Positions 1 to 64,000 of a stretch of 64,000 nt of DNA are shown here, piece after piece. Origin of the DNA: an uncultured Actinomycetota bacterium (GTDB taxonomy: Bacteria > Actinomycetota > Actinomycetes > CAVWCF01); NCBI GenBank assembly GCA_963753435.1, contig CAVWCF010000001.1, positions 1,504,001-1,568,000 on the forward strand. Direction: 5' to 3'. The notes beneath the pieces were generated by a model. It searched no databases, was not told the DNA's origin, and worked only from the letters and a program-made list of their open reading frames with translations. How positions within the stretch are numbered: the stretch's first letter is position 1; each line of letters starts with the position of its first letter. Position numbers and translations under genes: made by a program.

Positions 1-290
1 GCCGTGGGGGCGCTGGGCAGGAGGGCGAGGGCGCGATCCTCAGTTCGGGTAAGCCGGTAGCCGACCACGATTCCGAACACCCCGAGGAAGAAGGCACCGG
101 ACACGTGGTCGCCAAGCGTGTAGTAACTGTTGGGCGCGTCGTCGGACATGGCGATCGCTGTGAACGAAAGAAGTGCCAGCGGTACCAGGAACAGAGGGTG
201 GCTGGCGTAGCGCTTGGCCTGGATCCAGGTCAGTTGGCGCAGGACAGCCCGCTCGTCGGCGGGGGTCCGGGTTTGCGTCGAAACAGTCAT
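1..290 (-). CDS. ABC exporter permease-like membrane protein, 5' part (runs off window); paralog of 300..1214
   Basis: Manual translation MTVSTQTRTPADERAVLRQLTWIQAKRYASHPLF...YRLTRTEDRALALLPS shares near-identical motifs with the neighbouring gene. Confidence 0.8.
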   Translation of the reverse strand, partial: MTVSTQTRTPADERAVLRQLTWIQAKRYASHPLFLVPLALLSFTAIAMSDDAPNSYYTLGDHVSGAFFLGVFGIVVGYRLTRTEDRALALLPSAPT

Positions 291-299
291 TGATCGCCC

Positions 300-1214
300 C
301 TATCCGAACAGTGCCCAGGTCAGCGACAGCGATGCTCCGATCGCGCAGATCCAGCCGATCGAGACCCACCGCCGGCGCACCGCGCCCTCGGCAACGCGGA
401 TCATGGCCGCCCAACACGCGAGACCCGACAGGAAGAACGCGTAGAGCATGTGCCCGACTTGCGAGCCATCGCGGACGGCGGCCAACTCACACCCGAACTG
501 TTCCCCAGTTTCGCCGCCTCCTTCGCAGGTGACGACCGCGTACGACGTCCAGGGCATCGTGGTCGCGGCCGCCTGCAACGCCACCACGTCTTCGCGGGCA
601 CCTTCGCCGGCGTCAGTCTGGCTCGCGGCACCGGATGCGACGGCCACGATGACCGTCAGCAGTACGGCGACGAGCACACCAGCCCCGGGGAAGCGAAGCC
701 AACGTGCGGCCGCGACACCCAAGGCCGGCCCGCCGAAGGATGCGATGACGATTCCGTCGAGCAGCACGACCGCCGCCACGCCCGGCCCGCCAATCGCGTC
801 GACGAGCCCGGGGTAGGGCGCCCAAACGGTGTACGCCACCAGCCGCAAGAGGAGGTAGCCGAGTGCCGCTGCGGCCGGCACTAGGCACGCACCGAGCAGA
901 GCCAGCGTGCGAGTGCTGGCACTTACCGGCGTGCTCGGCAGCAGGGCGAGTGCGCGGTCCTCGGTCCGCGTCAACCGGTAGCTGACCACCAGACCGAGCA
1001 CGCCAAGAAGGAACGCCGCCTGCCAGCCCGCGGCCGCGAACGTCGAAGGGTCAGTGGGTGCGTCGTTCGCAATGGCCGCGAATCCGACGAGCAGCAGGAC
1101 GACGCCGATGATGAACAGCGGGTGCGTCGCGTAGCGCTTGGCGTGGATCCAGGTCAGTTGGCGCAGGACGGCCCGCTCATCGACGGTGTTGCTGGCTACC
1201 GTCGAGGTGCTCAT
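300..1214 (-). CDS. ABC exporter permease-like membrane protein
   Basis: Multiple hydrophobic segments; start MSTSTV overlaps the ATPase stop (ATGA). Confidence 0.8.
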   Translation of the reverse strand: MSTSTVASNTVDERAVLRQLTWIHAKRYATHPLFIIGVVLLLVGFAAIANDAPTDPSTFAAAGWQAAFLLGVLGLVVSYRLTRTEDRALALLPSTPVSASTRTLALLGACLVPAAAALGYLLLRLVAYTVWAPYPGLVDAIGGPGVAAVVLLDGIVIASFGGPALGVAAARWLRFPGAGVLVAVLLTVIVAVASGAASQTDAGEGAREDVVALQAAATTMPWTSYAVVTCEGGGETGEQFGCELAAVRDGSQVGHMLYAFFLSGLACWAAMIRVAEGAVRRRWVSIGWICAIGASLSLTWALFG

Positions 1215-2068
1215 GCGGTGACCTCGACCCGCTCCCCGCGCATCAACAGGTAGGCGTCCTCCAGCGTCGGCTCCACCAGTTCCGCGCCCACCGGAGCGGT
1301 GCCGACGTGCCGGAAGCGGCCTGTGCCGGTTCGCCACTGCGCCAACGCCGACGGGTCGGGGGAGTCGGCCATCCACACGTTGCCGGTCGCCGTGCTCACC
1401 AGGTCGATCACCCCACCGTCGAACATGATCCGACCGGAGTCCATGACTACGACCCGGTCACACAGAGCGGCGACGTCTTCGGTCTGATGCGTGGACACCA
1501 GGACGGTTGCGTGCTGGCCCAGCCCGGAGAGGATCGTGCGCAGGCTCGCCCGTTGCTCCGGGTCCAGGCCGGTCGTCGGCTCATCGAGGATGAGCAGTTC
1601 CGGTGTTCCCAGGAGCGCCTGAGCCATTCCGAGTCGACGCCGCATGCCACCGGACAAACGCCGGATCTTCTTGGCGGAGACGTCGGCAAGGCCGACCGCT
1701 TCCAGAGCCCGACGCACCTCGGCGTGCCGCGACGCCTTGTCGTCCCACTCCTTCAGCACGGCCATGTAGTCCACGAAGCCGAACGCGGTGAACCCGCGCG
1801 GGAATCCCAGCTCCTGGGGGAGGTAGCCAAGTCGCCTGCGGACCTCGGTGCGCTCCGACAGGGAGGAGATGTCGCGGCCGAGCAGGCGAACATCGCCGGC
1901 ATCCGGGGCGAGCACAGTTGACGCGACGCGCAGCAGCGTCGTCTTGCCGGCGCCGTTGGGACCGAGCAGCCCGGTCACACCGGGACGCAACACCAGCGAG
2001 ACGTTGTCCAGGGCGGTCGTGGAACGGAAGCGTTGGGTCACATTCGTGAGCTCGGCGGTGCCGTTCAT
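1211..2068 (-). CDS. ABC transporter ATP-binding protein
   Basis: Walker A GPNGAGKT, signature LSGGM, Walker B LILDEP, H-loop STH. Confidence 0.95.
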   Translation of the reverse strand: MNGTAELTNVTQRFRSTTALDNVSLVLRPGVTGLLGPNGAGKTTLLRVASTVLAPDAGDVRLLGRDISSLSERTEVRRRLGYLPQELGFPRGFTAFGFVDYMAVLKEWDDKASRHAEVRRALEAVGLADVSAKKIRRLSGGMRRRLGMAQALLGTPELLILDEPTTGLDPEQRASLRTILSGLGQHATVLVSTHQTEDVAALCDRVVVMDSGRIMFDGGVIDLVSTATGNVWMADSPDPSALAQWRTGTGRFRHVGTAPVGAELVEPTLEDAYLLMRGERVEVTA

Positions 2069-2898
2069 CCGATCCTCCAGTCAGTTGCCAAGTGCTTGAG
2101 CCGGGTGGTGAAGACGAGCCCGGCGACCAGGGCGATCACCGTGTACGTCACTAGTGCTGTCGTGTCGTACAGCGCCGACGGTTCCCGGCGGACCAGTGCC
2201 GGAAGGCTGACGGCGAGCCAGACCGCGGCGATTCCGGTCGCGGCGTAGGTGGGCGGCATGTACGTCGCCGCGGCCAGGGTCGTCAGCACGAAAGCCAGGG
2301 CCGGCAGTAGCCACACGACGGACAGCCACCACGGCCCCTCGATCGGAACTGCCGCCGCGATCGTCAGCGGCACGCAGGTCGCAACGACAAGACCGGTGCG
2401 CATCAGCAGCAGCCGGATCTTGGAGTACGGCGCGGACAGCGTGATCTCATGCGTCGGATCCGTCTCGGCGCCGTAGGCGGCCGCAACGCCAGCCATCGGC
2501 AGCAGCGGCGCGGCCAGGATCAGCAGCGAGAGCGCTCTGGTCGGCGTCCACAGCGCAGCGCTGATGCTGAACAACCCGACCAGCGCGATGGCCGTCAGCC
2601 AGGCACCGGTCAACGCGGGCGAGGTGGACAGCAGGATCGCGTCGGTCTCCTTGATTCCTAGGCGCCGGAGTGCGCGGCCGACCGGATTCAACTGTTGCGG
2701 CTCAATCTGTTCGCGGATGGCCATCCAGGTGTCGTCCAGTTCCGGGGCCAGCACCGGGCCCGGTTGCTGAACCGCGACCGCGGCACGGCATTGCGGGCAG
2801 GACATCAGGTGCTGCTCGACCGACGCCGACATGGCCATGGTTGTGGTTCCCTCGACCCAGGCGCGCAGCGCCGGCTCGGGGACGTGCCAATCGCTCAT
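2065..2898 (-). CDS. zf-HC2 (ZAS) anti-sigma factor-like membrane protein
   Basis: N-terminal HLMSCPQC (HxxxCxxC) followed by several TM helices; coupled to ECF sigma gene. Confidence 0.88.
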   Translation of the reverse strand: MSDWHVPEPALRAWVEGTTTMAMSASVEQHLMSCPQCRAAVAVQQPGPVLAPELDDTWMAIREQIEPQQLNPVGRALRRLGIKETDAILLSTSPALTGAWLTAIALVGLFSISAALWTPTRALSLLILAAPLLPMAGVAAAYGAETDPTHEITLSAPYSKIRLLLMRTGLVVATCVPLTIAAAVPIEGPWWLSVVWLLPALAFVLTTLAAATYMPPTYAATGIAAVWLAVSLPALVRREPSALYDTTALVTYTVIALVAGLVFTTRLKHLATDWRIG

Positions 2899-3443
2899 GT
2901 CAGACCTCCCGCCAGAGTGGCTCGCATCTGCTGCTTTGCGCGCATGGCGCGGGTCTTCACCGTGCCCTCGGGGATGCCGAGCAATCTGGACGCCTCCTTG
3001 GTGGTCAAGCCGTCCAACACCGTCGCCTGCATGACCGCACGGAACTCCGGCGACAGTTGGGCCATGGCAGCGCCGACGTCGCCGTACTCCACCCCGAGCA
3101 GAACCAGGTCCTCAGCGGCCGGCTCCCGGCCGGTGTCGACCTCATCCAGAAGCTGCGCGGCGACCTTGCGGCCGCGCAGGTGCGAGATGAGGCGGCGGAT
3201 CCCGATGCCCCACAGCCAAGCGGCGACGTCGCCGTCGCCGCGGAACCGTTTGGCGCCCTTCCAGGCCGCTACGAAGGTGTCCTGCAGCACGTCCGCCACC
3301 ACCTCCGGGTCGTTGCACCGACGCCGCAGCCGCACGGTGAGCCAGGGTGCGTGCGCCTCGTAGAGCAGCCGCAACGCTCCGGCGTCGCCGTCCGCCACCG
3401 CAGCCAGCAGGTCGCGGTCGGAACGGATCGGTAGATCCCCCAC
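2895..3443 (-). CDS. ECF RNA polymerase sigma factor
   Basis: Region 2 (DVLQDTFVAAW, WLWGI) and region 4 (LGIPEGTVKTRAMRA); GTG at 3443 preferred over the longer ORF. Confidence 0.92.
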   Translation of the reverse strand: MGDLPIRSDRDLLAAVADGDAGALRLLYEAHAPWLTVRLRRRCNDPEVVADVLQDTFVAAWKGAKRFRGDGDVAAWLWGIGIRRLISHLRGRKVAAQLLDEVDTGREPAAEDLVLLGVEYGDVGAAMAQLSPEFRAVMQATVLDGLTTKEASRLLGIPEGTVKTRAMRAKQQMRATLAGGLT

Positions 3444-3450
3444 GTCCGGA

Positions 3451-3479
3451 TTGTCGCGACCGGGGGGCGGTTCGGTTCC
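3451..3479 (-). promoter_or_regulatory. Putative ECF-type autoregulatory promoter GGAACC-N17-CGAC
   Basis: Minus strand GGAACC-17 nt-CGACAA lies 7 nt before the GTG of the sigma gene. Confidence 0.45.
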
Positions 3480-3526
3480 CCACTTGCCCGATTGGGTTGC
3501 CTCGATCGCCTGCTGCCGCTGGACCC

Positions 3527-3583
3527 GCGCGGAACCGCAACATTTGCGCGGAACCGCAACCTCTGCGCGGAATCGCATCTGGT
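3527..3583. repeat. Three tandem 19-bp direct repeats (GCGCGGAA[C/T]CGCA...)
   Basis: GCGCGGAACCGCAACATTT / GCGCGGAACCGCAACCTCT / GCGCGGAATCGCATCTGGT. Confidence 0.85.
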
Positions 3584-3825
3584 CCGGGTGCGATTCGGCT
3601 TCCAGGTTGCTCTCTGGCCCCACGTAGGCAGCCCGAAACGGCCGTCCAGAAGTCACCGAAACGTCGGGTACGATTTGTCAGACGTTTACGCGACTTGGTG
3701 ATCATTTCGGTCGTGACAGACGTACTCAGGCCCCTCCGAGCCCTGATGCGCAGGTGGCGGATGGCGGATCCTGGTCGAACCCTTCTTGACCAGGACCGCC
3801 GCCGCCAGGTGGAGCGGGACGCGGG

Positions 3826-4606
3826 CTAGTCGAACGGCCGGCGGTCGCGCAGTACCGGGAACTCCGCACGCCAGCGGCGGGTTTCGCCCAGGTCGAGGTC
3901 GGCGGTGATCACCTCGGGATCCGTGCCTGCTTCGGCGACGACTTCGCCGCGCGCGTCCACGATCGCGGAACGGCCCCCAAGCACGACCCGGCCCTGCTGT
4001 CCCACCGTGTTGCACCCGACGACGACCGCTTGGTTCTCGATCGCCCGGGCGCGCAGCAGCACCGACCAGTGTGAGATGCGCCGCTGCGGCCAGGCGGCCG
4101 GCACCAGGATGAGTTCGGCGCCGGCGTCGGTAAGTGCGCGGAACAACTCGGGGAAGCGCAGGTCGTAGCAGGTGGCCAAGCCGATGATGCCCAGATCCGT
4201 ATTGGCCGTCACCACCTGCGTGCCGGCGGTGAGCAACTCTGGCTCCCCGGTGTCGAAACCGAACAAGTGGATCTTGCGATACGTCGCGGCCAGCGAACCG
4301 TCCGGTGCGAACAGCAACGAAGTGTTGTGCAACTGGCCCTGGTCGGTTCGTTCGAGGATGGAACCTCCGTGCACCCAGCAGCCCAGGTCGCGAGCCGCAG
4401 CCGATAAGGCAGCGGCAGTGGGTCCGTCCAGCGGCTCGGCTCGCTGCTGCCAGTGCTCGTACTCGAACCCACCGGCAGGCCACAACTCCGGCAGGACGAC
4501 CAGGTCGGCGCCCCGCTGCTTGCGCAACCAATGCCAGCGTCGAATCCAGCAGACCGGCTGGGCCCAGCGAATAGTCGGGGCCCAGTTGAACAAGCGCCAC
4601 TCGCAT
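3826..4606 (-). CDS. Carbon-nitrogen hydrolase (nitrilase family), apparent frameshift near 4518
   Basis: MRVALVQL in one frame; VVLPELW, YRKIHLF and ATCYDLRFPE (E-K-C triad) in the next. Confidence 0.88.
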
Positions 4607-4661
4607 GGCGGCAGTCTCGCGCATTCGCTAGGTTTCCGACTGTCGCTAGGAAGGAGCGGTT

Positions 4662-5063
4662 ATGGACCTGGGCCCGCTGGAAATGGTGGTCATCGCATTC
4701 CCTGAAGAACGCGTAGACCCCTCGGTCGTTTCGGAGTTCGCCGACGTCGTGGCGGCCGGAGCCGTGACCGTCATCGACTTGGTAATGGTCCGCAAGTCGG
4801 GCGATGGGTCGATGCAGATCGAGGAGTTCGACGTCGCCGAGGGCGATGGTGAAAGCTTGTCCGAGCGTGTCGACCTGGTCTCGGCGGAAGACTGTGAGGC
4901 GGTCGCCGAAGGCCTCGAACCCGGAACCTGTGCGGCGGTGATCGTCTTCGAACAGACCTGGGCCAAACCGTTCGCCGCTGCCGTGTCTCGCGCCGGCGGC
5001 GAGGTCGCCGCTCGGCTGGCCATCCCGTATGACGTCGTCCAGGCCGCAGCCGCGGCCGTCTGA
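4662..5063 (+). CDS. DUF6325-like small acidic protein
   Basis: MDLGPLEMVVIAFP...VIDLVMVRK...FEQTWA pattern; AAGGAG RBS; paired with a SHOCT gene. Confidence 0.75.
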   Translation: MDLGPLEMVVIAFPEERVDPSVVSEFADVVAAGAVTVIDLVMVRKSGDGSMQIEEFDVAEGDGESLSERVDLVSAEDCEAVAEGLEPGTCAAVIVFEQTWAKPFAAAVSRAGGEVAARLAIPYDVVQAAAAAV

Positions 5064-5074
5064 GAGGAGACCTA

Positions 5075-5392
5075 ATGCCCCGTCGAGTGGGACGCCCCGG
5101 CCTCGTGGGCACCATGGCCCGTACTGCCGTGGTCGCCGGCACCGCCAGCGCCACGGTGAACGCTGTGAACCGTCGGTCCGCTGGCAAGCAGCAGCAGGCC
5201 GCCGACGCTGCCGCCTACCAGCAGCAGGCGCAGGCCGAACAGATGCAGGCCATGCAAGCGCCGGTGGCGCCAGCAGCGCCAGCAGAGGACCCGGCGACGG
5301 CGAAACTGAAGGAGTTGGCGTCGTTGCACGCCTCCGGAATCCTGAGCGATGAGGAGTTCGCGGCCGCAAAGGCCAAAGCGCTAGGAATCTGA
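5075..5392 (+). CDS. SHOCT domain protein
   Basis: ARTAVVAGTA N-terminus; C-terminal LKELASLHASGILSDEEFAAAKAKAL. Confidence 0.88.
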   Translation: MPRRVGRPGLVGTMARTAVVAGTASATVNAVNRRSAGKQQQAADAAAYQQQAQAEQMQAMQAPVAPAAPAEDPATAKLKELASLHASGILSDEEFAAAKAKALGI

Positions 5393-5461
5393 GCGGGCGC
5401 GCCTCGCCGCAGTAATCGGGCGGCGAACTTGGCGCCCATAGTTGTGTCGCAACGTCCGCGG

Positions 5462-6862
5462 CTAGAACGTCGAGCCGAGGGCGGGGTCGGCGAGCAGCGC
5501 GGCCACGTCGGCGAGGAATCGCGACCCGCGGGCGCCGTCGATGAATCGGTGGTCGAAGGACAGCGTCAACTGCGCGACCATCCGCGGCCGGACCTTGCCC
5601 TTGTGCACCCAGGCTCGTTCGCGCCACGCGCCTGCGGCCAGGATCGCCGCCTCGCCGGGGTTGATCAGTGGCGTGCCGCCATCCACACCGAACACACCGA
5701 TGTTGGTGATGGTGAATGTCGAGCCGCTCAGTTGCGCCGGAGTGAGGCGATCCTCCCGTGCGGACCGAACGAGTTCGTCCAAAGCAGTGGCTAACTCCGG
5801 CAGGGACAACCGGTCCGCACGCGGCACATGCGGCACGACCAACCCGCGTGGACCTGCGACCGCGATCCCCAGGTTCACCTCGTCCCGGATGACCACCTCG
5901 GAAGCTTCGGAATCGAAGTAGGCGTTGATCTCCGGCGTTCGCCTTACCGCCTGCAAACAGGCGCGGGCAACCAGCAGCAGCGGTGAAATGTGGTGGCCGG
6001 CGAATCCGGGGGTGTTCCGCAACCGGCGCAGCAGCTTGGTGGCGCGGGTCACGTCCACCTCGACCCACTCGGTGACGTGGGGGATGGTGAAGGCCGACTC
6101 GACCATGGCCTCGGCCATGCGCCGCTGCACCCCGCGGACCGGGATGCGTCGTTCGGGGACCGCGCTGATGGTCCCGATGAGGGGCTCGTCCCGGATCGCC
6201 GGGACCGGCGCCGCAGCCGCTTGTTGCTCCGCGGCCACAAACGTTGGTGTCGCCTGCTCCTGTGCTGACCGCCCCGCGGCCGCTTCGACATCCTCGCGGG
6301 TGACGATGCCCTCCGGTCCGGTCGCAGTGACGTCGCCCAAGTCGACGCCAAGCTCCTTCGCCCGGCGTCGTACCGGCGGCTTGGCCCGCACGGTCTCCAC
6401 ATGCCGGGCGGCGGCGGCCGCCACCTCGGCGCCGCCGTGGCGGACCGGCTGATCGGTTCGCACTGCCTGACCGAGGCGCCGACGTCGACGGGTGCCGCTG
6501 CCGACGACGCCGTAACCAACGAGCAGCGGGCCGCTGCCCTCACTCTGGTCCTCCGTGGTTGGCGAGGCTTCCGGCACCGTCGCCGGCGCCGGGGCAGCGT
6601 CTGCACTCTTCTCGGCGGCCGGCTGCGTCGTGTCAATGCTGATCAGCGGCGCACCGACCGGCACCACTTCACCGACAGCGGCACGCAGTTCGGCAACCAC
6701 TCCCGCGAACGGGCTGGGTAGTTCGACTGCCGCCTTCGCGGTCTCCACTTCGACCAACGGCTGGTTGACGACGACCTCGTCGCCAACGTCGACCAACCAA
6801 CGCAGGACCTCGCCGTCGGTGAGGCCCTCACCGACATCGGGAAGCAGAAACACCTGTCGCAT
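5462..6862 (-). CDS. pdhC: Dihydrolipoamide acyltransferase E2 (pyruvate or branched-chain 2-oxoacid dehydrogenase)
   Basis: Lipoyl motif EVETAKA, E3-binding AKPPVRRRAKELGVDL, catalytic FDHRFIDG. Confidence 0.93.
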   Translation of the reverse strand: MRQVFLLPDVGEGLTDGEVLRWLVDVGDEVVVNQPLVEVETAKAAVELPSPFAGVVAELRAAVGEVVPVGAPLISIDTTQPAAEKSADAAPAPATVPEASPTTEDQSEGSGPLLVGYGVVGSGTRRRRRLGQAVRTDQPVRHGGAEVAAAAARHVETVRAKPPVRRRAKELGVDLGDVTATGPEGIVTREDVEAAAGRSAQEQATPTFVAAEQQAAAAPVPAIRDEPLIGTISAVPERRIPVRGVQRRMAEAMVESAFTIPHVTEWVEVDVTRATKLLRRLRNTPGFAGHHISPLLLVARACLQAVRRTPEINAYFDSEASEVVIRDEVNLGIAVAGPRGLVVPHVPRADRLSLPELATALDELVRSAREDRLTPAQLSGSTFTITNIGVFGVDGGTPLINPGEAAILAAGAWRERAWVHKGKVRPRMVAQLTLSFDHRFIDGARGSRFLADVAALLADPALGSTF

Positions 6863-6867
6863 CGGAA

Positions 6868-7849
6868 TCAGTACGCCATGGCCCGGTCGACTCCGTCCAG
6901 GATTCGGTCCAAATCCGGAAGGTAGTGCTTCTCAATGCGGCTCGGGGGGTAGGGCACGTCCCAACCGCCGACGCGGATCACCGGAGCCTGGAGGTTGTAG
7001 AAGCACTCCTCATGCACCCGGGCGGCGACCTCGGCACCCAGACCGAGGAACACCGGCGCCTCGTGGACCACGACGCAGCGACCGGTGCTCGTAACGCTGT
7101 CGGTCACCGTCTCCAGGTCCAGCGGTGACAGCGAACGCAGGTCGACCACCTCGATGTCGACGCCGTCCTCGGCGGCGGCTTCGGCCGCCTCCAGGCAGGT
7201 GCGCACCATCGGTCCGTAGGCGATGACGGTGACGTCGGTGCCGGTGCGGACCACCTGCGCACGGTGCAGCTCAGGTGCCGCAGCCAGCGGCGCATCCACG
7301 TCCACGTCGGCCTTGTCCCAGTACCGCCGCTTCGGCTCCAAGAACACAACCGGATCCGCGCTGGCCACTGACTGTTGAATCATCCAATAGGCATCCGCCG
7401 GGTTCGCCGGCGTGACCACGCGCAAGCCCGGCGTGTGCGCGAAGTAGGCCTCCGGGCTTTCGGAGTGGTGTTCCACCGCGCCGATTCCACCGCCGTAGGG
7501 GATGCGGATCGTGACCGGCAGACGGGACGCTGCCGCCGGAGCGCGCGTGCATCTTGGCCAACTGGCTGGTGATCTGGTCGAACGCGACGTACACGAAGCC
7601 GTCGAACTGAATCTCGCACACCGGTCGGTAGCCGCGGATCGCCAGCCCGATCGCGGTGCCCACGATGCTGCTTTCGGCCAACGGGGTGTCGATGACCCGG
7701 TGGTCGCCGAACGCCTGCTGCAGGCCATCGGTAACTCGGAACACGCCGCCCAGTCGGCCGATGTCCTCACCCATGAGCAGCACGCGGTCGTCGTGCTCCA
7801 GGCTGCGGCGCAGACCGTGGTTGATGGCTTGCGCGAGCGTCAGCTCCAC
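6868..7849 (-). CDS. pdhB: 2-oxoacid dehydrogenase E1 beta subunit, apparent frameshift near 7525
   Basis: GEDIGRLGGVFRVTDGL...DTPLAE in one frame; GAVEHHSESPE...VVDLRSLSPLD in another. Confidence 0.92.
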
Positions 7850-7852
7850 GGC

Positions 7853-8977
7853 TCAGCCCTCGTCGTCCACGAATGACGCCAGGTACTGCGCGTACTGGTC
7901 CCGTTCGGCGTCAACCAGCGGGTGGGGCTCGGAGTAGATGTCGGTGAACATGTCCAACGGCTCGGGGTCCGGTAAGGCGCGGACCGCGTCGCGCAGCCGC
8001 ACCGCCAGCGCCTCGGCCTCGGCGTCGACCGCGGCTATCCCGTCGGAGTCGACCAGGCCGTTCTTGAAGAGGAATGAGCGCATCCGTTCCAGCGGATCGC
8101 GCAGGCGCCAACGTTCGACGTCGGAACTCAGGCGATAGCGGGTGGGGTCGTCCGATGTCGTGTGCGCGCCCATCCGGTAGGTGAAGGCCTCGATGAGGTG
8201 CGGCCCGCCGGTGCCGCGCACTTCGTCCAGCACCTGCCGGGTCACGGCCAAGGTGGCCAGCACGTCATTGCCGTCCACCCGGACCCCCGGGAAGCCAAAG
8301 CCGTTGGCCCGCCGGTACAGCGGGATGCGTGTCTGCCGTTCCAGCGGCTCGGAGATGGCCCATTGGTTGTTCTGGCAGAAGAACAGCACCGGCGCGTTGA
8401 AGACGCTGGCCCAGATGAACGACTCGTTGACGTCGCCTTGGCTGGAGGCGCCGTCCCCGAAGAAGACCATCGCGGCCTCGTCGGTCCCCTCCATTGCCGC
8501 GCCCATGGCCCAACCGACGGCCTGCGGGCACTGGTCGCCGATGACGATCGTGTAGAGCGCAAACCGGTGTTCAACCGGGTCCCAGCCGCCGTTGGTGGTC
8601 CCACGGAACAGCCCCAGCAGCGTGAGCGGGTCCACGTCCCGGCACCACGCGACCCCGTGCTCGCGGTACGTGGGAAAGATGAAGTCCTGCGGCGCTGCGG
8701 CCCGACCGGCGCCGACTTGAGCTGCCTCCTGACCCAGCAGGCTGGCCCACAGCCCGAGTTCCCCCTGACGCTGCAGCGCCGTGGCTTCGGTGTCGATGCG
8801 CCGGACCAGGACCAGGTCCCGATAAAGCGACCGGTATTCGTCGTCGGTCAGGGACACGTCGTACTGCGGGTGGTGGACTCGCTCGCCCTCCGGGGTGAGC
8901 AACTGGACCAGTTCGGCGGGGGTGCCGGTGTCCACGAGCCCACTGAACCACCGCTGGTCGCCCTGGGGAAGGTCCAC
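7853..8977 (-). CDS. pdhA: 2-oxoacid dehydrogenase E1 alpha subunit (pdhA/bkdA type)
   Basis: TPP motif FFGDGASSQGD...QNNQWAIS; YRMGAHTTSDDP. Confidence 0.93.
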   Translation of the reverse strand: MDLPQGDQRWFSGLVDTGTPAELVQLLTPEGERVHHPQYDVSLTDDEYRSLYRDLVLVRRIDTEATALQRQGELGLWASLLGQEAAQVGAGRAAAPQDFIFPTYREHGVAWCRDVDPLTLLGLFRGTTNGGWDPVEHRFALYTIVIGDQCPQAVGWAMGAAMEGTDEAAMVFFGDGASSQGDVNESFIWASVFNAPVLFFCQNNQWAISEPLERQTRIPLYRRANGFGFPGVRVDGNDVLATLAVTRQVLDEVRGTGGPHLIEAFTYRMGAHTTSDDPTRYRLSSDVERWRLRDPLERMRSFLFKNGLVDSDGIAAVDAEAEALAVRLRDAVRALPDPEPLDMFTDIYSEPHPLVDAERDQYAQYLASFVDDEG

Positions 8978-9014
8978 CGCCCGCGCGCCGGTGCCGGAGC
9001 GTCAGTACGGAACA

Positions 9015-10445
9015 ATGCGGCCCGTGGAACCAATCGCCAACGTCCTGGCCGCCCGCTACGCAAGTGCCGAGATGGCGGCGCTTTGGGCGCCGGCGAACAA
9101 GGTGGTGCTGGAGCGCCAACTCTGGGTCGCGGTGCTGCGAGCCCAGGCCGAGTTGGGGGTGCAGGTCCCGGACGGTGCGATCGAGGCCTACGAGAAGGCG
9201 ATCGATCAGGTGGACCTGGATGCGATCGCGGCGCGGGAGCGGGTCACCCGTCACGACGTGAAGGCGCGGATCGAAGAGTTCAACTCCATCGCCGGGTTCG
9301 AACAGATCCACAAGGGCATGACCAGCCGCGACCTGACCGAGAACGTCGAACAACTGCAGATCCGGTCGGCGTTGGTGCTGGTTCGGCACCGCGTGGTTGC
9401 GGTGTTGGCGCGGTTGGGGTCGCTGGCGGAGCAGCACCGCGACACCGTGATGGCCGGGCGCTCGCACAACGTGGCCGCGCAGGCCACGACGCTGGGCAAG
9501 CGATTCGCGTCGGCGGCGGAGGAGTTGATGCTGGCGCTGGACCGTCTGGACGACCTGATCGAGCGTTACCCGCTGCGCGGCGTCAAGGGCCCGGTCGGGA
9601 CGTCGCAGGACATGCTCGACCTGCTCGGCGGGGACACCGATCGGCTGGCGGATCTGGAGGCCGGCGTTGCCGAGCACCTGGGGTTCGAGGAGGTGCTCGA
9701 CAGCGTCGGGCAGGTCTACCCGCGGTCGCTGGATCTCGACGTCGTCGCCGCCTTGGTGCAGATGGCGGCGGGTCCGTCCTCGCTGGCGACGTCGATCCGG
9801 CTGATGGCCGGGCACGAGTTGGTCACCGAGGGTTTCGCCGAGGGACAGGTCGGTTCGTCGGCCATGCCGCACAAGATGAACACCCGCTCGTGCGAACGGG
9901 TCAACGGCTTGGCGGTGGTGCTGCGCGGCTACCTGTCCATGGTGTCGGAGTTGGCCGGGGCGCAATGGAACGAAGGCGATGTCTTCTGTTCGGTGGTGCG
10001 CCGGGTGGCGCTACCGGACGCCTTCTTCGCCATCGACGGGTTGTTCGAGACGTTCCTTACGGTGCTGGACGAGTTCGGCGCATTCGGTGCGGTGATCGAA
10101 CGCGAACTGGCGCGGTACCTGCCGTTCCTGGCGTCGACGAAGGTCCTGATGGCCGCGGTCAAGGCCGGCGCCGGCCGGGAGGAGGCGCACGCGGCCATCA
10201 AGGAGCACGCCGTGGCGGTCGCCCTGGATCTGCGGGCCGGGGCGGAACGCAACGACCTGGTCGAGCGGCTGGCCGCAGACGAACGGCTACCCCTGGACCA
10301 GGCCGAGTTGGACGCGTTGCTGGCCGACCCCAAGCAGTTCACCGGAGCCGCCGGGGACCAGGTCGACCGAGTGGTCAGCCTCATCGCGGCCGTGGTCGCG
10401 GAGGACCCGGAGGCGGCCGCCTACACCCCGTCCCCGATCCTCTGA
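9015..10445 (+). CDS. purB: Adenylosuccinate lyase
   Basis: NVLAARYAS, RHDVKA, GSSAMPHKMN; start could alternatively be GTG 9024. Confidence 0.96.
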   Translation: MRPVEPIANVLAARYASAEMAALWAPANKVVLERQLWVAVLRAQAELGVQVPDGAIEAYEKAIDQVDLDAIAARERVTRHDVKARIEEFNSIAGFEQIHKGMTSRDLTENVEQLQIRSALVLVRHRVVAVLARLGSLAEQHRDTVMAGRSHNVAAQATTLGKRFASAAEELMLALDRLDDLIERYPLRGVKGPVGTSQDMLDLLGGDTDRLADLEAGVAEHLGFEEVLDSVGQVYPRSLDLDVVAALVQMAAGPSSLATSIRLMAGHELVTEGFAEGQVGSSAMPHKMNTRSCERVNGLAVVLRGYLSMVSELAGAQWNEGDVFCSVVRRVALPDAFFAIDGLFETFLTVLDEFGAFGAVIERELARYLPFLASTKVLMAAVKAGAGREEAHAAIKEHAVAVALDLRAGAERNDLVERLAADERLPLDQAELDALLADPKQFTGAAGDQVDRVVSLIAAVVAEDPEAAAYTPSPIL

Positions 10446-10520
10446 CCCCGCATCAGAGCACCCCTGATCGCATCTAGTTGGAGTTTGGCTACACAGTCCT
10501 ACCGGCCGAGGAGTCACAGG

Positions 10521-11366
10521 ATGCAGTTGAGGTACCAGGGCAAGGTCCGCGACATCTACGACCTGCCCGACGGCAACCTGCTCTTCGTCGCCTCCGATCG
10601 CATCAGCGCCTATGACTACGTCCTGGCCACGCCTATCCCCGACAAGGGCAAGGTCCTCACCCAGTTGAGCCTCTGGTGGTTCGAACGGCTCGCCGACCTG
10701 ATCCCCAACCACGTGATCTCCACCGACGTGCCGGCGGAATTCGCTGGCCGCGCGATGGTGTGCGAGCGCCTGGACATGCTGCCGGTCGAGTGCGTCGCCC
10801 GCGGCTATCTGACCGGTTCCGGTCTGACCGAGTACCAGGCCGACGGTTCGGTCTGCGGGCTACCGCTGCCGCCTGGTCTCACGGACGGTTCGCGGCTGGA
10901 TCGGGCGATCTTCACGCCGGCCACCAAGGCCGCCATCGGTGACCACGACGAGAACGTCGACTTCGGTCACGTCCAACGAACCGTGGGGGCTGACCTCGCC
11001 GCAGAACTACGGCGCCTGACGTTGCAGATCTACGAACGCGGCGAGGAGATCGCGCGCGAGCGAGGCCTGATCCTGGCCGACACCAAGTTCGAGTTCGGCC
11101 GTCGCGACGACGGCACCATCGTGCTCGCCGACGAGGTGCTCACCCCGGACTCGTCGCGCTACTGGCCCGCCGACGCCTGGCAGCCCGGCCGCTCCCAGCC
11201 CAGTTTCGACAAGCAGTACGTGCGCGACTGGCTCACCCATGAGTCCGGTTGGGACCGGCACTCCGGGCAGGAGCCGCCGCCCCTGCCCGACGATGTCGTT
11301 GAGCGGACCCGGGCCAAGTACATCGAAGCCTTCGAGCGCCTCACGGGACGCAGCTTCCAAGCCTGA
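10521..11366 (+). CDS. purC: SAICAR synthetase
   Basis: [36 protein letters not shown]. Confidence 0.97.
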
Positions 11367-11438
11367 TCCGGCCGCCGGGGCCGCGACCGGCCGCGGGTAG
11401 GGTCGGCCTATCAGCCCACCTCACTCCCGGGAGCGCCC

Positions 11439-11693
11439 GTGGCCCGCGTCGTAGTTGACGTCATGCCCAAGCCGGAGATCCTCGACCCGCAAGGTCAGGC
11501 CGTGCATCGTGCGCTGGGACGGTTGGGTTTCGCCGGCGCCGCCCAGGTGCGGCAGGGCAAGCGTTTCGAGCTCGACATCGACGACTCCGCCTACGCCGAT
11601 CGCGACGAACTCCTGGCCGCGGCGCAGGCCATGGCGGACAAGCTCCTCGCCAACACGGTCATCGAGGACTACGTCGTCCGGGTGGAGGAGTGA
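11439..11693 (+). CDS. purS: FGAM synthase subunit PurS
   Basis: [27 protein letters not shown]. Confidence 0.96.
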
Positions 11694-12367
11694 CCGCACG
11701 GATCGGGGTCGTCACCTTCCCCGGCACGCTTGATGACCGCGACGCCGCGCGAGCCGTTCGGCTGGCCGGTGCTGAGCCGGTCGCCTTGTGGCACGGCGAC
11801 GACAGCCTGGCGCCGGTCGACGCGGTGGTCCTGCCCGGTGGTTTCTCCTACGGGGACTACCTGCGTTGCGGCGCGATCGCGCGGTTCGCGCCGATCATGC
11901 AGCCGGTAATCGATGCCGCCCGCGGCGGTTTGCCGGTGCTGGGCATCTGCAACGGGTTCCAGATCTTGTGCGAAGCGGGTCTGCTGCCCGGCGCGCTCAC
12001 CCGGAACGACTCGCTGCACTTCGTGTGTCGCGATCAGCGACTCCTGGTCGAGAACGCCGACACCGTTTGGACGTCCGGGTTCCTCGCCGGCGATGAGATC
12101 ACCATCCCGCTGAAGAACGGCGAGGGTTGCTACGTCGCCGATGACGCAACGTTGGATGCGCTGGAGTCCGAGGGTCGCGTCGTCTTTCGCTACCTGGATG
12201 TCAATCCCAACGGTTCGCGTCGGGACATCGCCGGCATCACCGACCCGACCGGTCGAATCGTTGGACTGATGCCGCACCCCGAGCACGCCGTCGAGGAGCT
12301 CACCGGTCCGGGGATCGACGGGTTGGGCCTGTTCGCATCGGCCATCTCGGCGCTGATGCCGGTATGA
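11690..12367 (+). CDS. purQ: FGAM synthase glutaminase subunit PurQ
   Basis: [24 protein letters not shown]. Confidence 0.97.
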
Positions 12368-14631
12368 GCCTCGACACGGTCAAGGCCGCCGGCTCGTCGG
12401 CGGACGTCGAGCAGCCGTGGGCAGACCTCGGGCTCAAGGCCGACGAGTACGAACGAATCCGCGAGATCTTGGGACGTCGGCCGACGTCGTCGGAGTTGGC
12501 GATGTACTCGGTCATGTGGAGCGAGCACTGCTCCTACAAGTCCTCCAAGGTGCACCTGCGCCAGTTCGGGGAGAAGCGTCCGGCCTCGACCGATGACGTC
12601 TTGTTGGTCGGCATCGGCGAGAACGCCGGCGTGGTCGACATCGGTGACGGCTGGGCGGTCACGTTCAAGGTCGAGTCGCACAATCACCCGTCGTTCGTGG
12701 AGCCGCACCAAGGCGCTGCCACGGGCATCGGCGGCATCGTGCGCGACATCCTCTCCATGGGAGCGCGCCCAGTGGCCGTCATGGACCCGCTCCGCTTCGG
12801 GCCGGCCGATGCAGCCGATACCGCGCGCGTGCTGCCCGGCGTGGTCGCCGGAATCGGCGGATACGGCAACTGCCTGGGCCTGCCCAACATCGGCGGCGAG
12901 ATCGTGTTCGACGACACCTACGCTGGCAACCCGTTGGTCAACGCGCTGTGCGTCGGGGTGTTGCGGCACGGAGACCTCAAACGGGCGCATGCGTCCGGCG
13001 TCGGAAACCTGGTTGTGCTTTACGGCGCCAAGACCGGTGGCGACGGCATCGGCGGGGTCAGCGTGCTGGCCAGTGAGACGTTCGACGCGGACGGTCCGGC
13101 AAAGCGACCCAGTGTCCAGGTCGGCGACCCGTTCATGGAGAAGTCGCTGATCGAGTGCTCGCTGGAGATCTTTGCCCGCGACCTGGTCGTCGGCATCCAG
13201 GACCTCGGGGGTGCGGGACTGTCCTGTGCGACCAGCGAACTGGCCAGCGCCGGGTCCGGCGGCATGCACGTGTGGCTGGACCGCGTACCGCTGCGCGACG
13301 CGACGTTGTCGCCCGAAGAGATCCTGATGAGCGAGAGCCAGGAACGAATGTGCGCGGTAGTGACGCCGGAGCACATCGACGAGTTCCTGGCCGTTTGCGC
13401 GAAGTGGGATGTGGACGCCACGGTCATCGGCGAGGTCACCGACACCGATCGGCTGATCGTGGACTGGCACGGCGAGACGATCGTCGACGTTCCGCCGCGG
13501 ACGGTGGCGCACGAGGGACCGGTTTACGAGCGGCCCTTCGAGCGGCCCCGGGAGCAGGACGCCTTACAGGCGGACGCGGCGGAGTCGCTGCCACGGCCGG
13601 GCGGCGGCGACGAACTCCGCGCGGTGTTCCTGCGATTGGTGTCATCGCCGAACCTGGCCGACAAGTCGTGGGTGACTTCGCAGTACGACCGGTACGTGCA
13701 GGGCAACACGGTGCTGGCCATGCCGGACGACGGTGGGGTGATCCGCGTCGATGAGGAAACGGGTCGTGGGGTTGCGGTGTCCACTGACGCAAACGGCCGG
13801 TTCTGCCAACTCGACCCGTACGCCGGGGCGCAGTTGGCGGTGGCGGAGGCGTTCCGCAACGTCGCGGCCACTGGTGCGCGCCCGTTGGCGGTAACGGACT
13901 GTTTGAACTTCGGTTCCCCGGAGGACCCCGGCGTCATGTGGCAGTTCGCCGAAGCAGTCCGGGGGATCGCCGACGCGTGTGTGGAACTGGATGTGCCGGT
14001 GACCGGCGGCAACGTGTCCTTCTACAACCAGACCGGTGACGTAGCGGTGCTGCCGACGCCCGTCGTCGGCGTGCTCGGCGTCATCGACGACGTCGCCAAC
14101 CGCGTACCCAGCGGGTTCGTCGAGGTGGGCGACGTGATCATCGCGCTCGGGGTCACGGCGGATGAGTTGTCGGGCTCGGAGTGGGCGCACGTGATTCACG
14201 GCCACCTGGGCGGACAGCCGCCGCGGGTCGACCTAGCCGCTGAGCGGGCGCTGGCAAAGGTGCTGGTATCCGCGGCCTCGGCCCGGCTGGTGAGCAGTTC
14301 GCATGACCTCTCCGAAGGCGGCTTGGCTCAGGCGCTGGCGGAGTCGTGTCTACGCAACGGCTACGGCGCCCAGGTCGACCTGGACGGTGACCCGTTCGTC
14401 GAACTGTTCAGCGAGTCGGCCGCACGGGCACTGGTTTCGGTGCCACCGCCGCTGCTGGACGACTTCGCGTCGCTATGCACCGCAAATGGGGTCGCGGCCA
14501 CCTCGCTGGGCTTCGTCGGCGAACGCGGATCGGATCTGGACGTCGCTGGTCAGTTCTCGGTCGGGCTGGCCGAGTTGGCCGAGGCGCACCAGGGCACCCT
14601 CCCGGCCCTGTTCGCCGCCCCACTGCCTTAA
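12364..14631 (+). CDS. purL: FGAM synthase subunit PurL
   Basis: [30 protein letters not shown]. Confidence 0.97.
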
Positions 14632-14711
14632 CCCGCACAGAGCCGCTCTCATAGGGCTAGGCCGGAACGCCGCCGCACAGTGACAGCCGGCCGGGGACGC
14701 AACGGGCGATC

Positions 14712-15636
14712 TCAAGCGTTTGGAGGATCCGTTCGATCAACGTGTTCGGATCCTGCCGGAACCGTGTGGAGTGACGTGCAGGGTGCGGATCCCGTACGAG
14801 GTCAGCAGCGCGTCGCGATCCAGTGTCCGGTCGAAGTCGTCCCCGACGGTGTGGTGCTCCCGGGAGTCGATCTCCAGCGCCACTCCCTTCGTCCCAGTAG
14901 CCGTCCGGCCGGCGATGAAGTGCCCGATACGGCGTCGTAGAGGACTCGGGTTCTACCTAGGCGCTCGGGCAGGTCGGGGGACGCAGGAGCGCTGCGCATC
15001 CATCTCCGGGCCGAGTCGGCCCGTCCAGGCTACGTGTGCCGCAATCGCACGCGACCGGCGCCGTCCCGCGACCTGCGCGTCCCGCAGTTCCTCATGAGGT
15101 CGCTCCGGTCGGCTGACCAGGCCGCGACTGCACCCCTCCGGTGACCAGCGCGTCGACGTCGCACGGGACCGCATCCGTCGAGCGGTATCCAGCGATGGCC
15201 CGTGGCAACGGACGCCGCGGGAAATCCGTCCAGCAGTCGCGGCGTGGCAACTCGTCGACGTGCGCTCCACCACGACGAAACCGCGACGTTGCGGTCTTGC
15301 GGTCGTTCGGCACGAGCAGTGGACGCGGCAATCCCTGGGAACGCTGCCGCAGGCCGATGCGGCCGCCAGAGACTTCAGCACCCGTCAACATCGCTTCGGA
15401 TCCGGAGAACAGCAGTGCAGCGCGGGTTCGCGAGCCCGGTGGGAGGGGACCGGCGTGCAACGCGTACACGGCGGGCAGGACCCGCTGCCACGGTCCGCGC
15501 CGCCCGCGCTCGGTCGCAGATGGTGGAGGGCGGTACGCCCAGCGCTCTCGCTTGCGAGAGCGTGACCAGACCGTCCTGCTGTTCGGCCAGGTACTGTAGG
15601 CGGCGGCCAGATGCGGCGCGATTGATGCGAGGCCAT
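14712..15636 (-). pseudogene. Heavily frameshifted AbiEi-like HTH plus DUF559/PD-(D/E)xK-like protein
   Basis: Fragments in shifting frames: LAEQQDGLVTLSQARALG, GPWQRVLPAVY...RAALLFSG, PDGYWDE, GVALEIDSREHH...RDALLTSYGIRTLHVTP; boundaries approximate. Confidence 0.7.
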
Positions 15637-15725
15637 CCGGGGACAGTGCCTGCACTTGGGTTTCGATGCGCCCGCCAGCCTGATGGGCCTGTGGAATTAC
15701 TGAGCGGCGCAGTGCCGCCGTAGCC

Positions 15726-16637
15726 CTATGAGAGCGGTCTCTGTGCGGATTCGGGGGTGGTGTCGCGGGCGTAGGCCTCCCACGACGACAGGATCGGCCC
15801 GACCTCCCAGTCGGTCGGCGCCTCCAGGAAGTCCGGGCAGTCCCGCTCTATCCGATCCAACAGCGGCCGTGGGATGTCGTCCAACCCCCTGCGTGCCGAC
15901 CGGCTGAACAGCCGACCGGTCATCGCACCGTCGGCCACCTGTCCACCGCGGCCGTCGCCCATTCGCATCCACGGCCACCAGGGGGAAACCCGGCTGAACC
16001 CGGCGCGGAAGGCCGCGCTGGGCAGCGAGCGGTCCTCAAGCTCGGCCAGCGACGTGAAGATCGTGAAGTGCTCGCTGGGGTTGATGGTCGAACCGGTCGA
16101 CGAACGGGGAAACCGGACCGGGTCGACCGGGTTGGTGTACAGGTGCGCGTAGTCCCACTCCAGCAGAACCTCGTCACCGAACACCTGCCACGGCAGCACG
16201 AACGGGATGCGACCGGTGTCATCAGCCACGGCGGTGGCGTCATTCATCACCGAACCCTCGGCCTCGTTGTCACCCAGGTGCAGCCGCGGCATGTCCAGCG
16301 TGATGCGACCGCCGATCCCGTCGTTGAGGAATGGGTAGACCTCCACCGTCTCGCCGGTCCACGGGTTGTCCCACGTGTCGATCACCTCGCCGGTCACCGT
16401 GTCGTAGAAGTAGCCGGTCTCCTTGCCGCGCAACAGGGCCGAGCCATCCGGTTCGATGCGCGCCTTGGTGACGCCGGTGCCGAAGTAGCCGAACAGGGGC
16501 CGCAGTCGCTCCCCGGGAACCCACGCGTACATGAGGCCGTGGAACACGCCAAGCGCCGGCTCGTCCAGCGCGCTCCAGGTCTTGGCGAACGCGTAGACGT
16601 TGTCTCGTGGGTCGTTGAAGTCCAATGGCTCGTGCAC
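15726..16637 (-). CDS. DUF1838-like protein
   Basis: YAWVPGERLRPLFG, YFYDTVTGEVIDTWDNPWTGETVEV, RVSPWWPWMRMG. Confidence 0.75.
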   Translation of the reverse strand: MHEPLDFNDPRDNVYAFAKTWSALDEPALGVFHGLMYAWVPGERLRPLFGYFGTGVTKARIEPDGSALLRGKETGYFYDTVTGEVIDTWDNPWTGETVEVYPFLNDGIGGRITLDMPRLHLGDNEAEGSVMNDATAVADDTGRIPFVLPWQVFGDEVLLEWDYAHLYTNPVDPVRFPRSSTGSTINPSEHFTIFTSLAELEDRSLPSAAFRAGFSRVSPWWPWMRMGDGRGGQVADGAMTGRLFSRSARRGLDDIPRPLLDRIERDCPDFLEAPTDWEVGPILSSWEAYARDTTPESAQRPLS

Positions 16638-16662
16638 GCCGGGATCCTGACAGCATGAGGCG

Positions 16663-17055
16663 GTGGCGCGAGCGGTGGACCCCGACGACGGGTTGGCCGC
16701 GCTGCGGTCAGCCCTCGTCGCCTGGCGGTCCGGTCAACAACCCGATCGCGCTGTGTTGCGGACCGCGACTCAGTGGACACTGCAAGAGCTGGCTCGGGCC
16801 GCGCCGGGGCGCAGCGTGGAGGTTCGGATTCCGCCCATGGCAGCAACGCAATGCATCGCCGGGCCCACGCATACCCGTGGGACCCCACCGAACACCGTGC
16901 AGACCGACCCGCGGACGTGGCTGGAGCTGGCCACTGGGACGGTGTCTTGGCCGGACGCTGTCGCCGCTGCCCGGGTTCAGATCAGTGGTGTCCGGGCCGA
17001 CTTGTCCGCCTGGTTGCCGCTGCCGCAGGCGGTTGCTGCAGTCGATGTGATCTAG
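16663..17055 (+). CDS. Bacterial sterol-carrier (SCP-like) family protein
   Basis: APGRSVEVRIPP, GPTHTRGTPPNTVQTDPRTWL, SGVRADL; usual purF neighbour in actinobacteria. Confidence 0.85.
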   Translation: MARAVDPDDGLAALRSALVAWRSGQQPDRAVLRTATQWTLQELARAAPGRSVEVRIPPMAATQCIAGPTHTRGTPPNTVQTDPRTWLELATGTVSWPDAVAAARVQISGVRADLSAWLPLPQAVAAVDVI

Positions 17056-17064
17056 CGTTCGCAC

Positions 17065-18255
17065 GTGCGCCGGATCGTTGCTCTGGGCTCAGCGGCCCTG
17101 CTGTTGGGTGGGTGTTCGTTGTTCGGTTCGGACGAGCCCAAACCGACCCCGTTCCTGCCGCCGGCGGTGACGCCGGTCAAGGCGCTGACCGAATCCGAGG
17201 GGATCGTTCGGGTTTTGGCGCGGGCCGGCGCGCTCAGCACGGACGCCAGGTGGGTGCAGCGCTTCACCCAGGAGACCGACTGCCAGGTCGAAGTCACCGA
17301 GTTCGCCGACTCCGCCGACTTCGACAACCGCACCCAGCCAGCCAGCGACCCGGCCACGGAGCCGGCCGACGACGATGCCCCGGCTGCCCAGACCGGTCGA
17401 GTCCTTGAGGCGGATCTGGTGATGGTGCCCGGCGAGTTCGCCCTCGACCTGGTCGGTGCGGGCACGGTTGCGCCGATCAACCTGGACCTGTTGCCAGCTG
17501 CGGCCGGCATCGTCGACGAACTCCAGACCCCGCGCTGGTCCTCCTGGAACGACATCGACTACGGCCTGGCGGTCGGTCGCGGCTACTACGCGGTGACCGG
17601 TGGCGCCACCAGCCTCGCGGAGGTGTTCGCCGCCGGGGCGAACCCCAACTTGCCGAACACCCCGACCATGCTGGCGGCGGCGGCCCTAGTGCTGGCGCAA
17701 CCAACGGACGCGACGGCGGGAGATTCTGACGCCGAGCAGGCGCCGATCACCGACCCCTTCGCGCTGGATTCCGACCAACTGGCTGACGTCCAGGCCCTGA
17801 CCACGGCCGCCGGACCCGTGCCGCTGCCGGTTGCCGGCGGCGAGAGCACCGGCCCCACCCTGGCGCCGGCAGCAACCCTGCCCGGGGCGCAGCCGCCTTC
17901 AGATGGCGTGCTGGGTTGGTCGGACTCGTGGATGGTGCCGACCGAGCCGGCGCACCCCACCTGCGCCTATCGCCTGCTCGACGCCGTGCTCACGCCGCAG
18001 GTGAACTTGGCCATGGCCGAAGCGCTCGGCGTCGCCCCTTCGGTGGCGGCCGCCTGCCCTGAGGATGCGGACGGCATCTGCGCGACCAGCCGGGCCGACG
18101 ACGAGGACTTCTGGGCGAACGTGGACTTCGTGATCAGCCCGCTGCAGCAGTGTCTGGACGGGCGCGAGGAGATCCGCTGCTCCGATTCCGCCGACTTCGC
18201 GACGGCGTGGACGGCGGCCCTGACCGGGCAAGGCGACGGCCCGGTGGGCACCTAG
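17065..18255 (+). CDS. Extracellular solute-binding lipoprotein (polyamine-type, divergent)
   Basis: Lipobox LGGC; FTQETDCQV; GWSDSWMV...HPTCAYRL; no cognate permease adjacent. Confidence 0.7.
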   Translation: MRRIVALGSAALLLGGCSLFGSDEPKPTPFLPPAVTPVKALTESEGIVRVLARAGALSTDARWVQRFTQETDCQVEVTEFADSADFDNRTQPASDPATEPADDDAPAAQTGRVLEADLVMVPGEFALDLVGAGTVAPINLDLLPAAAGIVDELQTPRWSSWNDIDYGLAVGRGYYAVTGGATSLAEVFAAGANPNLPNTPTMLAAAALVLAQPTDATAGDSDAEQAPITDPFALDSDQLADVQALTTAAGPVPLPVAGGESTGPTLAPAATLPGAQPPSDGVLGWSDSWMVPTEPAHPTCAYRLLDAVLTPQVNLAMAEALGVAPSVAAACPEDADGICATSRADDEDFWANVDFVISPLQQCLDGREEIRCSDSADFATAWTAALTGQGDGPVGT

Positions 18256-18295
18256 ACTCTGCTTGCAGTCATCACCAACCCCTGAGGAGTGCCTC

Positions 18296-19855
18296 GTGCC
18301 GCGAGGGGACGGACGCCTAACCCACGACCTGGATCCGACGGATCGTGGCCCCCAGGACGCCTGCGGCGTGTTCGGGGTTTGGGCTCCGGGGGAGGCTGTA
18401 GCCAAACTCACCTACTTCGGCCTGTATGCACTGCAGCACCGCGGCCAGGAGTCCGCCGGAATCGCAGTGGCCGACGGTTCGCAGATCGTCGTGTACAAGG
18501 ACATGGGCCTGGTCGCGCAGGTGTTCGACGAGAGCCACCTGAACGCCCTCGACGGGCATCTGGCCATCGGGCACTGCCGCTACTCCACGACCGGCGCCAG
18601 CGTCTGGGAGAACGCCCAGCCCACGTTCCGGGCGACCGCAACGGGTTCCCTGGCGTTGGGGCATAACGGCAACCTGACCAACACCCATGTCCTGGCGGAC
18701 CTGGTTGCGACCGGTCAAGCCGAACGCGACGAACTGCCGCTGTCAGCGTTCGTCGAAGGGATTGGCGACGGCACTTCGGACACCGACCTGGTCACAGCAA
18801 TGCTTGCGGCGCACCCGGCCGGCACTGTTGAGGAGTCGGCGATGGCGGTGCTGCCGCTGCTGCGCGGGGCCTTCTCCCTGGTCTTCCTCGACGAGACGAC
18901 TCTCTACGCGGCCCGCGATGCGCACGGGATTCGACCGTTGGTCCTGGGCCGCCTGGAGCGGGGCTGGGTCGTCGCCAGCGAAACAGCAGCGTTGGACATC
19001 GTCGGTGCCTCGTTCGTTCGCGAGATCGAACCGGGTGAGCTGATCGCGGTGGATGAGCACGGCCTGCGCAGCACCCGGTTTGCCGAAGCCGAACCGAAGG
19101 GTTGCCTGTTCGAGTACGTGTACTTGGCTCGCCCGGACACCTCGATCGCCGGCCGCGGGGTCCACGAGACTCGGGTTGAGGTGGGTCGTCGGTTGGCCCG
19201 CGAGGCACCGGTCGAGGCGGACCTGGTGATCCCGGTGCCGGAGTCGGGAACGCCGGCGGCTGTTGGTTTCAGTGCGGAGTCGGGTATCCCCTACGGCCAG
19301 GGGTTGGTGAAGAACGCCTACGTGGGGCGCACGTTCATCCAGCCGAGTCAGACCATCCGGCAACTAGGCATCCGTCTGAAACTGAACCCGTTGCGCGACG
19401 TAATCGCCGGCAAACGGATCGTCGTCGTCGATGACTCCATCGTGCGCGGCAACACTCAGCGGGCGATCGTGCGGATGCTGCGGGAGTCGGGCGCGGCGGA
19501 GGTGCACGTGCGCATCTCCTCACCGCCGGTTCTGTGGCCGTGCTTCTACGGCATCGACTTCGCGACCCGGGCCGAACTCATCGCCAACGGCTTGACCGTC
19601 GATGAGATCAGGCGGTCGATCGGGGCGGACAGCCTCTCCTACATCTCCTTGGACGAGCTGGTTGACGCCACCACGTTGCCCAAGCAGAACCTGTGCCGGG
19701 CGTGTTTCGACGGGGTCTACCCGGTGGAACCAGCCGAGCCCGCCCAACGCGGCAAGCACTTGTTGGAGGGTTTGAGCCAAGAGGTGACTGATCCCGAGGG
19801 GCTGACGGCGCTGACCGTGGGCGGCGGGGCGACCGAGGCGTTGACCCGCCCATGA
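18296..19855 (+). CDS. purF: Amidophosphoribosyltransferase
   Basis: Propeptide then CGVFG; LQHRGQESAG; VVVDDSIVRGNT; Fe-S cysteines. Confidence 0.97.
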   Translation: MPRGDGRLTHDLDPTDRGPQDACGVFGVWAPGEAVAKLTYFGLYALQHRGQESAGIAVADGSQIVVYKDMGLVAQVFDESHLNALDGHLAIGHCRYSTTGASVWENAQPTFRATATGSLALGHNGNLTNTHVLADLVATGQAERDELPLSAFVEGIGDGTSDTDLVTAMLAAHPAGTVEESAMAVLPLLRGAFSLVFLDETTLYAARDAHGIRPLVLGRLERGWVVASETAALDIVGASFVREIEPGELIAVDEHGLRSTRFAEAEPKGCLFEYVYLARPDTSIAGRGVHETRVEVGRRLAREAPVEADLVIPVPESGTPAAVGFSAESGIPYGQGLVKNAYVGRTFIQPSQTIRQLGIRLKLNPLRDVIAGKRIVVVDDSIVRGNTQRAIVRMLRESGAAEVHVRISSPPVLWPCFYGIDFATRAELIANGLTVDEIRRSIGADSLSYISLDELVDATTLPKQNLCRACFDGVYPVEPAEPAQRGKHLLEGLSQEVTDPEGLTALTVGGGATEALTRP

Positions 19856-20929
19856 GCACTGCACCCGAAGCCGACTCCGTCGGCACAACGACCGGCGCCT
19901 CCTACGCAGCGGCCGGTGTGGACATCGCCGCCGGCGAGCGGGCCGTGGAGTTGATGAAGAAGCACGTGGCGGCCACGGCGACGGCCTGAGGTGGTCGGTG
20001 GCATCGGCGGCTTCGCCGGTTTGTTCGACGCGTCCGCGTTGCGCGAATACCGCCAGCCATTGCTGGCCACGAGCACTGACGGCGTCGGCACCAAGGTGGC
20101 CATCGCGCAAGCCATGGGCGTGCACGACACGATCGGGATCGACCTGGTCGCGATGGTGCTGGACGACCTCGTGGTGTGTGGCGCGGAGCCACTGTTCATG
20201 ACCGACTACATCGCCTGCGGATCGGTGGTGCCGGAGCGCATCGCCGCCATCGTCTCCGGTATCGCCGACGGCTGTGCGCAGGCCGGGGCAGCGTTGATCG
20301 GTGGTGAGACCGCCGAACACCCGGGACTGCTCGGCCCGGAGGAGTACGACATCGCCGGCGCGGGGACCGGAGTCGTCGAGGCCGATCAGCTGCTTGGTTC
20401 GCACCGGGTACGCCCGGGCGATGTGGCCATCGCGATGGCGTCCAGCGGCCTGCATTCCAACGGCTACTCGCTGGTGCGGCATGTAGTCGCAAAGGCGGGC
20501 TGGGAGCTGGATCGGCACGTGCCGGAGTTCGGCCGCGAACTGGGGGCCGAGTTGCTCGAGCCGACTCGCATCTACGCCCGCGACTGTCTGACTTTGGCGC
20601 AGTCCGTGCCGGTGCACGCGTTCAGCCACATCACCGGCGGCGGGTTGGCCGACAACCTCGCCAGGGTGGTGCCACCAGGGGTTTCGGTGACGGTGGACCG
20701 GTCAACCTGGCAGCCGGACGCGGTCTTCCGGCTGGTGCAGGACCTCGGTGCGGTGGCGCAGCCGGACCTGGAGGCGACGCTGAACATGGGCGTGGGGATG
20801 GTTGCGTTGGTTCCAGCCGAATCGGCTGATGCGACTTTGCGGCACCTGAGCGGCCGCGGGGTGACCGCCTGGGTCTGCGGCGAGGCCGCCGAAGGCGATG
20901 GGGTTGCGCTGACCGGCGCCTACCAATAA
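19852..20929 (+). CDS. purM: AIR synthetase, apparent frameshift near 19980
   Basis: MSTAPE...SYAAAGVDIAAGERAV from ATG 19852 shifts into RPEVVGGIGGFAG, TDGVGTK, GGETAEHPG, GLHSNGYS. Confidence 0.95.
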
Positions 20930-20956
20930 CCCGCCGAACCTCTAGCCCGCAGTTGC

Positions 20957-21169
20957 TTAGTTGTCCTCGTCGGCGGCGTACTTGGAGTAGACGTCCTCGA
21001 AGTCGTCCTGCTCGTCGTCACCCTCATCGACTTCGGCTACCTCGTCGTCGATGGGCGCGGCGGCTCCCAGCTCGCTTCGCAGGGCGTCCAGATCCGTGGC
21101 CGGCCCAGCCTCGTACTTCAAGCGGCGGGCGACCTTCGTCTGCTTGGCCTTGGCGCGGCCACGACCCAT
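20957..21169 (-). CDS. DUF3073 protein (Rv0810c-like)
   Basis: MGRGRAKAKQTKVARRLKY plus acidic tail. Confidence 0.93.
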   Translation of the reverse strand: MGRGRAKAKQTKVARRLKYEAGPATDLDALRSELGAAAPIDDEVAEVDEGDDEQDDFEDVYSKYAADEDN

Positions 21170-21243
21170 CTCCAACCCCCTTGCACGGGTATAGACCCGA
21201 ACGACTCGTGCAGGCTCGGGCTGACCAATCAGCCTGCCGAAGT

Positions 21244-22335
21244 CTAACCAATGCCAGCGGCTGTCGGGTCTGCGGCGCGGTCCACACGCCGATATATGCC
21301 CAAGGCGAACGGTCCTTCGGTCATCCGCTGCCTGGCGAACTCCTCCGCGGCGGTCTCCGGCAGGACCCCGCGCTCGGCCGCCAGCGTGAGCACACGGGCG
21401 GTGGTCTGCCGGATGCCGGCGGCCCGCTTGCGGGCCCGTTCCATGTCGAAGCCGTGCAACTCATCGGCAACCTGGATGACCCCGCCGGAGTTCACCAGGA
21501 AGTCCGGCGCGTACAGGATCCCGCGCCCAGCCAGGCGTTCGGCCACCGCCGGTTCGGCCAGTTGGTTGTTCGCCCCGCCGCAGACCACCCCAGCCGTCAG
21601 TCGGTCAACCACGTCTGCGGTGAGCGCGCCGCCCATGGCGCAGGGGGAGAACACGTCCAGGTCCGCATCCGGCAGCCCTTCTGGGTCGGCCAGCACCTCG
21701 ACCTGAGGGTGATCGGCCGCCACGGCTTGGGCGGCCGCGGGATTCAGGTCGGTGAGCACAACGCTGGCCCCGTCGCCAGCCAGGTGTCCGGCCAGCCGGC
21801 GCCCCACCTTGCCGGCGCCGAGGATGCCGACGCGTCGGCCGGCGAGGCTGGGCCGTCCCCAAAGGTGCTCCGCACACGCCAGCATGGCCTGGAAGACACC
21901 AAACGCGGTCAGGATCCCGGAGTCGCCGGATCCGCCGCGGCCGGGGGAGCGACCGGTGACGAACGGCGTCTGCGTGGCCACCTCGTCCATGTCTTGCACG
22001 TAGGTCCCGACGTCGCACGCGGTCACGTAGCGGCCGCCGAGGGCGTCGACGAACTTGCCGTACGCGGCCAGCAACTGCGGTGTCTTGTCGGTGCTTGGGT
22101 CGGCGATGATCACGGCTTTGCCGCCGCCATGGTCCAGCCCGGCGAGGGCGTTCTTGTAGCTCATGGCCTCGGACAACCGCAGCACGTCGGCCAGGGCTGC
22201 ATCTTCATCCGGGTAGGGGTAGCAGCGAGTGCCGCCCAACGCCGGGCCGAGAGCCGTGGAGTGGATCGCGATGATGGCGCGCAGACCCGTCTGCCGGTCG
22301 TGGCAGTGGACGACCTGTTCGTGTGTCGCGGGCAC
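21244..22335 (-). CDS. vdh: Valine/leucine dehydrogenase (Glu/Leu/Phe/Val family)
   Basis: [36 protein letters not shown]; position beside purM and bldC. Confidence 0.9.
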
Positions 22336-22496
22336 ACGGTCATCCTGGCAGTCCGGGGACGGCGCAGCCGTCGCACCCGCGAACCGGCCAATCGGGTGGC
22401 GCGGATCACCCCAATTCCGACAAGATGGGCAGGCGACGCTCGGGCGGTCCGCGGACCGCCCCGTGACTTACCCGATGGTGCTGGGAAGGCGAGACG

Positions 22497-22709
22497 ATGA
22501 CGAAGCGGCCGACGATCGACCCCGAGCCGTTGTTGACTCCGGCGGAGGTGGCTGCGCTGTTCCGCGTCGACCCCAAGACCGTCACCCGCTGGGCCAAGGC
22601 GGGCAAGCTCACCGCCATCCGCACGCTGGGCGGCCACCGCCGCTACCGGGAGTCTGAGGTGCGCGAACTGCTGGACGGCATCCCGCGCCAATCCGGTCCC
22701 CGGGACTGA
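22497..22709 (+). CDS. bldC: BldC MerR-like DNA-binding protein
   Basis: LLTPAEVAALFRVDPKTVTRWAKAGKLTAIRTLGGHRRYRESEV. Confidence 0.95.
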   Translation: MTKRPTIDPEPLLTPAEVAALFRVDPKTVTRWAKAGKLTAIRTLGGHRRYRESEVRELLDGIPRQSGPRD

Positions 22710-22743
22710 GCGCCCCTAACCGCGGGGCTGGTCGCCAGCCCGT

Positions 22744-23733
22744 CTAGTTGGGGCGGCAGGAGACCAGGATCTTGCCCGAACGCCCGCCGCGCGCAGCGTG
22801 CGCCACGGCCTCCTTGATCCTGGTCAGTGGGTAGATCTCCTCGACCCCAACGACGAGGGCACCGTCGGCGAGTCTTGATGCCAGCCGCCGATAGGTGGCG
22901 GCGATTTCCTGCGGCGGTGTCTGCGCGAACCAGCGTCGCAACCAGAAGCCGGTGACGGTCACGCCGCGGAAGATCAATTCGCGGCCGTCGATCACCGATG
23001 ACTCGCCACTCAGAATTCCGTAGTTCACAACGGTGCCGCCATCGGTCAGACAACGTGCCAGGCGCTGAGTGGCCGCGCCCCCGACTGCGTCGAGCGCCAG
23101 CGGCACGGTGCCCTCGCCGATCTCATCGCGCACGCGAGCCGCCAGATCCGGTCCATCGAGAACCACGACGTCGGCCCCTGCAGCGCGTAGCGGCTCGACG
23201 AGTTCCGGCCTGCGGACCACGTTGATGCTCCTCATGCCGATCTCGCGGGCGAGTTCGACGACCAGTCGCCCCACACCGGAGTTCGCGGCGTTCTGCACCA
23301 CCCAATGACCGGGCTCAGGAGCGACGTACTGGTGCAGCATCAAGTAGGCGGTGGGCGGATTGACCCGCAGCATGGCGAGCTGGCGAGGGTCGACCCCGGT
23401 GGGTAGCGCAAACAGGGAAGCGGCGTTGCAGACCACCCGTTCTCGCCACGCACCGGGCCCGGGCAGCAGCACCCGATCCCCGGGCTGCAGGTGCGTCACG
23501 CCAGGTCCGACCGTGGCTACCAGCCCGACACCTTCGGTGCCCACCAGCATCGGCAGCGCCGGCGGAGTCGCGCCGTAGTTGCCCGCCAGGTTCTCCAGGT
23601 CAGCCGGATTGATCGGGAAGAGTTCCGCCGTGATCAGCACCTCGCCGGCACCGGGCGGCCCCGGATCGGGCTGCTCGACGAGCTCGATCACGTCGTCGGC
23701 TCTACCGAACCTCGACACCTGAGCAACCAGCAC
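22744..23733 (-). CDS. MDR-family 2-enoyl thioester reductase-like oxidoreductase
   Basis: PINPAD, GTEGVG, VNPPTAYLML, QNAANSGVG. Confidence 0.88.
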   Translation of the reverse strand: MLVAQVSRFGRADDVIELVEQPDPGPPGAGEVLITAELFPINPADLENLAGNYGATPPALPMLVGTEGVGLVATVGPGVTHLQPGDRVLLPGPGAWRERVVCNAASLFALPTGVDPRQLAMLRVNPPTAYLMLHQYVAPEPGHWVVQNAANSGVGRLVVELAREIGMRSINVVRRPELVEPLRAAGADVVVLDGPDLAARVRDEIGEGTVPLALDAVGGAATQRLARCLTDGGTVVNYGILSGESSVIDGRELIFRGVTVTGFWLRRWFAQTPPQEIAATYRRLASRLADGALVVGVEEIYPLTRIKEAVAHAARGGRSGKILVSCRPN

Positions 23734-23767
23734 CGCTGCCTCCGCAAGACGTGCCGGGATCCAACTT

Positions 23768-23844
23768 TGGTGGGCAGGGGCGGGGTCGAACCGCCGACCT
23801 TCCGCTTTTCAGGCGGACGCTCGTACCAACTGAGCTACCTGCCC
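23768..23844 (-). tRNA. tRNA-Phe(GAA)
   Basis: GGGCAGGTAGCTCAGTTGGT...CTGAAAA...GGTTCGACCCC...CCA cloverleaf. Confidence 0.97.
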
Positions 23845-23866
23845 GCTGGCCACCTGGGTGGCCTAG

Positions 23867-23940
23867 CGACCCCGACGGGACTCGAACCCGCGACCTCCGC
23901 CGTGACAGGGCGGCGCGCTAACCAACTGCGCTACGGGGCC
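23867..23940 (-). tRNA. tRNA-Asp(GTC)
   Basis: GGCCCCGTAGCGCAGTTGG...CTGTCAC...GGTTCGAGTCCC; CCA not encoded. Confidence 0.97.
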
Positions 23941-24027
23941 AGGGTGGTGCTTTGTTCCTGATGGTGCTGTGTTGCGAATACTGCAGCGTTGCGGGCGTTG
24001 CCGACTTGCCGGTGGTGCGGTCTTGCG

Positions 24028-24100
24028 TGCCCCCAACGGGATTCGAACCCGTGCTACCGCCTTGAAAGGGCGGCGTCCTAGGCCGCTAGACGATGGGGGC
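24028..24100 (-). tRNA. tRNA-Glu(TTC)
   Basis: GCCCCCATCGTCTAGCGGCCTAGG...CTTTCAA...GGTTCGAATCCC. Confidence 0.97.
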
Positions 24101-24206
24101 GCGGATCCTGCCAGAAGCGAGCCCTGAGTGTACGGGACGGCCCGGTCAACCCCAAACGCCAGCCCAACCTCAGCGACCGACCCAACCCGAACGGCAGGAT
24201 GACCCC

Positions 24207-24554
24207 GTGCTCAACGTCGATTCCGCCCAGTTCGAGGATCTCGTCGCCGAGGCCCTTGATGGGGTGCCGGCGGATCTGGCCGGGGTGATGTCCAACGTGG
24301 TCGTGCTGGTCGCCGACCAGCATGCCGACGAGGCCGACCTGCTCGGCCTGTACGAAGGCGTCCCACTCACCGAGCGCGGCAGTTGGTACTCCGGCGTGCT
24401 GCCGGACACCATCACCATCTACCGGCTGCCGATCCTGAGCCGGTGCGCCACCGAAGCCGACGTCGTCAGCGAGGTGCGCATCACGGTGGTCCATGAGATC
24501 GCCCACCACTTCGGCATCGACGATGATCGGCTGCACGAACTCGGGTGGGGCTGA
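24207..24554 (+). CDS. Zincin-like metallopeptidase family protein
   Basis: LLGLYEGVPLTER, HEIAHHFGIDDDRLHELG (HExxH). Confidence 0.9.
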   Translation: MLNVDSAQFEDLVAEALDGVPADLAGVMSNVVVLVADQHADEADLLGLYEGVPLTERGSWYSGVLPDTITIYRLPILSRCATEADVVSEVRITVVHEIAHHFGIDDDRLHELGWG

Positions 24555-24591
24555 CCGCTAAGGGGTCACGGTCAGCCCCGGTGTCCCCCCG

Positions 24592-25791
24592 TCAGTTGTG
24601 CAGCGTCACCACCCTCCGGTCATCGCCCATGGGTGCGAACTCCAGGGCGGCGGGGTGCTCGACAAGCAGTACGTCCAGCACCGACCCGCGGATGCCGTCG
24701 GGGTCTTGACCCATGGCTAGGGCGAACGCGGGGTTGGCGTCCAGCACCTGGGTGGTGGAGTCCACGATGGCCAGCGGCAGCGGATCGGCCAGGAACGCGG
24801 CGTGGTAGTCATCCCCGCTAAGCAGGGCGACCTCCGGTGCACCGGCGGCAACCGCTTCACGCTCGCGGACTTCGGCCGGACGCAGTCGCCAGGCCAAACC
24901 GGCGCCGCCGAGCAGCAACAGCCCGGCCAGCAGGATCGCAAAGGGTGCCCCGGAGCCGTCGGTCACGTCGGTGATGAACCGCACGACCAGCGAAACCGTT
25001 GCGACCAGTCCAACTGCGACCAGCGGCCAGTCACGCAGCCGCACGTAGGCGGCGAAGCAGCCCACCGCCAGGATCGCCAGCAGCGCGTAGACCCACGTCG
25101 CGGCTTCCGCCCCGGCGCCGACCCCGTCCTCGGTGTAGGTGACCGCGCTGATCGCGGCGAAGTAGGCCACGGTCAAGCCGGCCCCCAGGCTGAGGGTCCG
25201 GTGCTTTAGCCAGCCAAGGGCGGCGAAACTGGCCCAAATAGCCGCCAGGGCGAACACCGCAACCGCTCCGTACGGTTCGGTGATCTCGACGTAGGCGCTG
25301 AGGGAGAGCAGCGATGCCAAGCCCGCACCGGGTACCGCCAGTTCGGCCAGTGACGTGGGTATCAGCAGCCAGCCGATGGTGGCGATGACGAGAGCGGTCA
25401 GCGCGGCGGGCAGTACGGCCCGACCGTCTGCCAGGGTGTCCGCGGCCCACACGCCGACGGACAGCGCAGCGGCCAGCGCACCGCCGGTGAGCAGGGTGCT
25501 GGCCAGGCGACGGCGGATCGCGTGCTCTGCTTCGCGCAGTGCCGAGACCTGGTCCCGCCAGTCAGTGGTCCAGAACCCGCCGACCGTGAGGCCAGCCACC
25601 AGCAGGACGACGGCGATGCCGGCCAGGATGCCCACTTGTGCGGTGAGCGTGAGGTCCGGCCAAGCCTGCGCCAGAACGAGGATGGCCGCGGCGATGACGA
25701 GGCCGGCTCCGGCGTAGGCGACAACTTCAGCCAATCGATTCCGAAGGCTCGAACCTGTGTGCGGGGGAGCCCGGTGTTGCAGCGTGCTCAT
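24592..25791 (-). CDS. Polytopic membrane protein (DUF2157-like) with short C-terminal PAS-like segment
   Basis: EVVAYAGAGLV then about 10 TM helices; tail FLADPLPLAIVDSTTQVLDANPAF; AAGGAGG RBS. Confidence 0.65.
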   Translation of the reverse strand: MSTLQHRAPPHTGSSLRNRLAEVVAYAGAGLVIAAAILVLAQAWPDLTLTAQVGILAGIAVVLLVAGLTVGGFWTTDWRDQVSALREAEHAIRRRLASTLLTGGALAAALSVGVWAADTLADGRAVLPAALTALVIATIGWLLIPTSLAELAVPGAGLASLLSLSAYVEITEPYGAVAVFALAAIWASFAALGWLKHRTLSLGAGLTVAYFAAISAVTYTEDGVGAGAEAATWVYALLAILAVGCFAAYVRLRDWPLVAVGLVATVSLVVRFITDVTDGSGAPFAILLAGLLLLGGAGLAWRLRPAEVREREAVAAGAPEVALLSGDDYHAAFLADPLPLAIVDSTTQVLDANPAFALAMGQDPDGIRGSVLDVLLVEHPAALEFAPMGDDRRVVTLHN

Positions 25792-25858
25792 GACGACCTC
25801 CTTGGGTCGACGACTCCACGATGCGCCCGCGCCGGGCAGGCGTTTAGGGCCGAACGTC

Positions 25859-27010
25859 CTAGCGCAGGACTGACTGGTAGACGGCCACAGTCTTTGCCGC
25901 TACGGCGTCCCAGCCGAACGCCTCAACGGCCCGAGCGCGCCCGGCGATTCCCATGGTTCGGGCCAGGTCGGCGTCGGTCAGCAGCGCGTTCAGCTCTTTG
26001 GCCAGATTCGCCTCGAACACCTCGGCATCAGGGTCGTATTCGACGAGGGTCCCGGTCACCGCATCGTCCACGACCTCGGGGATGCCGCCCACGGCGCTGG
26101 CGACGACCGGCGTGCCGCAGGCCATCGCTTCCAGGTTCACCAGGCCCATGGGCTCGTAGACGCTGGGGCAGGCGAACACGGTCGCGTGCGTCAACAGCTG
26201 CACCACGTCGCGTCTGGGCAGGGCGTCCGGCAGCCAGTGCACGTTGTCGCGACGGCGCTGCAGATCCCGGACCTCGGCCGTTACCTGCCTACCCAGTTCG
26301 GGGGTGTCGGGCGCGTTGGCCACGAGTACGACCTGGGCGTCGGCAGTCAGGTCCGCGGCTGCTCGAAGCAGGTGGCTCATGCCCTTCTGCGGGGTGATGC
26401 GCCCGACGAACAAGACGTAGGGCTGCGCCGGGTCGATGCCATGACGCACCAGCACGTCGGTGTTGGGATCCGGGGCGAAGGCGTCGGTGTCGATGCCGTT
26501 TCGCACCACGTGGACCTGGTTGGGGTCGAGGAACGGGTAGACCGCCAGCACGTCGTCGCGCATGCCGTCGCTGACGGCGATGACCGCTGCTGCCGACTCG
26601 TACGCAGTGCGCTCCGCCCACTGGGAGACGTCGTATCCGTTGCCCAGTTGCTGCCGTTTCCACGGTCGGCGCGGTTCCAAGGAGTGCGCGGTGAGCACGT
26701 GCGGGATGCCCTGCAGCAGGCCAGCCAAGTGACCGGCGTAGTTGGCGTACCAGGTGTGCGAGTGGACCACGTCGACCGCGCCAAGACTGGCCGCCATGTC
26801 GACGTCAACCCCAAGTGCCTGCACGGCGAAGTTGGCTCGCCGCAGCGACTCCGGTACCGCGTGCGCGACGGCATCAAGTCGAGGTGCCCCGAAACAATGC
26901 ACTTCGACGTCGACCAGTCCGAGTAGGTGGCGAACCAGATGCTCCGCGTGCACGCCGGCTCCGCCGTACACCTCCGGCGGGTACTCCCGGGTCAGCAGTC
27001 CGACGCGCAT
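25859..27010 (-). CDS. glgA: Glycogen synthase / maltose-1-phosphate synthase (GlgA/GlgM, GT4)
   Basis: [47 protein letters not shown]. Confidence 0.93.
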
Positions 27011-27080
27011 CTGTTCACTGTAGGCAGTCGCCGGTCGCACCGTTGCGCGACGTCACAGGCAACGGCACCAACTCCGGGCG

Positions 27081-28115
27081 CTACTCGGTGAAGAAGGTGC
27101 CCGCGCCGTCCACGGCCACACCGACCCGGTCGCCGATGTGGACTGACGGAGCGCCCAGCACTCGCACGCACAGCATCGACCCGTCGGCCAGTTGTAGCGA
27201 GACGAGGGCGTCGTGACCGTGGTAGGTCGTGGCGGTGACGGTGGCGTCTGCCGCCCGCGCGGTGTCCGTACCGTTGCTGACCAGCCGGAACTGTTCGGGG
27301 CGCAGGACCACGACGCCGTCCCCGGAAGCGGTCGCGCGGACCGGGATCGATCCCAGGGTGCAAGTCACCTCACCCGAACTGGTCGATGTTGCCGGCAGCA
27401 CCACCGACTCGCCCACGAACCGGGCAACGCCGAGGTCGGCGGGGTTGTTGTAGATCTCGTCCGGGGTGCCGACTTGAACCAACCGGCCATCGCGGATGAC
27501 GGCCACGAGGTCGGCGATGCTCAGCGCCTCTTCCTGGTCGTGCGTGACGAGCACGCCGGTGGCGCCGTCGGCCCGAAGCGCGGTGCGGACGTCGTTGCGC
27601 ACGCTGCCACGCAGCGTGGTGTCCAGGGCGCTGAAGGGTTCGTCAAGCAGTACCAACGCCGGCCGTGGCGCCAGGGCCCGGGCGACGGCCACCCGCTGCT
27701 GCATGCCGCCGGACAGTTCATCCGGCCGCAAGCGCTCCGAACCCGGCAGCCCGACCAGGTCGAGCAGTTCAGCGACGCGGTCGCTGCGCCTTCCGGCGCG
27801 GTCCAGACCGAACGCCACGTTGCCGGCCACGTCCAGGTGTGGGAACAGCGCACCTTCTTGTGGGACCAGGCCGACGTGACGCTTCTCCGGCGGCACCCAG
27901 TTGCCGGCCCCGGCGACGATTCGGCCGCCCAACGCGATGGTTCCGGCCAACGGTGTGAGGAACCCGGCGATGGCGCGCAGTAGCGAGGTCTTGCCGCAGC
28001 CGCTGGGCCCGAGAACGGCAACCAGGGTGCCTTCGGGCACGGTGAGGTCCACGTCACGTAGTACCGGCGGGCCGCCGTAGCCGAGGCTCAGGCCCTCGAT
28101 GTGCAACTTGCTCAT
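27081..28115 (-). CDS. Fe3+ ABC transporter ATP-binding protein (FbpC-like)
   Basis: GPSGCGKT, LSGGMQQR, LLDEPF, TOBE-like tail; true start MSKLHI at 28115. Confidence 0.92.
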   Translation of the reverse strand: MSKLHIEGLSLGYGGPPVLRDVDLTVPEGTLVAVLGPSGCGKTSLLRAIAGFLTPLAGTIALGGRIVAGAGNWVPPEKRHVGLVPQEGALFPHLDVAGNVAFGLDRAGRRSDRVAELLDLVGLPGSERLRPDELSGGMQQRVAVARALAPRPALVLLDEPFSALDTTLRGSVRNDVRTALRADGATGVLVTHDQEEALSIADLVAVIRDGRLVQVGTPDEIYNNPADLGVARFVGESVVLPATSTSSGEVTCTLGSIPVRATASGDGVVVLRPEQFRLVSNGTDTARAADATVTATTYHGHDALVSLQLADGSMLCVRVLGAPSVHIGDRVGVAVDGAGTFFTE

Positions 28116-29689
28116 CCGCGCACCACCGCCGGGTCGGCGGCGTCGGGCGCCAGCGCCCGCGACAGCCACCACGCCGGCAACGCCGCCACGAGCACCAGGA
28201 CGAGCGCGAATGGCGCCACCTCGGAGTAGGCGGCGATCTCGGTTCGGGTCCACACCTCGGTGGCGAGGGTGTCCATGCCAGTGGGGCGCAGCATCAGCGT
28301 GGCCGGTAGCTCCTTCATCGCGGTGAGGAGCACCAGCGTGCCCCCGGCGGCCACCCCGGGCCAAGCCACGGGCAGCGTCACCGTGCGCCAGGTGGTGAAC
28401 GGTCCCCGGCCAAGGGACCGGCCGACCTGCTCCAGCACCGGCGGCACCGCCGCAACAGCGGACCGGACGGACCCGGCGGCGTTTGGCAGGAACAGGACCG
28501 CGTAGGCGAAACCGACCATGAACACGGTTTGGTAGAGACCGGGGGCCACGGCCAGGCCCACGAACACCAGGGCCAGGCCGACGACCACCCCGGGTAAGGC
28601 GTGCCCGATGTACGCGCCGGACTCGATCGCCTGCGCCCATCGGTCTCGGTAGCGAGCGGCCAGCACGCCCACTGGTACGGCCAGCACCAGCGCCATCACG
28701 GCGCCGATCGCGGAGACGCCGGCCGTGGCGAGGGTGGAAGCGAGGAGTTCGCCCGGCTCCAGGCCGGACAGTCCCCGCGTCGCGGTGAAACCGATCATGA
28801 CTCCGAAGGGGACCCCCAGCGCGAGCAAGCTGAGCCCGCCCAACCAAACCTGGGCCGGTACCTGCCACTGCTGCAGGGACACCACCTCGGGGGCGCGGTT
28901 CGCTCCGGAGCCGACCCGGTGTCGCCGGGCCCGGCCGCGCGCCCGCTGCTCGGCCAGCACCAGCACCAAGGCGAGTAGAACCAGGACGATGCTGAGGACC
29001 GCGGCCGCGGTGCGGTCGAACGATGCCCGGTAGGACGCGTAGATGACCCGGGTGAAGGCGTCGTAGCGCAGGGTCGAAACCGCGCCGAAGTCGCTGAGCA
29101 CGTACAGCGCCACCAGCAGCGAGCCGGCTGCGGCGGCCGGGGTCACCTGCGGCAGCGTCGCCCGCCGGAACGCCTCCCACCGGTTGCGGCCCAGGGATCG
29201 GGCGACCTCCTCGACCGCCGGGTCGGCGCTGCGCAGCGCAGCCGCGACCGGCAGCACCACGTATGGGGTGGAAACGACGGTCAGCACCAGGAAGGAGGCC
29301 CAGAAGCCACTGAAGCCGGGGAAGAGGGCCACCCATGCGTAGGCGGCTACGAACGACGGCACGGCCAGCGGCAGCGCGACCAGCACGGCCCAGACACGGC
29401 GTCCGCGCAGATTGGATCGGGTCACCAGCCAGGCGGTCGGCACCCCGATCACGACGCAGGCGGCCGCGACGGCCACCGCCAGGCCCATGCTGCGCACTGC
29501 GGTTTCCCAGGTGCGCGGGCGCGCCAGCACCTCCCAGACTGCGGCCCAGCCGGCGTCGACGGTTCGAACCGCCAGGTACAGCAACGGCAGCAGCGCGATT
29601 ACCGCTGCGAGCGCGGCAACCGCGTGCAACGGCGTGAGGCCGCGGCGCAGCGGCACCGCAGCCTCGGCGCGCGTCGCCGTGAGGCTCAC
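28112..29689 (-). CDS. Fe3+ ABC transporter permease (FbpB-like)
   Basis: Duplicated permease domains, EEVARSLG, MKELPATLMLRP. Confidence 0.92.
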   Translation of the reverse strand: MSLTATRAEAAVPLRRGLTPLHAVAALAAVIALLPLLYLAVRTVDAGWAAVWEVLARPRTWETAVRSMGLAVAVAAACVVIGVPTAWLVTRSNLRGRRVWAVLVALPLAVPSFVAAYAWVALFPGFSGFWASFLVLTVVSTPYVVLPVAAALRSADPAVEEVARSLGRNRWEAFRRATLPQVTPAAAAGSLLVALYVLSDFGAVSTLRYDAFTRVIYASYRASFDRTAAAVLSIVLVLLALVLVLAEQRARGRARRHRVGSGANRAPEVVSLQQWQVPAQVWLGGLSLLALGVPFGVMIGFTATRGLSGLEPGELLASTLATAGVSAIGAVMALVLAVPVGVLAARYRDRWAQAIESGAYIGHALPGVVVGLALVFVGLAVAPGLYQTVFMVGFAYAVLFLPNAAGSVRSAVAAVPPVLEQVGRSLGRGPFTTWRTVTLPVAWPGVAAGGTLVLLTAMKELPATLMLRPTGMDTLATEVWTRTEIAAYSEVAPFALVLVLVAALPAWWLSRALAPDAADPAVVRG

Positions 29690-30690
29690 TAGATGAGTCC
29701 GACTCTCTGCAGCATCGCCTGCGTCTCGGCCAGGGAGTCGAGGTCGTTGAGTGCGACGTCGGGGCCCTGTAGGTCGGACAGCGCCGGCAGGCCATCAGCC
29801 GGCGGCACCTCATCGATTAGTGGGTACTCGAACGTCGTGGTGGCGAAGTACTCCTGGGCTTCGGCCTGCAGTAGGTAGTCCACCAAGGCGGCAGCGTCGG
29901 GGTTCTCGGCGTCCACGATGCCGACGCCGGAGACATTCACCAAGGTGCCCGGGTCGCCGGGGTCGGTGAAGGCGATCTGCGCGTTCAGGGCGTCCTCGCC
30001 CCGCTCGGCGGCCGCTTCGTACCAGTAGTAGTGGTTGATGAGCCCCAGTTGGATCTCGCCGCGGTCGACCGCGTCGAGGATCGGCACGTTGCTTTCGTAG
30101 GACTTGGCACCGTTGGCCTGGATGTCGGTCAGCCATTGCTCGGCGACGTCCTCGCCTTCGGCGAGCCGCATGGCGGTCACGAAGGTTTGGAACGAAGCGT
30201 TGTTCGGTGCGATCCCGACCTGGCCCTGCCACTTCGGGTCGGTTAGGTCGAACACGCTGCCGGGGACGTCGCCCTCGGCGAGTTGGCTGGAGTCGTAGGC
30301 GATCACCCGGGCGCGGCCGGTGACGCCGACCCAGTCGTCGTTGCTGCCCCGGTACTCCGCATCCACCCGGTCGAGCACGTCGGCGGCGATCGGGGCGAGG
30401 AGCCCGGCGTCGCTGACGGCGCCGAGCGCACCAGCGTCCTGGGACAGGAACACCGCGGCCGGGCTGGAGTCGCCCTCTTCCTGCAGCAGGGCCGCCAGCT
30501 CGGCGGTGCCGCCGTAGCGGACGGTCACCTTGATCCCGGTGTCCTCGGTGAACTGCTCAAACAGCGGACCCACGAGGCCTTCGGCGCGCCCGGAGTAGAT
30601 CACCAAGCCGTCGTCGGAGGAGCACGCAGTAAGGGGGAACGCGAGGCTGACCACGGCGACGGCGGCAAGCAGCGGACGGGGAAGACGCAT
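29689..30690 (-). CDS. Fe3+ ABC transporter substrate-binding lipoprotein (FbpA/FutA-like)
   Basis: Lipobox LTAC, IYSGR, INHYY tandem Tyr iron ligands, NVSG. Confidence 0.92.
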   Translation of the reverse strand: MRLPRPLLAAVAVVSLAFPLTACSSDDGLVIYSGRAEGLVGPLFEQFTEDTGIKVTVRYGGTAELAALLQEEGDSSPAAVFLSQDAGALGAVSDAGLLAPIAADVLDRVDAEYRGSNDDWVGVTGRARVIAYDSSQLAEGDVPGSVFDLTDPKWQGQVGIAPNNASFQTFVTAMRLAEGEDVAEQWLTDIQANGAKSYESNVPILDAVDRGEIQLGLINHYYWYEAAAERGEDALNAQIAFTDPGDPGTLVNVSGVGIVDAENPDAAALVDYLLQAEAQEYFATTTFEYPLIDEVPPADGLPALSDLQGPDVALNDLDSLAETQAMLQRVGLI

Positions 30691-30701
30691 CAAGAACTCC
30701 A

Positions 30702-30727
30702 TTCAGGTTAGGTAAGGCTAACCTGAA
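30702..30727. promoter_or_regulatory. IdeR/DtxR iron box
   Basis: TTAGGTAAGGCTAACCTGA (30708-30726) is 17/19 to TTAGGTTAGGCTAACCTAA, within a perfect inverted repeat TTCAGGTTAG/CTAACCTGAA. Confidence 0.9.
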
Positions 30728-30765
30728 CCAAGGAGCGATTATCGAACCAGGGCCCATGGTCCCGT

Positions 30766-30784
30766 TTAGGTAAGCCTTTCCTCC
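30766..30784. promoter_or_regulatory. Second, weaker IdeR/DtxR box
   Basis: TTAGGTAAGCCTTTCCTCC. Confidence 0.65.
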
Positions 30785-30889
30785 CATCTGCGTGCTCGCA
30801 TGCAAACGGCCGCCGGTCGGTGGGGTACCAACCGGCGGCCGTTGCCTGCCGCGTTAGCGCGGAGCTGTGACTCATCTCGTCACCGAGGC

Positions 30890-31267
30890 TCAGCTGAGAG
30901 CCTTCGTCTTGAGCCGGTCGAACTCCTCCGGAGAGATCGCGCCGCTGTCGAGCAGCGACTTGGCCTGCGCGATCTGATCCGTCGGTGAAGCCGAGCCCGC
31001 TACGTCGCGGATGTAGGCGTTTTGCGCCTTCTGTATCTCCGCCATTTCCTTCATGCGGCGTTCGGACATGCCTTTGCCGCGCACGATCAGGTAGATGAGC
31101 GCGGTGATCCAAGTGAAGAAGATCAGCGCGATCGTCCAGATCGCCTTGCCCCAGCCGGATACGTCCGGGTCCCGGAACAGGTCCGTGATGATGCTGAAGA
31201 AGATCATCAAGAACATGATCAGGAAGAAGACGTATAACGCCCAAAGCAAAAAGTCGCCGAAGTCCAT
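30890..31267 (-). CDS. PLDc_N plus SHOCT small membrane protein
   Basis: DLFRDPDVSGWGKAIW; QIAQAKSLLDSGAISPEEFDRLK. Confidence 0.88.
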   Translation of the reverse strand: MDFGDFLLWALYVFFLIMFLMIFFSIITDLFRDPDVSGWGKAIWTIALIFFTWITALIYLIVRGKGMSERRMKEMAEIQKAQNAYIRDVAGSASPTDQIAQAKSLLDSGAISPEEFDRLKTKALS

Positions 31268-31327
31268 TTCGGTCCTTTCTCGATTGAGCGAAATCTATCG
31301 CGGTTGTTGAAACTTGCACGTCAGGCG

Positions 31328-31870
31328 CTAGGAACTGTGTGAGTGACCGGTGTGGCCGTCTCCCTCCCCGGATGCCATAACCATCGTCTGCGCGGCGACC
31401 GGTTCACCGTCGACGGCGTAGGTGGTGTGGTCGTTGGCCGAAAGCGACACCATCACCATGTGCTCACCGGCGGTCAGAGCCGTGGCCGGCAGGTAGAACC
31501 ACTCCCCGTAAACCCGCGTGTACTTCTTCCCGTCGATCATCAGGTGCGCGTGGCCCTCTCCGGGCTTGGCTTCGGCGGAGGCATGTTGCGGAGCCCAGGT
31601 GAAGTTGGCCGTTTCGATGCGGACATTCCAGCCGGCCTTGGCGTCTTCGGTCACCTCCAGACTTACCTCGGGGGCGTCTTCGGCGGGCACTTGGCGCAGT
31701 TGGTGGCCGGTCTGGTCGATGAGGTCCAATACCTCCCCGTTGCTGGCCGCCGGTGCTTCTTCAACGGGAGTGGTCACGGTGCTTGCGGGTTCTCCGGCGC
31801 AGCCGGAAACGATCAGGGCGAGGGCCGCGATGACCGCGGCGCCGATCGCGCGCGTGCTTGTTTTGGACAC
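31328..31870 (-). CDS. His-rich lipoprotein, putative metal (Cu/Ni)-binding
   Basis: Lipobox VSGC; GEGHAHLMIDG, ANDH, C-terminal HTGHSH; GAAAGG RBS. Confidence 0.7.
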   Translation of the reverse strand: MSKTSTRAIGAAVIAALALIVSGCAGEPASTVTTPVEEAPAASNGEVLDLIDQTGHQLRQVPAEDAPEVSLEVTEDAKAGWNVRIETANFTWAPQHASAEAKPGEGHAHLMIDGKKYTRVYGEWFYLPATALTAGEHMVMVSLSANDHTTYAVDGEPVAAQTMVMASGEGDGHTGHSHSS

Positions 31871-31961
31871 GGGTGTGCCTTTCGTGATTGGTGGTCTGCG
31901 GAGTCGGTGAAGTGCGCGCAGACAGGCGCGCCCGAACCGGGCGTCGCGGTGTGGTGTGGGT

Positions 31962-32534
31962 CTACGCGCTGCGCAGTGCCGGCGGACCGCGGCGCGTCAG
32001 CGGCGTGCGGTGCACCGAGCCAACGGGCACGACGACTGACGCCGAAACCGGCGCGGGTGCGGACTCGGTCGCGGGCAGGGTGACGATCGGTGCGGTTCGG
32101 CGCCACCACTGCGCCAGCACTGAGGTGAGCAGCGACAGAACCCGGTCGCCGAAGGCGAGCCACAGACCGACGCCGGCGGCCGCGGCCGCGTGGGCGAGCA
32201 CCATGGGTGCGTGCGCCACGGTCAGGTCCTCACCGATGCGGTGCAGGGCGAGCGCCACGGGGTCGGTGATACCCGGGTCGGCGTGACCGTGGCCGGCGGT
32301 GGCGGTGAGGAATCCGTGCACAAGCGCCTGGCCACCGACGGTGGCGAGCACCCATCCGGCAGCGCCGAGTCTGCGCGCCGTGAGTCGCCAGGCGGCGGCG
32401 ATGGTGACTGCGACGAGCACGGCCAGCCACAGCGGCGCCGGAACTGCGCCGCCGGCAAGTGCGTGGAACCCAATGCCTAGGACGAGTACCGCGCTGCCCA
32501 GCGACACCGCGCGGGTGCGGCGTGCGGTCGTCAC
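31962..32534 (-). CDS. His-containing membrane protein ending in RRGPP (candidate ribosome-arrest leader)
   Basis: FHALAGG, QALVH, HGH, MVLAH, C-terminal PLTRRGPP; TACGCT 6 nt before GTG. Confidence 0.7.
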   Translation of the reverse strand: MTTARRTRAVSLGSAVLVLGIGFHALAGGAVPAPLWLAVLVAVTIAAAWRLTARRLGAAGWVLATVGGQALVHGFLTATAGHGHADPGITDPVALALHRIGEDLTVAHAPMVLAHAAAAAGVGLWLAFGDRVLSLLTSVLAQWWRRTAPIVTLPATESAPAPVSASVVVPVGSVHRTPLTRRGPPALRSA

Positions 32535-32613
32535 GACGGCAGCGTACGTCCGGCCGGGATCAGGCTGAGCACGGCGGTGGACACCCCTGTCCCGCCGGTC
32601 TCCGGTGACGAAA

Positions 32614-33261
32614 TCAGGTGGTGGCTTGCATGGCCACGATGCTCCAGCGCCGACCCGGTTGCGTCTCGGCCAGGCGCAGGCTGCCAACAGAAGCTGACTC
32701 GATCATTGCTGTCGGGTCGTGGACGAACGTCCGGAAGGAGTTACCGCGCATTCGGAACCACAGGTTCTCGAAGGTGGTGACACTGCGGGTCCGCCAGTTG
32801 CGGGGCGGGTGACTGAACACGAGCAGCCGACGGGCTCGACCGGCAGCGGCACTCAAGAGCCGGTCGTAGTCGGGGTAGCAGCAGACGACGCGGTGCAGGA
32901 TCACGATGTCGTGGGGTGGGACGGCTTCGGGTTCCTCGGCCAGGTTGATGCGTTGGCGGGACATCCGGTCCGCCACCCCGGCAGTTGTTGCCAGTGCCCG
33001 CGCTTCGGCGTCGTAGGAGTCAACGAGCTCCAAGTTTGTGGAAGCGGCCGCGCCCTGCTGCAGCAGCTCGATCTGCAACTGCCCGACGCCGCCGCCGACC
33101 TCGAGCACCGTCATGCCTTCGACGCCCCGCTCGGAGACGGCGTTGAGCAGCCGCGCCGCCGGCTTGGTCAGACCCTTGCGGCGGTATCTCTTGGCGGTCT
33201 GCCGGGAAAACCGATCGCCGAACATCCGTTGGTAGTCATCGGGGTCGCAGCAGGAGTTCAC
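32614..33261 (-). CDS. Class I SAM-dependent methyltransferase
   Basis: VLEVGGGVG motif I, LHRVVCCYPD; start uncertain (could extend to 33330). Confidence 0.85.
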   Translation of the reverse strand: MNSCCDPDDYQRMFGDRFSRQTAKRYRRKGLTKPAARLLNAVSERGVEGMTVLEVGGGVGQLQIELLQQGAAASTNLELVDSYDAEARALATTAGVADRMSRQRINLAEEPEAVPPHDIVILHRVVCCYPDYDRLLSAAAGRARRLLVFSHPPRNWRTRSVTTFENLWFRMRGNSFRTFVHDPTAMIESASVGSLRLAETQPGRRWSIVAMQATT

Positions 33262-33351
33262 CGCTTTAGTGTCCACCGCCGCAGCGGCGGGTGGGCGCCT
33301 TCGATCCGAAGCACTGCCGATGGCGGCCATAGACTCCAGCCCGCAACGGGC

Positions 33352-33424
33352 GGGCCTCTAGCTCAATTGGCAGAGCAGCGGACTTTTAATCCGCGGGTTC
33401 GGGGTTCGATCCCCCGGGGGCCCA
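33352..33424 (+). tRNA. tRNA-Lys(TTT)
   Basis: GGGCCTCTAGCTCAATTGGCAGAGC...CTTTTAA...GGTTCGATCCC; TAGACT -10 upstream. Confidence 0.97.
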
Positions 33425-33596
33425 CTGAATCAGTGTCCAGTTTCGGCTGGTCGGCTACTGCTACTTCGGTTGGTTGGTGACGCTCCGCACTTAGGGGAGT
33501 GCGACTGCTGCAGCCCACCAAGCTGAGCTGGGATCGGGTGTACTGCGGTGTTCCCGGTCGGGACCATCGGCCCCCAACATTCCCGAGAGTTCTCGG

Positions 33597-33617
33597 TACA
33601 TTTCGATTGTGATCGAA
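33597..33617 (+). promoter_or_regulatory. -10 element plus ArsR-type operator
   Basis: TACATT followed by inverted repeat TTCGAT-N4-ATCGAA overlapping the arsR start. Confidence 0.6.
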
Positions 33618-33914
33618 TCGATCGGCATCGAACCAACGCTAGCGTCGCAGGCCGAGGCTGGCGTCTTGCTGACCGCGGTGGCGGACCCGGTCCGCTGGCG
33701 ACTGCTGGACGAACTCGCCCGGCGAGGCACACGGTGCGTGTGCGACCTGCAGCCCATGGGCGGCGTCGCTCCCAACGTGCTCTCGTACCACTTGAAGGTG
33801 CTGCGTGATGCCGGCCTGGTCACGGCCACGCGACGTGGGCGGTGGATGGACTACGAGTTGATTGATGGCGCCCTCGATCGGCTGCATGCCGCCCTGCCGG
33901 GGACTCCGCCGTGA
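33609..33914 (+). CDS. arsR: ArsR/SmtB repressor
   Basis: ADPVRWRLL, CVCDL metal site, SYHLKVLRDAGLV. Confidence 0.9.
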   Translation: MIESIGIEPTLASQAEAGVLLTAVADPVRWRLLDELARRGTRCVCDLQPMGGVAPNVLSYHLKVLRDAGLVTATRRGRWMDYELIDGALDRLHAALPGTPP

Positions 33915-34966
33915 GCGTGGCCGCCCGTCCGCGGGCGCCGGGGCCAGCCGATACCGGTCGGCTGTGGCTGGCCATGGTCGGGAGCGGATCGCTGTGGGCA
34001 TTGCTGTACGTCCTGAATGAGCGCTTGTGGCCGGTGCTGCTGGGCGACGTGTTCGGCGTGGACATGGACAGCCGGGTTGGTGAGAGCCTGGCGTTCTTCT
34101 TCTACGACACCGTCAAGATCATGCTGCTCCTGGTCGGGCTGATCTTCGTGGTCGGCATGCTGCGCACGACGTTGTCCCCGGAGCGGGTGCGCGACGTGCT
34201 GGCGGGGCGAGGCCTGCTGGTGGGGCTGGTGCTGGCGGCACTCCTCGGTGCGGTTACGCCATTCTGCTCGTGCTCGTCGATTCCACTGTTCATCGGCTTT
34301 GTCGCGGCAGGGGTGCCGCTGAGCATCACATTGAGTTTCTTGATCGCCTCGCCGTTGATCAACGAGGTCGCCGTCGTCATGCTGGGTGGAACCTTCGGCT
34401 GGGGCGTCACGGCCATCTACGTCGGCGCCGGGCTGGCGCTAGCAATCTCGGCGGGATGGACGTTCTCGCGCTTTGACCTGGATCGCTGGGTGGAGCCCTT
34501 CGTGTTCTCCACACCCGTCGCGGCGCTGAGCGCAGAGGGCGGCTCGCCTTCGTTGGCTGCCCGGGTGGAGGCGGCCCGGGCCGAGACTCGCGACATCGTC
34601 GGCAAAGTCTGGCCCTACGTGCTCGTGGGGGTCGGCATCGGAGCGGCAATCCACGGATGGGTGCCAGCGGACTTCTTCGCCCGCTACGGGGGCTCGGATA
34701 ATCCGCTCACAGTGGTGCTCGCCACTTTGGCCGGTATCCCCTTGTACGCCAACGCCGCGGGAGTCATTCCGCTGGCAGAGGCGCTGTGGGCAAAGGGGGT
34801 CCCCCTGGGCACGGTTACGTCCTTCATGATGGCGGTGGTCGCCCTGTCGGTGCCTTCACTGGTCATGCTCGGACGCGTGCTGCGCATGCCGCTCCTTGTG
34901 CTGTTCACCACCATCGTCACCGTCGGCATCGTCGCCATCGGTCTTCTGCTCAACCTCGTCACCTGA
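33911..34966 (+). CDS. arsP: ArsP-family permease
   Basis: TPFCSCSSIP, FLIASPLINE, HGWVP. Confidence 0.88.
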   Translation: MSVAARPRAPGPADTGRLWLAMVGSGSLWALLYVLNERLWPVLLGDVFGVDMDSRVGESLAFFFYDTVKIMLLLVGLIFVVGMLRTTLSPERVRDVLAGRGLLVGLVLAALLGAVTPFCSCSSIPLFIGFVAAGVPLSITLSFLIASPLINEVAVVMLGGTFGWGVTAIYVGAGLALAISAGWTFSRFDLDRWVEPFVFSTPVAALSAEGGSPSLAARVEAARAETRDIVGKVWPYVLVGVGIGAAIHGWVPADFFARYGGSDNPLTVVLATLAGIPLYANAAGVIPLAEALWAKGVPLGTVTSFMMAVVALSVPSLVMLGRVLRMPLLVLFTTIVTVGIVAIGLLLNLVT

Positions 34967-34980
34967 CTACGGAGGACACT

Positions 34981-35232
34981 GTGAACGTAAAGATCCTCGG
35001 GCCCGGCTGCAAGAACTGTCGGCATCTTGAGACCCGCACCCGCGAAGCACTTGAGGGCCTGGGCCTGCAAGCGGAGGTCGAGAAAGTCACCGACTACGGC
35101 GAGATCGCCTCCTACGGAATCATGAGTACGCCGGGGCTGGTCGTCGATGACCAGGTCCTTGTCTCCGGGCGGGTGCCCGACACCCGGGAACTTGGTGAAC
35201 TCATAAGTGCTGCGACCGCGGATCGACGCTAG
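34981..35232 (+). CDS. Small thioredoxin-like protein (Thioredoxin_3)
   Basis: KILGPGCKNC, IMSTPGLVVD; GGAGG RBS. Confidence 0.9.
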   Translation: MNVKILGPGCKNCRHLETRTREALEGLGLQAEVEKVTDYGEIASYGIMSTPGLVVDDQVLVSGRVPDTRELGELISAATADRR

Positions 35233-35274
35233 CCGCACGCGCCGCCGCTGGCGACCCGAAGCCGCGCTGGTCTC

Positions 35275-35595
35275 TTGGCGCGTCTTGCCACGCTTCGCGG
35301 GAGGCCCCTCGGCGCTCCCGTCATCAGGTCGCCAAGTGTGCTGGCGTCCCGCTTGGGGATCTCGTCGAACCTGCTGGCGCACCACCTGAACGTGCTGGAG
35401 TCGGCCGGGCTTGTGAACCGGGTGCGGTCCGAGGGCGACCGACGCCGGTCCTACCTTCGGCTGGAGTCCGCCGTCTTGGCGAGCCTGGCGCCGGTTGATC
35501 GCATGCCCGCGAGTGAACTCCGCGACCTGGCCGAGGTCGCAACCATCGCTGCCCGACTACATGCCGGCAGTCGCGAACGTGGCCGAAATAGGTGA
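35275..35595 (+). pseudogene. Remnant of ArsR-type HTH (ArsR-ArsC fusion-like), truncated
   Basis: SPSVLASRLGISSNLLAHHLNVLESAGLVNRVRSEGDRRRSYLRL without the expected N-terminal helix or C-terminal domain. Confidence 0.55.
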
Positions 35596-35677
35596 GGCCG
35601 CTTGTGACCCCTTCGATTGCACCACGTCGCTACTCACCGTCGGCCGCTAGCGTTGCTGCCACTACTGGGGGTTGCAG

Positions 35678-36007
35678 ATGGTGATCGTGGTTTCGCACGC
35701 GTGGACCAAGGACGACGGCGAGCACGCCGACGCCTACGTTGCGTTGAGCGAGGAGTTCGCCCGCTTCTTCGCCGACCACCCGGGTTTCCGGGGCCGGCAG
35801 TTGCTGCGCGGAGTCGAGGACCGGACGCACTTCACCAACCTGCGCTGGTTCGAGTCGTTGGACGACTACACCGAGTGCACGCAACGTGACGGCTACGTGG
35901 AGCACACGCAGAAGATGTATGAGCACCTGCGGCCCTATGACTCCTACCCCCGGGAGTTCATGGAGGTCGTCCTGGGCGCCGACAGCCTGGTCGTCCCCGG
36001 CCCGTGA
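35678..36007 (+). CDS. Antibiotic biosynthesis monooxygenase (ABM)-like protein
   Basis: HPGFRGRQLLRG...NLRWFES ferredoxin-like pattern. Confidence 0.7.
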   Translation: MVIVVSHAWTKDDGEHADAYVALSEEFARFFADHPGFRGRQLLRGVEDRTHFTNLRWFESLDDYTECTQRDGYVEHTQKMYEHLRPYDSYPREFMEVVLGADSLVVPGP

Positions 36008-36032
36008 GCCCACGCGAAGCGAGCGATGCCCG

Positions 36033-36689
36033 GTGACGCGGTTCGTCCTCGTTCACGGCGCCTTCCGGGTCGGCGAGCATTGGCGTTTCGTCGCTGACGC
36101 GCTGGTGGCCGCCGGACATGAGGTCGCCGCACCCACGCTGACCGGGGATTCGTTGGTGGGCTGGGCCCGCCAGGTCGCGGCGGCGATCGGCGCTGAACCG
36201 GCCGTGCTGGTCGGCCACAGCCAGGGCGGGGTGGTGGCGCAGCTGGCCGCCACCTTGCGCCCGGAGGCAGTTTCCAGGCTCGTGCTCCTGGATTCCCCGC
36301 TGCTGAAGGCGGGGCAGCGCATGGTCGATGCGATCCCCGAAGAGGTTCAGCAGGCCTGGGGCGGCCCGCCACCGCCTGACTCCGTGTTGCAGCCGCGCCC
36401 CATCGAACCCGAGGGGGAGTTGGATGCTGCGCGTGCCGCGTGGGCGAACTCCCTGCTGCGGCCGGAACCGGTGGCCCCTGCATATGAGGAGGTCTCCGCG
36501 CCTCCGGACGTCCCGACTTCGATCTGGTTCTGTTCGGGGACTCCAGCAGGCGTCCCGGCGTACTACGCCCGGCTGCTGTCGCAAGAACAGGGTCGAGACC
36601 ACTTGCTCATCGACTCCGGCCACGACGCCCCACTGGTCGCGCCCAGTGCGGTGGCGAAGGAGTTGTTGAAGTTGCCCGCGGTCCGTTAG
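36033..36689 (+). CDS. Alpha/beta hydrolase
   Basis: FVLVHGAF, GHSQGG nucleophile elbow, DSGHD. Confidence 0.9.
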   Translation: MTRFVLVHGAFRVGEHWRFVADALVAAGHEVAAPTLTGDSLVGWARQVAAAIGAEPAVLVGHSQGGVVAQLAATLRPEAVSRLVLLDSPLLKAGQRMVDAIPEEVQQAWGGPPPPDSVLQPRPIEPEGELDAARAAWANSLLRPEPVAPAYEEVSAPPDVPTSIWFCSGTPAGVPAYYARLLSQEQGRDHLLIDSGHDAPLVAPSAVAKELLKLPAVR

Positions 36690-36766
36690 GAGGAACGGGG
36701 TTGGCGCGAGTGTCGGTTCCGGGGAGCGCGGTGCGTGAGCGGCGCGTCCATGTAGGCGTGAAGACC

Positions 36767-37561
36767 ATGCGCTACGGCCTGGTGGTGATGTTGGCTGTGG
36801 GGCTACTGAGCGCGTGCGCGGCCGGCTCATCCGGCGGCGGAGACGGCGGCCTGGAGGATCTCGACGGGCGCAGCTTCGTTTCCACGGCGGTGACCGATGC
36901 CGGGGCGGCGCGGCCGCTGGTTGCCGGGACCCAGATCAGACTCGATTTCGCCGACGGCGTGCTGGGCGCGGGTGCGGGCTGCAACTCCATGAGCGGGCCG
37001 TACCGACTCGACGGCGACACCCTGACCATGCCGGAGGGGTTGGCCACCACCGAGATCGGCTGCGAGCCGGCGTTGATGGATCAGGACGCTTGGCTGGCGC
37101 AGCTGCTCCTCGACCAACCCACCCTGCGGGTCGCTGGCGACGTCTTGACCGTGACCGGAGGTACGACCGTGGTGACGCTTCAGGATCGAGAGACTGCCGA
37201 ACCGCAGCCGCCGGTTGTCGGCACAGCCTGGGTGCTGGACGGAATCATCGACGGCGAAACGGTTTCGTCCGTGCCAGCGGGAGTGACGGCAAGCCTGCAG
37301 ATTGAGGAGCAGCCGGACGGCTCGCTGCGCGCTTTGGTCGCCGATGGCTGCAATCGGGGCAACGGCACGGTCACCGTGGATGAGCAGACCATGACTTTCG
37401 GGGTGCGGGCCACCACGCTGATGGCTTGCGCCGAAGCCCAGGAGGAAGTGGCAATCGTCGTCAACTCCGTGCTGACCGGCACGGTCGGCTACGAAGCAGC
37501 TGACGCGACCCTGACAATCACATCCCCTGAGCGCGGTCTCGTCTTCCGCGCCGACGGCTGA
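36767..37561 (+). CDS. Lipoprotein with two META domains
   Basis: Lipobox LSAC; AGCN...TEIGC and DGCN...TLMAC repeats. Confidence 0.88.
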   Translation: MRYGLVVMLAVGLLSACAAGSSGGGDGGLEDLDGRSFVSTAVTDAGAARPLVAGTQIRLDFADGVLGAGAGCNSMSGPYRLDGDTLTMPEGLATTEIGCEPALMDQDAWLAQLLLDQPTLRVAGDVLTVTGGTTVVTLQDRETAEPQPPVVGTAWVLDGIIDGETVSSVPAGVTASLQIEEQPDGSLRALVADGCNRGNGTVTVDEQTMTFGVRATTLMACAEAQEEVAIVVNSVLTGTVGYEAADATLTITSPERGLVFRADG

Positions 37562-37602
37562 CGACACCGCTTGGCCCAACGTGACCCCGCGGGCCTGATG
37601 GG

Positions 37603-38373
37603 ATGAGCCCCGTGTCCGCTCTGATCCCACCGCAGCACGGGGCGTGGGCTTTCCTGGCCTTGCCGCTGGCGCTGGGCGCGGCAGCAGCTCCCGCGGACCC
37701 GGTTCAGGTCCTGCTCGCGGTCACCTGGGTCGTGGCCTACCCCTGGTCCTACGCCGCGCTGGGGGTGTCCCGACCGCGGGTGCGCAGCCAGTTCCTGCGG
37801 CCCCTCGCGATCTGGTCGGTGCTGCTGATCCCGGCTGCGCTGGCTTTGTGGGTCGCGCGCCCGTGGCTGATCTGGGTCGGCCTGGTCTACGCAGCGCTGT
37901 TCGTGGTCAACATCGCCTATGCCCGGCGACGCGACGAGCGGTCGCTGGCCAACGGTGCGGTGTTCATCGTCGAGTGCGCCGGGATCGTCCCGCTGATGTG
38001 GGCGGTCGCCGTCGGCGGCCGCGACTGGGCGATGCCGCCTCTTGGCCAGGCCCCCGCGCAGGTGTGGATCCTGACCCTTGTCTGTCTGCTCGTGCTCACC
38101 GGATCGACGTTGCACGTGAAGTCGCTGATCCGGGAGCGGTCCGACCCCCGCTACGCCCGGTTCTCGCGCGCGTTCGCCCTCGCGTCGCTGCCGGCCGCCG
38201 TCGCGTTGGCGGCCTGGTGGGGCCGGCCAGCCGGCTGGTGGCTGCTGGTGCCGTTCGCCGCGTTGGCGGTGCGTGCCTACGCCGTGCGTCAGCCCATCCG
38301 CGCCGGGCTGATCGGCGCGGTTGAACTGCTCGTCTTCGTGCTCGCGGCCGCGGCCGCATTCCTGGCTGTCTAG
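37603..38373 (+). CDS. YwiC-like membrane protein
   Basis: [26 protein letters not shown]. Confidence 0.88.
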
Positions 38374-39257
38374 GCCACCGAAGCGGCGTAGATGCTGGCG
38401 ATGGAGGCGTCCAGCGTCGCGTCGAACTCGGCCTCGGTCTGGTTGGCCGACAGTCCCTCAACGAGGGCCCGGGAGAAGCTGGCGATGAGTCCGGGGTTGC
38501 GGGCGAGGCGCTCGTTGGCCTCATCCCGGCTGTAGCCGCCGGATAGTGCCACGACCCGAAGGACCGCAGGGTTGGCGATGACGTCGGAGTAGAAGCCGTC
38601 CTCGCTGGGGATGGTCAGCTTCAGCATCACCTGCTCACCCGCGGGCAGCGCGGCCAACTGCTCGTTGAGTTGCTCGTGCAGCAGCACCTCGGCCTGGGCC
38701 TTGTCGGCGGCGTTGATGTCCACCTCCGGCTCGATGATGGGCATGAGGCCAGCGGCCAGGATCTCCTTGCCGACGTCGAACTGCTGCTTGACGATCGCGG
38801 CAACCCCGGCCGGGTTGGCCTCCTTGATGACCGAGCGCATCTTGGTGCCGAAGACTGCGTTTTCGTTGGCGCGCGCCAACAGGGCACCCAACTCGGGCAT
38901 CGGCTTCATCAACTGCACGCCGTCGGCGACGTCGGCCAGCCCCTTGTCGACCTTCAGGAACGGCACGACCTGCTTCTTGTTCCACAGGAAGGAAGCTGAC
39001 GGCTCACCGTCGATCTGCCGGTCCATGGTGCCCTCGAACAGGATGGCGCCGAGGATCCGGTCGCCGCCGAAACTGGGGCTGCTGACGATGCGGGTCCGCA
39101 TCGCGTGGACGAGATCGAACATCTCCTCGTCGTTGCTGAATGCCGAGGATTCAATCCCGTAGTGCGCCAGCGCCTTGGGGGTGCTGCCCCCGCTCTGGTC
39201 CAGCGCGGCGATGAAGCCCTTGCCGGTTGCGACCTTGTCCCGCATCTCAGAGTTCAT
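38370..39257 (-). CDS. Class I fructose-bisphosphate aldolase
   Basis: [46 protein letters not shown]. Confidence 0.95.
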
Positions 39258-39324
39258 GGTTCAGCCCTTTCGTCGATCCGCATGATGGCACGGTGGCCTC
39301 GGGGGCGAACAAGGGAGGAAGGTC

Positions 39325-39696
39325 ATGGATCAGGCAACCGACCGCGCCGACGTTCAGAAACTGCTGCGGGAGTACCAGCGGATGGGTGAGCACGCGTTCG
39401 ACCGCAACCGGATCTTCGGGGATCCCGTGACTCACGGTGACGTGGTCCTGGTGCCGGTGGGCTGGGTTGCCGGTGGCGGCGGCGGTGGCGAAGGGCAGGC
39501 CCCGAAGGTCACGCCGGGCGCGGACGACGCCGAAGGTTCCGGCCACGGCTGGGGGATGGTCGGGCAGGCGATCGGTGCCTACGTGATCCGGGACGGGCAG
39601 GTCAGTTTCGTCCCCGCGATCGACGTGACCAAGTTGGCGGCCATCGGGATGGCCGGCCTGGTGCTGCTGACCCTGCTCAAACGGCGGCGCAGGTGA
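39325..39696 (+). CDS. YtfJ/GerW-like protein
   Basis: IFGDPV...VPV...GGGGGG...GAYVIRDGQV plus C-terminal TM. Confidence 0.78.
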   Translation: MDQATDRADVQKLLREYQRMGEHAFDRNRIFGDPVTHGDVVLVPVGWVAGGGGGGEGQAPKVTPGADDAEGSGHGWGMVGQAIGAYVIRDGQVSFVPAIDVTKLAAIGMAGLVLLTLLKRRRR

Positions 39697-40319
39697 CCAC
39701 CCGCGTCGTCCTGCTGCTGTTCGACCGGATGGACCTGCTCGACTTCGGCGGTCCGTACGAGGTGTTCCTGACGGCCTCCCGCCTGGCCAACCGCCAGGGC
39801 CAGCCGGAACCGTTCGAAGTGCTGACCGTGTCCCCTGACGACAACCCAGTCACCGCCTACGGCGGCGTGGGCCTGTCCCCGTCGCATCGCCTCGACGAGG
39901 TCGGGACCGCCGACGTGGTCGTCGTCCCCGGGGCCATCGACATCGAAGCAGTGGCTGCCGACCCCCAGGTTCAGGCGGCAGTCCGACGGCTCAGCGAGGC
40001 CGCCGCGGTCACCACCAGCGTCTGCACCGGTGCGTTCCTGCTGTCCGATGTCGGCCTGCTCGATGAGCGACCCTTCACCACGCACTGGGAGGACGTGTCC
40101 GAGCTGGGCCGCCGCGTCGGGTCCGCGCAGCGGGCACAGGTCAGCCGTTGGGTCGACGCCGGTGAGGTGGTGACCGCCGGTGGCCTGTCCAGCGGCATCG
40201 CGATGGCGCTGCACCTGGTGGACCGGATGGTGGGGCGTGCAACCGCCGTGGCCACCGCGCGACAGTTGGACTACGTCTGGGACCCCGACGACCCAGCGGC
40301 TGGTGTGGCCCAGCCCTGA
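39693..40319 (+). CDS. DJ-1/PfpI family protein
   Basis: LDFGGPYEVF, SVCTGA, TTHW, TAGGLSSG. Confidence 0.9.
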   Translation: MTTRVVLLLFDRMDLLDFGGPYEVFLTASRLANRQGQPEPFEVLTVSPDDNPVTAYGGVGLSPSHRLDEVGTADVVVVPGAIDIEAVAADPQVQAAVRRLSEAAAVTTSVCTGAFLLSDVGLLDERPFTTHWEDVSELGRRVGSAQRAQVSRWVDAGEVVTAGGLSSGIAMALHLVDRMVGRATAVATARQLDYVWDPDDPAAGVAQP

Positions 40320-41510
40320 GGCGCCAGCTGCACCAGGTCCGCCAGCGCCTTGGTGACCTCGGCGAGCAGTTCGAAGTCGAGTACGTCCGGCACGTCGTCG
40401 GGGGAATGCGCGACCTGCCCGAGCGCCGCGTCGAAGTCCGCACTGGTGAGAGCCAGCGCCGGCAGACCCCGTTGCACGAACACGGCGTGGTCACTCTGAA
40501 ACCACTCCGGTCCAGGCACCAGGCAGCGGTGCTGTTGCGCCCACGACTCGATCAGTTCGCTCGCTTTCGCGGTGAGTCCGTAGGTGGAGTAGGCCGCCCG
40601 GCCGCCACGCAGGCCCACACCGTCGAGGTTGATGACAAGGCCGATGGAGTCGAGGTCGCAGTCCTGCAGATACGCGATCTCCCCGGAGGCGGCGTAGTAG
40701 TCCTCGCCGTTGACCAGCAGTACCTCCACAGCTGACTCGTCCCTGTTGAGACCCAACATGCGCGCCAGCTCCAGCAGCGTCGCCACCCCTGCGCCGTTGT
40801 CCAGGGCTCCCGGAGTCCCCGGTTTTGTGTCGATGTGGGCCACGAGCAGAACGCGCTTGTCTTCGGAACCGGACGTCGCGATCACATTGCGGGCCGTTGC
40901 CGGACGCCTGACCCCGGTGAACTGCACAACCACCTCGGACCCGGCTGATGCGAGTCAACCCGGCCGCGTCGCCCGGCCGCACGTTGGCTGTGGGAACGGC
41001 GAACGTGCCGTCCTCGATCCACGGGAACGGGTCCAGGGAGCCGGCGAGATCCCGGTGGCGCCCGGTCACCGCCAACACCACTGCGGCGCCGCTGTTCTCC
41101 AGGGCCGACAGCAGCCGCTCGTCGTCCGGGCTGGAGTAGAAGGGGTAGCCGCGTGGAGTCAGCGGTGCCTGCGTTAGGGCGCCGGTGGCAACGACGACGT
41201 CGCCGGCGCGGACGTCGGCCAGGCCCGAAGCGTCCTCAAGAACGGTCACCCGGCCACGGGTAGTCGCTCCCAGTGCGTAAGGGCTGACCGTGACCGGGAT
41301 GCGGTCTGGACCGGCTTGCACCCAACCGTCAGCACCCCGCCAGTCGACGACCGGGAACTCGGGGGTGCGGACCGACCAGCCGTATGCACGTAGCGCATCG
41401 GCGCAGTAGTCGACGGCAGCCTGATTGCCTGACGAACCCGGTCGCCGGTCCGGCTGCACCGAGCAAAGGGTCGTGACGTGCGCGCGGATGCGGTCGGGCG
41501 TCGCTGTCAC
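40271..41510 (-). CDS. M28 family peptidase (PA domain), apparent frameshift near 40940
   Basis: RRPGSSGN in the N-terminal frame; AHID, GALDNGAGV, GED, NLD, SDH, HSPDD in the C-terminal frame. Confidence 0.85.
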
Positions 41511-41520
41511 TGCTGCCGGC

Positions 41521-41997
41521 TCACTGCTTCGGTGACTCCAACTCGGTTACGTCGGCGATGGTGGCGCCGAGTGCGGAGCTCATCGCGTCGGCGTCCACCA
41601 GGATCGCGACTCCGTGCGCACCGCTGCCCATGCTCACCCGACGACCGGCCAGGGCAGCGTCGGCGATCACTGGCCAGGCCGTCGTGGAGCCGAAAGGCGT
41701 GATCGTGCCGCGTTTGTAGCCGGTCGCGGCGAATGCCTCGTCCGCATCGGGCAGGGACATGCGGTTGACGCCCAACTGTTGGCGCAACTTGGGCCAGGAG
41801 ATCGTGCGATCCCCGCCGACGAGCACGAACACGTAGTCGTCGGCACCGCGGCGCACGACCAACGTCTTGACGACGTCGCGCGGTTCCTGGCCGCGCGCTT
41901 CGGCGGCTTCGGCGAGGCTGCGCACCGGTCCGTGGCTGATGACCTCCACGTCCAGACCAAGCGCGCGCGCCGCGTCCACCGCCGGTTGTTCGCTCAT
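41521..41997 (-). CDS. YbaK/EbsC aminoacyl-tRNA deacylase family protein
   Basis: VVKTLVV, TGYKRGTITPFG, SMGSG. Confidence 0.9.
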   Translation of the reverse strand: MSEQPAVDAARALGLDVEVISHGPVRSLAEAAEARGQEPRDVVKTLVVRRGADDYVFVLVGGDRTISWPKLRQQLGVNRMSLPDADEAFAATGYKRGTITPFGSTTAWPVIADAALAGRRVSMGSGAHGVAILVDADAMSSALGATIADVTELESPKQ

Positions 41998-42060
41998 GCG
42001 CTGAATGTGGCACGGTGAGGGGCGGATGGCCATGTGTACGGGCGAAGGAGGTGGCAGCCG

Positions 42061-42948
42061 GTGAGCGAACTGATCACCTGGCGCGACCCGCGGCCCGGTG
42101 CAGCCGCGGTGATGCTGCACAGCCTGCAGGGATTCCTGGACGCCGGCTCGGCCGGTCGCCTCGCGGTGGAACGGATCCTCGCCGAATGCCCCAACCGGAT
42201 CGTCGCGGAGTTCGACGTCGACGACCTGTACGACTACCGGGCGCGACGGCCCCGGATGACGTTCCTGTCCGACCACTACGGGCAGGTGGACCTGCCGCAA
42301 CTGGTGGTGCACGAGGTCAGCGACCTGACCGGCACGCCGTTCCTGCTGCTGCACGGCCCGGAGCCGGACTTCCGCTGGCAGCGGTTCGTGGCCGCAGTCC
42401 GGCACGTGGTCGAAGAGCTCAAGGTGCAACGGGTGGTGGGCATGCACGCGGTGCCGTGGCCGGCCCCGCACACCCGCCCGGTCGGCATCACCGCGCACGC
42501 CACCGACCGGTCGATGATCCCGGATGCGACTTCCTGGGTTGGGGCGTTGGAGGTCCCCGGTCACGTCGCCGGGATGTTGGAGTTGTCGCTGGGCGAGCAC
42601 GGCCACGACGCGATGGGCTTCGCCGCGCACGTGCCGCACTACCTGGTCAACGTCGAGTACCCGCGAGCTGCCCTCGCGCTGCTGGAGGCCACCGCCGCTT
42701 CGACCGGGCTGGTGCTGCCCTTCGACGCGCTGCGCGAGTCCGCGGCGCGGTCGGATGCGGAGATCGCCGCGCAGGTGGCTAGCGACCCGGACAACGTCGA
42801 AGCCGTGCAGGCGATGGAAGTCCAGTACGACGCGCTGGTCCAGCAACGTGGTCTGCCGGTCGTCGATGAGGAACTGCCCAGCGGCGACGAGATCGCCGCC
42901 CAGGTGGAGCAGTTCCTGGCGGACCGCCGCGACGGCGAGCCCCAGTAG
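42061..42948 (+). CDS. PAC2 (proteasome assembly chaperone) family protein
   Basis: GFLDAG, DYRARRP, GPEPDFRW, PHTRP, HVPHYL; AAGGAGG RBS. Confidence 0.92.
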   Translation: MSELITWRDPRPGAAAVMLHSLQGFLDAGSAGRLAVERILAECPNRIVAEFDVDDLYDYRARRPRMTFLSDHYGQVDLPQLVVHEVSDLTGTPFLLLHGPEPDFRWQRFVAAVRHVVEELKVQRVVGMHAVPWPAPHTRPVGITAHATDRSMIPDATSWVGALEVPGHVAGMLELSLGEHGHDAMGFAAHVPHYLVNVEYPRAALALLEATAASTGLVLPFDALRESAARSDAEIAAQVASDPDNVEAVQAMEVQYDALVQQRGLPVVDEELPSGDEIAAQVEQFLADRRDGEPQ

Positions 42949-43048
42949 CCCAACCCCAGTGGCCGACCGGTTGTCGGCGCCTAGCGGCGCGCATCCCGGG
43001 GCCGCGGCCTCAGCCGGGCTAGCGTGATGGCCCGGCAAGGAGGTAGGC

Positions 43049-44290
43049 GTGACCACAGAGGCGACTGGGCCCGACGCGACTGAGGCTAGGCCAGCGCGCG
43101 AGGACTTCCCGAGAGCGCCGGCCCCGGACAGCCCGCAAGTCCGGTTCATCGCCTACCAGCCGGGCTGGTTGCGGCGCGCGATCATCCTCGCCCTGGCGCT
43201 GTTCGCGGGTTACCTGGCGCTGGCGTGGATGTGGAAGAGCCTCGGCGGCTTCCTGTTCAGCCTGTTCCTGGCTTGGCTGGGCGCCATCGCCATCGAACCG
43301 GTGGTGGGCTTGCTGTCGCGCCGGGGAATGCGCCGGGGACTGGCGACCGGACTGACCTTGCTCGCACTTTTCGTCTTCGCGATCGTGTTCTCCGTCGTGT
43401 TCGGCAAGCTGTTCTTCGAGCAGACCGCACAGTTGATCCGATCCTTCCCGGCCTTGCTGGACTCCGCCTTGGAATGGGTCAACGACACCTTTGACACCGA
43501 TTTCGACGTCAACTCCGCATTGGAGCAACTCGGGCTTGGGCCCGGTGACATTGCCGCCTATGCCTCGGATATCGCCGGCGGCCTGTTCGGGATCGTGACG
43601 GCGACCGTGGGGCTGGTGTTCCAGTTCTTCACGTTGCTGCTGTTCCTCTTCTACTTCTCCGCCGAAATGCCGTCGGTGAAGCGCTGGATCGGTTCGCTGC
43701 TGCCGGCCCGGCGGCAGGAGTTGTTCGCCCAGACCTGGGACCTGGCGGTGAACAAGACCGGCGGGTTCGTTATCTCCCGCATCGGACTGGCGGCGCTGAG
43801 CTCCTTCTTCCACGCCATCTTGTTCCTCATCCTGGACGTGCCCTACTGGCTGCCGTTGGCGTTGTGGGTCGGCATCGTCAGCCAGTTCGTGCCCACAGTC
43901 GGGACGTACCTGGCGATCGCGCTGCCAGCGGTGATCACGCTGGTTCAGGGCGACGTAGCGGACACCGTCATCATCATCGCGTTCGCCACCGCCTACCAGC
44001 AGGTGGAGAACTACTTCTTCTCACCGAAGTTGAGCCAGAAGACGATGGAGATCCACCCGGCGGTCGCGTTCGGGTCGGTGATCGTGGGCGCCACGCTGTT
44101 CGGGGCTATCGGCGCGTTGATCGCGATCCCGGTGGCGGCGTTCCTGCTGGCCATCTTCGACGCCTACAGCAACCGCTACGAACTCGTGCCCGAGTTGGCG
44201 GCGATGGAGGCCGGCGAGAAGGCCGCGGCTGCCCAACGCAAAGCTGCGCGCACCAACGGCGCTGCTTCTGGCACAGAGCCGCTCTCATAG
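43049..44290 (+). CDS. AI-2E family transporter
   Basis: QFVPTVGTY, YQQVENYFFSPK, IHPAV, GALIAIP. Confidence 0.9.
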   Translation: MTTEATGPDATEARPAREDFPRAPAPDSPQVRFIAYQPGWLRRAIILALALFAGYLALAWMWKSLGGFLFSLFLAWLGAIAIEPVVGLLSRRGMRRGLATGLTLLALFVFAIVFSVVFGKLFFEQTAQLIRSFPALLDSALEWVNDTFDTDFDVNSALEQLGLGPGDIAAYASDIAGGLFGIVTATVGLVFQFFTLLLFLFYFSAEMPSVKRWIGSLLPARRQELFAQTWDLAVNKTGGFVISRIGLAALSSFFHAILFLILDVPYWLPLALWVGIVSQFVPTVGTYLAIALPAVITLVQGDVADTVIIIAFATAYQQVENYFFSPKLSQKTMEIHPAVAFGSVIVGATLFGAIGALIAIPVAAFLLAIFDAYSNRYELVPELAAMEAGEKAAAAQRKAARTNGAASGTEPLS

Positions 44291-44328
44291 CGCTAGACCG
44301 GAATTCAGGCGCACAGTCGGGAGGAAAC

Positions 44329-45069
44329 GTGGGGAAGTTCGACGGGCAAGTGGCGCTGGTGACCGGCGCGTCCCGGGGCATCGGGGAGGCCACGGCGCGC
44401 GCCCTGGCGGCGGCGGGGGCGCACGTGTTGGTTTCGGACGTGACCGACCCCAGCGCGGTCGCCGGTGAGATCAACGGCACGGCGGTCCCGTTGGACGTGC
44501 GCGATTCGTCCGGCTGGGCGGAGATCGCCGCCCAGTGGCCGGTGGACATCGCCGTGCTCAACGCCGGTGTCGGGCTGCGCAAGCCCTACCTGGAGGTCAC
44601 CGACGACGAGTTGGACCACGTGCTGGATGTGAACCTGCGCGCGGTGATGATCGGCACCCGGGAACTGGCCCGGTCGATGGCGGCGCGCGGCGGTGGGGCC
44701 ATTTCGGTGACGGCGTCGATGGGCGGTCTGGTGCCGCACCCGCAGAGCCCGGTGTATGCGACCACGAAGTGGGGTGTCATCGGGTTCGTGCGGTCGGTGG
44801 CAGCGGAATTGGCGCAGTCCGGCGTGCGGCTGACGGCGGTGAGCCCGGCGCTGGTGGACACCCCGATCCTGGGCCCAGGCATGGCCGATCAGTTGCGCGG
44901 CTGGGGGATGAAGTTGCTGACGGCCGATGAGGTGGCTGCCGCGCACCTGGAGGCGCTGGCCGCCGAACCCGGCTCGGTGCTGGCCGTGCAGGTTGGCCGA
45001 GGCGTGAACCTGGTCGAGCCGATGGAGGTCGAGGGTTACCAGTCCGGCCCGCCGCCCTCTGCTTCCTGA
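44329..45069 (+). CDS. SDR oxidoreductase
   Basis: TGASRGIG, LNAG, YATTK. Confidence 0.9.
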   Translation: MGKFDGQVALVTGASRGIGEATARALAAAGAHVLVSDVTDPSAVAGEINGTAVPLDVRDSSGWAEIAAQWPVDIAVLNAGVGLRKPYLEVTDDELDHVLDVNLRAVMIGTRELARSMAARGGGAISVTASMGGLVPHPQSPVYATTKWGVIGFVRSVAAELAQSGVRLTAVSPALVDTPILGPGMADQLRGWGMKLLTADEVAAAHLEALAAEPGSVLAVQVGRGVNLVEPMEVEGYQSGPPPSAS

Positions 45070-45102
45070 TCCGGTTTCGGCGGACCGGCGGCCTGGTGGA
45101 CA

Positions 45103-46224
45103 ATGCGTCTCGTGATGAGCGTCGGGGGACGGCTGGGGTTGGCTGCCGCAATGGTGGCGGTCGTGGTGGTGCCCGCCTCGCCGGCGCAAGCGGATTCCGA
45201 CCTTCCCGAGGTCGGACTCTGCTACGACGGGCAGGCGGCGGTTGCGCTGATCGACCCGGAGGCGTTCGACGCTGCCGGGCTGTCGATGACGATCGACGGC
45301 GTACGGGGACTTCGACGACTTCGTTCTGTCGAAGTCCGGGGTGGACCCAAGCACCGGCGAGGTGCTGCTGACGTCCTTCCTGGAGTTCGACCCGGACTCC
45401 AACCCGACGTGGTCAAGCAGATCCGCTGCAAGGGCCGAACCGGCGAATCACTGGACCAGGGCGCCTGGCCGGACGGGTCGGACAACAACTCGCCGGGCTT
45501 TGAACGGCCCCCGTTCTTCGGCTTCGGTGAGGTTGCCGACGGGGTCTCGGGCGGCCGCGGAACGTGCGAACCGGTGAACCAGCAGATCATTGATGACGTT
45601 TGGGAGTCCCTCACACCTGCGGAGCAGGCTTCAGCGAAGTACAGCCCTGAGGACGGCACTTTGGTGACCGTTCCCGATGAGGAGGCGGTCTTCGGGCCGG
45701 TGTGGACGAGTCCGTTCGAGCCGACAGAGGTCGTGGGGGACACGTTGCAGGTGCGATCCAAGTCCCTTTACGCACCCACGACCGACACCTCCGGGATCGG
45801 GGCACGGTTCCTCGGGGCGCACTACTGCACGTTCGTCGGACCGCAGTACTTGCTGGGCCTGCTGGAGGTGTCGGCGGCCTCGCCGAGTCCGAGCCCAACT
45901 CCGTCTGCGTCAGCCAGCCCGTCGCCAACGCCTTCGGCTACCGCGACTTCGTCGCCGACCACGACGCCCGCATCTGATGTGTCCCCCGTGGCCAGCGATA
46001 CCGGCGCCGCCGAGCTGGCCAACACCGGCTCCTCGGACACACTTCGCACTGTGCTCGTCGGGCTTATCGCTGTGCAGATCGGGCTGATCGTGGCCGTCAG
46101 GTCTCGCCGGGAGGCACTCGGGACGTTTCCGATCCGCCAAAGGGGTTCATTTCCGGAAACGTGTCAGGTAGCGTCCGGGCATCGCGGCGTTCCACCTAGT
46201 GGTATGCCGTTTCGGAGGGAGTAG
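45103..46224 (+). CDS. Secreted Cys-containing protein with S/P/T linker and LANTG sortase-like anchor; compensating frameshifts about 45300-45410
   Basis: Signal peptide (AQA), KQIRCKGRT, GAHYCT, SPSPSPTPS linker, LANTG-TM-RSRR; alternate frame YGDFDDFVLSKSG matches the paralog. Confidence 0.7.
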   Translation: MRLVMSVGGRLGLAAAMVAVVVVPASPAQADSDLPEVGLCYDGQAAVALIDPEAFDAAGLSMTIDGVRGLRRLRSVEVRGGPKHRRGAADVLPGVRPGLQPDVVKQIRCKGRTGESLDQGAWPDGSDNNSPGFERPPFFGFGEVADGVSGGRGTCEPVNQQIIDDVWESLTPAEQASAKYSPEDGTLVTVPDEEAVFGPVWTSPFEPTEVVGDTLQVRSKSLYAPTTDTSGIGARFLGAHYCTFVGPQYLLGLLEVSAASPSPSPTPSASASPSPTPSATATSSPTTTPASDVSPVASDTGAAELANTGSSDTLRTVLVGLIAVQIGLIVAVRSRREALGTFPIRQRGSFPETCQVASGHRGVPPSGMPFRRE

Positions 46225-46227
46225 GGG

Positions 46228-47031
46228 ATGCGACGCAGGCTCGGCGTCGGGCTGGCCCTGGCGGGGCTGCTCGGGGGCGGACTCGTTGCTGCCCAGGTCG
46301 CCGGGGCGGCACTCCAGCCGGCTGACTTCGCCAAGCCGATCGGGTTCTACCGATTCTGCGCCGACGCTCAACTCCAGATCGCTCAGATCGACGAGGCGGC
46401 GCTGAGCAACGCTGGTCTTTCGATCGGTGGGGAGTTCTATGAGGAATTCGACGCTTTCGTGCTCTCCAAGTCTGGAGCAGACCCAAATAGCGGCGCCATC
46501 CTGACCACCTCGTTCGTTGAATACGCGGATGCCGGCAAGACGCAGCCGAAGCAGTTCCGCTGCAAGATGCGGACATCGGAGAGCCTCACCGCCGGCGCGT
46601 GGCCGCCGGGCTCGTCGAACAACAGCCGGGGTATCGAGCGGCCGGAGTACTTCGGCTTCGGTTCGGTCGGCAGCTGGGGTATCTGGCGGGAACCGGCGAC
46701 GTGCCGTGACATCAACCAGAACACGATCGACTGGGGTCTGGTCCGAGCTCTCGCCGACAGATCAGGCGGAACGCGCAGTTCTCGCCGCTAGGAACGTCAC
46801 CCGACCCTCGTCAGCGGACCCCAGACGTGACAGTCGTTGGCGGGGCCCAATGGGTATCCAGTTTCCCGACGCTCACTGTTGAGGACGGCTGCCGTACTCG
46901 AGGTGCCGAGCAAGGCCCTGTACGTCCCGACCGGCCTCGCGGGTACAGCCGCCTGGGAGGGCGCGCACTACTGCACCTTGGTCGCCCCTGACCACCTGCG
47001 GAATGTCCTACTCGGGCTGGCCACGCCATGA
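46228..47031 (+). CDS. Secreted paralog of the preceding protein, frameshifted about 46735-46890
   Basis: FCADAQ, FDAFVLSKSG, KQFRCKMRT, GAWP, SKALY, GAHYCT; stop overlaps the next ATG. Confidence 0.68.
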
Positions 47032-48245
47032 ACTTGTGGAGCCGTCTTGCCCGGGTGTTGGTAGCGGGAGCCGTTGCCGCTGTTTCGCTAGTCGCGCTGG
47101 CCGCACCGGCCGAAGCGCGCGCCCAGAACTTCACTGTTGACTACGACTGTCGGCCGACCCTGTTCGGCATCCAGTACGTCCCCGCGGCACCGCAATCGTT
47201 CACTGTGAACGTTTCGGTTCCCGACACCGTGGTCGCCGGGGATCCCATCGCAATCGACTTCGACATCACCGGCACGCCAACCAACGGCCCGATCGCACTC
47301 GGAAACGTTGTGACCGAGTTCCAACCGACGGTAGTGGTGACACGAGCCGGTTCGCCGTTCGCGATCGGCTCGGGAACCGGACCGGCGAGTGCACCCACGA
47401 GCGTCCCCGCCTACGGCGCCTTTCCGCTGGTCGACCCAGTGACCCTCTCCGCCCCCACGTTCGGTGCGGGCGGGGGTGACCGGTTGGTGATCCGTCCCGG
47501 TGACTTCACTCTGTCGATCGTTTCCGGCGACGATTCCATCGCAGGTGGCTACGTCTCGTGTTCACTCGTCAATGAGCCGAGCGCCTCTACGTTCGTAGAC
47601 GTCACCGGGGCACCTGTGGCTGACACGCCTTACAAGTGCACCGCGGAACAAGGCAACACGTCCGGCAACGGTTGTGACACAACTCAGTCGGTCGTTTTCG
47701 ACCTACTTGAGGGCAATCTCACCCAGCTCGCGGTGAAGACCGGAACCAACCCGGACGCGACGCTCGTGGACCTCGGGTCGATCACCACCCCGTTTGTAAG
47801 CAGCACCCTGACTGGTGATCTGAACACAATCCAGGTCCAGGACAACCGCGGCGGCAGCTTCGGTTGGAGCCTGAGCGCCACCATGACGGACTTCGCCGCA
47901 GTCGGCGGCGCCACCATGGACAACGGCCAGTTGGTTGTCGCCCCGAGTTGCACTGACGCCAGCACTATCTACGACTACACGGCCTACGTGGACTCCACTT
48001 TGATTCCGCCGGTTCTTGGACCTGTGAGCGCCGCATCGCAGGCGCCGGGCATCGCGGCCGGCACCGCCGGGCAGGATCTTGGCGGCACGGTCACTCTTTG
48101 CACCAAGAACACCGACACCAATGCCACAACACAGAGCAGCGGCGGTGTGTATGACGTTGCTGTCCCATTGACACTCACCGTCCCGGCGTTCCAGTCAGCC
48201 GACACGGACTACACGGCAACGATGACCATCACCCTGGTCGGCTGA
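47028..48245 (+). CDS. Secreted surface protein with C-terminal WxL-like domain
   Basis: Signal peptide (AEA); VQDNRGGSFGWSLSATMTDF and terminal YTATMTITL. Confidence 0.75.
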   Translation: MNLWSRLARVLVAGAVAAVSLVALAAPAEARAQNFTVDYDCRPTLFGIQYVPAAPQSFTVNVSVPDTVVAGDPIAIDFDITGTPTNGPIALGNVVTEFQPTVVVTRAGSPFAIGSGTGPASAPTSVPAYGAFPLVDPVTLSAPTFGAGGGDRLVIRPGDFTLSIVSGDDSIAGGYVSCSLVNEPSASTFVDVTGAPVADTPYKCTAEQGNTSGNGCDTTQSVVFDLLEGNLTQLAVKTGTNPDATLVDLGSITTPFVSSTLTGDLNTIQVQDNRGGSFGWSLSATMTDFAAVGGATMDNGQLVVAPSCTDASTIYDYTAYVDSTLIPPVLGPVSAASQAPGIAAGTAGQDLGGTVTLCTKNTDTNATTQSSGGVYDVAVPLTLTVPAFQSADTDYTATMTITLVG

Positions 48246-49200
48246 CCTCCCGCGAGGTCTCGGCAAGGTAGACGCCCGCGATCACTATCGCGGCTCCGGC
48301 GATCTGACCAGGTTCAAGGGATTCCCCGAGCACGATCCAGGCCGCCGCGAACGCAAGTACGGGCTCCAGCATCCCCAGGGCCGAGGCCCCGGTAGCCGAC
48401 AAGTGCCGCAGCGAACCGACAACTAGCAAGAACGGCGCGATGGTGCCAAGCAGGACCATCCAGATCGCCAAGGTCCAAACCGGCACGGAGTCCAGGCCAC
48501 CCAGAGTCGCCACCTCACCCATCACCGACCAGGGGAATTCCCACCACGGGGTGACGACGGCCAAGACCAGCGAAGCGACTCCGAACCCGTAGCAGGTGAG
48601 CACTACCGGATCTCGGCGCTCGGTGACAGTGAGCCGTTCCCCAAGTAGGAAGTACACGGCCAGCGATATGGCGGCAGCGAACCCGGCCACTACGCCCAAC
48701 CGGTTCAGGCCCCCTCCGGATTGCCAAACCTGCGCCACCAGCGACAACCCGAACAGGGCCAGCGCCAGCGCTGCCCAGAACCTGGCGCGGATTGGACGGT
48801 GCTGACCGAAGCGCACCCAGAGCGCGATGAAGATCGGTGCGGTGAACTCAAGCAGAAGTCCGACCCCCACGGGCAACTCGCGGATCGCGACGAAGTAGAA
48901 GGCCTGGACGAATGCGAAGCCGATGATTCCGTAGACCGCCAGCAGGGGCAGGTCTCGCCTCGACACCTGCAGTTTGGCCCGGGCGGTTAGGAGCAGAAAG
49001 CCGAGGATGGCGACGAACGCTCCGAGGGAGCGCAGTTGGGTCAGTTGTATGGCAGGAACCCCAGCCAACAGGATCGGCTTGGAGACGACACCGTTGACCG
49101 CGAAGAGGATTGCCCCCGCTACCACCATGACGACGCCCCGCCGGCGGTTGGGGTGCGCGGAAGTGGGTTCGCCTCCGGGGACCACGACCGCGTCAGTCAC
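48229..49200 (-). CDS. EamA/DMT transporter
   Basis: About 10 TM helices, LPVGVGLLLEFTAP, LEPV. Confidence 0.9.
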   Translation of the reverse strand: MTDAVVVPGGEPTSAHPNRRRGVVMVVAGAILFAVNGVVSKPILLAGVPAIQLTQLRSLGAFVAILGFLLLTARAKLQVSRRDLPLLAVYGIIGFAFVQAFYFVAIRELPVGVGLLLEFTAPIFIALWVRFGQHRPIRARFWAALALALFGLSLVAQVWQSGGGLNRLGVVAGFAAAISLAVYFLLGERLTVTERRDPVVLTCYGFGVASLVLAVVTPWWEFPWSVMGEVATLGGLDSVPVWTLAIWMVLLGTIAPFLLVVGSLRHLSATGASALGMLEPVLAFAAAWIVLGESLEPGQIAGAAIVIAGVYLAETSREVSRPG

Positions 49201-49269
49201 GGTCGGACGCTAACGGCGCCCCGGTTGTTGCGGTGCTGTCTTCAGCGGCCGAGTTCTGGCACGCTGCCG

Positions 49270-50313
49270 CTACGGCTGGTTCGACTCACGCTGGGGTACG
49301 ACGCCGCCGACCACGATGAGTGGATCTTGCGCGGCACCATTCGGAGTGCCTGCTCCTGCTGGCCCGATCAGGTCCAAGACCGTGGCGGTTCCGAAGTCTC
49401 GGGGTGGAACGACCAGGTCCTCGATACGCCGGCTCAACGGGTCCTCGGGGGCAGCTGCCTCGGGCTTGCGCCGCCAGAGCCCCAGGAGCGGGATCTGGAT
49501 CAGCAGCCATCCGATCACGATTAACGCCCACGGGTAGGACGACGTCGTGGATGTAGCCGAGGTGGGCTCGTCCAGCCCGGCAAATGAGGTGAGCACCGTC
49601 AATCTTCCGAAGGTGAACGCCGGGAACTCGATGGGTATTTGTGCTGTCACCGTCTGGCCGGGCGCGATGAGGCCGAGGTCGGGTCGTGCGACGACGTCGG
49701 TCGGGTCGTCGCCGGTTCCGGCCGTGACCCGCACATCCGGGTTCTCAAGAGTGGTCGAACCAGTGTTGGTCACTTCTAGGTCAAGGGTTCGTTCGGCTCC
49801 CGCGCCGAACCAGGAGGTAATCGGACCGATCCCGCTGAGCGACTGCTTTGCCTCAACCGATCGAGTAGTGATTTGCAGGGTCGGCTGGGCGGTCTCCGCG
49901 CCAATCACCTCGAACGGGACATCGTTGGCGTCGTTGTTCTCCGGACTGGACACGTGGACAACGCAGGGGCAGGGCTTGGGCGGAATGCCGACGACGATCT
50001 GAGTTGAGAACGTTCCCTCCGGCGTCACCACTGTGGTGTTGGCTCGGGTGGGGTCGCAGTCGCCGATTCCGCCTAGGAACAGGTTCCCGCAAAGGACAGC
50101 CTGCACCTGGACGCCTGGTTCCCAACCGGAGCCAGTTACTCGCACTGGCGTGCCGGGCTCGCCCAATGGCGGTGAGGCGACTGCGGACAGGCTCTCGTCT
50201 CGAGGTGCGCTCGGTTCGTCTTCTGCCCGCGCAACGCCCGCCGGGCCCACCACGGCGGCGCACAGCGCTGCCGCGGCGAGTCCGCCGGCGAGGCGACGCG
50301 AGCGTCGGCTCAT
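49270..50313 (-). CDS. Secreted protein with neocarzinostatin-like Ig domain, CARDB-like domain and C-terminal TM
   Basis: VTGSGW, VLCG...DC, PPKPCPCVV, VTNTG, IAPGQT, PW-TM-RRK. Confidence 0.7.
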   Translation of the reverse strand: MSRRSRRLAGGLAAAALCAAVVGPAGVARAEDEPSAPRDESLSAVASPPLGEPGTPVRVTGSGWEPGVQVQAVLCGNLFLGGIGDCDPTRANTTVVTPEGTFSTQIVVGIPPKPCPCVVHVSSPENNDANDVPFEVIGAETAQPTLQITTRSVEAKQSLSGIGPITSWFGAGAERTLDLEVTNTGSTTLENPDVRVTAGTGDDPTDVVARPDLGLIAPGQTVTAQIPIEFPAFTFGRLTVLTSFAGLDEPTSATSTTSSYPWALIVIGWLLIQIPLLGLWRRKPEAAAPEDPLSRRIEDLVVPPRDFGTATVLDLIGPAGAGTPNGAAQDPLIVVGGVVPQRESNQP

Positions 50314-51344
50314 GACGCGGGCGTATCCGCGACGTATCGACGACGAACTGTTGCGTCGTCATTCTCGATCTCAGCCGGACGCTGTGACCGCATCCGTCGC
50401 CAGATGGCGTAGCCAATGAGTGCCAACAGGATCAGCGCGAGGATCAGCCAGGGAACGAACCAGACACTCTTGTCCGCTCGTGCTGACTGGTCTTCCCCGT
50501 AGGTCAGATCTACCGCGACCGTGACTCGGTCGATGAACGGCGGGTTGTCCCAAATCTCCTGCAGGGTGACCGACTCCCCGGGCAGGATCTCGACCGTCGG
50601 GCGTTCGACCTGGAGCAGTTCGCGTCCGAAGAGGCCTGTCGCTGCCACGTTTGCGGTAGGCCGCTGTCGGGTGTTTCCGACGTTGGAGACCGTGTACTCG
50701 ATTACGACGCGCTCAGGGGCGGTGACACCGAAGATGCCACCTTCCTTCTTGACCTCCAGGGACGTGATCTGGAGCTCCGACGTCAGCGGCCCGTTTACGC
50801 GCGCGTATAGCCGGACCCCGACCGCGTTCTGCACGCGGAGTTGTGCGCCGTCCGGCGCCTGGCCGGCTTCCGGTACTGGGTTCAGCGTCACGATTCCGCC
50901 GACGTGGTCACCGGGGGTGGCGTTGTCGGGAACAACCATCGTGAAGGGCACATCCACGGACGCGTCCGGTTCGAGGGTTACCTCGGACTCGCTCATGGTG
51001 ATCCACGAACCCACGTCAGTGTTCTCTACGTCGATCCCGTTGATCGCGTACGCGCCCCCGCCGGTCGCGTTGTAGGCATCGCCGGCCCAAGTCTGGAGGC
51101 GCAGGATGGCCTGCGACTTGTTGGTGATGGTGACCGAGTCCTCAATGGTGGCCCCCGGCGCGACCTCGTAGTTGAAGAACTCCCGGCTGGTCGCTGTTCC
51201 CTCACCGGTCGAGGTTGGGCTTACATCCCAGGTCCCGTTATCCACGGCCTGAGCCGACCCCGGTACCAGGAGCAGGCCTCCGGCCAGGGCGACCGTGCTG
51301 GCGAAGACGGCAGATGTCCGTCGGAGCATGGTGCGCGAAATCAT
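50310..51344 (-). CDS. WxL-interacting protein (DUF916/WxLIP-like)
   Basis: FNYEVAPGATIEDSVTITN, VGSWI, VPDNATPGDHVGGIV, VGVRLY, NVGN, ILPGES, PW-TM-RR. Confidence 0.85.
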   Translation of the reverse strand: MISRTMLRRTSAVFASTVALAGGLLLVPGSAQAVDNGTWDVSPTSTGEGTATSREFFNYEVAPGATIEDSVTITNKSQAILRLQTWAGDAYNATGGGAYAINGIDVENTDVGSWITMSESEVTLEPDASVDVPFTMVVPDNATPGDHVGGIVTLNPVPEAGQAPDGAQLRVQNAVGVRLYARVNGPLTSELQITSLEVKKEGGIFGVTAPERVVIEYTVSNVGNTRQRPTANVAATGLFGRELLQVERPTVEILPGESVTLQEIWDNPPFIDRVTVAVDLTYGEDQSARADKSVWFVPWLILALILLALIGYAIWRRMRSQRPAEIENDDATVRRRYVADTPAS

Positions 51345-51485
51345 TGCGGTAGGGCGTCCCCTCGTGAGTCCGGCAGGCTCGAGCGTGCCTGTTCCGGTAG
51401 GCGGACCGTACCCGCGGACAGCGGAACGAAACAAGGTTTGCTCCTTATGATCACCGGAACGGGAAGACCGCGTACCGTCGTCCCA

Positions 51486-51515
51486 TTGACACTGTATGGA
51501 CGTGGTTTCTACGCT
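51486..51515 (+). promoter_or_regulatory. Housekeeping sigma-70-type promoter for the ABC operon
   Basis: TTGACA-18 nt-TACGCT. Confidence 0.65.
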
Positions 51516-51570
51516 CGGAGTTCACTTGTAACGCCGTTCCGTAGAGTGGAACAAAGGGGAGAGCGGGCTG

Positions 51571-52963
51571 ATGGGGACCAGCATGCGCTCGCGACGGGCG
51601 CTTCCGGCGATTTTGGCTGCCAGCGCACTCGCTCTGAGCGGCTGTATTGGCGCGGCCAGCGCCGACGGTGTCTTCACCAACGTCAACGGTGGTGGCGACG
51701 GCAACTCCAACGGCGGTGCAGTTGCCGCGCCTGGGGTCACCGACAGTTCGGTCAAGCTCGTCTACATCGAGAACCAGCTAGGTGCCCTCGCCGACCAACT
51801 GGGCTTCATCCAGCCGGACCGCGGCGACCCGGTCGCACAGTTCGAAGCGATGGTCGCCTGGGCGAATGAGAACGGCGGCATCGCCGGCCGTCAGATCGAG
51901 CCGGTCGTCAAGCCGTACATCGCGTCCACCGACTCGCCCGAGGCCGTCGACGCCCTGTGCAACGCGATCACGCAGGACGAGCAGGCGTTCGCCGTCATCC
52001 TCAACGGCCAACTGCAGCCCAACGCCCGCCCCTGCTACGCCAAGCGCTCCACGCTCATGCTTGAGGGCGGCGTCATCCCGATGGACACCCAGGGCTTCGC
52101 CGACCTCGCACCGTTCTACTGGGCGCCGAGCCTGCCGGAGTACGACGAGTACCTGACCGGGCTCCTGCAAGAACTCGAAGCGAACGGCTTCTTCGAAGGC
52201 TCGGCGGGCGTGGGTCTGGTCGCCAACGATGACCCAGTCGTGGACCGGGTCACCGAAGAAATCGTCAAGCCGAAATTGGCCGAACTCGGCTTCGACAACC
52301 CGCCCGTCTACAGCATCGACCCGTCCAACGTCGGCAACATCAACAAGAGCCTCGAGCAGGCCGTGGTCGGCTTGATCAGCGCCGGCGCGGACCGGGTCCT
52401 CTTCCTCGGTGACAGCCGTCTCGGCCCCTTCTACATCACGATCGCCGACATCCAGCAGTACAACGGCCGCCTGGCTATCGGCTCCTACGACAGCCCGCGC
52501 TTCCTGGCCGACAACGGCACCCAGTCCCCGCCGCTGATCCCGCAGAAGTACCTGACCGACTCCCAGGGGATCAGCCTGCTTCCGGTCACCGACGTCCGCG
52601 ACGACCAACTGCCGTTCCCGGCCACCGAGGGCGAGCAGGAGTGCCTCGACATCTATAAGGCCAAGGGTCTTGAGTTCGCCGGCCGTGGCGAGGCGCAGTT
52701 CGCGTTCATCACCTGCGACCAGGTCCGCTTCCTCAAGGAAGCCGCAGACAAGGGCGGCGACGACCTGTCCGCCCGCAGTGTGGAGTCCGGGGCCTGGCAA
52801 CTCGGTGAGGACTTCAAGTCCGCAATCTCGCCGAAGTCGCGGTTCGAGGAAGGCCGCTACGCCGGCACCGTCGCCTACCGGAACCTGCGCTTCGACACAG
52901 GGCGCCGGCGCCTACGTCTACGACAGCCTCGACCTGCTCGACCTGCCGGAGGTCGAGTCGTGA
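51571..52963 (+). CDS. Type I periplasmic-binding-fold (LivJ-like) substrate-binding lipoprotein, apparent frameshift near 52900
   Basis: Lipobox LSGC, APGVTDSSVKL, NENGGIAGRQIEPV; alternate frame GAYVYDSLDLLDLPEVES ends at TGA 52963, overlapping the next GTG. Confidence 0.8.
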
Positions 52964-55824
52964 GCGAGGCGGGTCTCCCCGCTCATCTCGATTACGCCTC
53001 GCGCGTCGCCCTCGGGGTGACGGGCGAGCGCAGCGTTGCCGGCTACCTACGCGCCGCCGGCGCGCGCGGCCGGGCCCGCGTCACGAGCCTGTCCCGATTG
53101 TCATTCGCTGATGCCGCACCCACCGCTGCGGTGGTCCTGCTCGTCAGTGCGGCGGCCGAAGACCTTGGTCTGTCCGCCGGTCAGGTGGTCACCGCGCTGC
53201 TGATCGGCGGCCTCGGGCTGGTCGCCGGCGCCATCCTCGGAATCAATGTCGCCGACAGCGGACGTCGGCTGAAGGTCGCTGTGGCCGTCGGCACCAACGC
53301 CGGCATCCTCGCCATCCTCATTGCCCAACTCAGCGCCTTCTGGCTGCTGGCGGTGCTGTTCGCCGCCCGCGGCGTGCTGCTCGGATACGGACAAGCCGTC
53401 CAACGCCCCCTGGTGATGGACGTCGTCCCGCCGGAGGCGCGCATCCGCGCCTTCGCCCGCTGGCGTGGCGCCGCGATCTTTGCCGCCGCAGCCGCCGCCG
53501 GATCGGCGGCGTTGGTGCTTTCCGGACCGCAGTGGTCCTGGAGCACCGTCGTCACCTTCCTCGGCGCCCTGGCGATCGTGCTGGGCCTGGCCGTCGCCTT
53601 CGTCGACGACCCCGGGGCCGGGGGCCTGGAGCAGGATCGACTGCGCCGCGTAGTCACCGAGGAGGGCGCTCCCTCGGCCGTCATCAACGGTGCCGGGGCC
53701 TCATTCGGGGTGCTGGCGCGCACCCCCGCCGCCCGGATCTCGCTGTCCAGTTACGTCGGAGTGGGCGCGGCGACGCTGGCCCCGCTGCCAGTGGGCTTCT
53801 CCGTGGCTCAGGAACGTGGCTACACCGCCGGCTCGGCCCTCCTCGGCCTGGCCCTGGCGTACCTGGTGGCCGCGGGAGTGGTCGTCTTCGCCGCAGACGG
53901 ACTGGACGCGCGGCGGCAGGCCGGATGGGACCGGCTGGCCAAGGTCGTCCCGGTGCTACTCGCGGTGGCCGCCGTGGGCGTGATCGTCGCCGCATCTGTC
54001 GCGTCCCCGATCGCCGTCATCGTCGGCGTCGGCGTGGCCGCGGCCGCCGCCGGGCTCACCGCTGCATCTCTGGACGGGGTTGCACTTTCGGCCGTCTGGG
54101 CTTCGGACCGGCCGGGGGTCAGCGGGTACAGCACCATCTCGACACTCGCCGGCGGGCTCCTGGGTCTGGCTCTCGCTTACTGGCTTGGTGGCCCGGGCGG
54201 CTTTGCCGCGGTCGGTCTGTTGATCGCCCTGACGGCCGGCTTGTCGCTGCGGCTACCCAAGGCAGCCGCCGAATCGTTCGTCGACTCCCTGCGCGCCCTC
54301 GGGCTCGCCTACGAGAAGGTCTACGGGCCCGCGCTGAACCGGGTCGGCCCGCCGGAGTGGGCGACCAACAGCGCCGGCTTCACCCCGCCCGGATACGGCT
54401 GGGGTCCCACCGCGCTACCTGGTGGTGCGGCCTGGGCCGCTCAGACAGCGGGCGGCGTCGGCTACGCGGCGCCCGGTTACGGGACGCCCACCTACGCCGA
54501 TCAGCCCGTCGGTGGCTACCCGAGCCCGACCGCACCGGGGGACTACCCGCTTTACGCACCAGTCGACGGCGGGCTGTCCGGTGCCGGTGTCGCCGGCGCC
54601 GGAGCCGCCGCGGGCGCCGCACTGTGGGCGTCCGGTTGGAGCACCGACGGCGCCGACGCCCTGAGCAGCCCCACGATCCCGGGTGAGGCCACCCCGGCCG
54701 AACCGGCGGCGTGGACCCCCGGCGACGACCTGACCCAGCCCGCTAGCGCCTACCTCGGCGGGGCCGCGAACGCCCCCGAGGAGCCGGCCGAACCGACCTA
54801 CGTCCAGCCACAGTCGTGGACCCCGGTGTGGGAGTTCCTCCCGGCCGCACCGCTGGCGCTTGCCGCCGCGCCGGCGTCTACCAACGGACACGCTGCCGAT
54901 GCCCTGTCCGCACCCGCGGCGTTCACCCAGCCGAGCGCCACTCCTCAGGCCGCAGCAGCCGCGCCAGCTGCGGCCGCAGCAGTGGCCGCTGTGGCCGCCA
55001 CCACCGTCACCGAGCCCGCCCCGGCCCCGGCCGGCGGCGTCCCGACGTTGCACCACCCGGCCAACGGCGGCGTCCACATCCTGGAGGGACGCGGCGTTTC
55101 CTACTCCTACGGCTCGGTGCAGGTGCTGTTCGACGTCAACCTCTACGTGCAGCGCGGCGAGCTGGTGGCCCTGCTCGGACCGAACGGCGTCGGCAAGACC
55201 ACGTTGCTGCGCGTGCTGTCCGGCTTGGCGCGAGCAGACGAGGGCCAGGTCATCCTCGACGGCCAGGACGTTTCCCGCGTCCCCGCGTCCAAGCGGGTCG
55301 CCATGGGCCTCAGCGAGATCGTCGGTGGCGAGGCCGTCTTCGGGTCCATGACGGTCGCGGAGAACCTGCGGATGTACGGGTTCAGCATGGCCAAGGACAA
55401 GCAGTCCGTGGACGCCGGCATCCAGGCCGCCTATGACCAGTTCCCGCGGCTGGCGGACCGCCGCAACCAACTCGCCAGCACCCTGTCCGGTGGCGAGAAG
55501 CAGATGCTCGGCCTGTCCAAGGCGCTGATCGTCAAGCCGCAGATCCTCATGGTCGACGAGTTCTCCCTCGGTCTGGCCCCGGTCATCGTCGGGGAGCTGA
55601 TGGGCCTGGTCCGTCGCCTCAACGCCGAAGGCACCGCGGTGCTCCTGGTGGAGCAGTCGGTCAACGTCGCACTGTCGCTGGTGCACCGCGCCTACTTCAT
55701 GGAGAAGGGGCGCCTGGTGTTCGAAGGGCTGGCTGAGGAGTTGCGCGGCCGCCCCGACCTGGTCGCGGAGATCACCCTCGGCGGGCACGCCGATGCGCTG
55801 GCGAGCGCGGAGGCGGCGGCATGA
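52960..55824 (+). CDS. MFS-like membrane domain plus low-complexity linker plus LivF-like ABC ATPase fusion
   Basis: About 12 TM helices (PLVMDVVPPEARIRAFA); P/A/G/Y-rich linker; GPNGVGKT, LSGGE, MVDEFSLGLAP, VEQ. Confidence 0.8.
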   Translation: MSEAGLPAHLDYASRVALGVTGERSVAGYLRAAGARGRARVTSLSRLSFADAAPTAAVVLLVSAAAEDLGLSAGQVVTALLIGGLGLVAGAILGINVADSGRRLKVAVAVGTNAGILAILIAQLSAFWLLAVLFAARGVLLGYGQAVQRPLVMDVVPPEARIRAFARWRGAAIFAAAAAAGSAALVLSGPQWSWSTVVTFLGALAIVLGLAVAFVDDPGAGGLEQDRLRRVVTEEGAPSAVINGAGASFGVLARTPAARISLSSYVGVGAATLAPLPVGFSVAQERGYTAGSALLGLALAYLVAAGVVVFAADGLDARRQAGWDRLAKVVPVLLAVAAVGVIVAASVASPIAVIVGVGVAAAAAGLTAASLDGVALSAVWASDRPGVSGYSTISTLAGGLLGLALAYWLGGPGGFAAVGLLIALTAGLSLRLPKAAAESFVDSLRALGLAYEKVYGPALNRVGPPEWATNSAGFTPPGYGWGPTALPGGAAWAAQTAGGVGYAAPGYGTPTYADQPVGGYPSPTAPGDYPLYAPVDGGLSGAGVAGAGAAAGAALWASGWSTDGADALSSPTIPGEATPAEPAAWTPGDDLTQPASAYLGGAANAPEEPAEPTYVQPQSWTPVWEFLPAAPLALAAAPASTNGHAADALSAPAAFTQPSATPQAAAAAPAAAAAVAAVAATTVTEPAPAPAGGVPTLHHPANGGVHILEGRGVSYSYGSVQVLFDVNLYVQRGELVALLGPNGVGKTTLLRVLSGLARADEGQVILDGQDVSRVPASKRVAMGLSEIVGGEAVFGSMTVAENLRMYGFSMAKDKQSVDAGIQAAYDQFPRLADRRNQLASTLSGGEKQMLGLSKALIVKPQILMVDEFSLGLAPVIVGELMGLVRRLNAEGTAVLLVEQSVNVALSLVHRAYFMEKGRLVFEGLAEELRGRPDLVAEITLGGHADALASAEAAA

Positions 55825-58800
55825 ACACCGGGCTTGCGGCTGCCACCATCGCCGGCTTCGACCTGTCCGCCGGGCGGCTGCTGCTCGGCATCCTGAACGG
55901 TTTGATCTACGGGTTGCTCGCCGTCGGGCTGGTGCTGACCTACCGGGCCAGCCGGTTCATCAACTTCGCCTACGGCGGCATCGGCCTGTTCGGCGCGGCC
56001 ATCCTCGGTGTGACCGTGGGCAAGTTCGGCATCCCCTACTGGGTCGGCTTCGTCCTGGCACTGATCGCCGGTGCAGCGATCGCGGCGTTCACCGAAGCGG
56101 GGCTGGTCCGGCGGCTGGAGAAGGCGCCCCGCGTCCTCGGCACCATCGTCACGCTCGGCTTCGGCCAGTTCCTGGTGATCGTGGCGCTGCTGATCAACAA
56201 GGACAACTCCGGCGGCCGGTTCTTCCCGTCCCCGTCGGGGCTGCCGGAGTTCAAGGTCAGCGGGATCGTCATCTCCGCGCCCTTCGTGGCGATGCTCATC
56301 TTCACGCCGATCCTCATGGCCTCGCTGTCGGTGTTCCTCAAGCGCAGTCGCTACGGCCTGGCGATCCGCGCGGCCGCGGACAACCCCGATGCCGCGTCCC
56401 TGGCCGGTGTCACCGCATCGCGAATGGTCACGTTGTCGTGGGCCATCTCCGGCGGTATCGCGGCGTTCTCGGCCTCGCTGGTCCTGCCCACCCAGGGCAC
56501 GCCGTCGATCGAGACCATCGGCCCCACGCTGCTGCTGTTCGGTTTGGCCGGTGCGGTCATCGGTCGGCTGCAGAACATCCCGGTGGCGTTCCTGTCCAGC
56601 CTCGGCATCGGCGTGGTGGAGCAGGTCGTCCGCTCCAAGGACCCGACCAGTGGGCTGGCGGAGTTGGTGCTGGGTTCGATCATCATCCTGGCGCTGCTGC
56701 TGCAGCCGAAGCTGTCCACCCGGGTTGAGGTCAAGAGCGACTGGGCCCTCGTTACCCCGCGCCGACTGCCGAGCGCGTACCAGAAGGTGTTCCTGATCCG
56801 CTGGCTGCCGCGGTTGGCGCTGTACGGGGTGCTGGGCTACCTGGCCTACCTGGCGTTCGTGGTCAACAACGAGACCGCGTCCAAGCTGACCGTGTTCGTC
56901 GGCTACGCGATCATCGGCTTGTCCGTGCTGCTGGTCACCGGCCTCGGCGGACAGCTGTCGCTGGGCCAGGTGGCGTTCGCCAGCATCGGTGCGGTTGCCA
57001 GCGTCAAGGTCGCCGAAGCCACCGGCTACTTCGACCTGGCGCTGATCGCCGCCGCCTTCGTGGCCGCCGTGGTGGCGATCCTGGTCGGCATCCCGGCACT
57101 GCGGTTGTCCGGTCTGGCGTTGGCAGTGAGCACGCTGTCGTTCTCGCTGATAACCGCCACCTGGCTGTTGCGGCAGGACTGGGCCTTCGGCAACGGCGTC
57201 GACCCGTTGCGGCCGGTGATCGCCGGTCTGGGCTTCTTCAGCTCCAAGGGGTTCTACCTGTTCTCCGTTGGCGTGCTGGTGGTCGCGTTCTTCCTGGTGG
57301 GCAGCCTGCGCCGGTCCTCCTTCGGGCGGATCTCCATCGCGTTGCGTGACAACGAACAGGCCGCCCGCGCCTTCACCGTGCCGAGCAACCGCCGCCGGTT
57401 GCAGCTCTATGGCGCGGCCGGTGCCATCGCCGGCCTCGGTGGCGCGGTCATCGGCCACGGCCAGTCGAACCTGACGTTCGCGGCCTTCCCGGCCCAGGCG
57501 AACATCGACGTGGTCGCCGAAGCGGTTGTCGGTGGTCTGACCGTGCTGATCGGCCCGGTCCTGGGTGCTCTCTACATCGTGGGCCTGCCGTCGCTGCTGA
57601 GCCTGAGCACCATCGGGATCGCGATCCTGACGCTCGGCTGGCTGGTTCTGATCATCCTCATTCCGACTGGAATCGGCGGGGTGCTGCTGAACCTCTGGGG
57701 CAGCCTCGCCGATGGCATCGCCCGGCTGCGGGGGATCAACCCGGCGGTGGCGCGGGCGGCCGACGCCGGCGGCGCGCTGGAACGATCCGCAGAATCCCTG
57801 GACCTCACCCATTTCCGCCGCGCGGACCTGGCTCCGGCGGGGACCAACGGGTCGGGTCCCGCCGGTCAACCGGCCGCCGAGCAGATCCCCGGCGCCCCGA
57901 GCGCGGAGACCGTGGTCCCGGGCGGGCAGTGGATGCCGCCGTCGGCCCAGACCGGTCAGGCCCTGCCCATGGGCGTGGAGTACCCGCAGGTCTCGACCCA
58001 GCCGATGCCGCCGGTTGCCCAGCCGGTGCCGCAGCGCGCCGCCCCGGCAACGGTCCGCGAGGTGCAGTTGTCGGTGCGCAACATCAGCCGCTCCTTCGGC
58101 GGGGTGCGGGCCGTCGTCGACGTTTCGCTGGACGTCTACCGCGGCGAGATCCTCGGCATCATCGGCCCCAACGGTGCGGGCAAGACGACCTTCTTCGAGA
58201 TCCTCACCGGCTTCACCTCAGCCGATGCCGGCAACGTGGTCTTCGAGGGCCGCGACATCACCAAGTCCTCCCCGGAGCGGCGTGCCCGCGCGGGCCTGGT
58301 CCGGTCCTTCCAGTCCAGCGCCCTGTTCCCGACCCTCACCGTGCTGGAGACCGTGATGGTCGCCGAGGAGCGCACCGTCCCGACGGGGACGTTGGAGTCG
58401 GTGACGGGCATCAGCCGCAAGGAGGGCAAGCGGCGTGCGCGGTCAATGGAACTGCTGGACGTCATGGGGTTGCGCTCCCTGGCCTACCGGCAGGTGAGCG
58501 GGCTGTCCACCGGGCAGCGGCGCATGGTGGAACTGACCTGCATGCTGGCGCTGGAGCCGCGGACCCTGCTGCTGGACGAGCCGGCCGGTGGCCTGTCGAC
58601 GGCCGAGGGCGACCAACTCGTGGAGCTGTTCACTGCGATCCGACGCGACCTGGGCACGACGCTGGTAATCGTCGAGCACGACCTGCCGCTGCTGAACCGC
58701 ACCGTGGACCGCATGGTCGCCATGGAACTGGGCGCGATCATCGCCGTCGGCACCCCGGAGGAGGTGCGCAACCACCCCGATGTGGTCCGCTCCTACCTGG

Positions 58801-58850
58801 GCACCGAAGCCGCAGCGGTCGAGCGCAGCGGCTCCCTCACCCCCGCCTGA
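55821..58850 (+). CDS. LivH-LivM-LivG-like fused ABC permease/ATPase
   Basis: GLVLTYRASRFINFA, GLGGQLSLGQ, ALRDNE, GPNGAGKT, LLLDEP, VEHD. Confidence 0.9.
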   Translation: MNTGLAAATIAGFDLSAGRLLLGILNGLIYGLLAVGLVLTYRASRFINFAYGGIGLFGAAILGVTVGKFGIPYWVGFVLALIAGAAIAAFTEAGLVRRLEKAPRVLGTIVTLGFGQFLVIVALLINKDNSGGRFFPSPSGLPEFKVSGIVISAPFVAMLIFTPILMASLSVFLKRSRYGLAIRAAADNPDAASLAGVTASRMVTLSWAISGGIAAFSASLVLPTQGTPSIETIGPTLLLFGLAGAVIGRLQNIPVAFLSSLGIGVVEQVVRSKDPTSGLAELVLGSIIILALLLQPKLSTRVEVKSDWALVTPRRLPSAYQKVFLIRWLPRLALYGVLGYLAYLAFVVNNETASKLTVFVGYAIIGLSVLLVTGLGGQLSLGQVAFASIGAVASVKVAEATGYFDLALIAAAFVAAVVAILVGIPALRLSGLALAVSTLSFSLITATWLLRQDWAFGNGVDPLRPVIAGLGFFSSKGFYLFSVGVLVVAFFLVGSLRRSSFGRISIALRDNEQAARAFTVPSNRRRLQLYGAAGAIAGLGGAVIGHGQSNLTFAAFPAQANIDVVAEAVVGGLTVLIGPVLGALYIVGLPSLLSLSTIGIAILTLGWLVLIILIPTGIGGVLLNLWGSLADGIARLRGINPAVARAADAGGALERSAESLDLTHFRRADLAPAGTNGSGPAGQPAAEQIPGAPSAETVVPGGQWMPPSAQTGQALPMGVEYPQVSTQPMPPVAQPVPQRAAPATVREVQLSVRNISRSFGGVRAVVDVSLDVYRGEILGIIGPNGAGKTTFFEILTGFTSADAGNVVFEGRDITKSSPERRARAGLVRSFQSSALFPTLTVLETVMVAEERTVPTGTLESVTGISRKEGKRRARSMELLDVMGLRSLAYRQVSGLSTGQRRMVELTCMLALEPRTLLLDEPAGGLSTAEGDQLVELFTAIRRDLGTTLVIVEHDLPLLNRTVDRMVAMELGAIIAVGTPEEVRNHPDVVRSYLGTEAAAVERSGSLTPA

Positions 58851-58914
58851 ACCCCTTGAATGCGGCTTTCAGGCGAATAGACCGCCGATTAGCCGCCTCA
58901 CCGGGTGGAACAGC

Positions 58915-59304
58915 TCAGGACGGTGAGGATTCGCCCGTTGTGGATTCGGCGGCAGTGGCCTCGTTCTCGTCGGGGGCCGGGACCTCGACCTCACGAACGG
59001 CCTCGATCAATTGCCGCAGCGCCGGCTCGGGCAGCGCGCCGGCCTGGCTGAAGACCACCGTGCGGTCCTTGACCGCCACCAGCGTGGGGATGGCCGACAC
59101 GTTGAAGGCGCCCGCGAGTTCCGGCTGCGCTTCGGTGTCCACCTTGGCGAACAGGATGTCCGGGTTCTCCTCGGACACACGCTCGAAGACCGGCGCGAAT
59201 CCGCGGCACGGCCCACACCACTCGGCCCAGAAGTCAATGATCGTGATCGGCGAACCGGTCACGGACTCGGTGAACGTTTCCTTCGTCAGGGCCTGCGTGG
59301 CCAT
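58915..59304 (-). CDS. trxA: Thioredoxin
   Basis: DFWAEWCGPC, AIPTL. Confidence 0.93.
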   Translation of the reverse strand: MATQALTKETFTESVTGSPITIIDFWAEWCGPCRGFAPVFERVSEENPDILFAKVDTEAQPELAGAFNVSAIPTLVAVKDRTVVFSQAGALPEPALRQLIEAVREVEVPAPDENEATAAESTTGESSPS

Positions 59305-59325
59305 GATCATCCTCTCGTTGGTCGG

Positions 59326-59339
59326 TACCCCTACGGGTA
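59326..59339. promoter_or_regulatory. CsoR/RicR/CstR-family operator palindrome
   Basis: TACCCCTACGGGTA fits TACC-N5-[G/A]GGTA, between divergent trxA and DUF302 genes. Confidence 0.65.
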
Positions 59340-59378
59340 TGCCAACATGTGCCCCGAATCAAACATTCCGGAGGAATT

Positions 59379-59780
59379 GTGAGCACTGACACATCGAACG
59401 GCCTGGCCACCCTCATCGAGCACGACCTGGCCGAAACCGAGGAGCGAGTAACTGCCGCCCTCGCCGCGGAGGGATTCGGTGTCCTGACCCGGATCGATGT
59501 GTCCGAGACCCTGCGGAACAAGATCGGCGCCGAGATCGAGGAGTACGTGATCCTCGGCGCCTGCAACCCGCCGCTGGCGCACCGGGCCCTGGAGCACTCC
59601 CGCCGAGTCGGGCTGCTGCTGCCGTGCAACGTGGTGCTGCGGGCCGTCGACGGCGGCACCCAGGTGGAGGCGGTCGACCCGCGCACGCTGCTGCCCGCCG
59701 ACGACCAGGCGATGTGTGATCTGGCCGACGACGCCGCCGGCCGGCTGAGCCGGGCGCTCAGCGCCGCGGCAGCCTCCTGA
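59379..59780 (+). CDS. DUF302 protein
   Basis: EGFGVLTRIDV, ILGACNP, GLLLPCNVV; GGAGG RBS. Confidence 0.92.
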   Translation: MSTDTSNGLATLIEHDLAETEERVTAALAAEGFGVLTRIDVSETLRNKIGAEIEEYVILGACNPPLAHRALEHSRRVGLLLPCNVVLRAVDGGTQVEAVDPRTLLPADDQAMCDLADDAAGRLSRALSAAAAS

Positions 59781-59810
59781 ACAGCGCCCCAGGGCAGCAA
59801 CTGAAAGACC

Positions 59811-59840
59811 GGCGCCCCCACCGAATCCGGTAGGGGCGCC
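59811..59840. terminator. GC-rich hairpin between convergent genes
   Basis: GGCGCCCC-CACCG-AATC-CGGTA-GGGGCGCC. Confidence 0.65.
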
Positions 59841-59860
59841 GTCCTCAGGGGAGGAACGTC

Positions 59861-60607
59861 TCAGAACTCCTCGAACATCCGCCCGAAGCCGTACAACTTG
59901 TCCTGGATGCCGTTGTCGCGCAGGGCCATCCACCAGGTCGCCGCGTTGATCGCGATGACCGGCTTGTGCAGCCACCGCTCCGCCTCGGCGGCCAGGCGCA
60001 GCATCGACAGGTTGGTGCCGACCTGAACGAGCGCGTCCGGCTCGGTGCGGTCCAACTCCAGCAGTGACTCACGCAACTGGTCCTGGGTGGTGTGCGCGAT
60101 CGAAACCGCGGTCGGGCGCTTGAGCCCGATCAGCTTCGTCACGTCGAACCCGAGCTCGTTGAAGAACTTGATGACCTGCTCGTCGCCGTTGGGCTGGTAG
60201 GGGGTCACCACGCCGATGGTCTTGACCCCGAACTTGTGCAGGACGCGTTCGCAGGCCTCCGCACCGGTGGCAACGTCCAGGCCGCCGGAACGATCCTTGA
60301 TCCGCTGCTTGAACGCCTCGTTGCCGGCTTTGCCGTCCCAGAAGGTCTCCGCCGACATGCCCATGACCATGTAGTCGACCTCGGCCGTGCAAACACGGTC
60401 GATCGCGGAGTCGATCTCCTGGTCCAGCTGAACGCGCAGGTACTCCATCTGCGACTCAGAACTCAGGTCCTGGTCGCGGATGTGGATGCGGCTGAACAGC
60501 GGTGTCACACCGGGAACGCCCATCGCGTTGAAGTCCGGCTCCACGATGCTGTTGGTGCTCGGCGCCAAGACTCCGAACTTCTTGCGCCACGCCAACTGGT
60601 CGCCCAT
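59861..60607 (-). CDS. Maleate isomerase/arylmalonate decarboxylase (Asp/Glu racemase superfamily)-like protein
   Basis: GVLAPSTNSIVEPDF, IGVVTPY, VQVGTNL, KPVIAINAATWWMALR. Confidence 0.85.
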   Translation of the reverse strand: MGDQLAWRKKFGVLAPSTNSIVEPDFNAMGVPGVTPLFSRIHIRDQDLSSESQMEYLRVQLDQEIDSAIDRVCTAEVDYMVMGMSAETFWDGKAGNEAFKQRIKDRSGGLDVATGAEACERVLHKFGVKTIGVVTPYQPNGDEQVIKFFNELGFDVTKLIGLKRPTAVSIAHTTQDQLRESLLELDRTEPDALVQVGTNLSMLRLAAEAERWLHKPVIAINAATWWMALRDNGIQDKLYGFGRMFEEF

Positions 60608-61266
60608 CAGGTCCCCTCCATCACCAACTCAGAGGATGCGCGGACCTTCCGCCACACCCGCCACGCCCCGAACGCGAAAGCGCCTTGAGCGACGGTGTTC
60701 ACGCTCTGCTCCGTCCACTGCAGCGCGAGGGTCTGCTCCTCGAAACTCTGCAGCCGGGTCAGCACGAACACACCGGCCAACTGAACAGCGAAGGCCACAA
60801 CTGCGGCAGGGTCCTTGGTCCGTACTGCCCAGGTAATCGCGAGGATGGTCGTGGTGAGGCTGGCCAGGACGGCGATTCCAAACAGCGGGACGACGTCGCC
60901 GATGGCGAATGCGCCGATCGTCGCCACCGCCAGTACCGCGGCGAACGGCCACCAGGGCAGCAACTTCGAACGCAGCCCGGACCAGACCGCCCACGCCACC
61001 AACGTGAACCCGAAGGACAGCAGTGGGAACAGGAACTCGTCGATGATCGTGTCCGGCCCGCCGGACGCCACGATCAGCTTCCAGGTGGCCTTGGAGGCCC
61101 CGCCGGCCACCAACAGCACCACGCCCAGGTAGCCGACTCGGGCGACCTCGGGTACCCGGCTGATCGCCGTGCGCACGAGTAGCAGGCAGCCCAGTCCGCT
61201 CAGCAGGACGGGGACGTAGTCCTCCAGCGCCAGCGGGATCGTGTAGCCGTACGGATTCGCGTCCAT
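60607..61266 (-). CDS. Uncharacterised 7-TM membrane protein
   Basis: Hydrophobic helices, KATWKL; TACCGT 6 nt before ATG; TGATG coupling to the next gene. Confidence 0.75.
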   Translation of the reverse strand: MDANPYGYTIPLALEDYVPVLLSGLGCLLLVRTAISRVPEVARVGYLGVVLLVAGGASKATWKLIVASGGPDTIIDEFLFPLLSFGFTLVAWAVWSGLRSKLLPWWPFAAVLAVATIGAFAIGDVVPLFGIAVLASLTTTILAITWAVRTKDPAAVVAFAVQLAGVFVLTRLQSFEEQTLALQWTEQSVNTVAQGAFAFGAWRVWRKVRASSELVMEGT

Positions 61267-61347
61267 GGGCAGACGGTAGGTCGCCGGGGACCTGGTCAGC
61301 CTGCCGATGGCGCCGGGGACCTGACGCTCGGTGAGTTGTTGGCGCGG

Positions 61348-62157
61348 TTACTGCGAGGAAGTGGGGACCTCGACGCCTTCGAACAGGTCGCGCTTCTTGA
61401 ACGCCGCCGTGGCGAACCGGCCGGCCGCCTTGGGGCCGGACAGCCAGGCCACCCGACCGCCGTTCTTGGTGCCCTTGAGCAGGCCATCGGCCAGCATCGG
61501 GGTCACCGTCTCGACCTTGTCGCCGAGGATGTTGAAGATGCGCTTGGCCTTCTCAAAGCCCTCCGGGTCATCGGCGTAGTCACCGACAAGCAGGTCGGTC
61601 ACCACGATCCCCGGGGACAAGTGGTGGATCGACACCGGGCCGCCGTCCAGCTCCTTGGCGACCGAGTTGGTGAAGTACGTCAACGCCCGCTTGGTCGAGC
61701 CGTAGGGGGCCAGCCCGTCGGCCTTCTGGCCGCCGGAGCCGAAGCCCTCCATGTTCCAGATGTCGCCGAAGCCCTGTTCCTTCATGCCCTTCAGCGCCAC
61801 GTGCGTGCCGTTCATGGCGCCGAGCAGGTTGATCCGCACGATCTTCTCGAAGTCGGCCGGGTCCGATTCCGCCAGCGGCTTGCGGGGCAGGCCGATGCCG
61901 GCGTTGTTCACCCAGGAGTCGACCTTGCCGAACGTCGCAACCGCGAAGTCCCACAGCGCCTGCTGGTCGGCGTAGGAGGACACCTCGCACGCCTTGCCGG
62001 CGACGTTCGGAGCCCCGCCGAGCTCAGCGACGACCTTGTCCACGGCCTCCTGCGAGCGGCCGGAGACGACCACCTGCGCGCCCCGCTTGAGCAGGTTCTG
62101 CGCGATGCCGTGGCCGATGCCGCGGGTGGAACCGGTGACGACGAAGACCTTGCTCAT
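61348..62157 (-). CDS. SDR oxidoreductase resembling chlorophyll(ide) b reductase NOL/NYC1
   Basis: TGSTRGIG, WVNNAG, KPLAE, WNMEGFGSGG, YGSTKR, HHLSPGIVVTDLL. Confidence 0.8.
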   Translation of the reverse strand: MSKVFVVTGSTRGIGHGIAQNLLKRGAQVVVSGRSQEAVDKVVAELGGAPNVAGKACEVSSYADQQALWDFAVATFGKVDSWVNNAGIGLPRKPLAESDPADFEKIVRINLLGAMNGTHVALKGMKEQGFGDIWNMEGFGSGGQKADGLAPYGSTKRALTYFTNSVAKELDGGPVSIHHLSPGIVVTDLLVGDYADDPEGFEKAKRIFNILGDKVETVTPMLADGLLKGTKNGGRVAWLSGPKAAGRFATAAFKKRDLFEGVEVPTSSQ

Positions 62158-62203
62158 GCGGCGTTCCCTTCGGTGAATCCGATCAGTGGCGCGATGCGCC
62201 GGT

Positions 62204-63175
62204 TCAGCCCTGCGGTTCCCAATTCAGCACACCGTGAATCACGTGGCGCAGGATGTTGCCCTCGAATGCCTGCCAGGTGACGGCGTACTGCTGGGTCTCC
62301 GGGTCCAGGAGGAACTCCCGGCCCTTGATCTTCCAGACGTCCGGGCCGGTGAAGTGCTGTGACACGTACAGCGCGCGGCCGTAGGCCTTGGCGTTGCCGA
62401 ACAGGTCCGGGCCCTCGTAGGTGGTGATGTTGGACCGGCGCGTGCGCTCGAAGGAGTAGCGGCGGCTCAGCAGCCCGTCCCAGGTGACCGTCTGGCGGTA
62501 GCGGGTCAGGTTGATCGGCTCATGAGCGATCTCGACCGAGATCGTGCCTTCCTGCTTCTGGTCGGCACCCCACACCTCAAGCTCGCCACGCCAGGAGCCA
62601 CGGTCCTTGGTCGGCAGCACCTGCGGGGTGTTGCCGATGCGCTTCTCCTTGTCGCAGAAGGCGTCGATGCGAGCCTTGGTCTCGGGGTTGGTCTCGTAGT
62701 CGTGGGCGACCAGGTAGATGCCGTTGAACACCGCGGCCACGGTCCAGCCGTCGGTGAGCACCGAGGAATACACCTGGGTCTCGCCGTCGGGGAGGATGTG
62801 GTTCCACGTCGTCAGGTCCGCCAGCCAACCGGTGGAGTAGTAGTGGCTGTCGACGAACGTGCCGTACGGCTGCCCGGTGCCGTAGAAGTCCGGGCCCATG
62901 TAGACGCGGTTGGAGTCGGAGTCGATGACGCCGAAGTCGAACTGTGCGCCCAACTCGAAACGGTTGCGGATGGGGCCAGTGACCTCGGACAGGTCGGTGC
63001 GCATCCAGTAGCGGGTCTCGCCGTTCTCGAACACCGAGGCGCGGGAGACGTTCTCGTAGCCGACGTGGTTGCCGTCAGGGTCGAAAACGCTCGGCCGCCC
63101 GTACCAGGATCCGGTGATCTTCTTCTGCCACTCCGACGGTTCCGGGGTCTCGGTGGTCTCCGGCGCTGCACTCAT
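62204..63175 (-). CDS. Uncharacterised protein with two repeated GxWxG beta-barrel-like halves
   Basis: GSWYG/GSWRG and YMGPDFYG..PYG/YEGPDLFG..AYG internal repeats; ATGA coupling to the upstream gene. Confidence 0.75.
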   Translation of the reverse strand: MSAAPETTETPEPSEWQKKITGSWYGRPSVFDPDGNHVGYENVSRASVFENGETRYWMRTDLSEVTGPIRNRFELGAQFDFGVIDSDSNRVYMGPDFYGTGQPYGTFVDSHYYSTGWLADLTTWNHILPDGETQVYSSVLTDGWTVAAVFNGIYLVAHDYETNPETKARIDAFCDKEKRIGNTPQVLPTKDRGSWRGELEVWGADQKQEGTISVEIAHEPINLTRYRQTVTWDGLLSRRYSFERTRRSNITTYEGPDLFGNAKAYGRALYVSQHFTGPDVWKIKGREFLLDPETQQYAVTWQAFEGNILRHVIHGVLNWEPQG

Positions 63176-63945
63176 GCTGATTGCTCCGTCAGTTCGTTCT
63201 TCTCAAGGTTGATGCGGTTCAACTCCGACGCCTCCGCGCCGACCAGCGGGATGATGTTGTTCCACACCGGGTCGACGTCGGCGTTGAAGATGAGGCCGCG
63301 GTTCTTCGCGTCGCGGTCCGGCAGGTCGGTGTCCGACACCTCGGCGAGCACCTCGTCCGACAGGCCGCCTTCGAGCAGGTTGAACCACTGGTCCAGGTAC
63401 GCGTTCACGTGCTCGTCCAGGTTGGCGTACGCCGTCGGCGTGGCCCGGTAGGCGCACATGTAGGGGCTCATGATGGAGCGCTGGCGTGGGTCGAGCTCGG
63501 CCTCGCTGATGCCCTCCATGGCCCGGACGGCCTTGTAGTTGGCCAGGATCGGCTCGTACACCTCGTCGATGTACTTCATGTGCGTGCCGATGTCGACGCG
63601 CGGGATGAAGTCCAGGTGGAAGGCGTGCGTGTCCAGGTCCAACCGCTCGACGGAGTCCAGCGTGAAGTGCGGGACGGCGGAGTCCGGCGCGGTGAACGCG
63701 AAGATCATGTGGCTGTCCAGGTCGATCACCCCGGGCACGGTGGCCTGGATGCCGGCGTAGACGACCTTCTTGACCGGTCCGTCGCCCATCCAGATCCGCA
63801 ACTCACCGACGGACTGACCGGATCGGCTGTTCACGAACGGAAGGAACGGTCCACCGTCTGCACCCTGCACCTCAGACACCTTGGACCGGCTCGTAAGCCG
63901 GTCCAAGGTTCGAAGGCAGAGCCCCTGCGCCAGGCGCTCGCCCAT
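63172..63945 (-). CDS. Red chlorophyll catabolite reductase / ferredoxin-dependent bilin reductase-like protein
   Basis: PHFTLD, LDFIPRVDI...YIDEVYE, RSIMSP, YLDQW, RDAKNR...DVDP; AAAGGAG RBS. Confidence 0.75.
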   Translation of the reverse strand: MGERLAQGLCLRTLDRLTSRSKVSEVQGADGGPFLPFVNSRSGQSVGELRIWMGDGPVKKVVYAGIQATVPGVIDLDSHMIFAFTAPDSAVPHFTLDSVERLDLDTHAFHLDFIPRVDIGTHMKYIDEVYEPILANYKAVRAMEGISEAELDPRQRSIMSPYMCAYRATPTAYANLDEHVNAYLDQWFNLLEGGLSDEVLAEVSDTDLPDRDAKNRGLIFNADVDPVWNNIIPLVGAEASELNRINLEKNELTEQSA

Positions 63946-64000
63946 GAAGTTCTCCTTTATGCCCCTGAGCCGACGCCCTCCGCGTCGTCCTCCGGAACAC

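Follow-up and report, generated by a model that had tools for sequence, protein, structure and literature searches.

The question raised by this locus was why a bacterium should carry, side by side, genes resembling plant enzymes of chlorophyll breakdown. The window, by which the whole analysed stretch of 64,000 nucleotides is meant, contains near its right edge three genes that a preliminary description had read as a candidate operon for the catabolism of chlorophyll or other tetrapyrroles. The answer favoured here, with a probability of roughly 0.5, is that they belong to a conserved cluster constituting the upper part of an aerobic tetrapyrrole-consuming pathway, most likely one directed at chlorophyll breakdown products. 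No Photo_RC match was obtained in the 98%-complete genome, in agreement with the non-photosynthetic host assumed earlier.

The three genes are co-oriented on the minus strand as had been described, the first encoding the RCCR-like protein RCCR-A (63172..63945, 257 aa; RCCR/FDBR fold) and sharing an ATGA overlap at 63172-63175 with the second, which encodes a tandem beta-barrel protein (62204..63175, 323 aa; BFA1/DUF3598 architecture), while the third, encoding an SDR of a small distinct subfamily (61348..62157, 269 aa), follows after a gap of 46 nt. They form the middle of an eight-gene run extending beyond the window edge in the order RCCR-B, alpha/beta hydrolase, Rieske oxygenase, RCCR-A, tandem barrel, SDR, membrane protein and decarboxylase-like protein. 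The last two, also on the minus strand, are a conserved membrane protein with at least five hydrophobic segments and without a Pfam match (60607..61266, 219 aa) and a protein of the arylmalonate decarboxylase (AMDase)/maleate isomerase superfamily (59861..60607, 248 aa). The suspected continuation past the right edge was confirmed: the gene for a non-haem iron oxygenase of Rieske type (421 aa; Rieske and VanA_C; contig 1567957-1569222, minus strand) has its 3' end at 63957..64000 of the window, 11 nt upstream of where RCCR-A starts, and further upstream, on the same strand and outside the window, lie the hydrolase, with a GHSAGG elbow and a full triad (contig 1569275 to ~1570270), and the second RCCR-like gene, RCCR-B (contig 1570329-1571141, 270 aa). 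A likely lower pathway extends on the minus strand up to ~contig 1586030 and comprises a nitrilase-family amidase, an HMG-CoA-lyase-like protein, an MFS protein, two aldehyde dehydrogenases, a second AMDase-like protein, a CoA transferase III, an acyl-CoA-dehydrogenase-fold gene, a flavin reductase fusion and a divergent IclR, two of these genes being broken in the present assembly. On the plus strand, ABC/MFS transport genes (51571..58850), homologues of which accompany the cluster in related loci, constitute a candidate uptake system. A promoter and terminator scan returned 0 promoters and 3 terminators, which is chance level. Contigs from the RNA libraries of four estuary metatranscriptome runs covered short pieces of the cluster, the longest being ~91-100% alike; they were of low depth, with DNA carry-over possible, and were left out as a sign of expression.

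The AlphaFold model of RCCR-A (pLDDT 95.6) was compared with solved structures using Foldseek, in which ranks 1-9 were all AtRCCR (E 2e-12, TM 0.74), followed by PebA, HY2 and PcyA and further by PebB, PebS and coproporphyrinogen oxidase, all tetrapyrrole enzymes; the sole non-tetrapyrrole matches were two weak rows of a chloroplast motor complex. At the sequence level, RCCR-A matched Pfam RCC_reductase (PF06405) with an E-value of 8e-4 and 19.1 bits, under the gathering cut-off of 24.9, its identity to AtRCCR was merely 16-18%, and its only three PDB sequence matches at E<=1 were all AtRCCR and weak (E 0.8-0.9), while a profile search of the PDB returned no RCCR at E<=1. Alignment of PHFTLD with PNFVVE places D97 on the plant Glu, and D225 was mapped onto the plant Asp via the RCCR-B profile; both residues are invariant in 97/97 homologues, the plant catalytic acids being Glu154 and Asp291 (E154/D291). 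The RCCR-like assignment made in the preliminary description was retained, the fold of the model being nearest to plant RCCR and both acid positions being kept. RCCR-B passes the PF06405 gathering score (46.8 bits) and its profile aligned with AtRCCR nearly end to end (E 2.5e-21), with PebB (8.6e-8) and HY2 (6e-7) far behind; the first catalytic acid is absent, the position being occupied by Ala in 44/46 and Val in 2/46 sequences. In a FastTree phylogeny of the genome's own copies and 38 called members drawn at random, with no named plant sequences, RCCR-A and RCCR-B formed two deep clades, both of which have been retained. An electron donor for the RCCR pair is not apparent: a motif scan of 82 loci detected no ferredoxin gene, and the two RCCR-like proteins, with a pI of 4.6, are themselves acidic. 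Relatives of RCCR-A were found in 0/18 candidate stretches of viral contigs.

The SDR of the window carries N-x-E-G-x-GS-x-G, YxxxK and Arg34, the last of which suggests use of NADPH. Among 20 full-length calls out of 52 cluster members, N-x-E/D-G-x-GS-x-G was present in 17/20 and YGxTK in 19/20, as compared with 0/7 generic SDRs of the genome, and these are presumably motifs of the NOL/NYC1 subfamily. Of the NOL/NYC1-type features proposed earlier, N-x-x-G-x-GS-x-G and YGxTK thus stood, whereas KPLAE is kept loosely (K in 10/20). The best 150 of 109,832 SDR matches included eukaryote-like proteins at 36-43% identity that carry N-terminal extensions and that fell beside (sister to), and outside, the bacterial clade in a FastTree tree whose rows were preselected as SDR matches, with 7 outgroup rows and no named plant NOL/NYC1. 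A search among longer proteins yielded 36 fusions of SDR-MFS type, plant NYC1 being absent, the PDB matches of the SDR were generic, the ESM Atlas returned generic names only for the SDR and the Rieske oxygenase, and a literature search with the SDR motif gave 0 matches. At E<=1e-35 the SDR was detected in one of 81 cyanobacterial genomes, namely the seed genome bearing the cluster. On these sequence features, kinship of the SDR to NOL is plausible.

The tandem nature of the barrel protein was substantiated by a repeat within the protein (27% over 63 aa). Its model (pLDDT 95.9) matched BFA1 and DUF3598 with Z 19.4, and the single barrels resembled nitrobindin (Z 13), CpeS (11.1) and CpeT (10.2), at identities of only 6-15% to any of these proteins; there was no Pfam match, and H274 is present in 118/119 homologues. 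Nitrobindin is haem-binding, CpeS and CpeT are bilin (phycobiliprotein) lyases, and barrels of such type bind many ligands; the top matches, BFA1 and DUF3598, are not known to carry pigments. The tandem barrel is likely to be a pigment carrier.

The ligands of the Rieske cluster and of the mononuclear iron are intact in 29/29 Rieske members, with both Cys/His pairs and N-x-x-D-x-x-H-x4-H...D. The PaO domain (PF08417) was detected in 0/29 of these members and nowhere in the genome, the C-terminal HxxxCxxC was found in 0/49 Rieske rows as against 17/18 cyanobacterial PaO-domain proteins, and in a quick tree containing no plant rows the Rieske oxygenase formed its own clade apart from PaO-domain proteins. 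The hydrolase gave no match to the Chlorophyllase model (PF07224) and matched PF12740 with 32 bits (cut-off 28) over residues 123-213 only. In the AMDase-like family, Gly occupies the first site in 54/54 and Cys the second in 40/54 sequences, an AMDase-type pattern; in the window copy this second site is occupied by Val, so that the catalytic Cys is absent. Maleate cis-trans isomerase has two catalytic cysteines, and assignment of this gene as a maleate isomerase was dropped because the cysteine pair is missing. Of the genes expected past the edge, a Rieske oxygenase was present, as was a hydrolase; no PAO-family member was detected, and no ferredoxin by motif scan of the loci.

The nearest solved relatives of the Rieske oxygenase act on saxitoxin, xanthines and dicamba, which is consistent with catabolism of non-tetrapyrrole N-heterocycles (prodiginine-type tripyrroles, indole/pyridine pigments), the RCCR fold having taken on a new substrate. 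The great distance of RCCR-A from RCCR, lower genes that are generic N-heterocycle enzymes and a HapK/RedY-like gene in a Microbulbifer locus point the same way. However, every enzyme matched by the RCCR-A fold acts on tetrapyrroles, and the RCCR fold, the pigment-type barrel and the NOL-like SDR jointly indicate a tetrapyrrole, so that this explanation was considered improbable.

In the host genome, neither a haem oxygenase (98% complete; control worked) nor an HCAR-type FrhB domain (control worked) was detected, and the Staygreen (SGR) model gave no match, its control also giving no match anywhere. With the Rieske oxygenase outside the PaO family, the hydrolase without a Chlorophyllase match and no HCAR-type domain found, reading the cluster as a replica of the plant route is not supported. 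The same enzymatic logic could instead be applied to a haem-derived or phycobilin-type substrate, such as biliverdin, bilirubin or the phycocyanobilin of dead algae, on which the Rieske oxygenase and the RCCR pair would act. Bilins are substrates of the FDBR fold, the barrels are like nitrobindin and phycobiliprotein lyases, the Rieske is not PAO, the SGR model (control silent too) and the Chlorophyllase model were unmatched, and TonB receptors were present in 10 loci. On the other hand, both reductase families are nearer to RCCR than to PcyA, PebA, PebB or HY2, ring E and the formyl group of chlorophyll would be better matched by the combination of esterase, AMDase-type protein and NOL-like SDR, and no haem oxygenase was found in the genome. 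A haem or phycobilin substrate was judged rather unlikely.

Related loci were collected by an alignment-based scan of genome contigs, a single-sequence scan having given no match, and locus counts refer to the best 80 of 507 matches, many of them from related Nocardioides. Within this set, RCCR-A, barrel and SDR occurred in order at 37/66 loci, in support of the conserved co-occurrence of the trio envisaged earlier; the Rieske gene lay directly upstream of RCCR-A in 43/71 loci with room, and Rieske, RCCR-B, hydrolase, barrel and SDR were found together in 31/52 full 20-kb loci. The loci with the trio in order span Actinomycetota, Chloroflexota and Acidobacteriota, and Gammaproteobacteria hold the cluster genes in rearranged order. 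In a sample of 61 genomes from one family, RCCR-A, barrel and SDR coincided in the same two genomes; in a sample of 41 from a gammaproteobacterial family, two genomes likewise shared RCCR-A, Rieske and SDR. One positive in each sample was the seed genome. Cultured carriers include Nocardioides dubius JCM 13008, N. soli DSM 105498 and strains of Mumia and Microbulbifer.

Neighbours across the loci were amidases, flavin monooxygenases, aldehyde dehydrogenases and branched-acid enzymes, with amidases, aldehyde dehydrogenases, CoA transferases and lyases accompanying the core in many loci; ABC and MFS transporter homologues were matched in 21 and 18 loci, respectively (generic ATPase matches included). 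In Microbulbifer, the cluster is surrounded by a catabolic island of ~60 kb, within which the HapK/RedY-like gene lies. The catabolic neighbour genes suggest full catabolism. The preliminary description had proposed a role in degrading or detoxifying tetrapyrroles, and of these two the neighbourhood points to catabolism more than to detoxification alone. Defusing of phototoxic pheophorbide followed by export of the product, with no growth on it, is a role which the plant PAO/RCCR pair has (bioRxiv 10.64898/2026.03.19.712979, introduction) and which MFS transporters within the cluster would serve, but the catabolic enzymes linked to the core in many loci and the Microbulbifer island make it very unlikely. 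A biosynthetic role, yielding a bilin-like chromophore or a secondary metabolite, was given hardly any weight: FDBRs are biosynthetic, and pre-PcyA clusters are found in heterotrophs according to PMC10151467; however, no haem oxygenase was found in the genome, 47 neighbour representatives scanned contained 0 tetrapyrrole synthesis genes, and importers and catabolic enzymes predominate.

For the favoured reading, a tetrapyrrole is the probable substrate, and the chances that it is chlorophyll-derived are about even. Uptake would proceed through the ABC/MFS transporters, or through TonB receptors in Gram-negative carriers. The hydrolase would cut an ester (phytyl or ring-E methyl ester), the AMDase-like protein may then decarboxylate the acid released, and the SDR may use NADPH to reduce a formyl or a keto group, in the manner of NOL acting on chlorophyll b. 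The Rieske oxygenase would open the ring, or cut a linear product, at a methine bridge, and so take the PAO role without PAO orthology, while the barrel would hold the insoluble, phototoxic pigment. In the linear product, RCCR-A, with two acids, and RCCR-B, with one, would each reduce a different double bond. Opening of the pyrroles and release of ammonia could then fall to flavin monooxygenases, aldehyde dehydrogenases and amidases, and CoA transferases, HMG-CoA/citrate-type lyases, LeuCD, PrpD and isocitrate-lyase-family enzymes could route branched acids to central metabolism. More tentatively, and on balance doubtful, the cluster may represent full bacterial chlorophyll mineralisation by a ring-opening non-PAO Rieske oxygenase, two specialised RCCR clades and a pigment-carrying barrel, the pyrroles passing into central metabolism, with the RCCR-B and SDR families as the stock of plant RCCR and NOL/NYC1.

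Annual chlorophyll production is about a billion tonnes (bioRxiv 10.64898/2026.03.19.712979), and bacterial enzymes opening and consuming the ring are not established in the literature surveyed; the cluster offers a candidate gene per step, its presence in cultured strains renders the question open to knockout and assay, and it bears on the origin of plant RCCR and NOL. In a literature search with most subscription literature outside its scope, the same preprint was the only work found on such a system. It had already proposed a prokaryotic 'SH-RCCR type' chlorophyll a degradation with RCCR homologues, reporting structural homologues of RCCR, PAO, CLH and PPH in heterotrophs, foremost among them Actinomycetota (Nocardioidaceae included), with top matches within ~11 kb in Shewanella acanthi. 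This organism, which encodes RCCR-type homologues, loses Chl a, more slowly in a hydrolase double mutant, and the products were pheophytin and pheophorbide only, with no ring opening (bioRxiv 10.64898/2026.03.19.712979). The ~11 kb region is probably of the present cluster type, and the cluster is a better-resolved variant of that proposal, not a first sighting. Both have RCCR-type proteins together with candidates for the PAO and esterase roles in heterotrophic Actinomycetota; the main text of the preprint, in contrast, describes neither a second RCCR clade nor a barrel, an SDR or a lower pathway, and does not contain the words operon, gene cluster, neighbo-, synten-, NYC1 or chlorophyll b.

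Among other known systems, the FDBRs (PcyA, PebA, PebB, HY2, PebS, pre-PcyA) have in common with RCCR-A the fold (TM 0.6-0.7) and an Asp-Pro motif, but their matches are weaker than those to RCCR, and the cluster has no haem oxygenase partner and a catabolic context. NYC1/NOL are resembled in the atypical SDR motifs and through the eukaryote-like relatives; these stand beside the bacterial clade, however, with no HCAR-type partner found and no named NOL in the comparison. BFA1/DUF3598 provide the two-barrel architecture, and nitrobindin and CpeS/CpeT the single barrels (Z 10-13). A further close counterpart is the plant PAO/phyllobilin pathway (PAO and RCCR/ACD2; PDB 2zxk, 3aga), which likewise combines a Rieske oxygenase with an RCCR-fold reductase, both acids of which are kept in RCCR-A, the esterase and the NOL-like SDR adjoining. 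It differs from the cluster, in which two deeply split RCCR-like proteins accompany a Rieske oxygenase outside the PaO family and whose host yielded no SGR (control silent) or HCAR-type gene. The cluster adds the tandem barrel, the membrane protein and the AMDase-like protein; its genes are clustered in a heterotrophic host, and its lower pathway suggests that the pigment is used as food.

The three minus-strand genes of the preliminary description, encoding an RCCR-like protein (RCCR-A; window 63172-63945), a tandem barrel (62204-63175) and an SDR (61348-62157), were all present with the ATGA overlap and 46-nt gap reported there, and the conserved unit is larger than this trio. The Rieske oxygenase suggested as worth seeking past the window edge was found there on the same strand, 11 nt from RCCR-A (contig CAVWCF010000001.1, hereafter C1, 1567957-1569222), followed upstream by genes for an alpha/beta hydrolase and another RCCR-like protein, RCCR-B (C1:1570329-1571141), both also on the minus strand beyond the edge. 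Downstream of the SDR, a membrane protein gene and a gene of the arylmalonate decarboxylase (AMDase) superfamily (window 59861-60607, minus strand) overlap each other by 1 nt. The spacing suggests that the cluster is co-transcribed. Further upstream were genes for a nitrilase-family amidase, HMG-CoA-lyase-like proteins, an MFS protein, two aldehyde dehydrogenases, a CoA transferase, an acyl-CoA-dehydrogenase-fold protein, a flavin reductase fusion and IclR. Two of the genes are broken in the assembly, through assembly error or decay: the acyl-CoA-dehydrogenase-fold gene is frameshifted (C1:1582484-1583753) and a two-domain nitrilase gene is split (C1:1572098-1574027). An FAD monooxygenase and an isochorismatase-family amidohydrolase, located within the cluster in other genomes, lie approximately 215 kb away in a satellite that also holds IclR (L111:7831-13539; C1:1349831-1355539), and an NfnAB/SudAB-like pair upstream in this satellite could be a source of reduced ferredoxin. 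The source genome (G000; 2.17 Mb, 98%-complete, GC approximately 68%), in which the window occupies C1:1504001-1568000, gave no Photo_RC match, in keeping with the earlier remark that the window holds no photosynthesis genes. Its cluster proteins grouped with those of Actinomycetes MAGs in trees, so that the host is probably an actinobacterium. Within the window, WxL and WxL-interacting surface protein genes adjoin a transporter (47028-51344); in several actinobacterial loci homologues of these border the cluster, as does a sortase in other loci, and such proteins may trap substrate on the cell surface. A 1417-aa ORF (51571-55824) seemingly joins a substrate-binding lipoprotein, an MFS protein and an ABC ATPase; since homologues of its parts are separate genes elsewhere, a frameshift may hide a stop.

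The system is real and well conserved. An alignment search of GTDB genomes with RCCR-A retrieved 507 relatives, and the best 80 of the 507 loci belonged to Actinomycetota, Chloroflexota, Gammaproteobacteria, Acidobacteriota, one deltaproteobacterium and one cyanobacterium. Among these 80, many of them incomplete, the Rieske oxygenase was present in 56, the barrel, SDR and AMDase-like genes in 52 each, the hydrolase and RCCR-B in 42 each and the membrane protein in 39. Conservation of the trio, proposed earlier as a check, was borne out by its occurrence in order in 37 of the 66 loci with room for it, and the Rieske gene stood directly upstream in 43 of 71; many loci in these counts are from related Nocardioides and are not independent. 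Occurrence was patchy (3/40 relatives; 2/61 and 2/41 in two family samples), and in both family samples the genes tested all fell in one and the same pair of genomes, one positive being the seed genome each time. Two MAGs labelled Bifidobacterium breve (L021, L046) carried loci near-identical to freshwater actinobacterial ones and are likely mislabelled records.

The RCCR-A sequence scored below the Pfam cut-off for RCC_reductase and its profile retrieved no RCCR from the PDB. The predicted model (pLDDT 95.6) matched the Arabidopsis RCCR structure first (E 2e-12, TM 0.74), with PebA, HY2 and PcyA ranking behind, in agreement with the RCCR/bilin reductase type first proposed. Acidic residues were likewise confirmed at both plant Glu/Asp positions: D97 aligned to the plant Glu and D225, by way of RCCR-B, to the plant Asp, and both were invariant in 97/97 homologues. 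RCCR-B exceeded the Pfam cut-off and its profile matched the Arabidopsis structure (E 2.5e-21); its first acid site is Ala in 44/46. In a short alignment the two proteins are approximately 21% identical, and they fall into separate clades. Three further RCCR paralogues occur in G000. A divergent RCCR-like gene abuts a paralogue of the cluster Rieske oxygenase (L083:8567-10212; C1:808567-810212). A 547-aa protein unites an NAD-dependent epimerase/extended SDR domain with an RCCR-A-like domain (L084:8701-10341; C1:1302701-1304341), a hint that electrons may be supplied from NAD(P)H. A solitary RCCR-B paralogue was also seen (L085:8920-9774). Five RCCR-A-family matches came from G015, a genome of 1.4 Mb in the same class.

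The tandem barrel had no Pfam match. Its model comprises two barrels, with an internal repeat in the sequence, and BFA1 and DUF3598 were the best structural matches (Z 19.4); single barrels matched nitrobindin (Z 13), CpeS (11.1) and CpeT (10.2), and likewise outer-membrane barrels (Z 14) and FABPs. The protein may be a pigment carrier. Catabolism of haem or phycobilins is a possible but distinctly weaker reading than that of chlorophyll derivatives.

The cluster Rieske oxygenase, with all metal ligands intact, carried no PaO domain (0/29 members), lacked the HxxxCxxC motif (0/49 rows versus 17/18 cyanobacterial PaO-domain proteins) and branched as a clade of its own in a quick tree of non-plant rows. 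The expectation of a PAO-like enzyme held for the Rieske type and failed for the family; judged by sequence it is not a PAO, and it may function like one. The Rieske paralogue in L083 lacks the Rieske cluster domain and keeps the mononuclear iron motif; its electrons would have to come from a partner subunit, an arrangement known from split oxygenases, NdmC among them. In a Leptolyngbyaceae MAG (L055:2538-6349), which also encodes PaO-domain proteins, a tandem pair of cluster-type Rieske genes precedes RCCR-A. The hydrolase has a complete catalytic triad and narrowly matched PF12740, formerly called Chlorophyllase2; the Chlorophyllase model did not match it. The AMDase-like window copy has Val in place of Cys.

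Only 260 of 109,832 SDR hits among 50%-cluster representatives reached E 1e-30, placing the cluster SDR in a small subfamily. The motif N-x-E/D-G-x-GS-x-G was found in 17/20 cluster SDRs, 69/145 other rows and 0/7 generic SDRs of G000. Among the best 150 hits, three unnamed eukaryote-like proteins (P0390, P0423, P0408; 36-43%), each extended at the N-terminus, were placed beside the bacterial clade by FastTree; by their motifs they look NOL/NYC1-like. NOL-like is a fair designation for the cluster SDR, a putative relative of NOL/NYC1. A solitary SDR paralogue (L086:8801-9598) shares 43%, a second paralogue occurred in 4/4 cluster-bearing genomes versus 0/98 others in the two family samples, and 36 proteins (P0241-P0276) are SDR-MFS transporter fusions.

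Neighbours in related loci included an acyl-CoA-dehydrogenase-fold protein (52), aldehyde dehydrogenases (51), FAD monooxygenase (42), nitrilase-family amidase (31), isochorismatase-family amidohydrolase (29), an isocitrate-lyase-family enzyme (23), HMG-CoA-lyase-like genes (21) and TonB receptors (10). In Microbulbifer elongatus the catabolic neighbours span approximately 60 kb with LeuCD, two PrpD, CoA transferases, and citrate-lyase-like and MaoC-type enzymes. A HapK/RedY-like gene lies inside this island (L112:19526-19834), and close to its edge is a gene for a PucC-family transporter (L113:18941-19975); both families are linked to pyrrole pigments. Catabolism of another N-heterocycle appears unlikely, detoxification alone improbable and biosynthesis the least credible. 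The substrate is probably a tetrapyrrole of some kind, and aerobic catabolism of chlorophyll-derived tetrapyrroles, the favoured reading, has a probability of roughly one half.

For this last reading folds, motifs and gene linkage were observed, and each reaction is inferred. Substrate uptake would precede ester removal and decarboxylation, carbonyl reduction, and oxygenolytic ring opening by the Rieske enzyme; the linear product would be reduced by both RCCR-fold proteins, after which pyrroles would be oxidised, amides hydrolysed and branched acids broken down. Mono- and dipyrrolic chlorophyll products are described chemically in the available text of PMC7318184. Counted as gaps are the lack of any ferredoxin gene in a motif scan of the cluster loci, the acidic RCCR-A and RCCR-B, the Val-for-Cys replacement and the two broken genes; relative to the plant route, no HCAR-type domain was found, and no Staygreen domain in a search whose control matched nowhere. 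Overall, the preliminary description spotted the system correctly and erred in part of its detailed assignments.

The literature search yielded no description of the cluster besides one preprint (10.64898/2026.03.19.712979). The accessible portions of PMC3541173, PMC8621299, PMC13446030 and 10.1101/2021.08.23.457424 held nothing further on it, while those of PMC10151467 use bacterial RCCR-related sequences as outgroup only and those of PMC9306834 place RCCR in streptophytes and not in chlorophytes. The main text of the preprint contains no operon, synteny or NYC1 terms, and its supplements may give gene order; a hydrolase double mutant was tested there, with pheophytin and pheophorbide seen and ring opening not. 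The preprint reports structural homologues of RCCR, PAO, CLH and PPH in >400 prokaryotic genomes and a region of approximately 11 kb in Shewanella acanthi.
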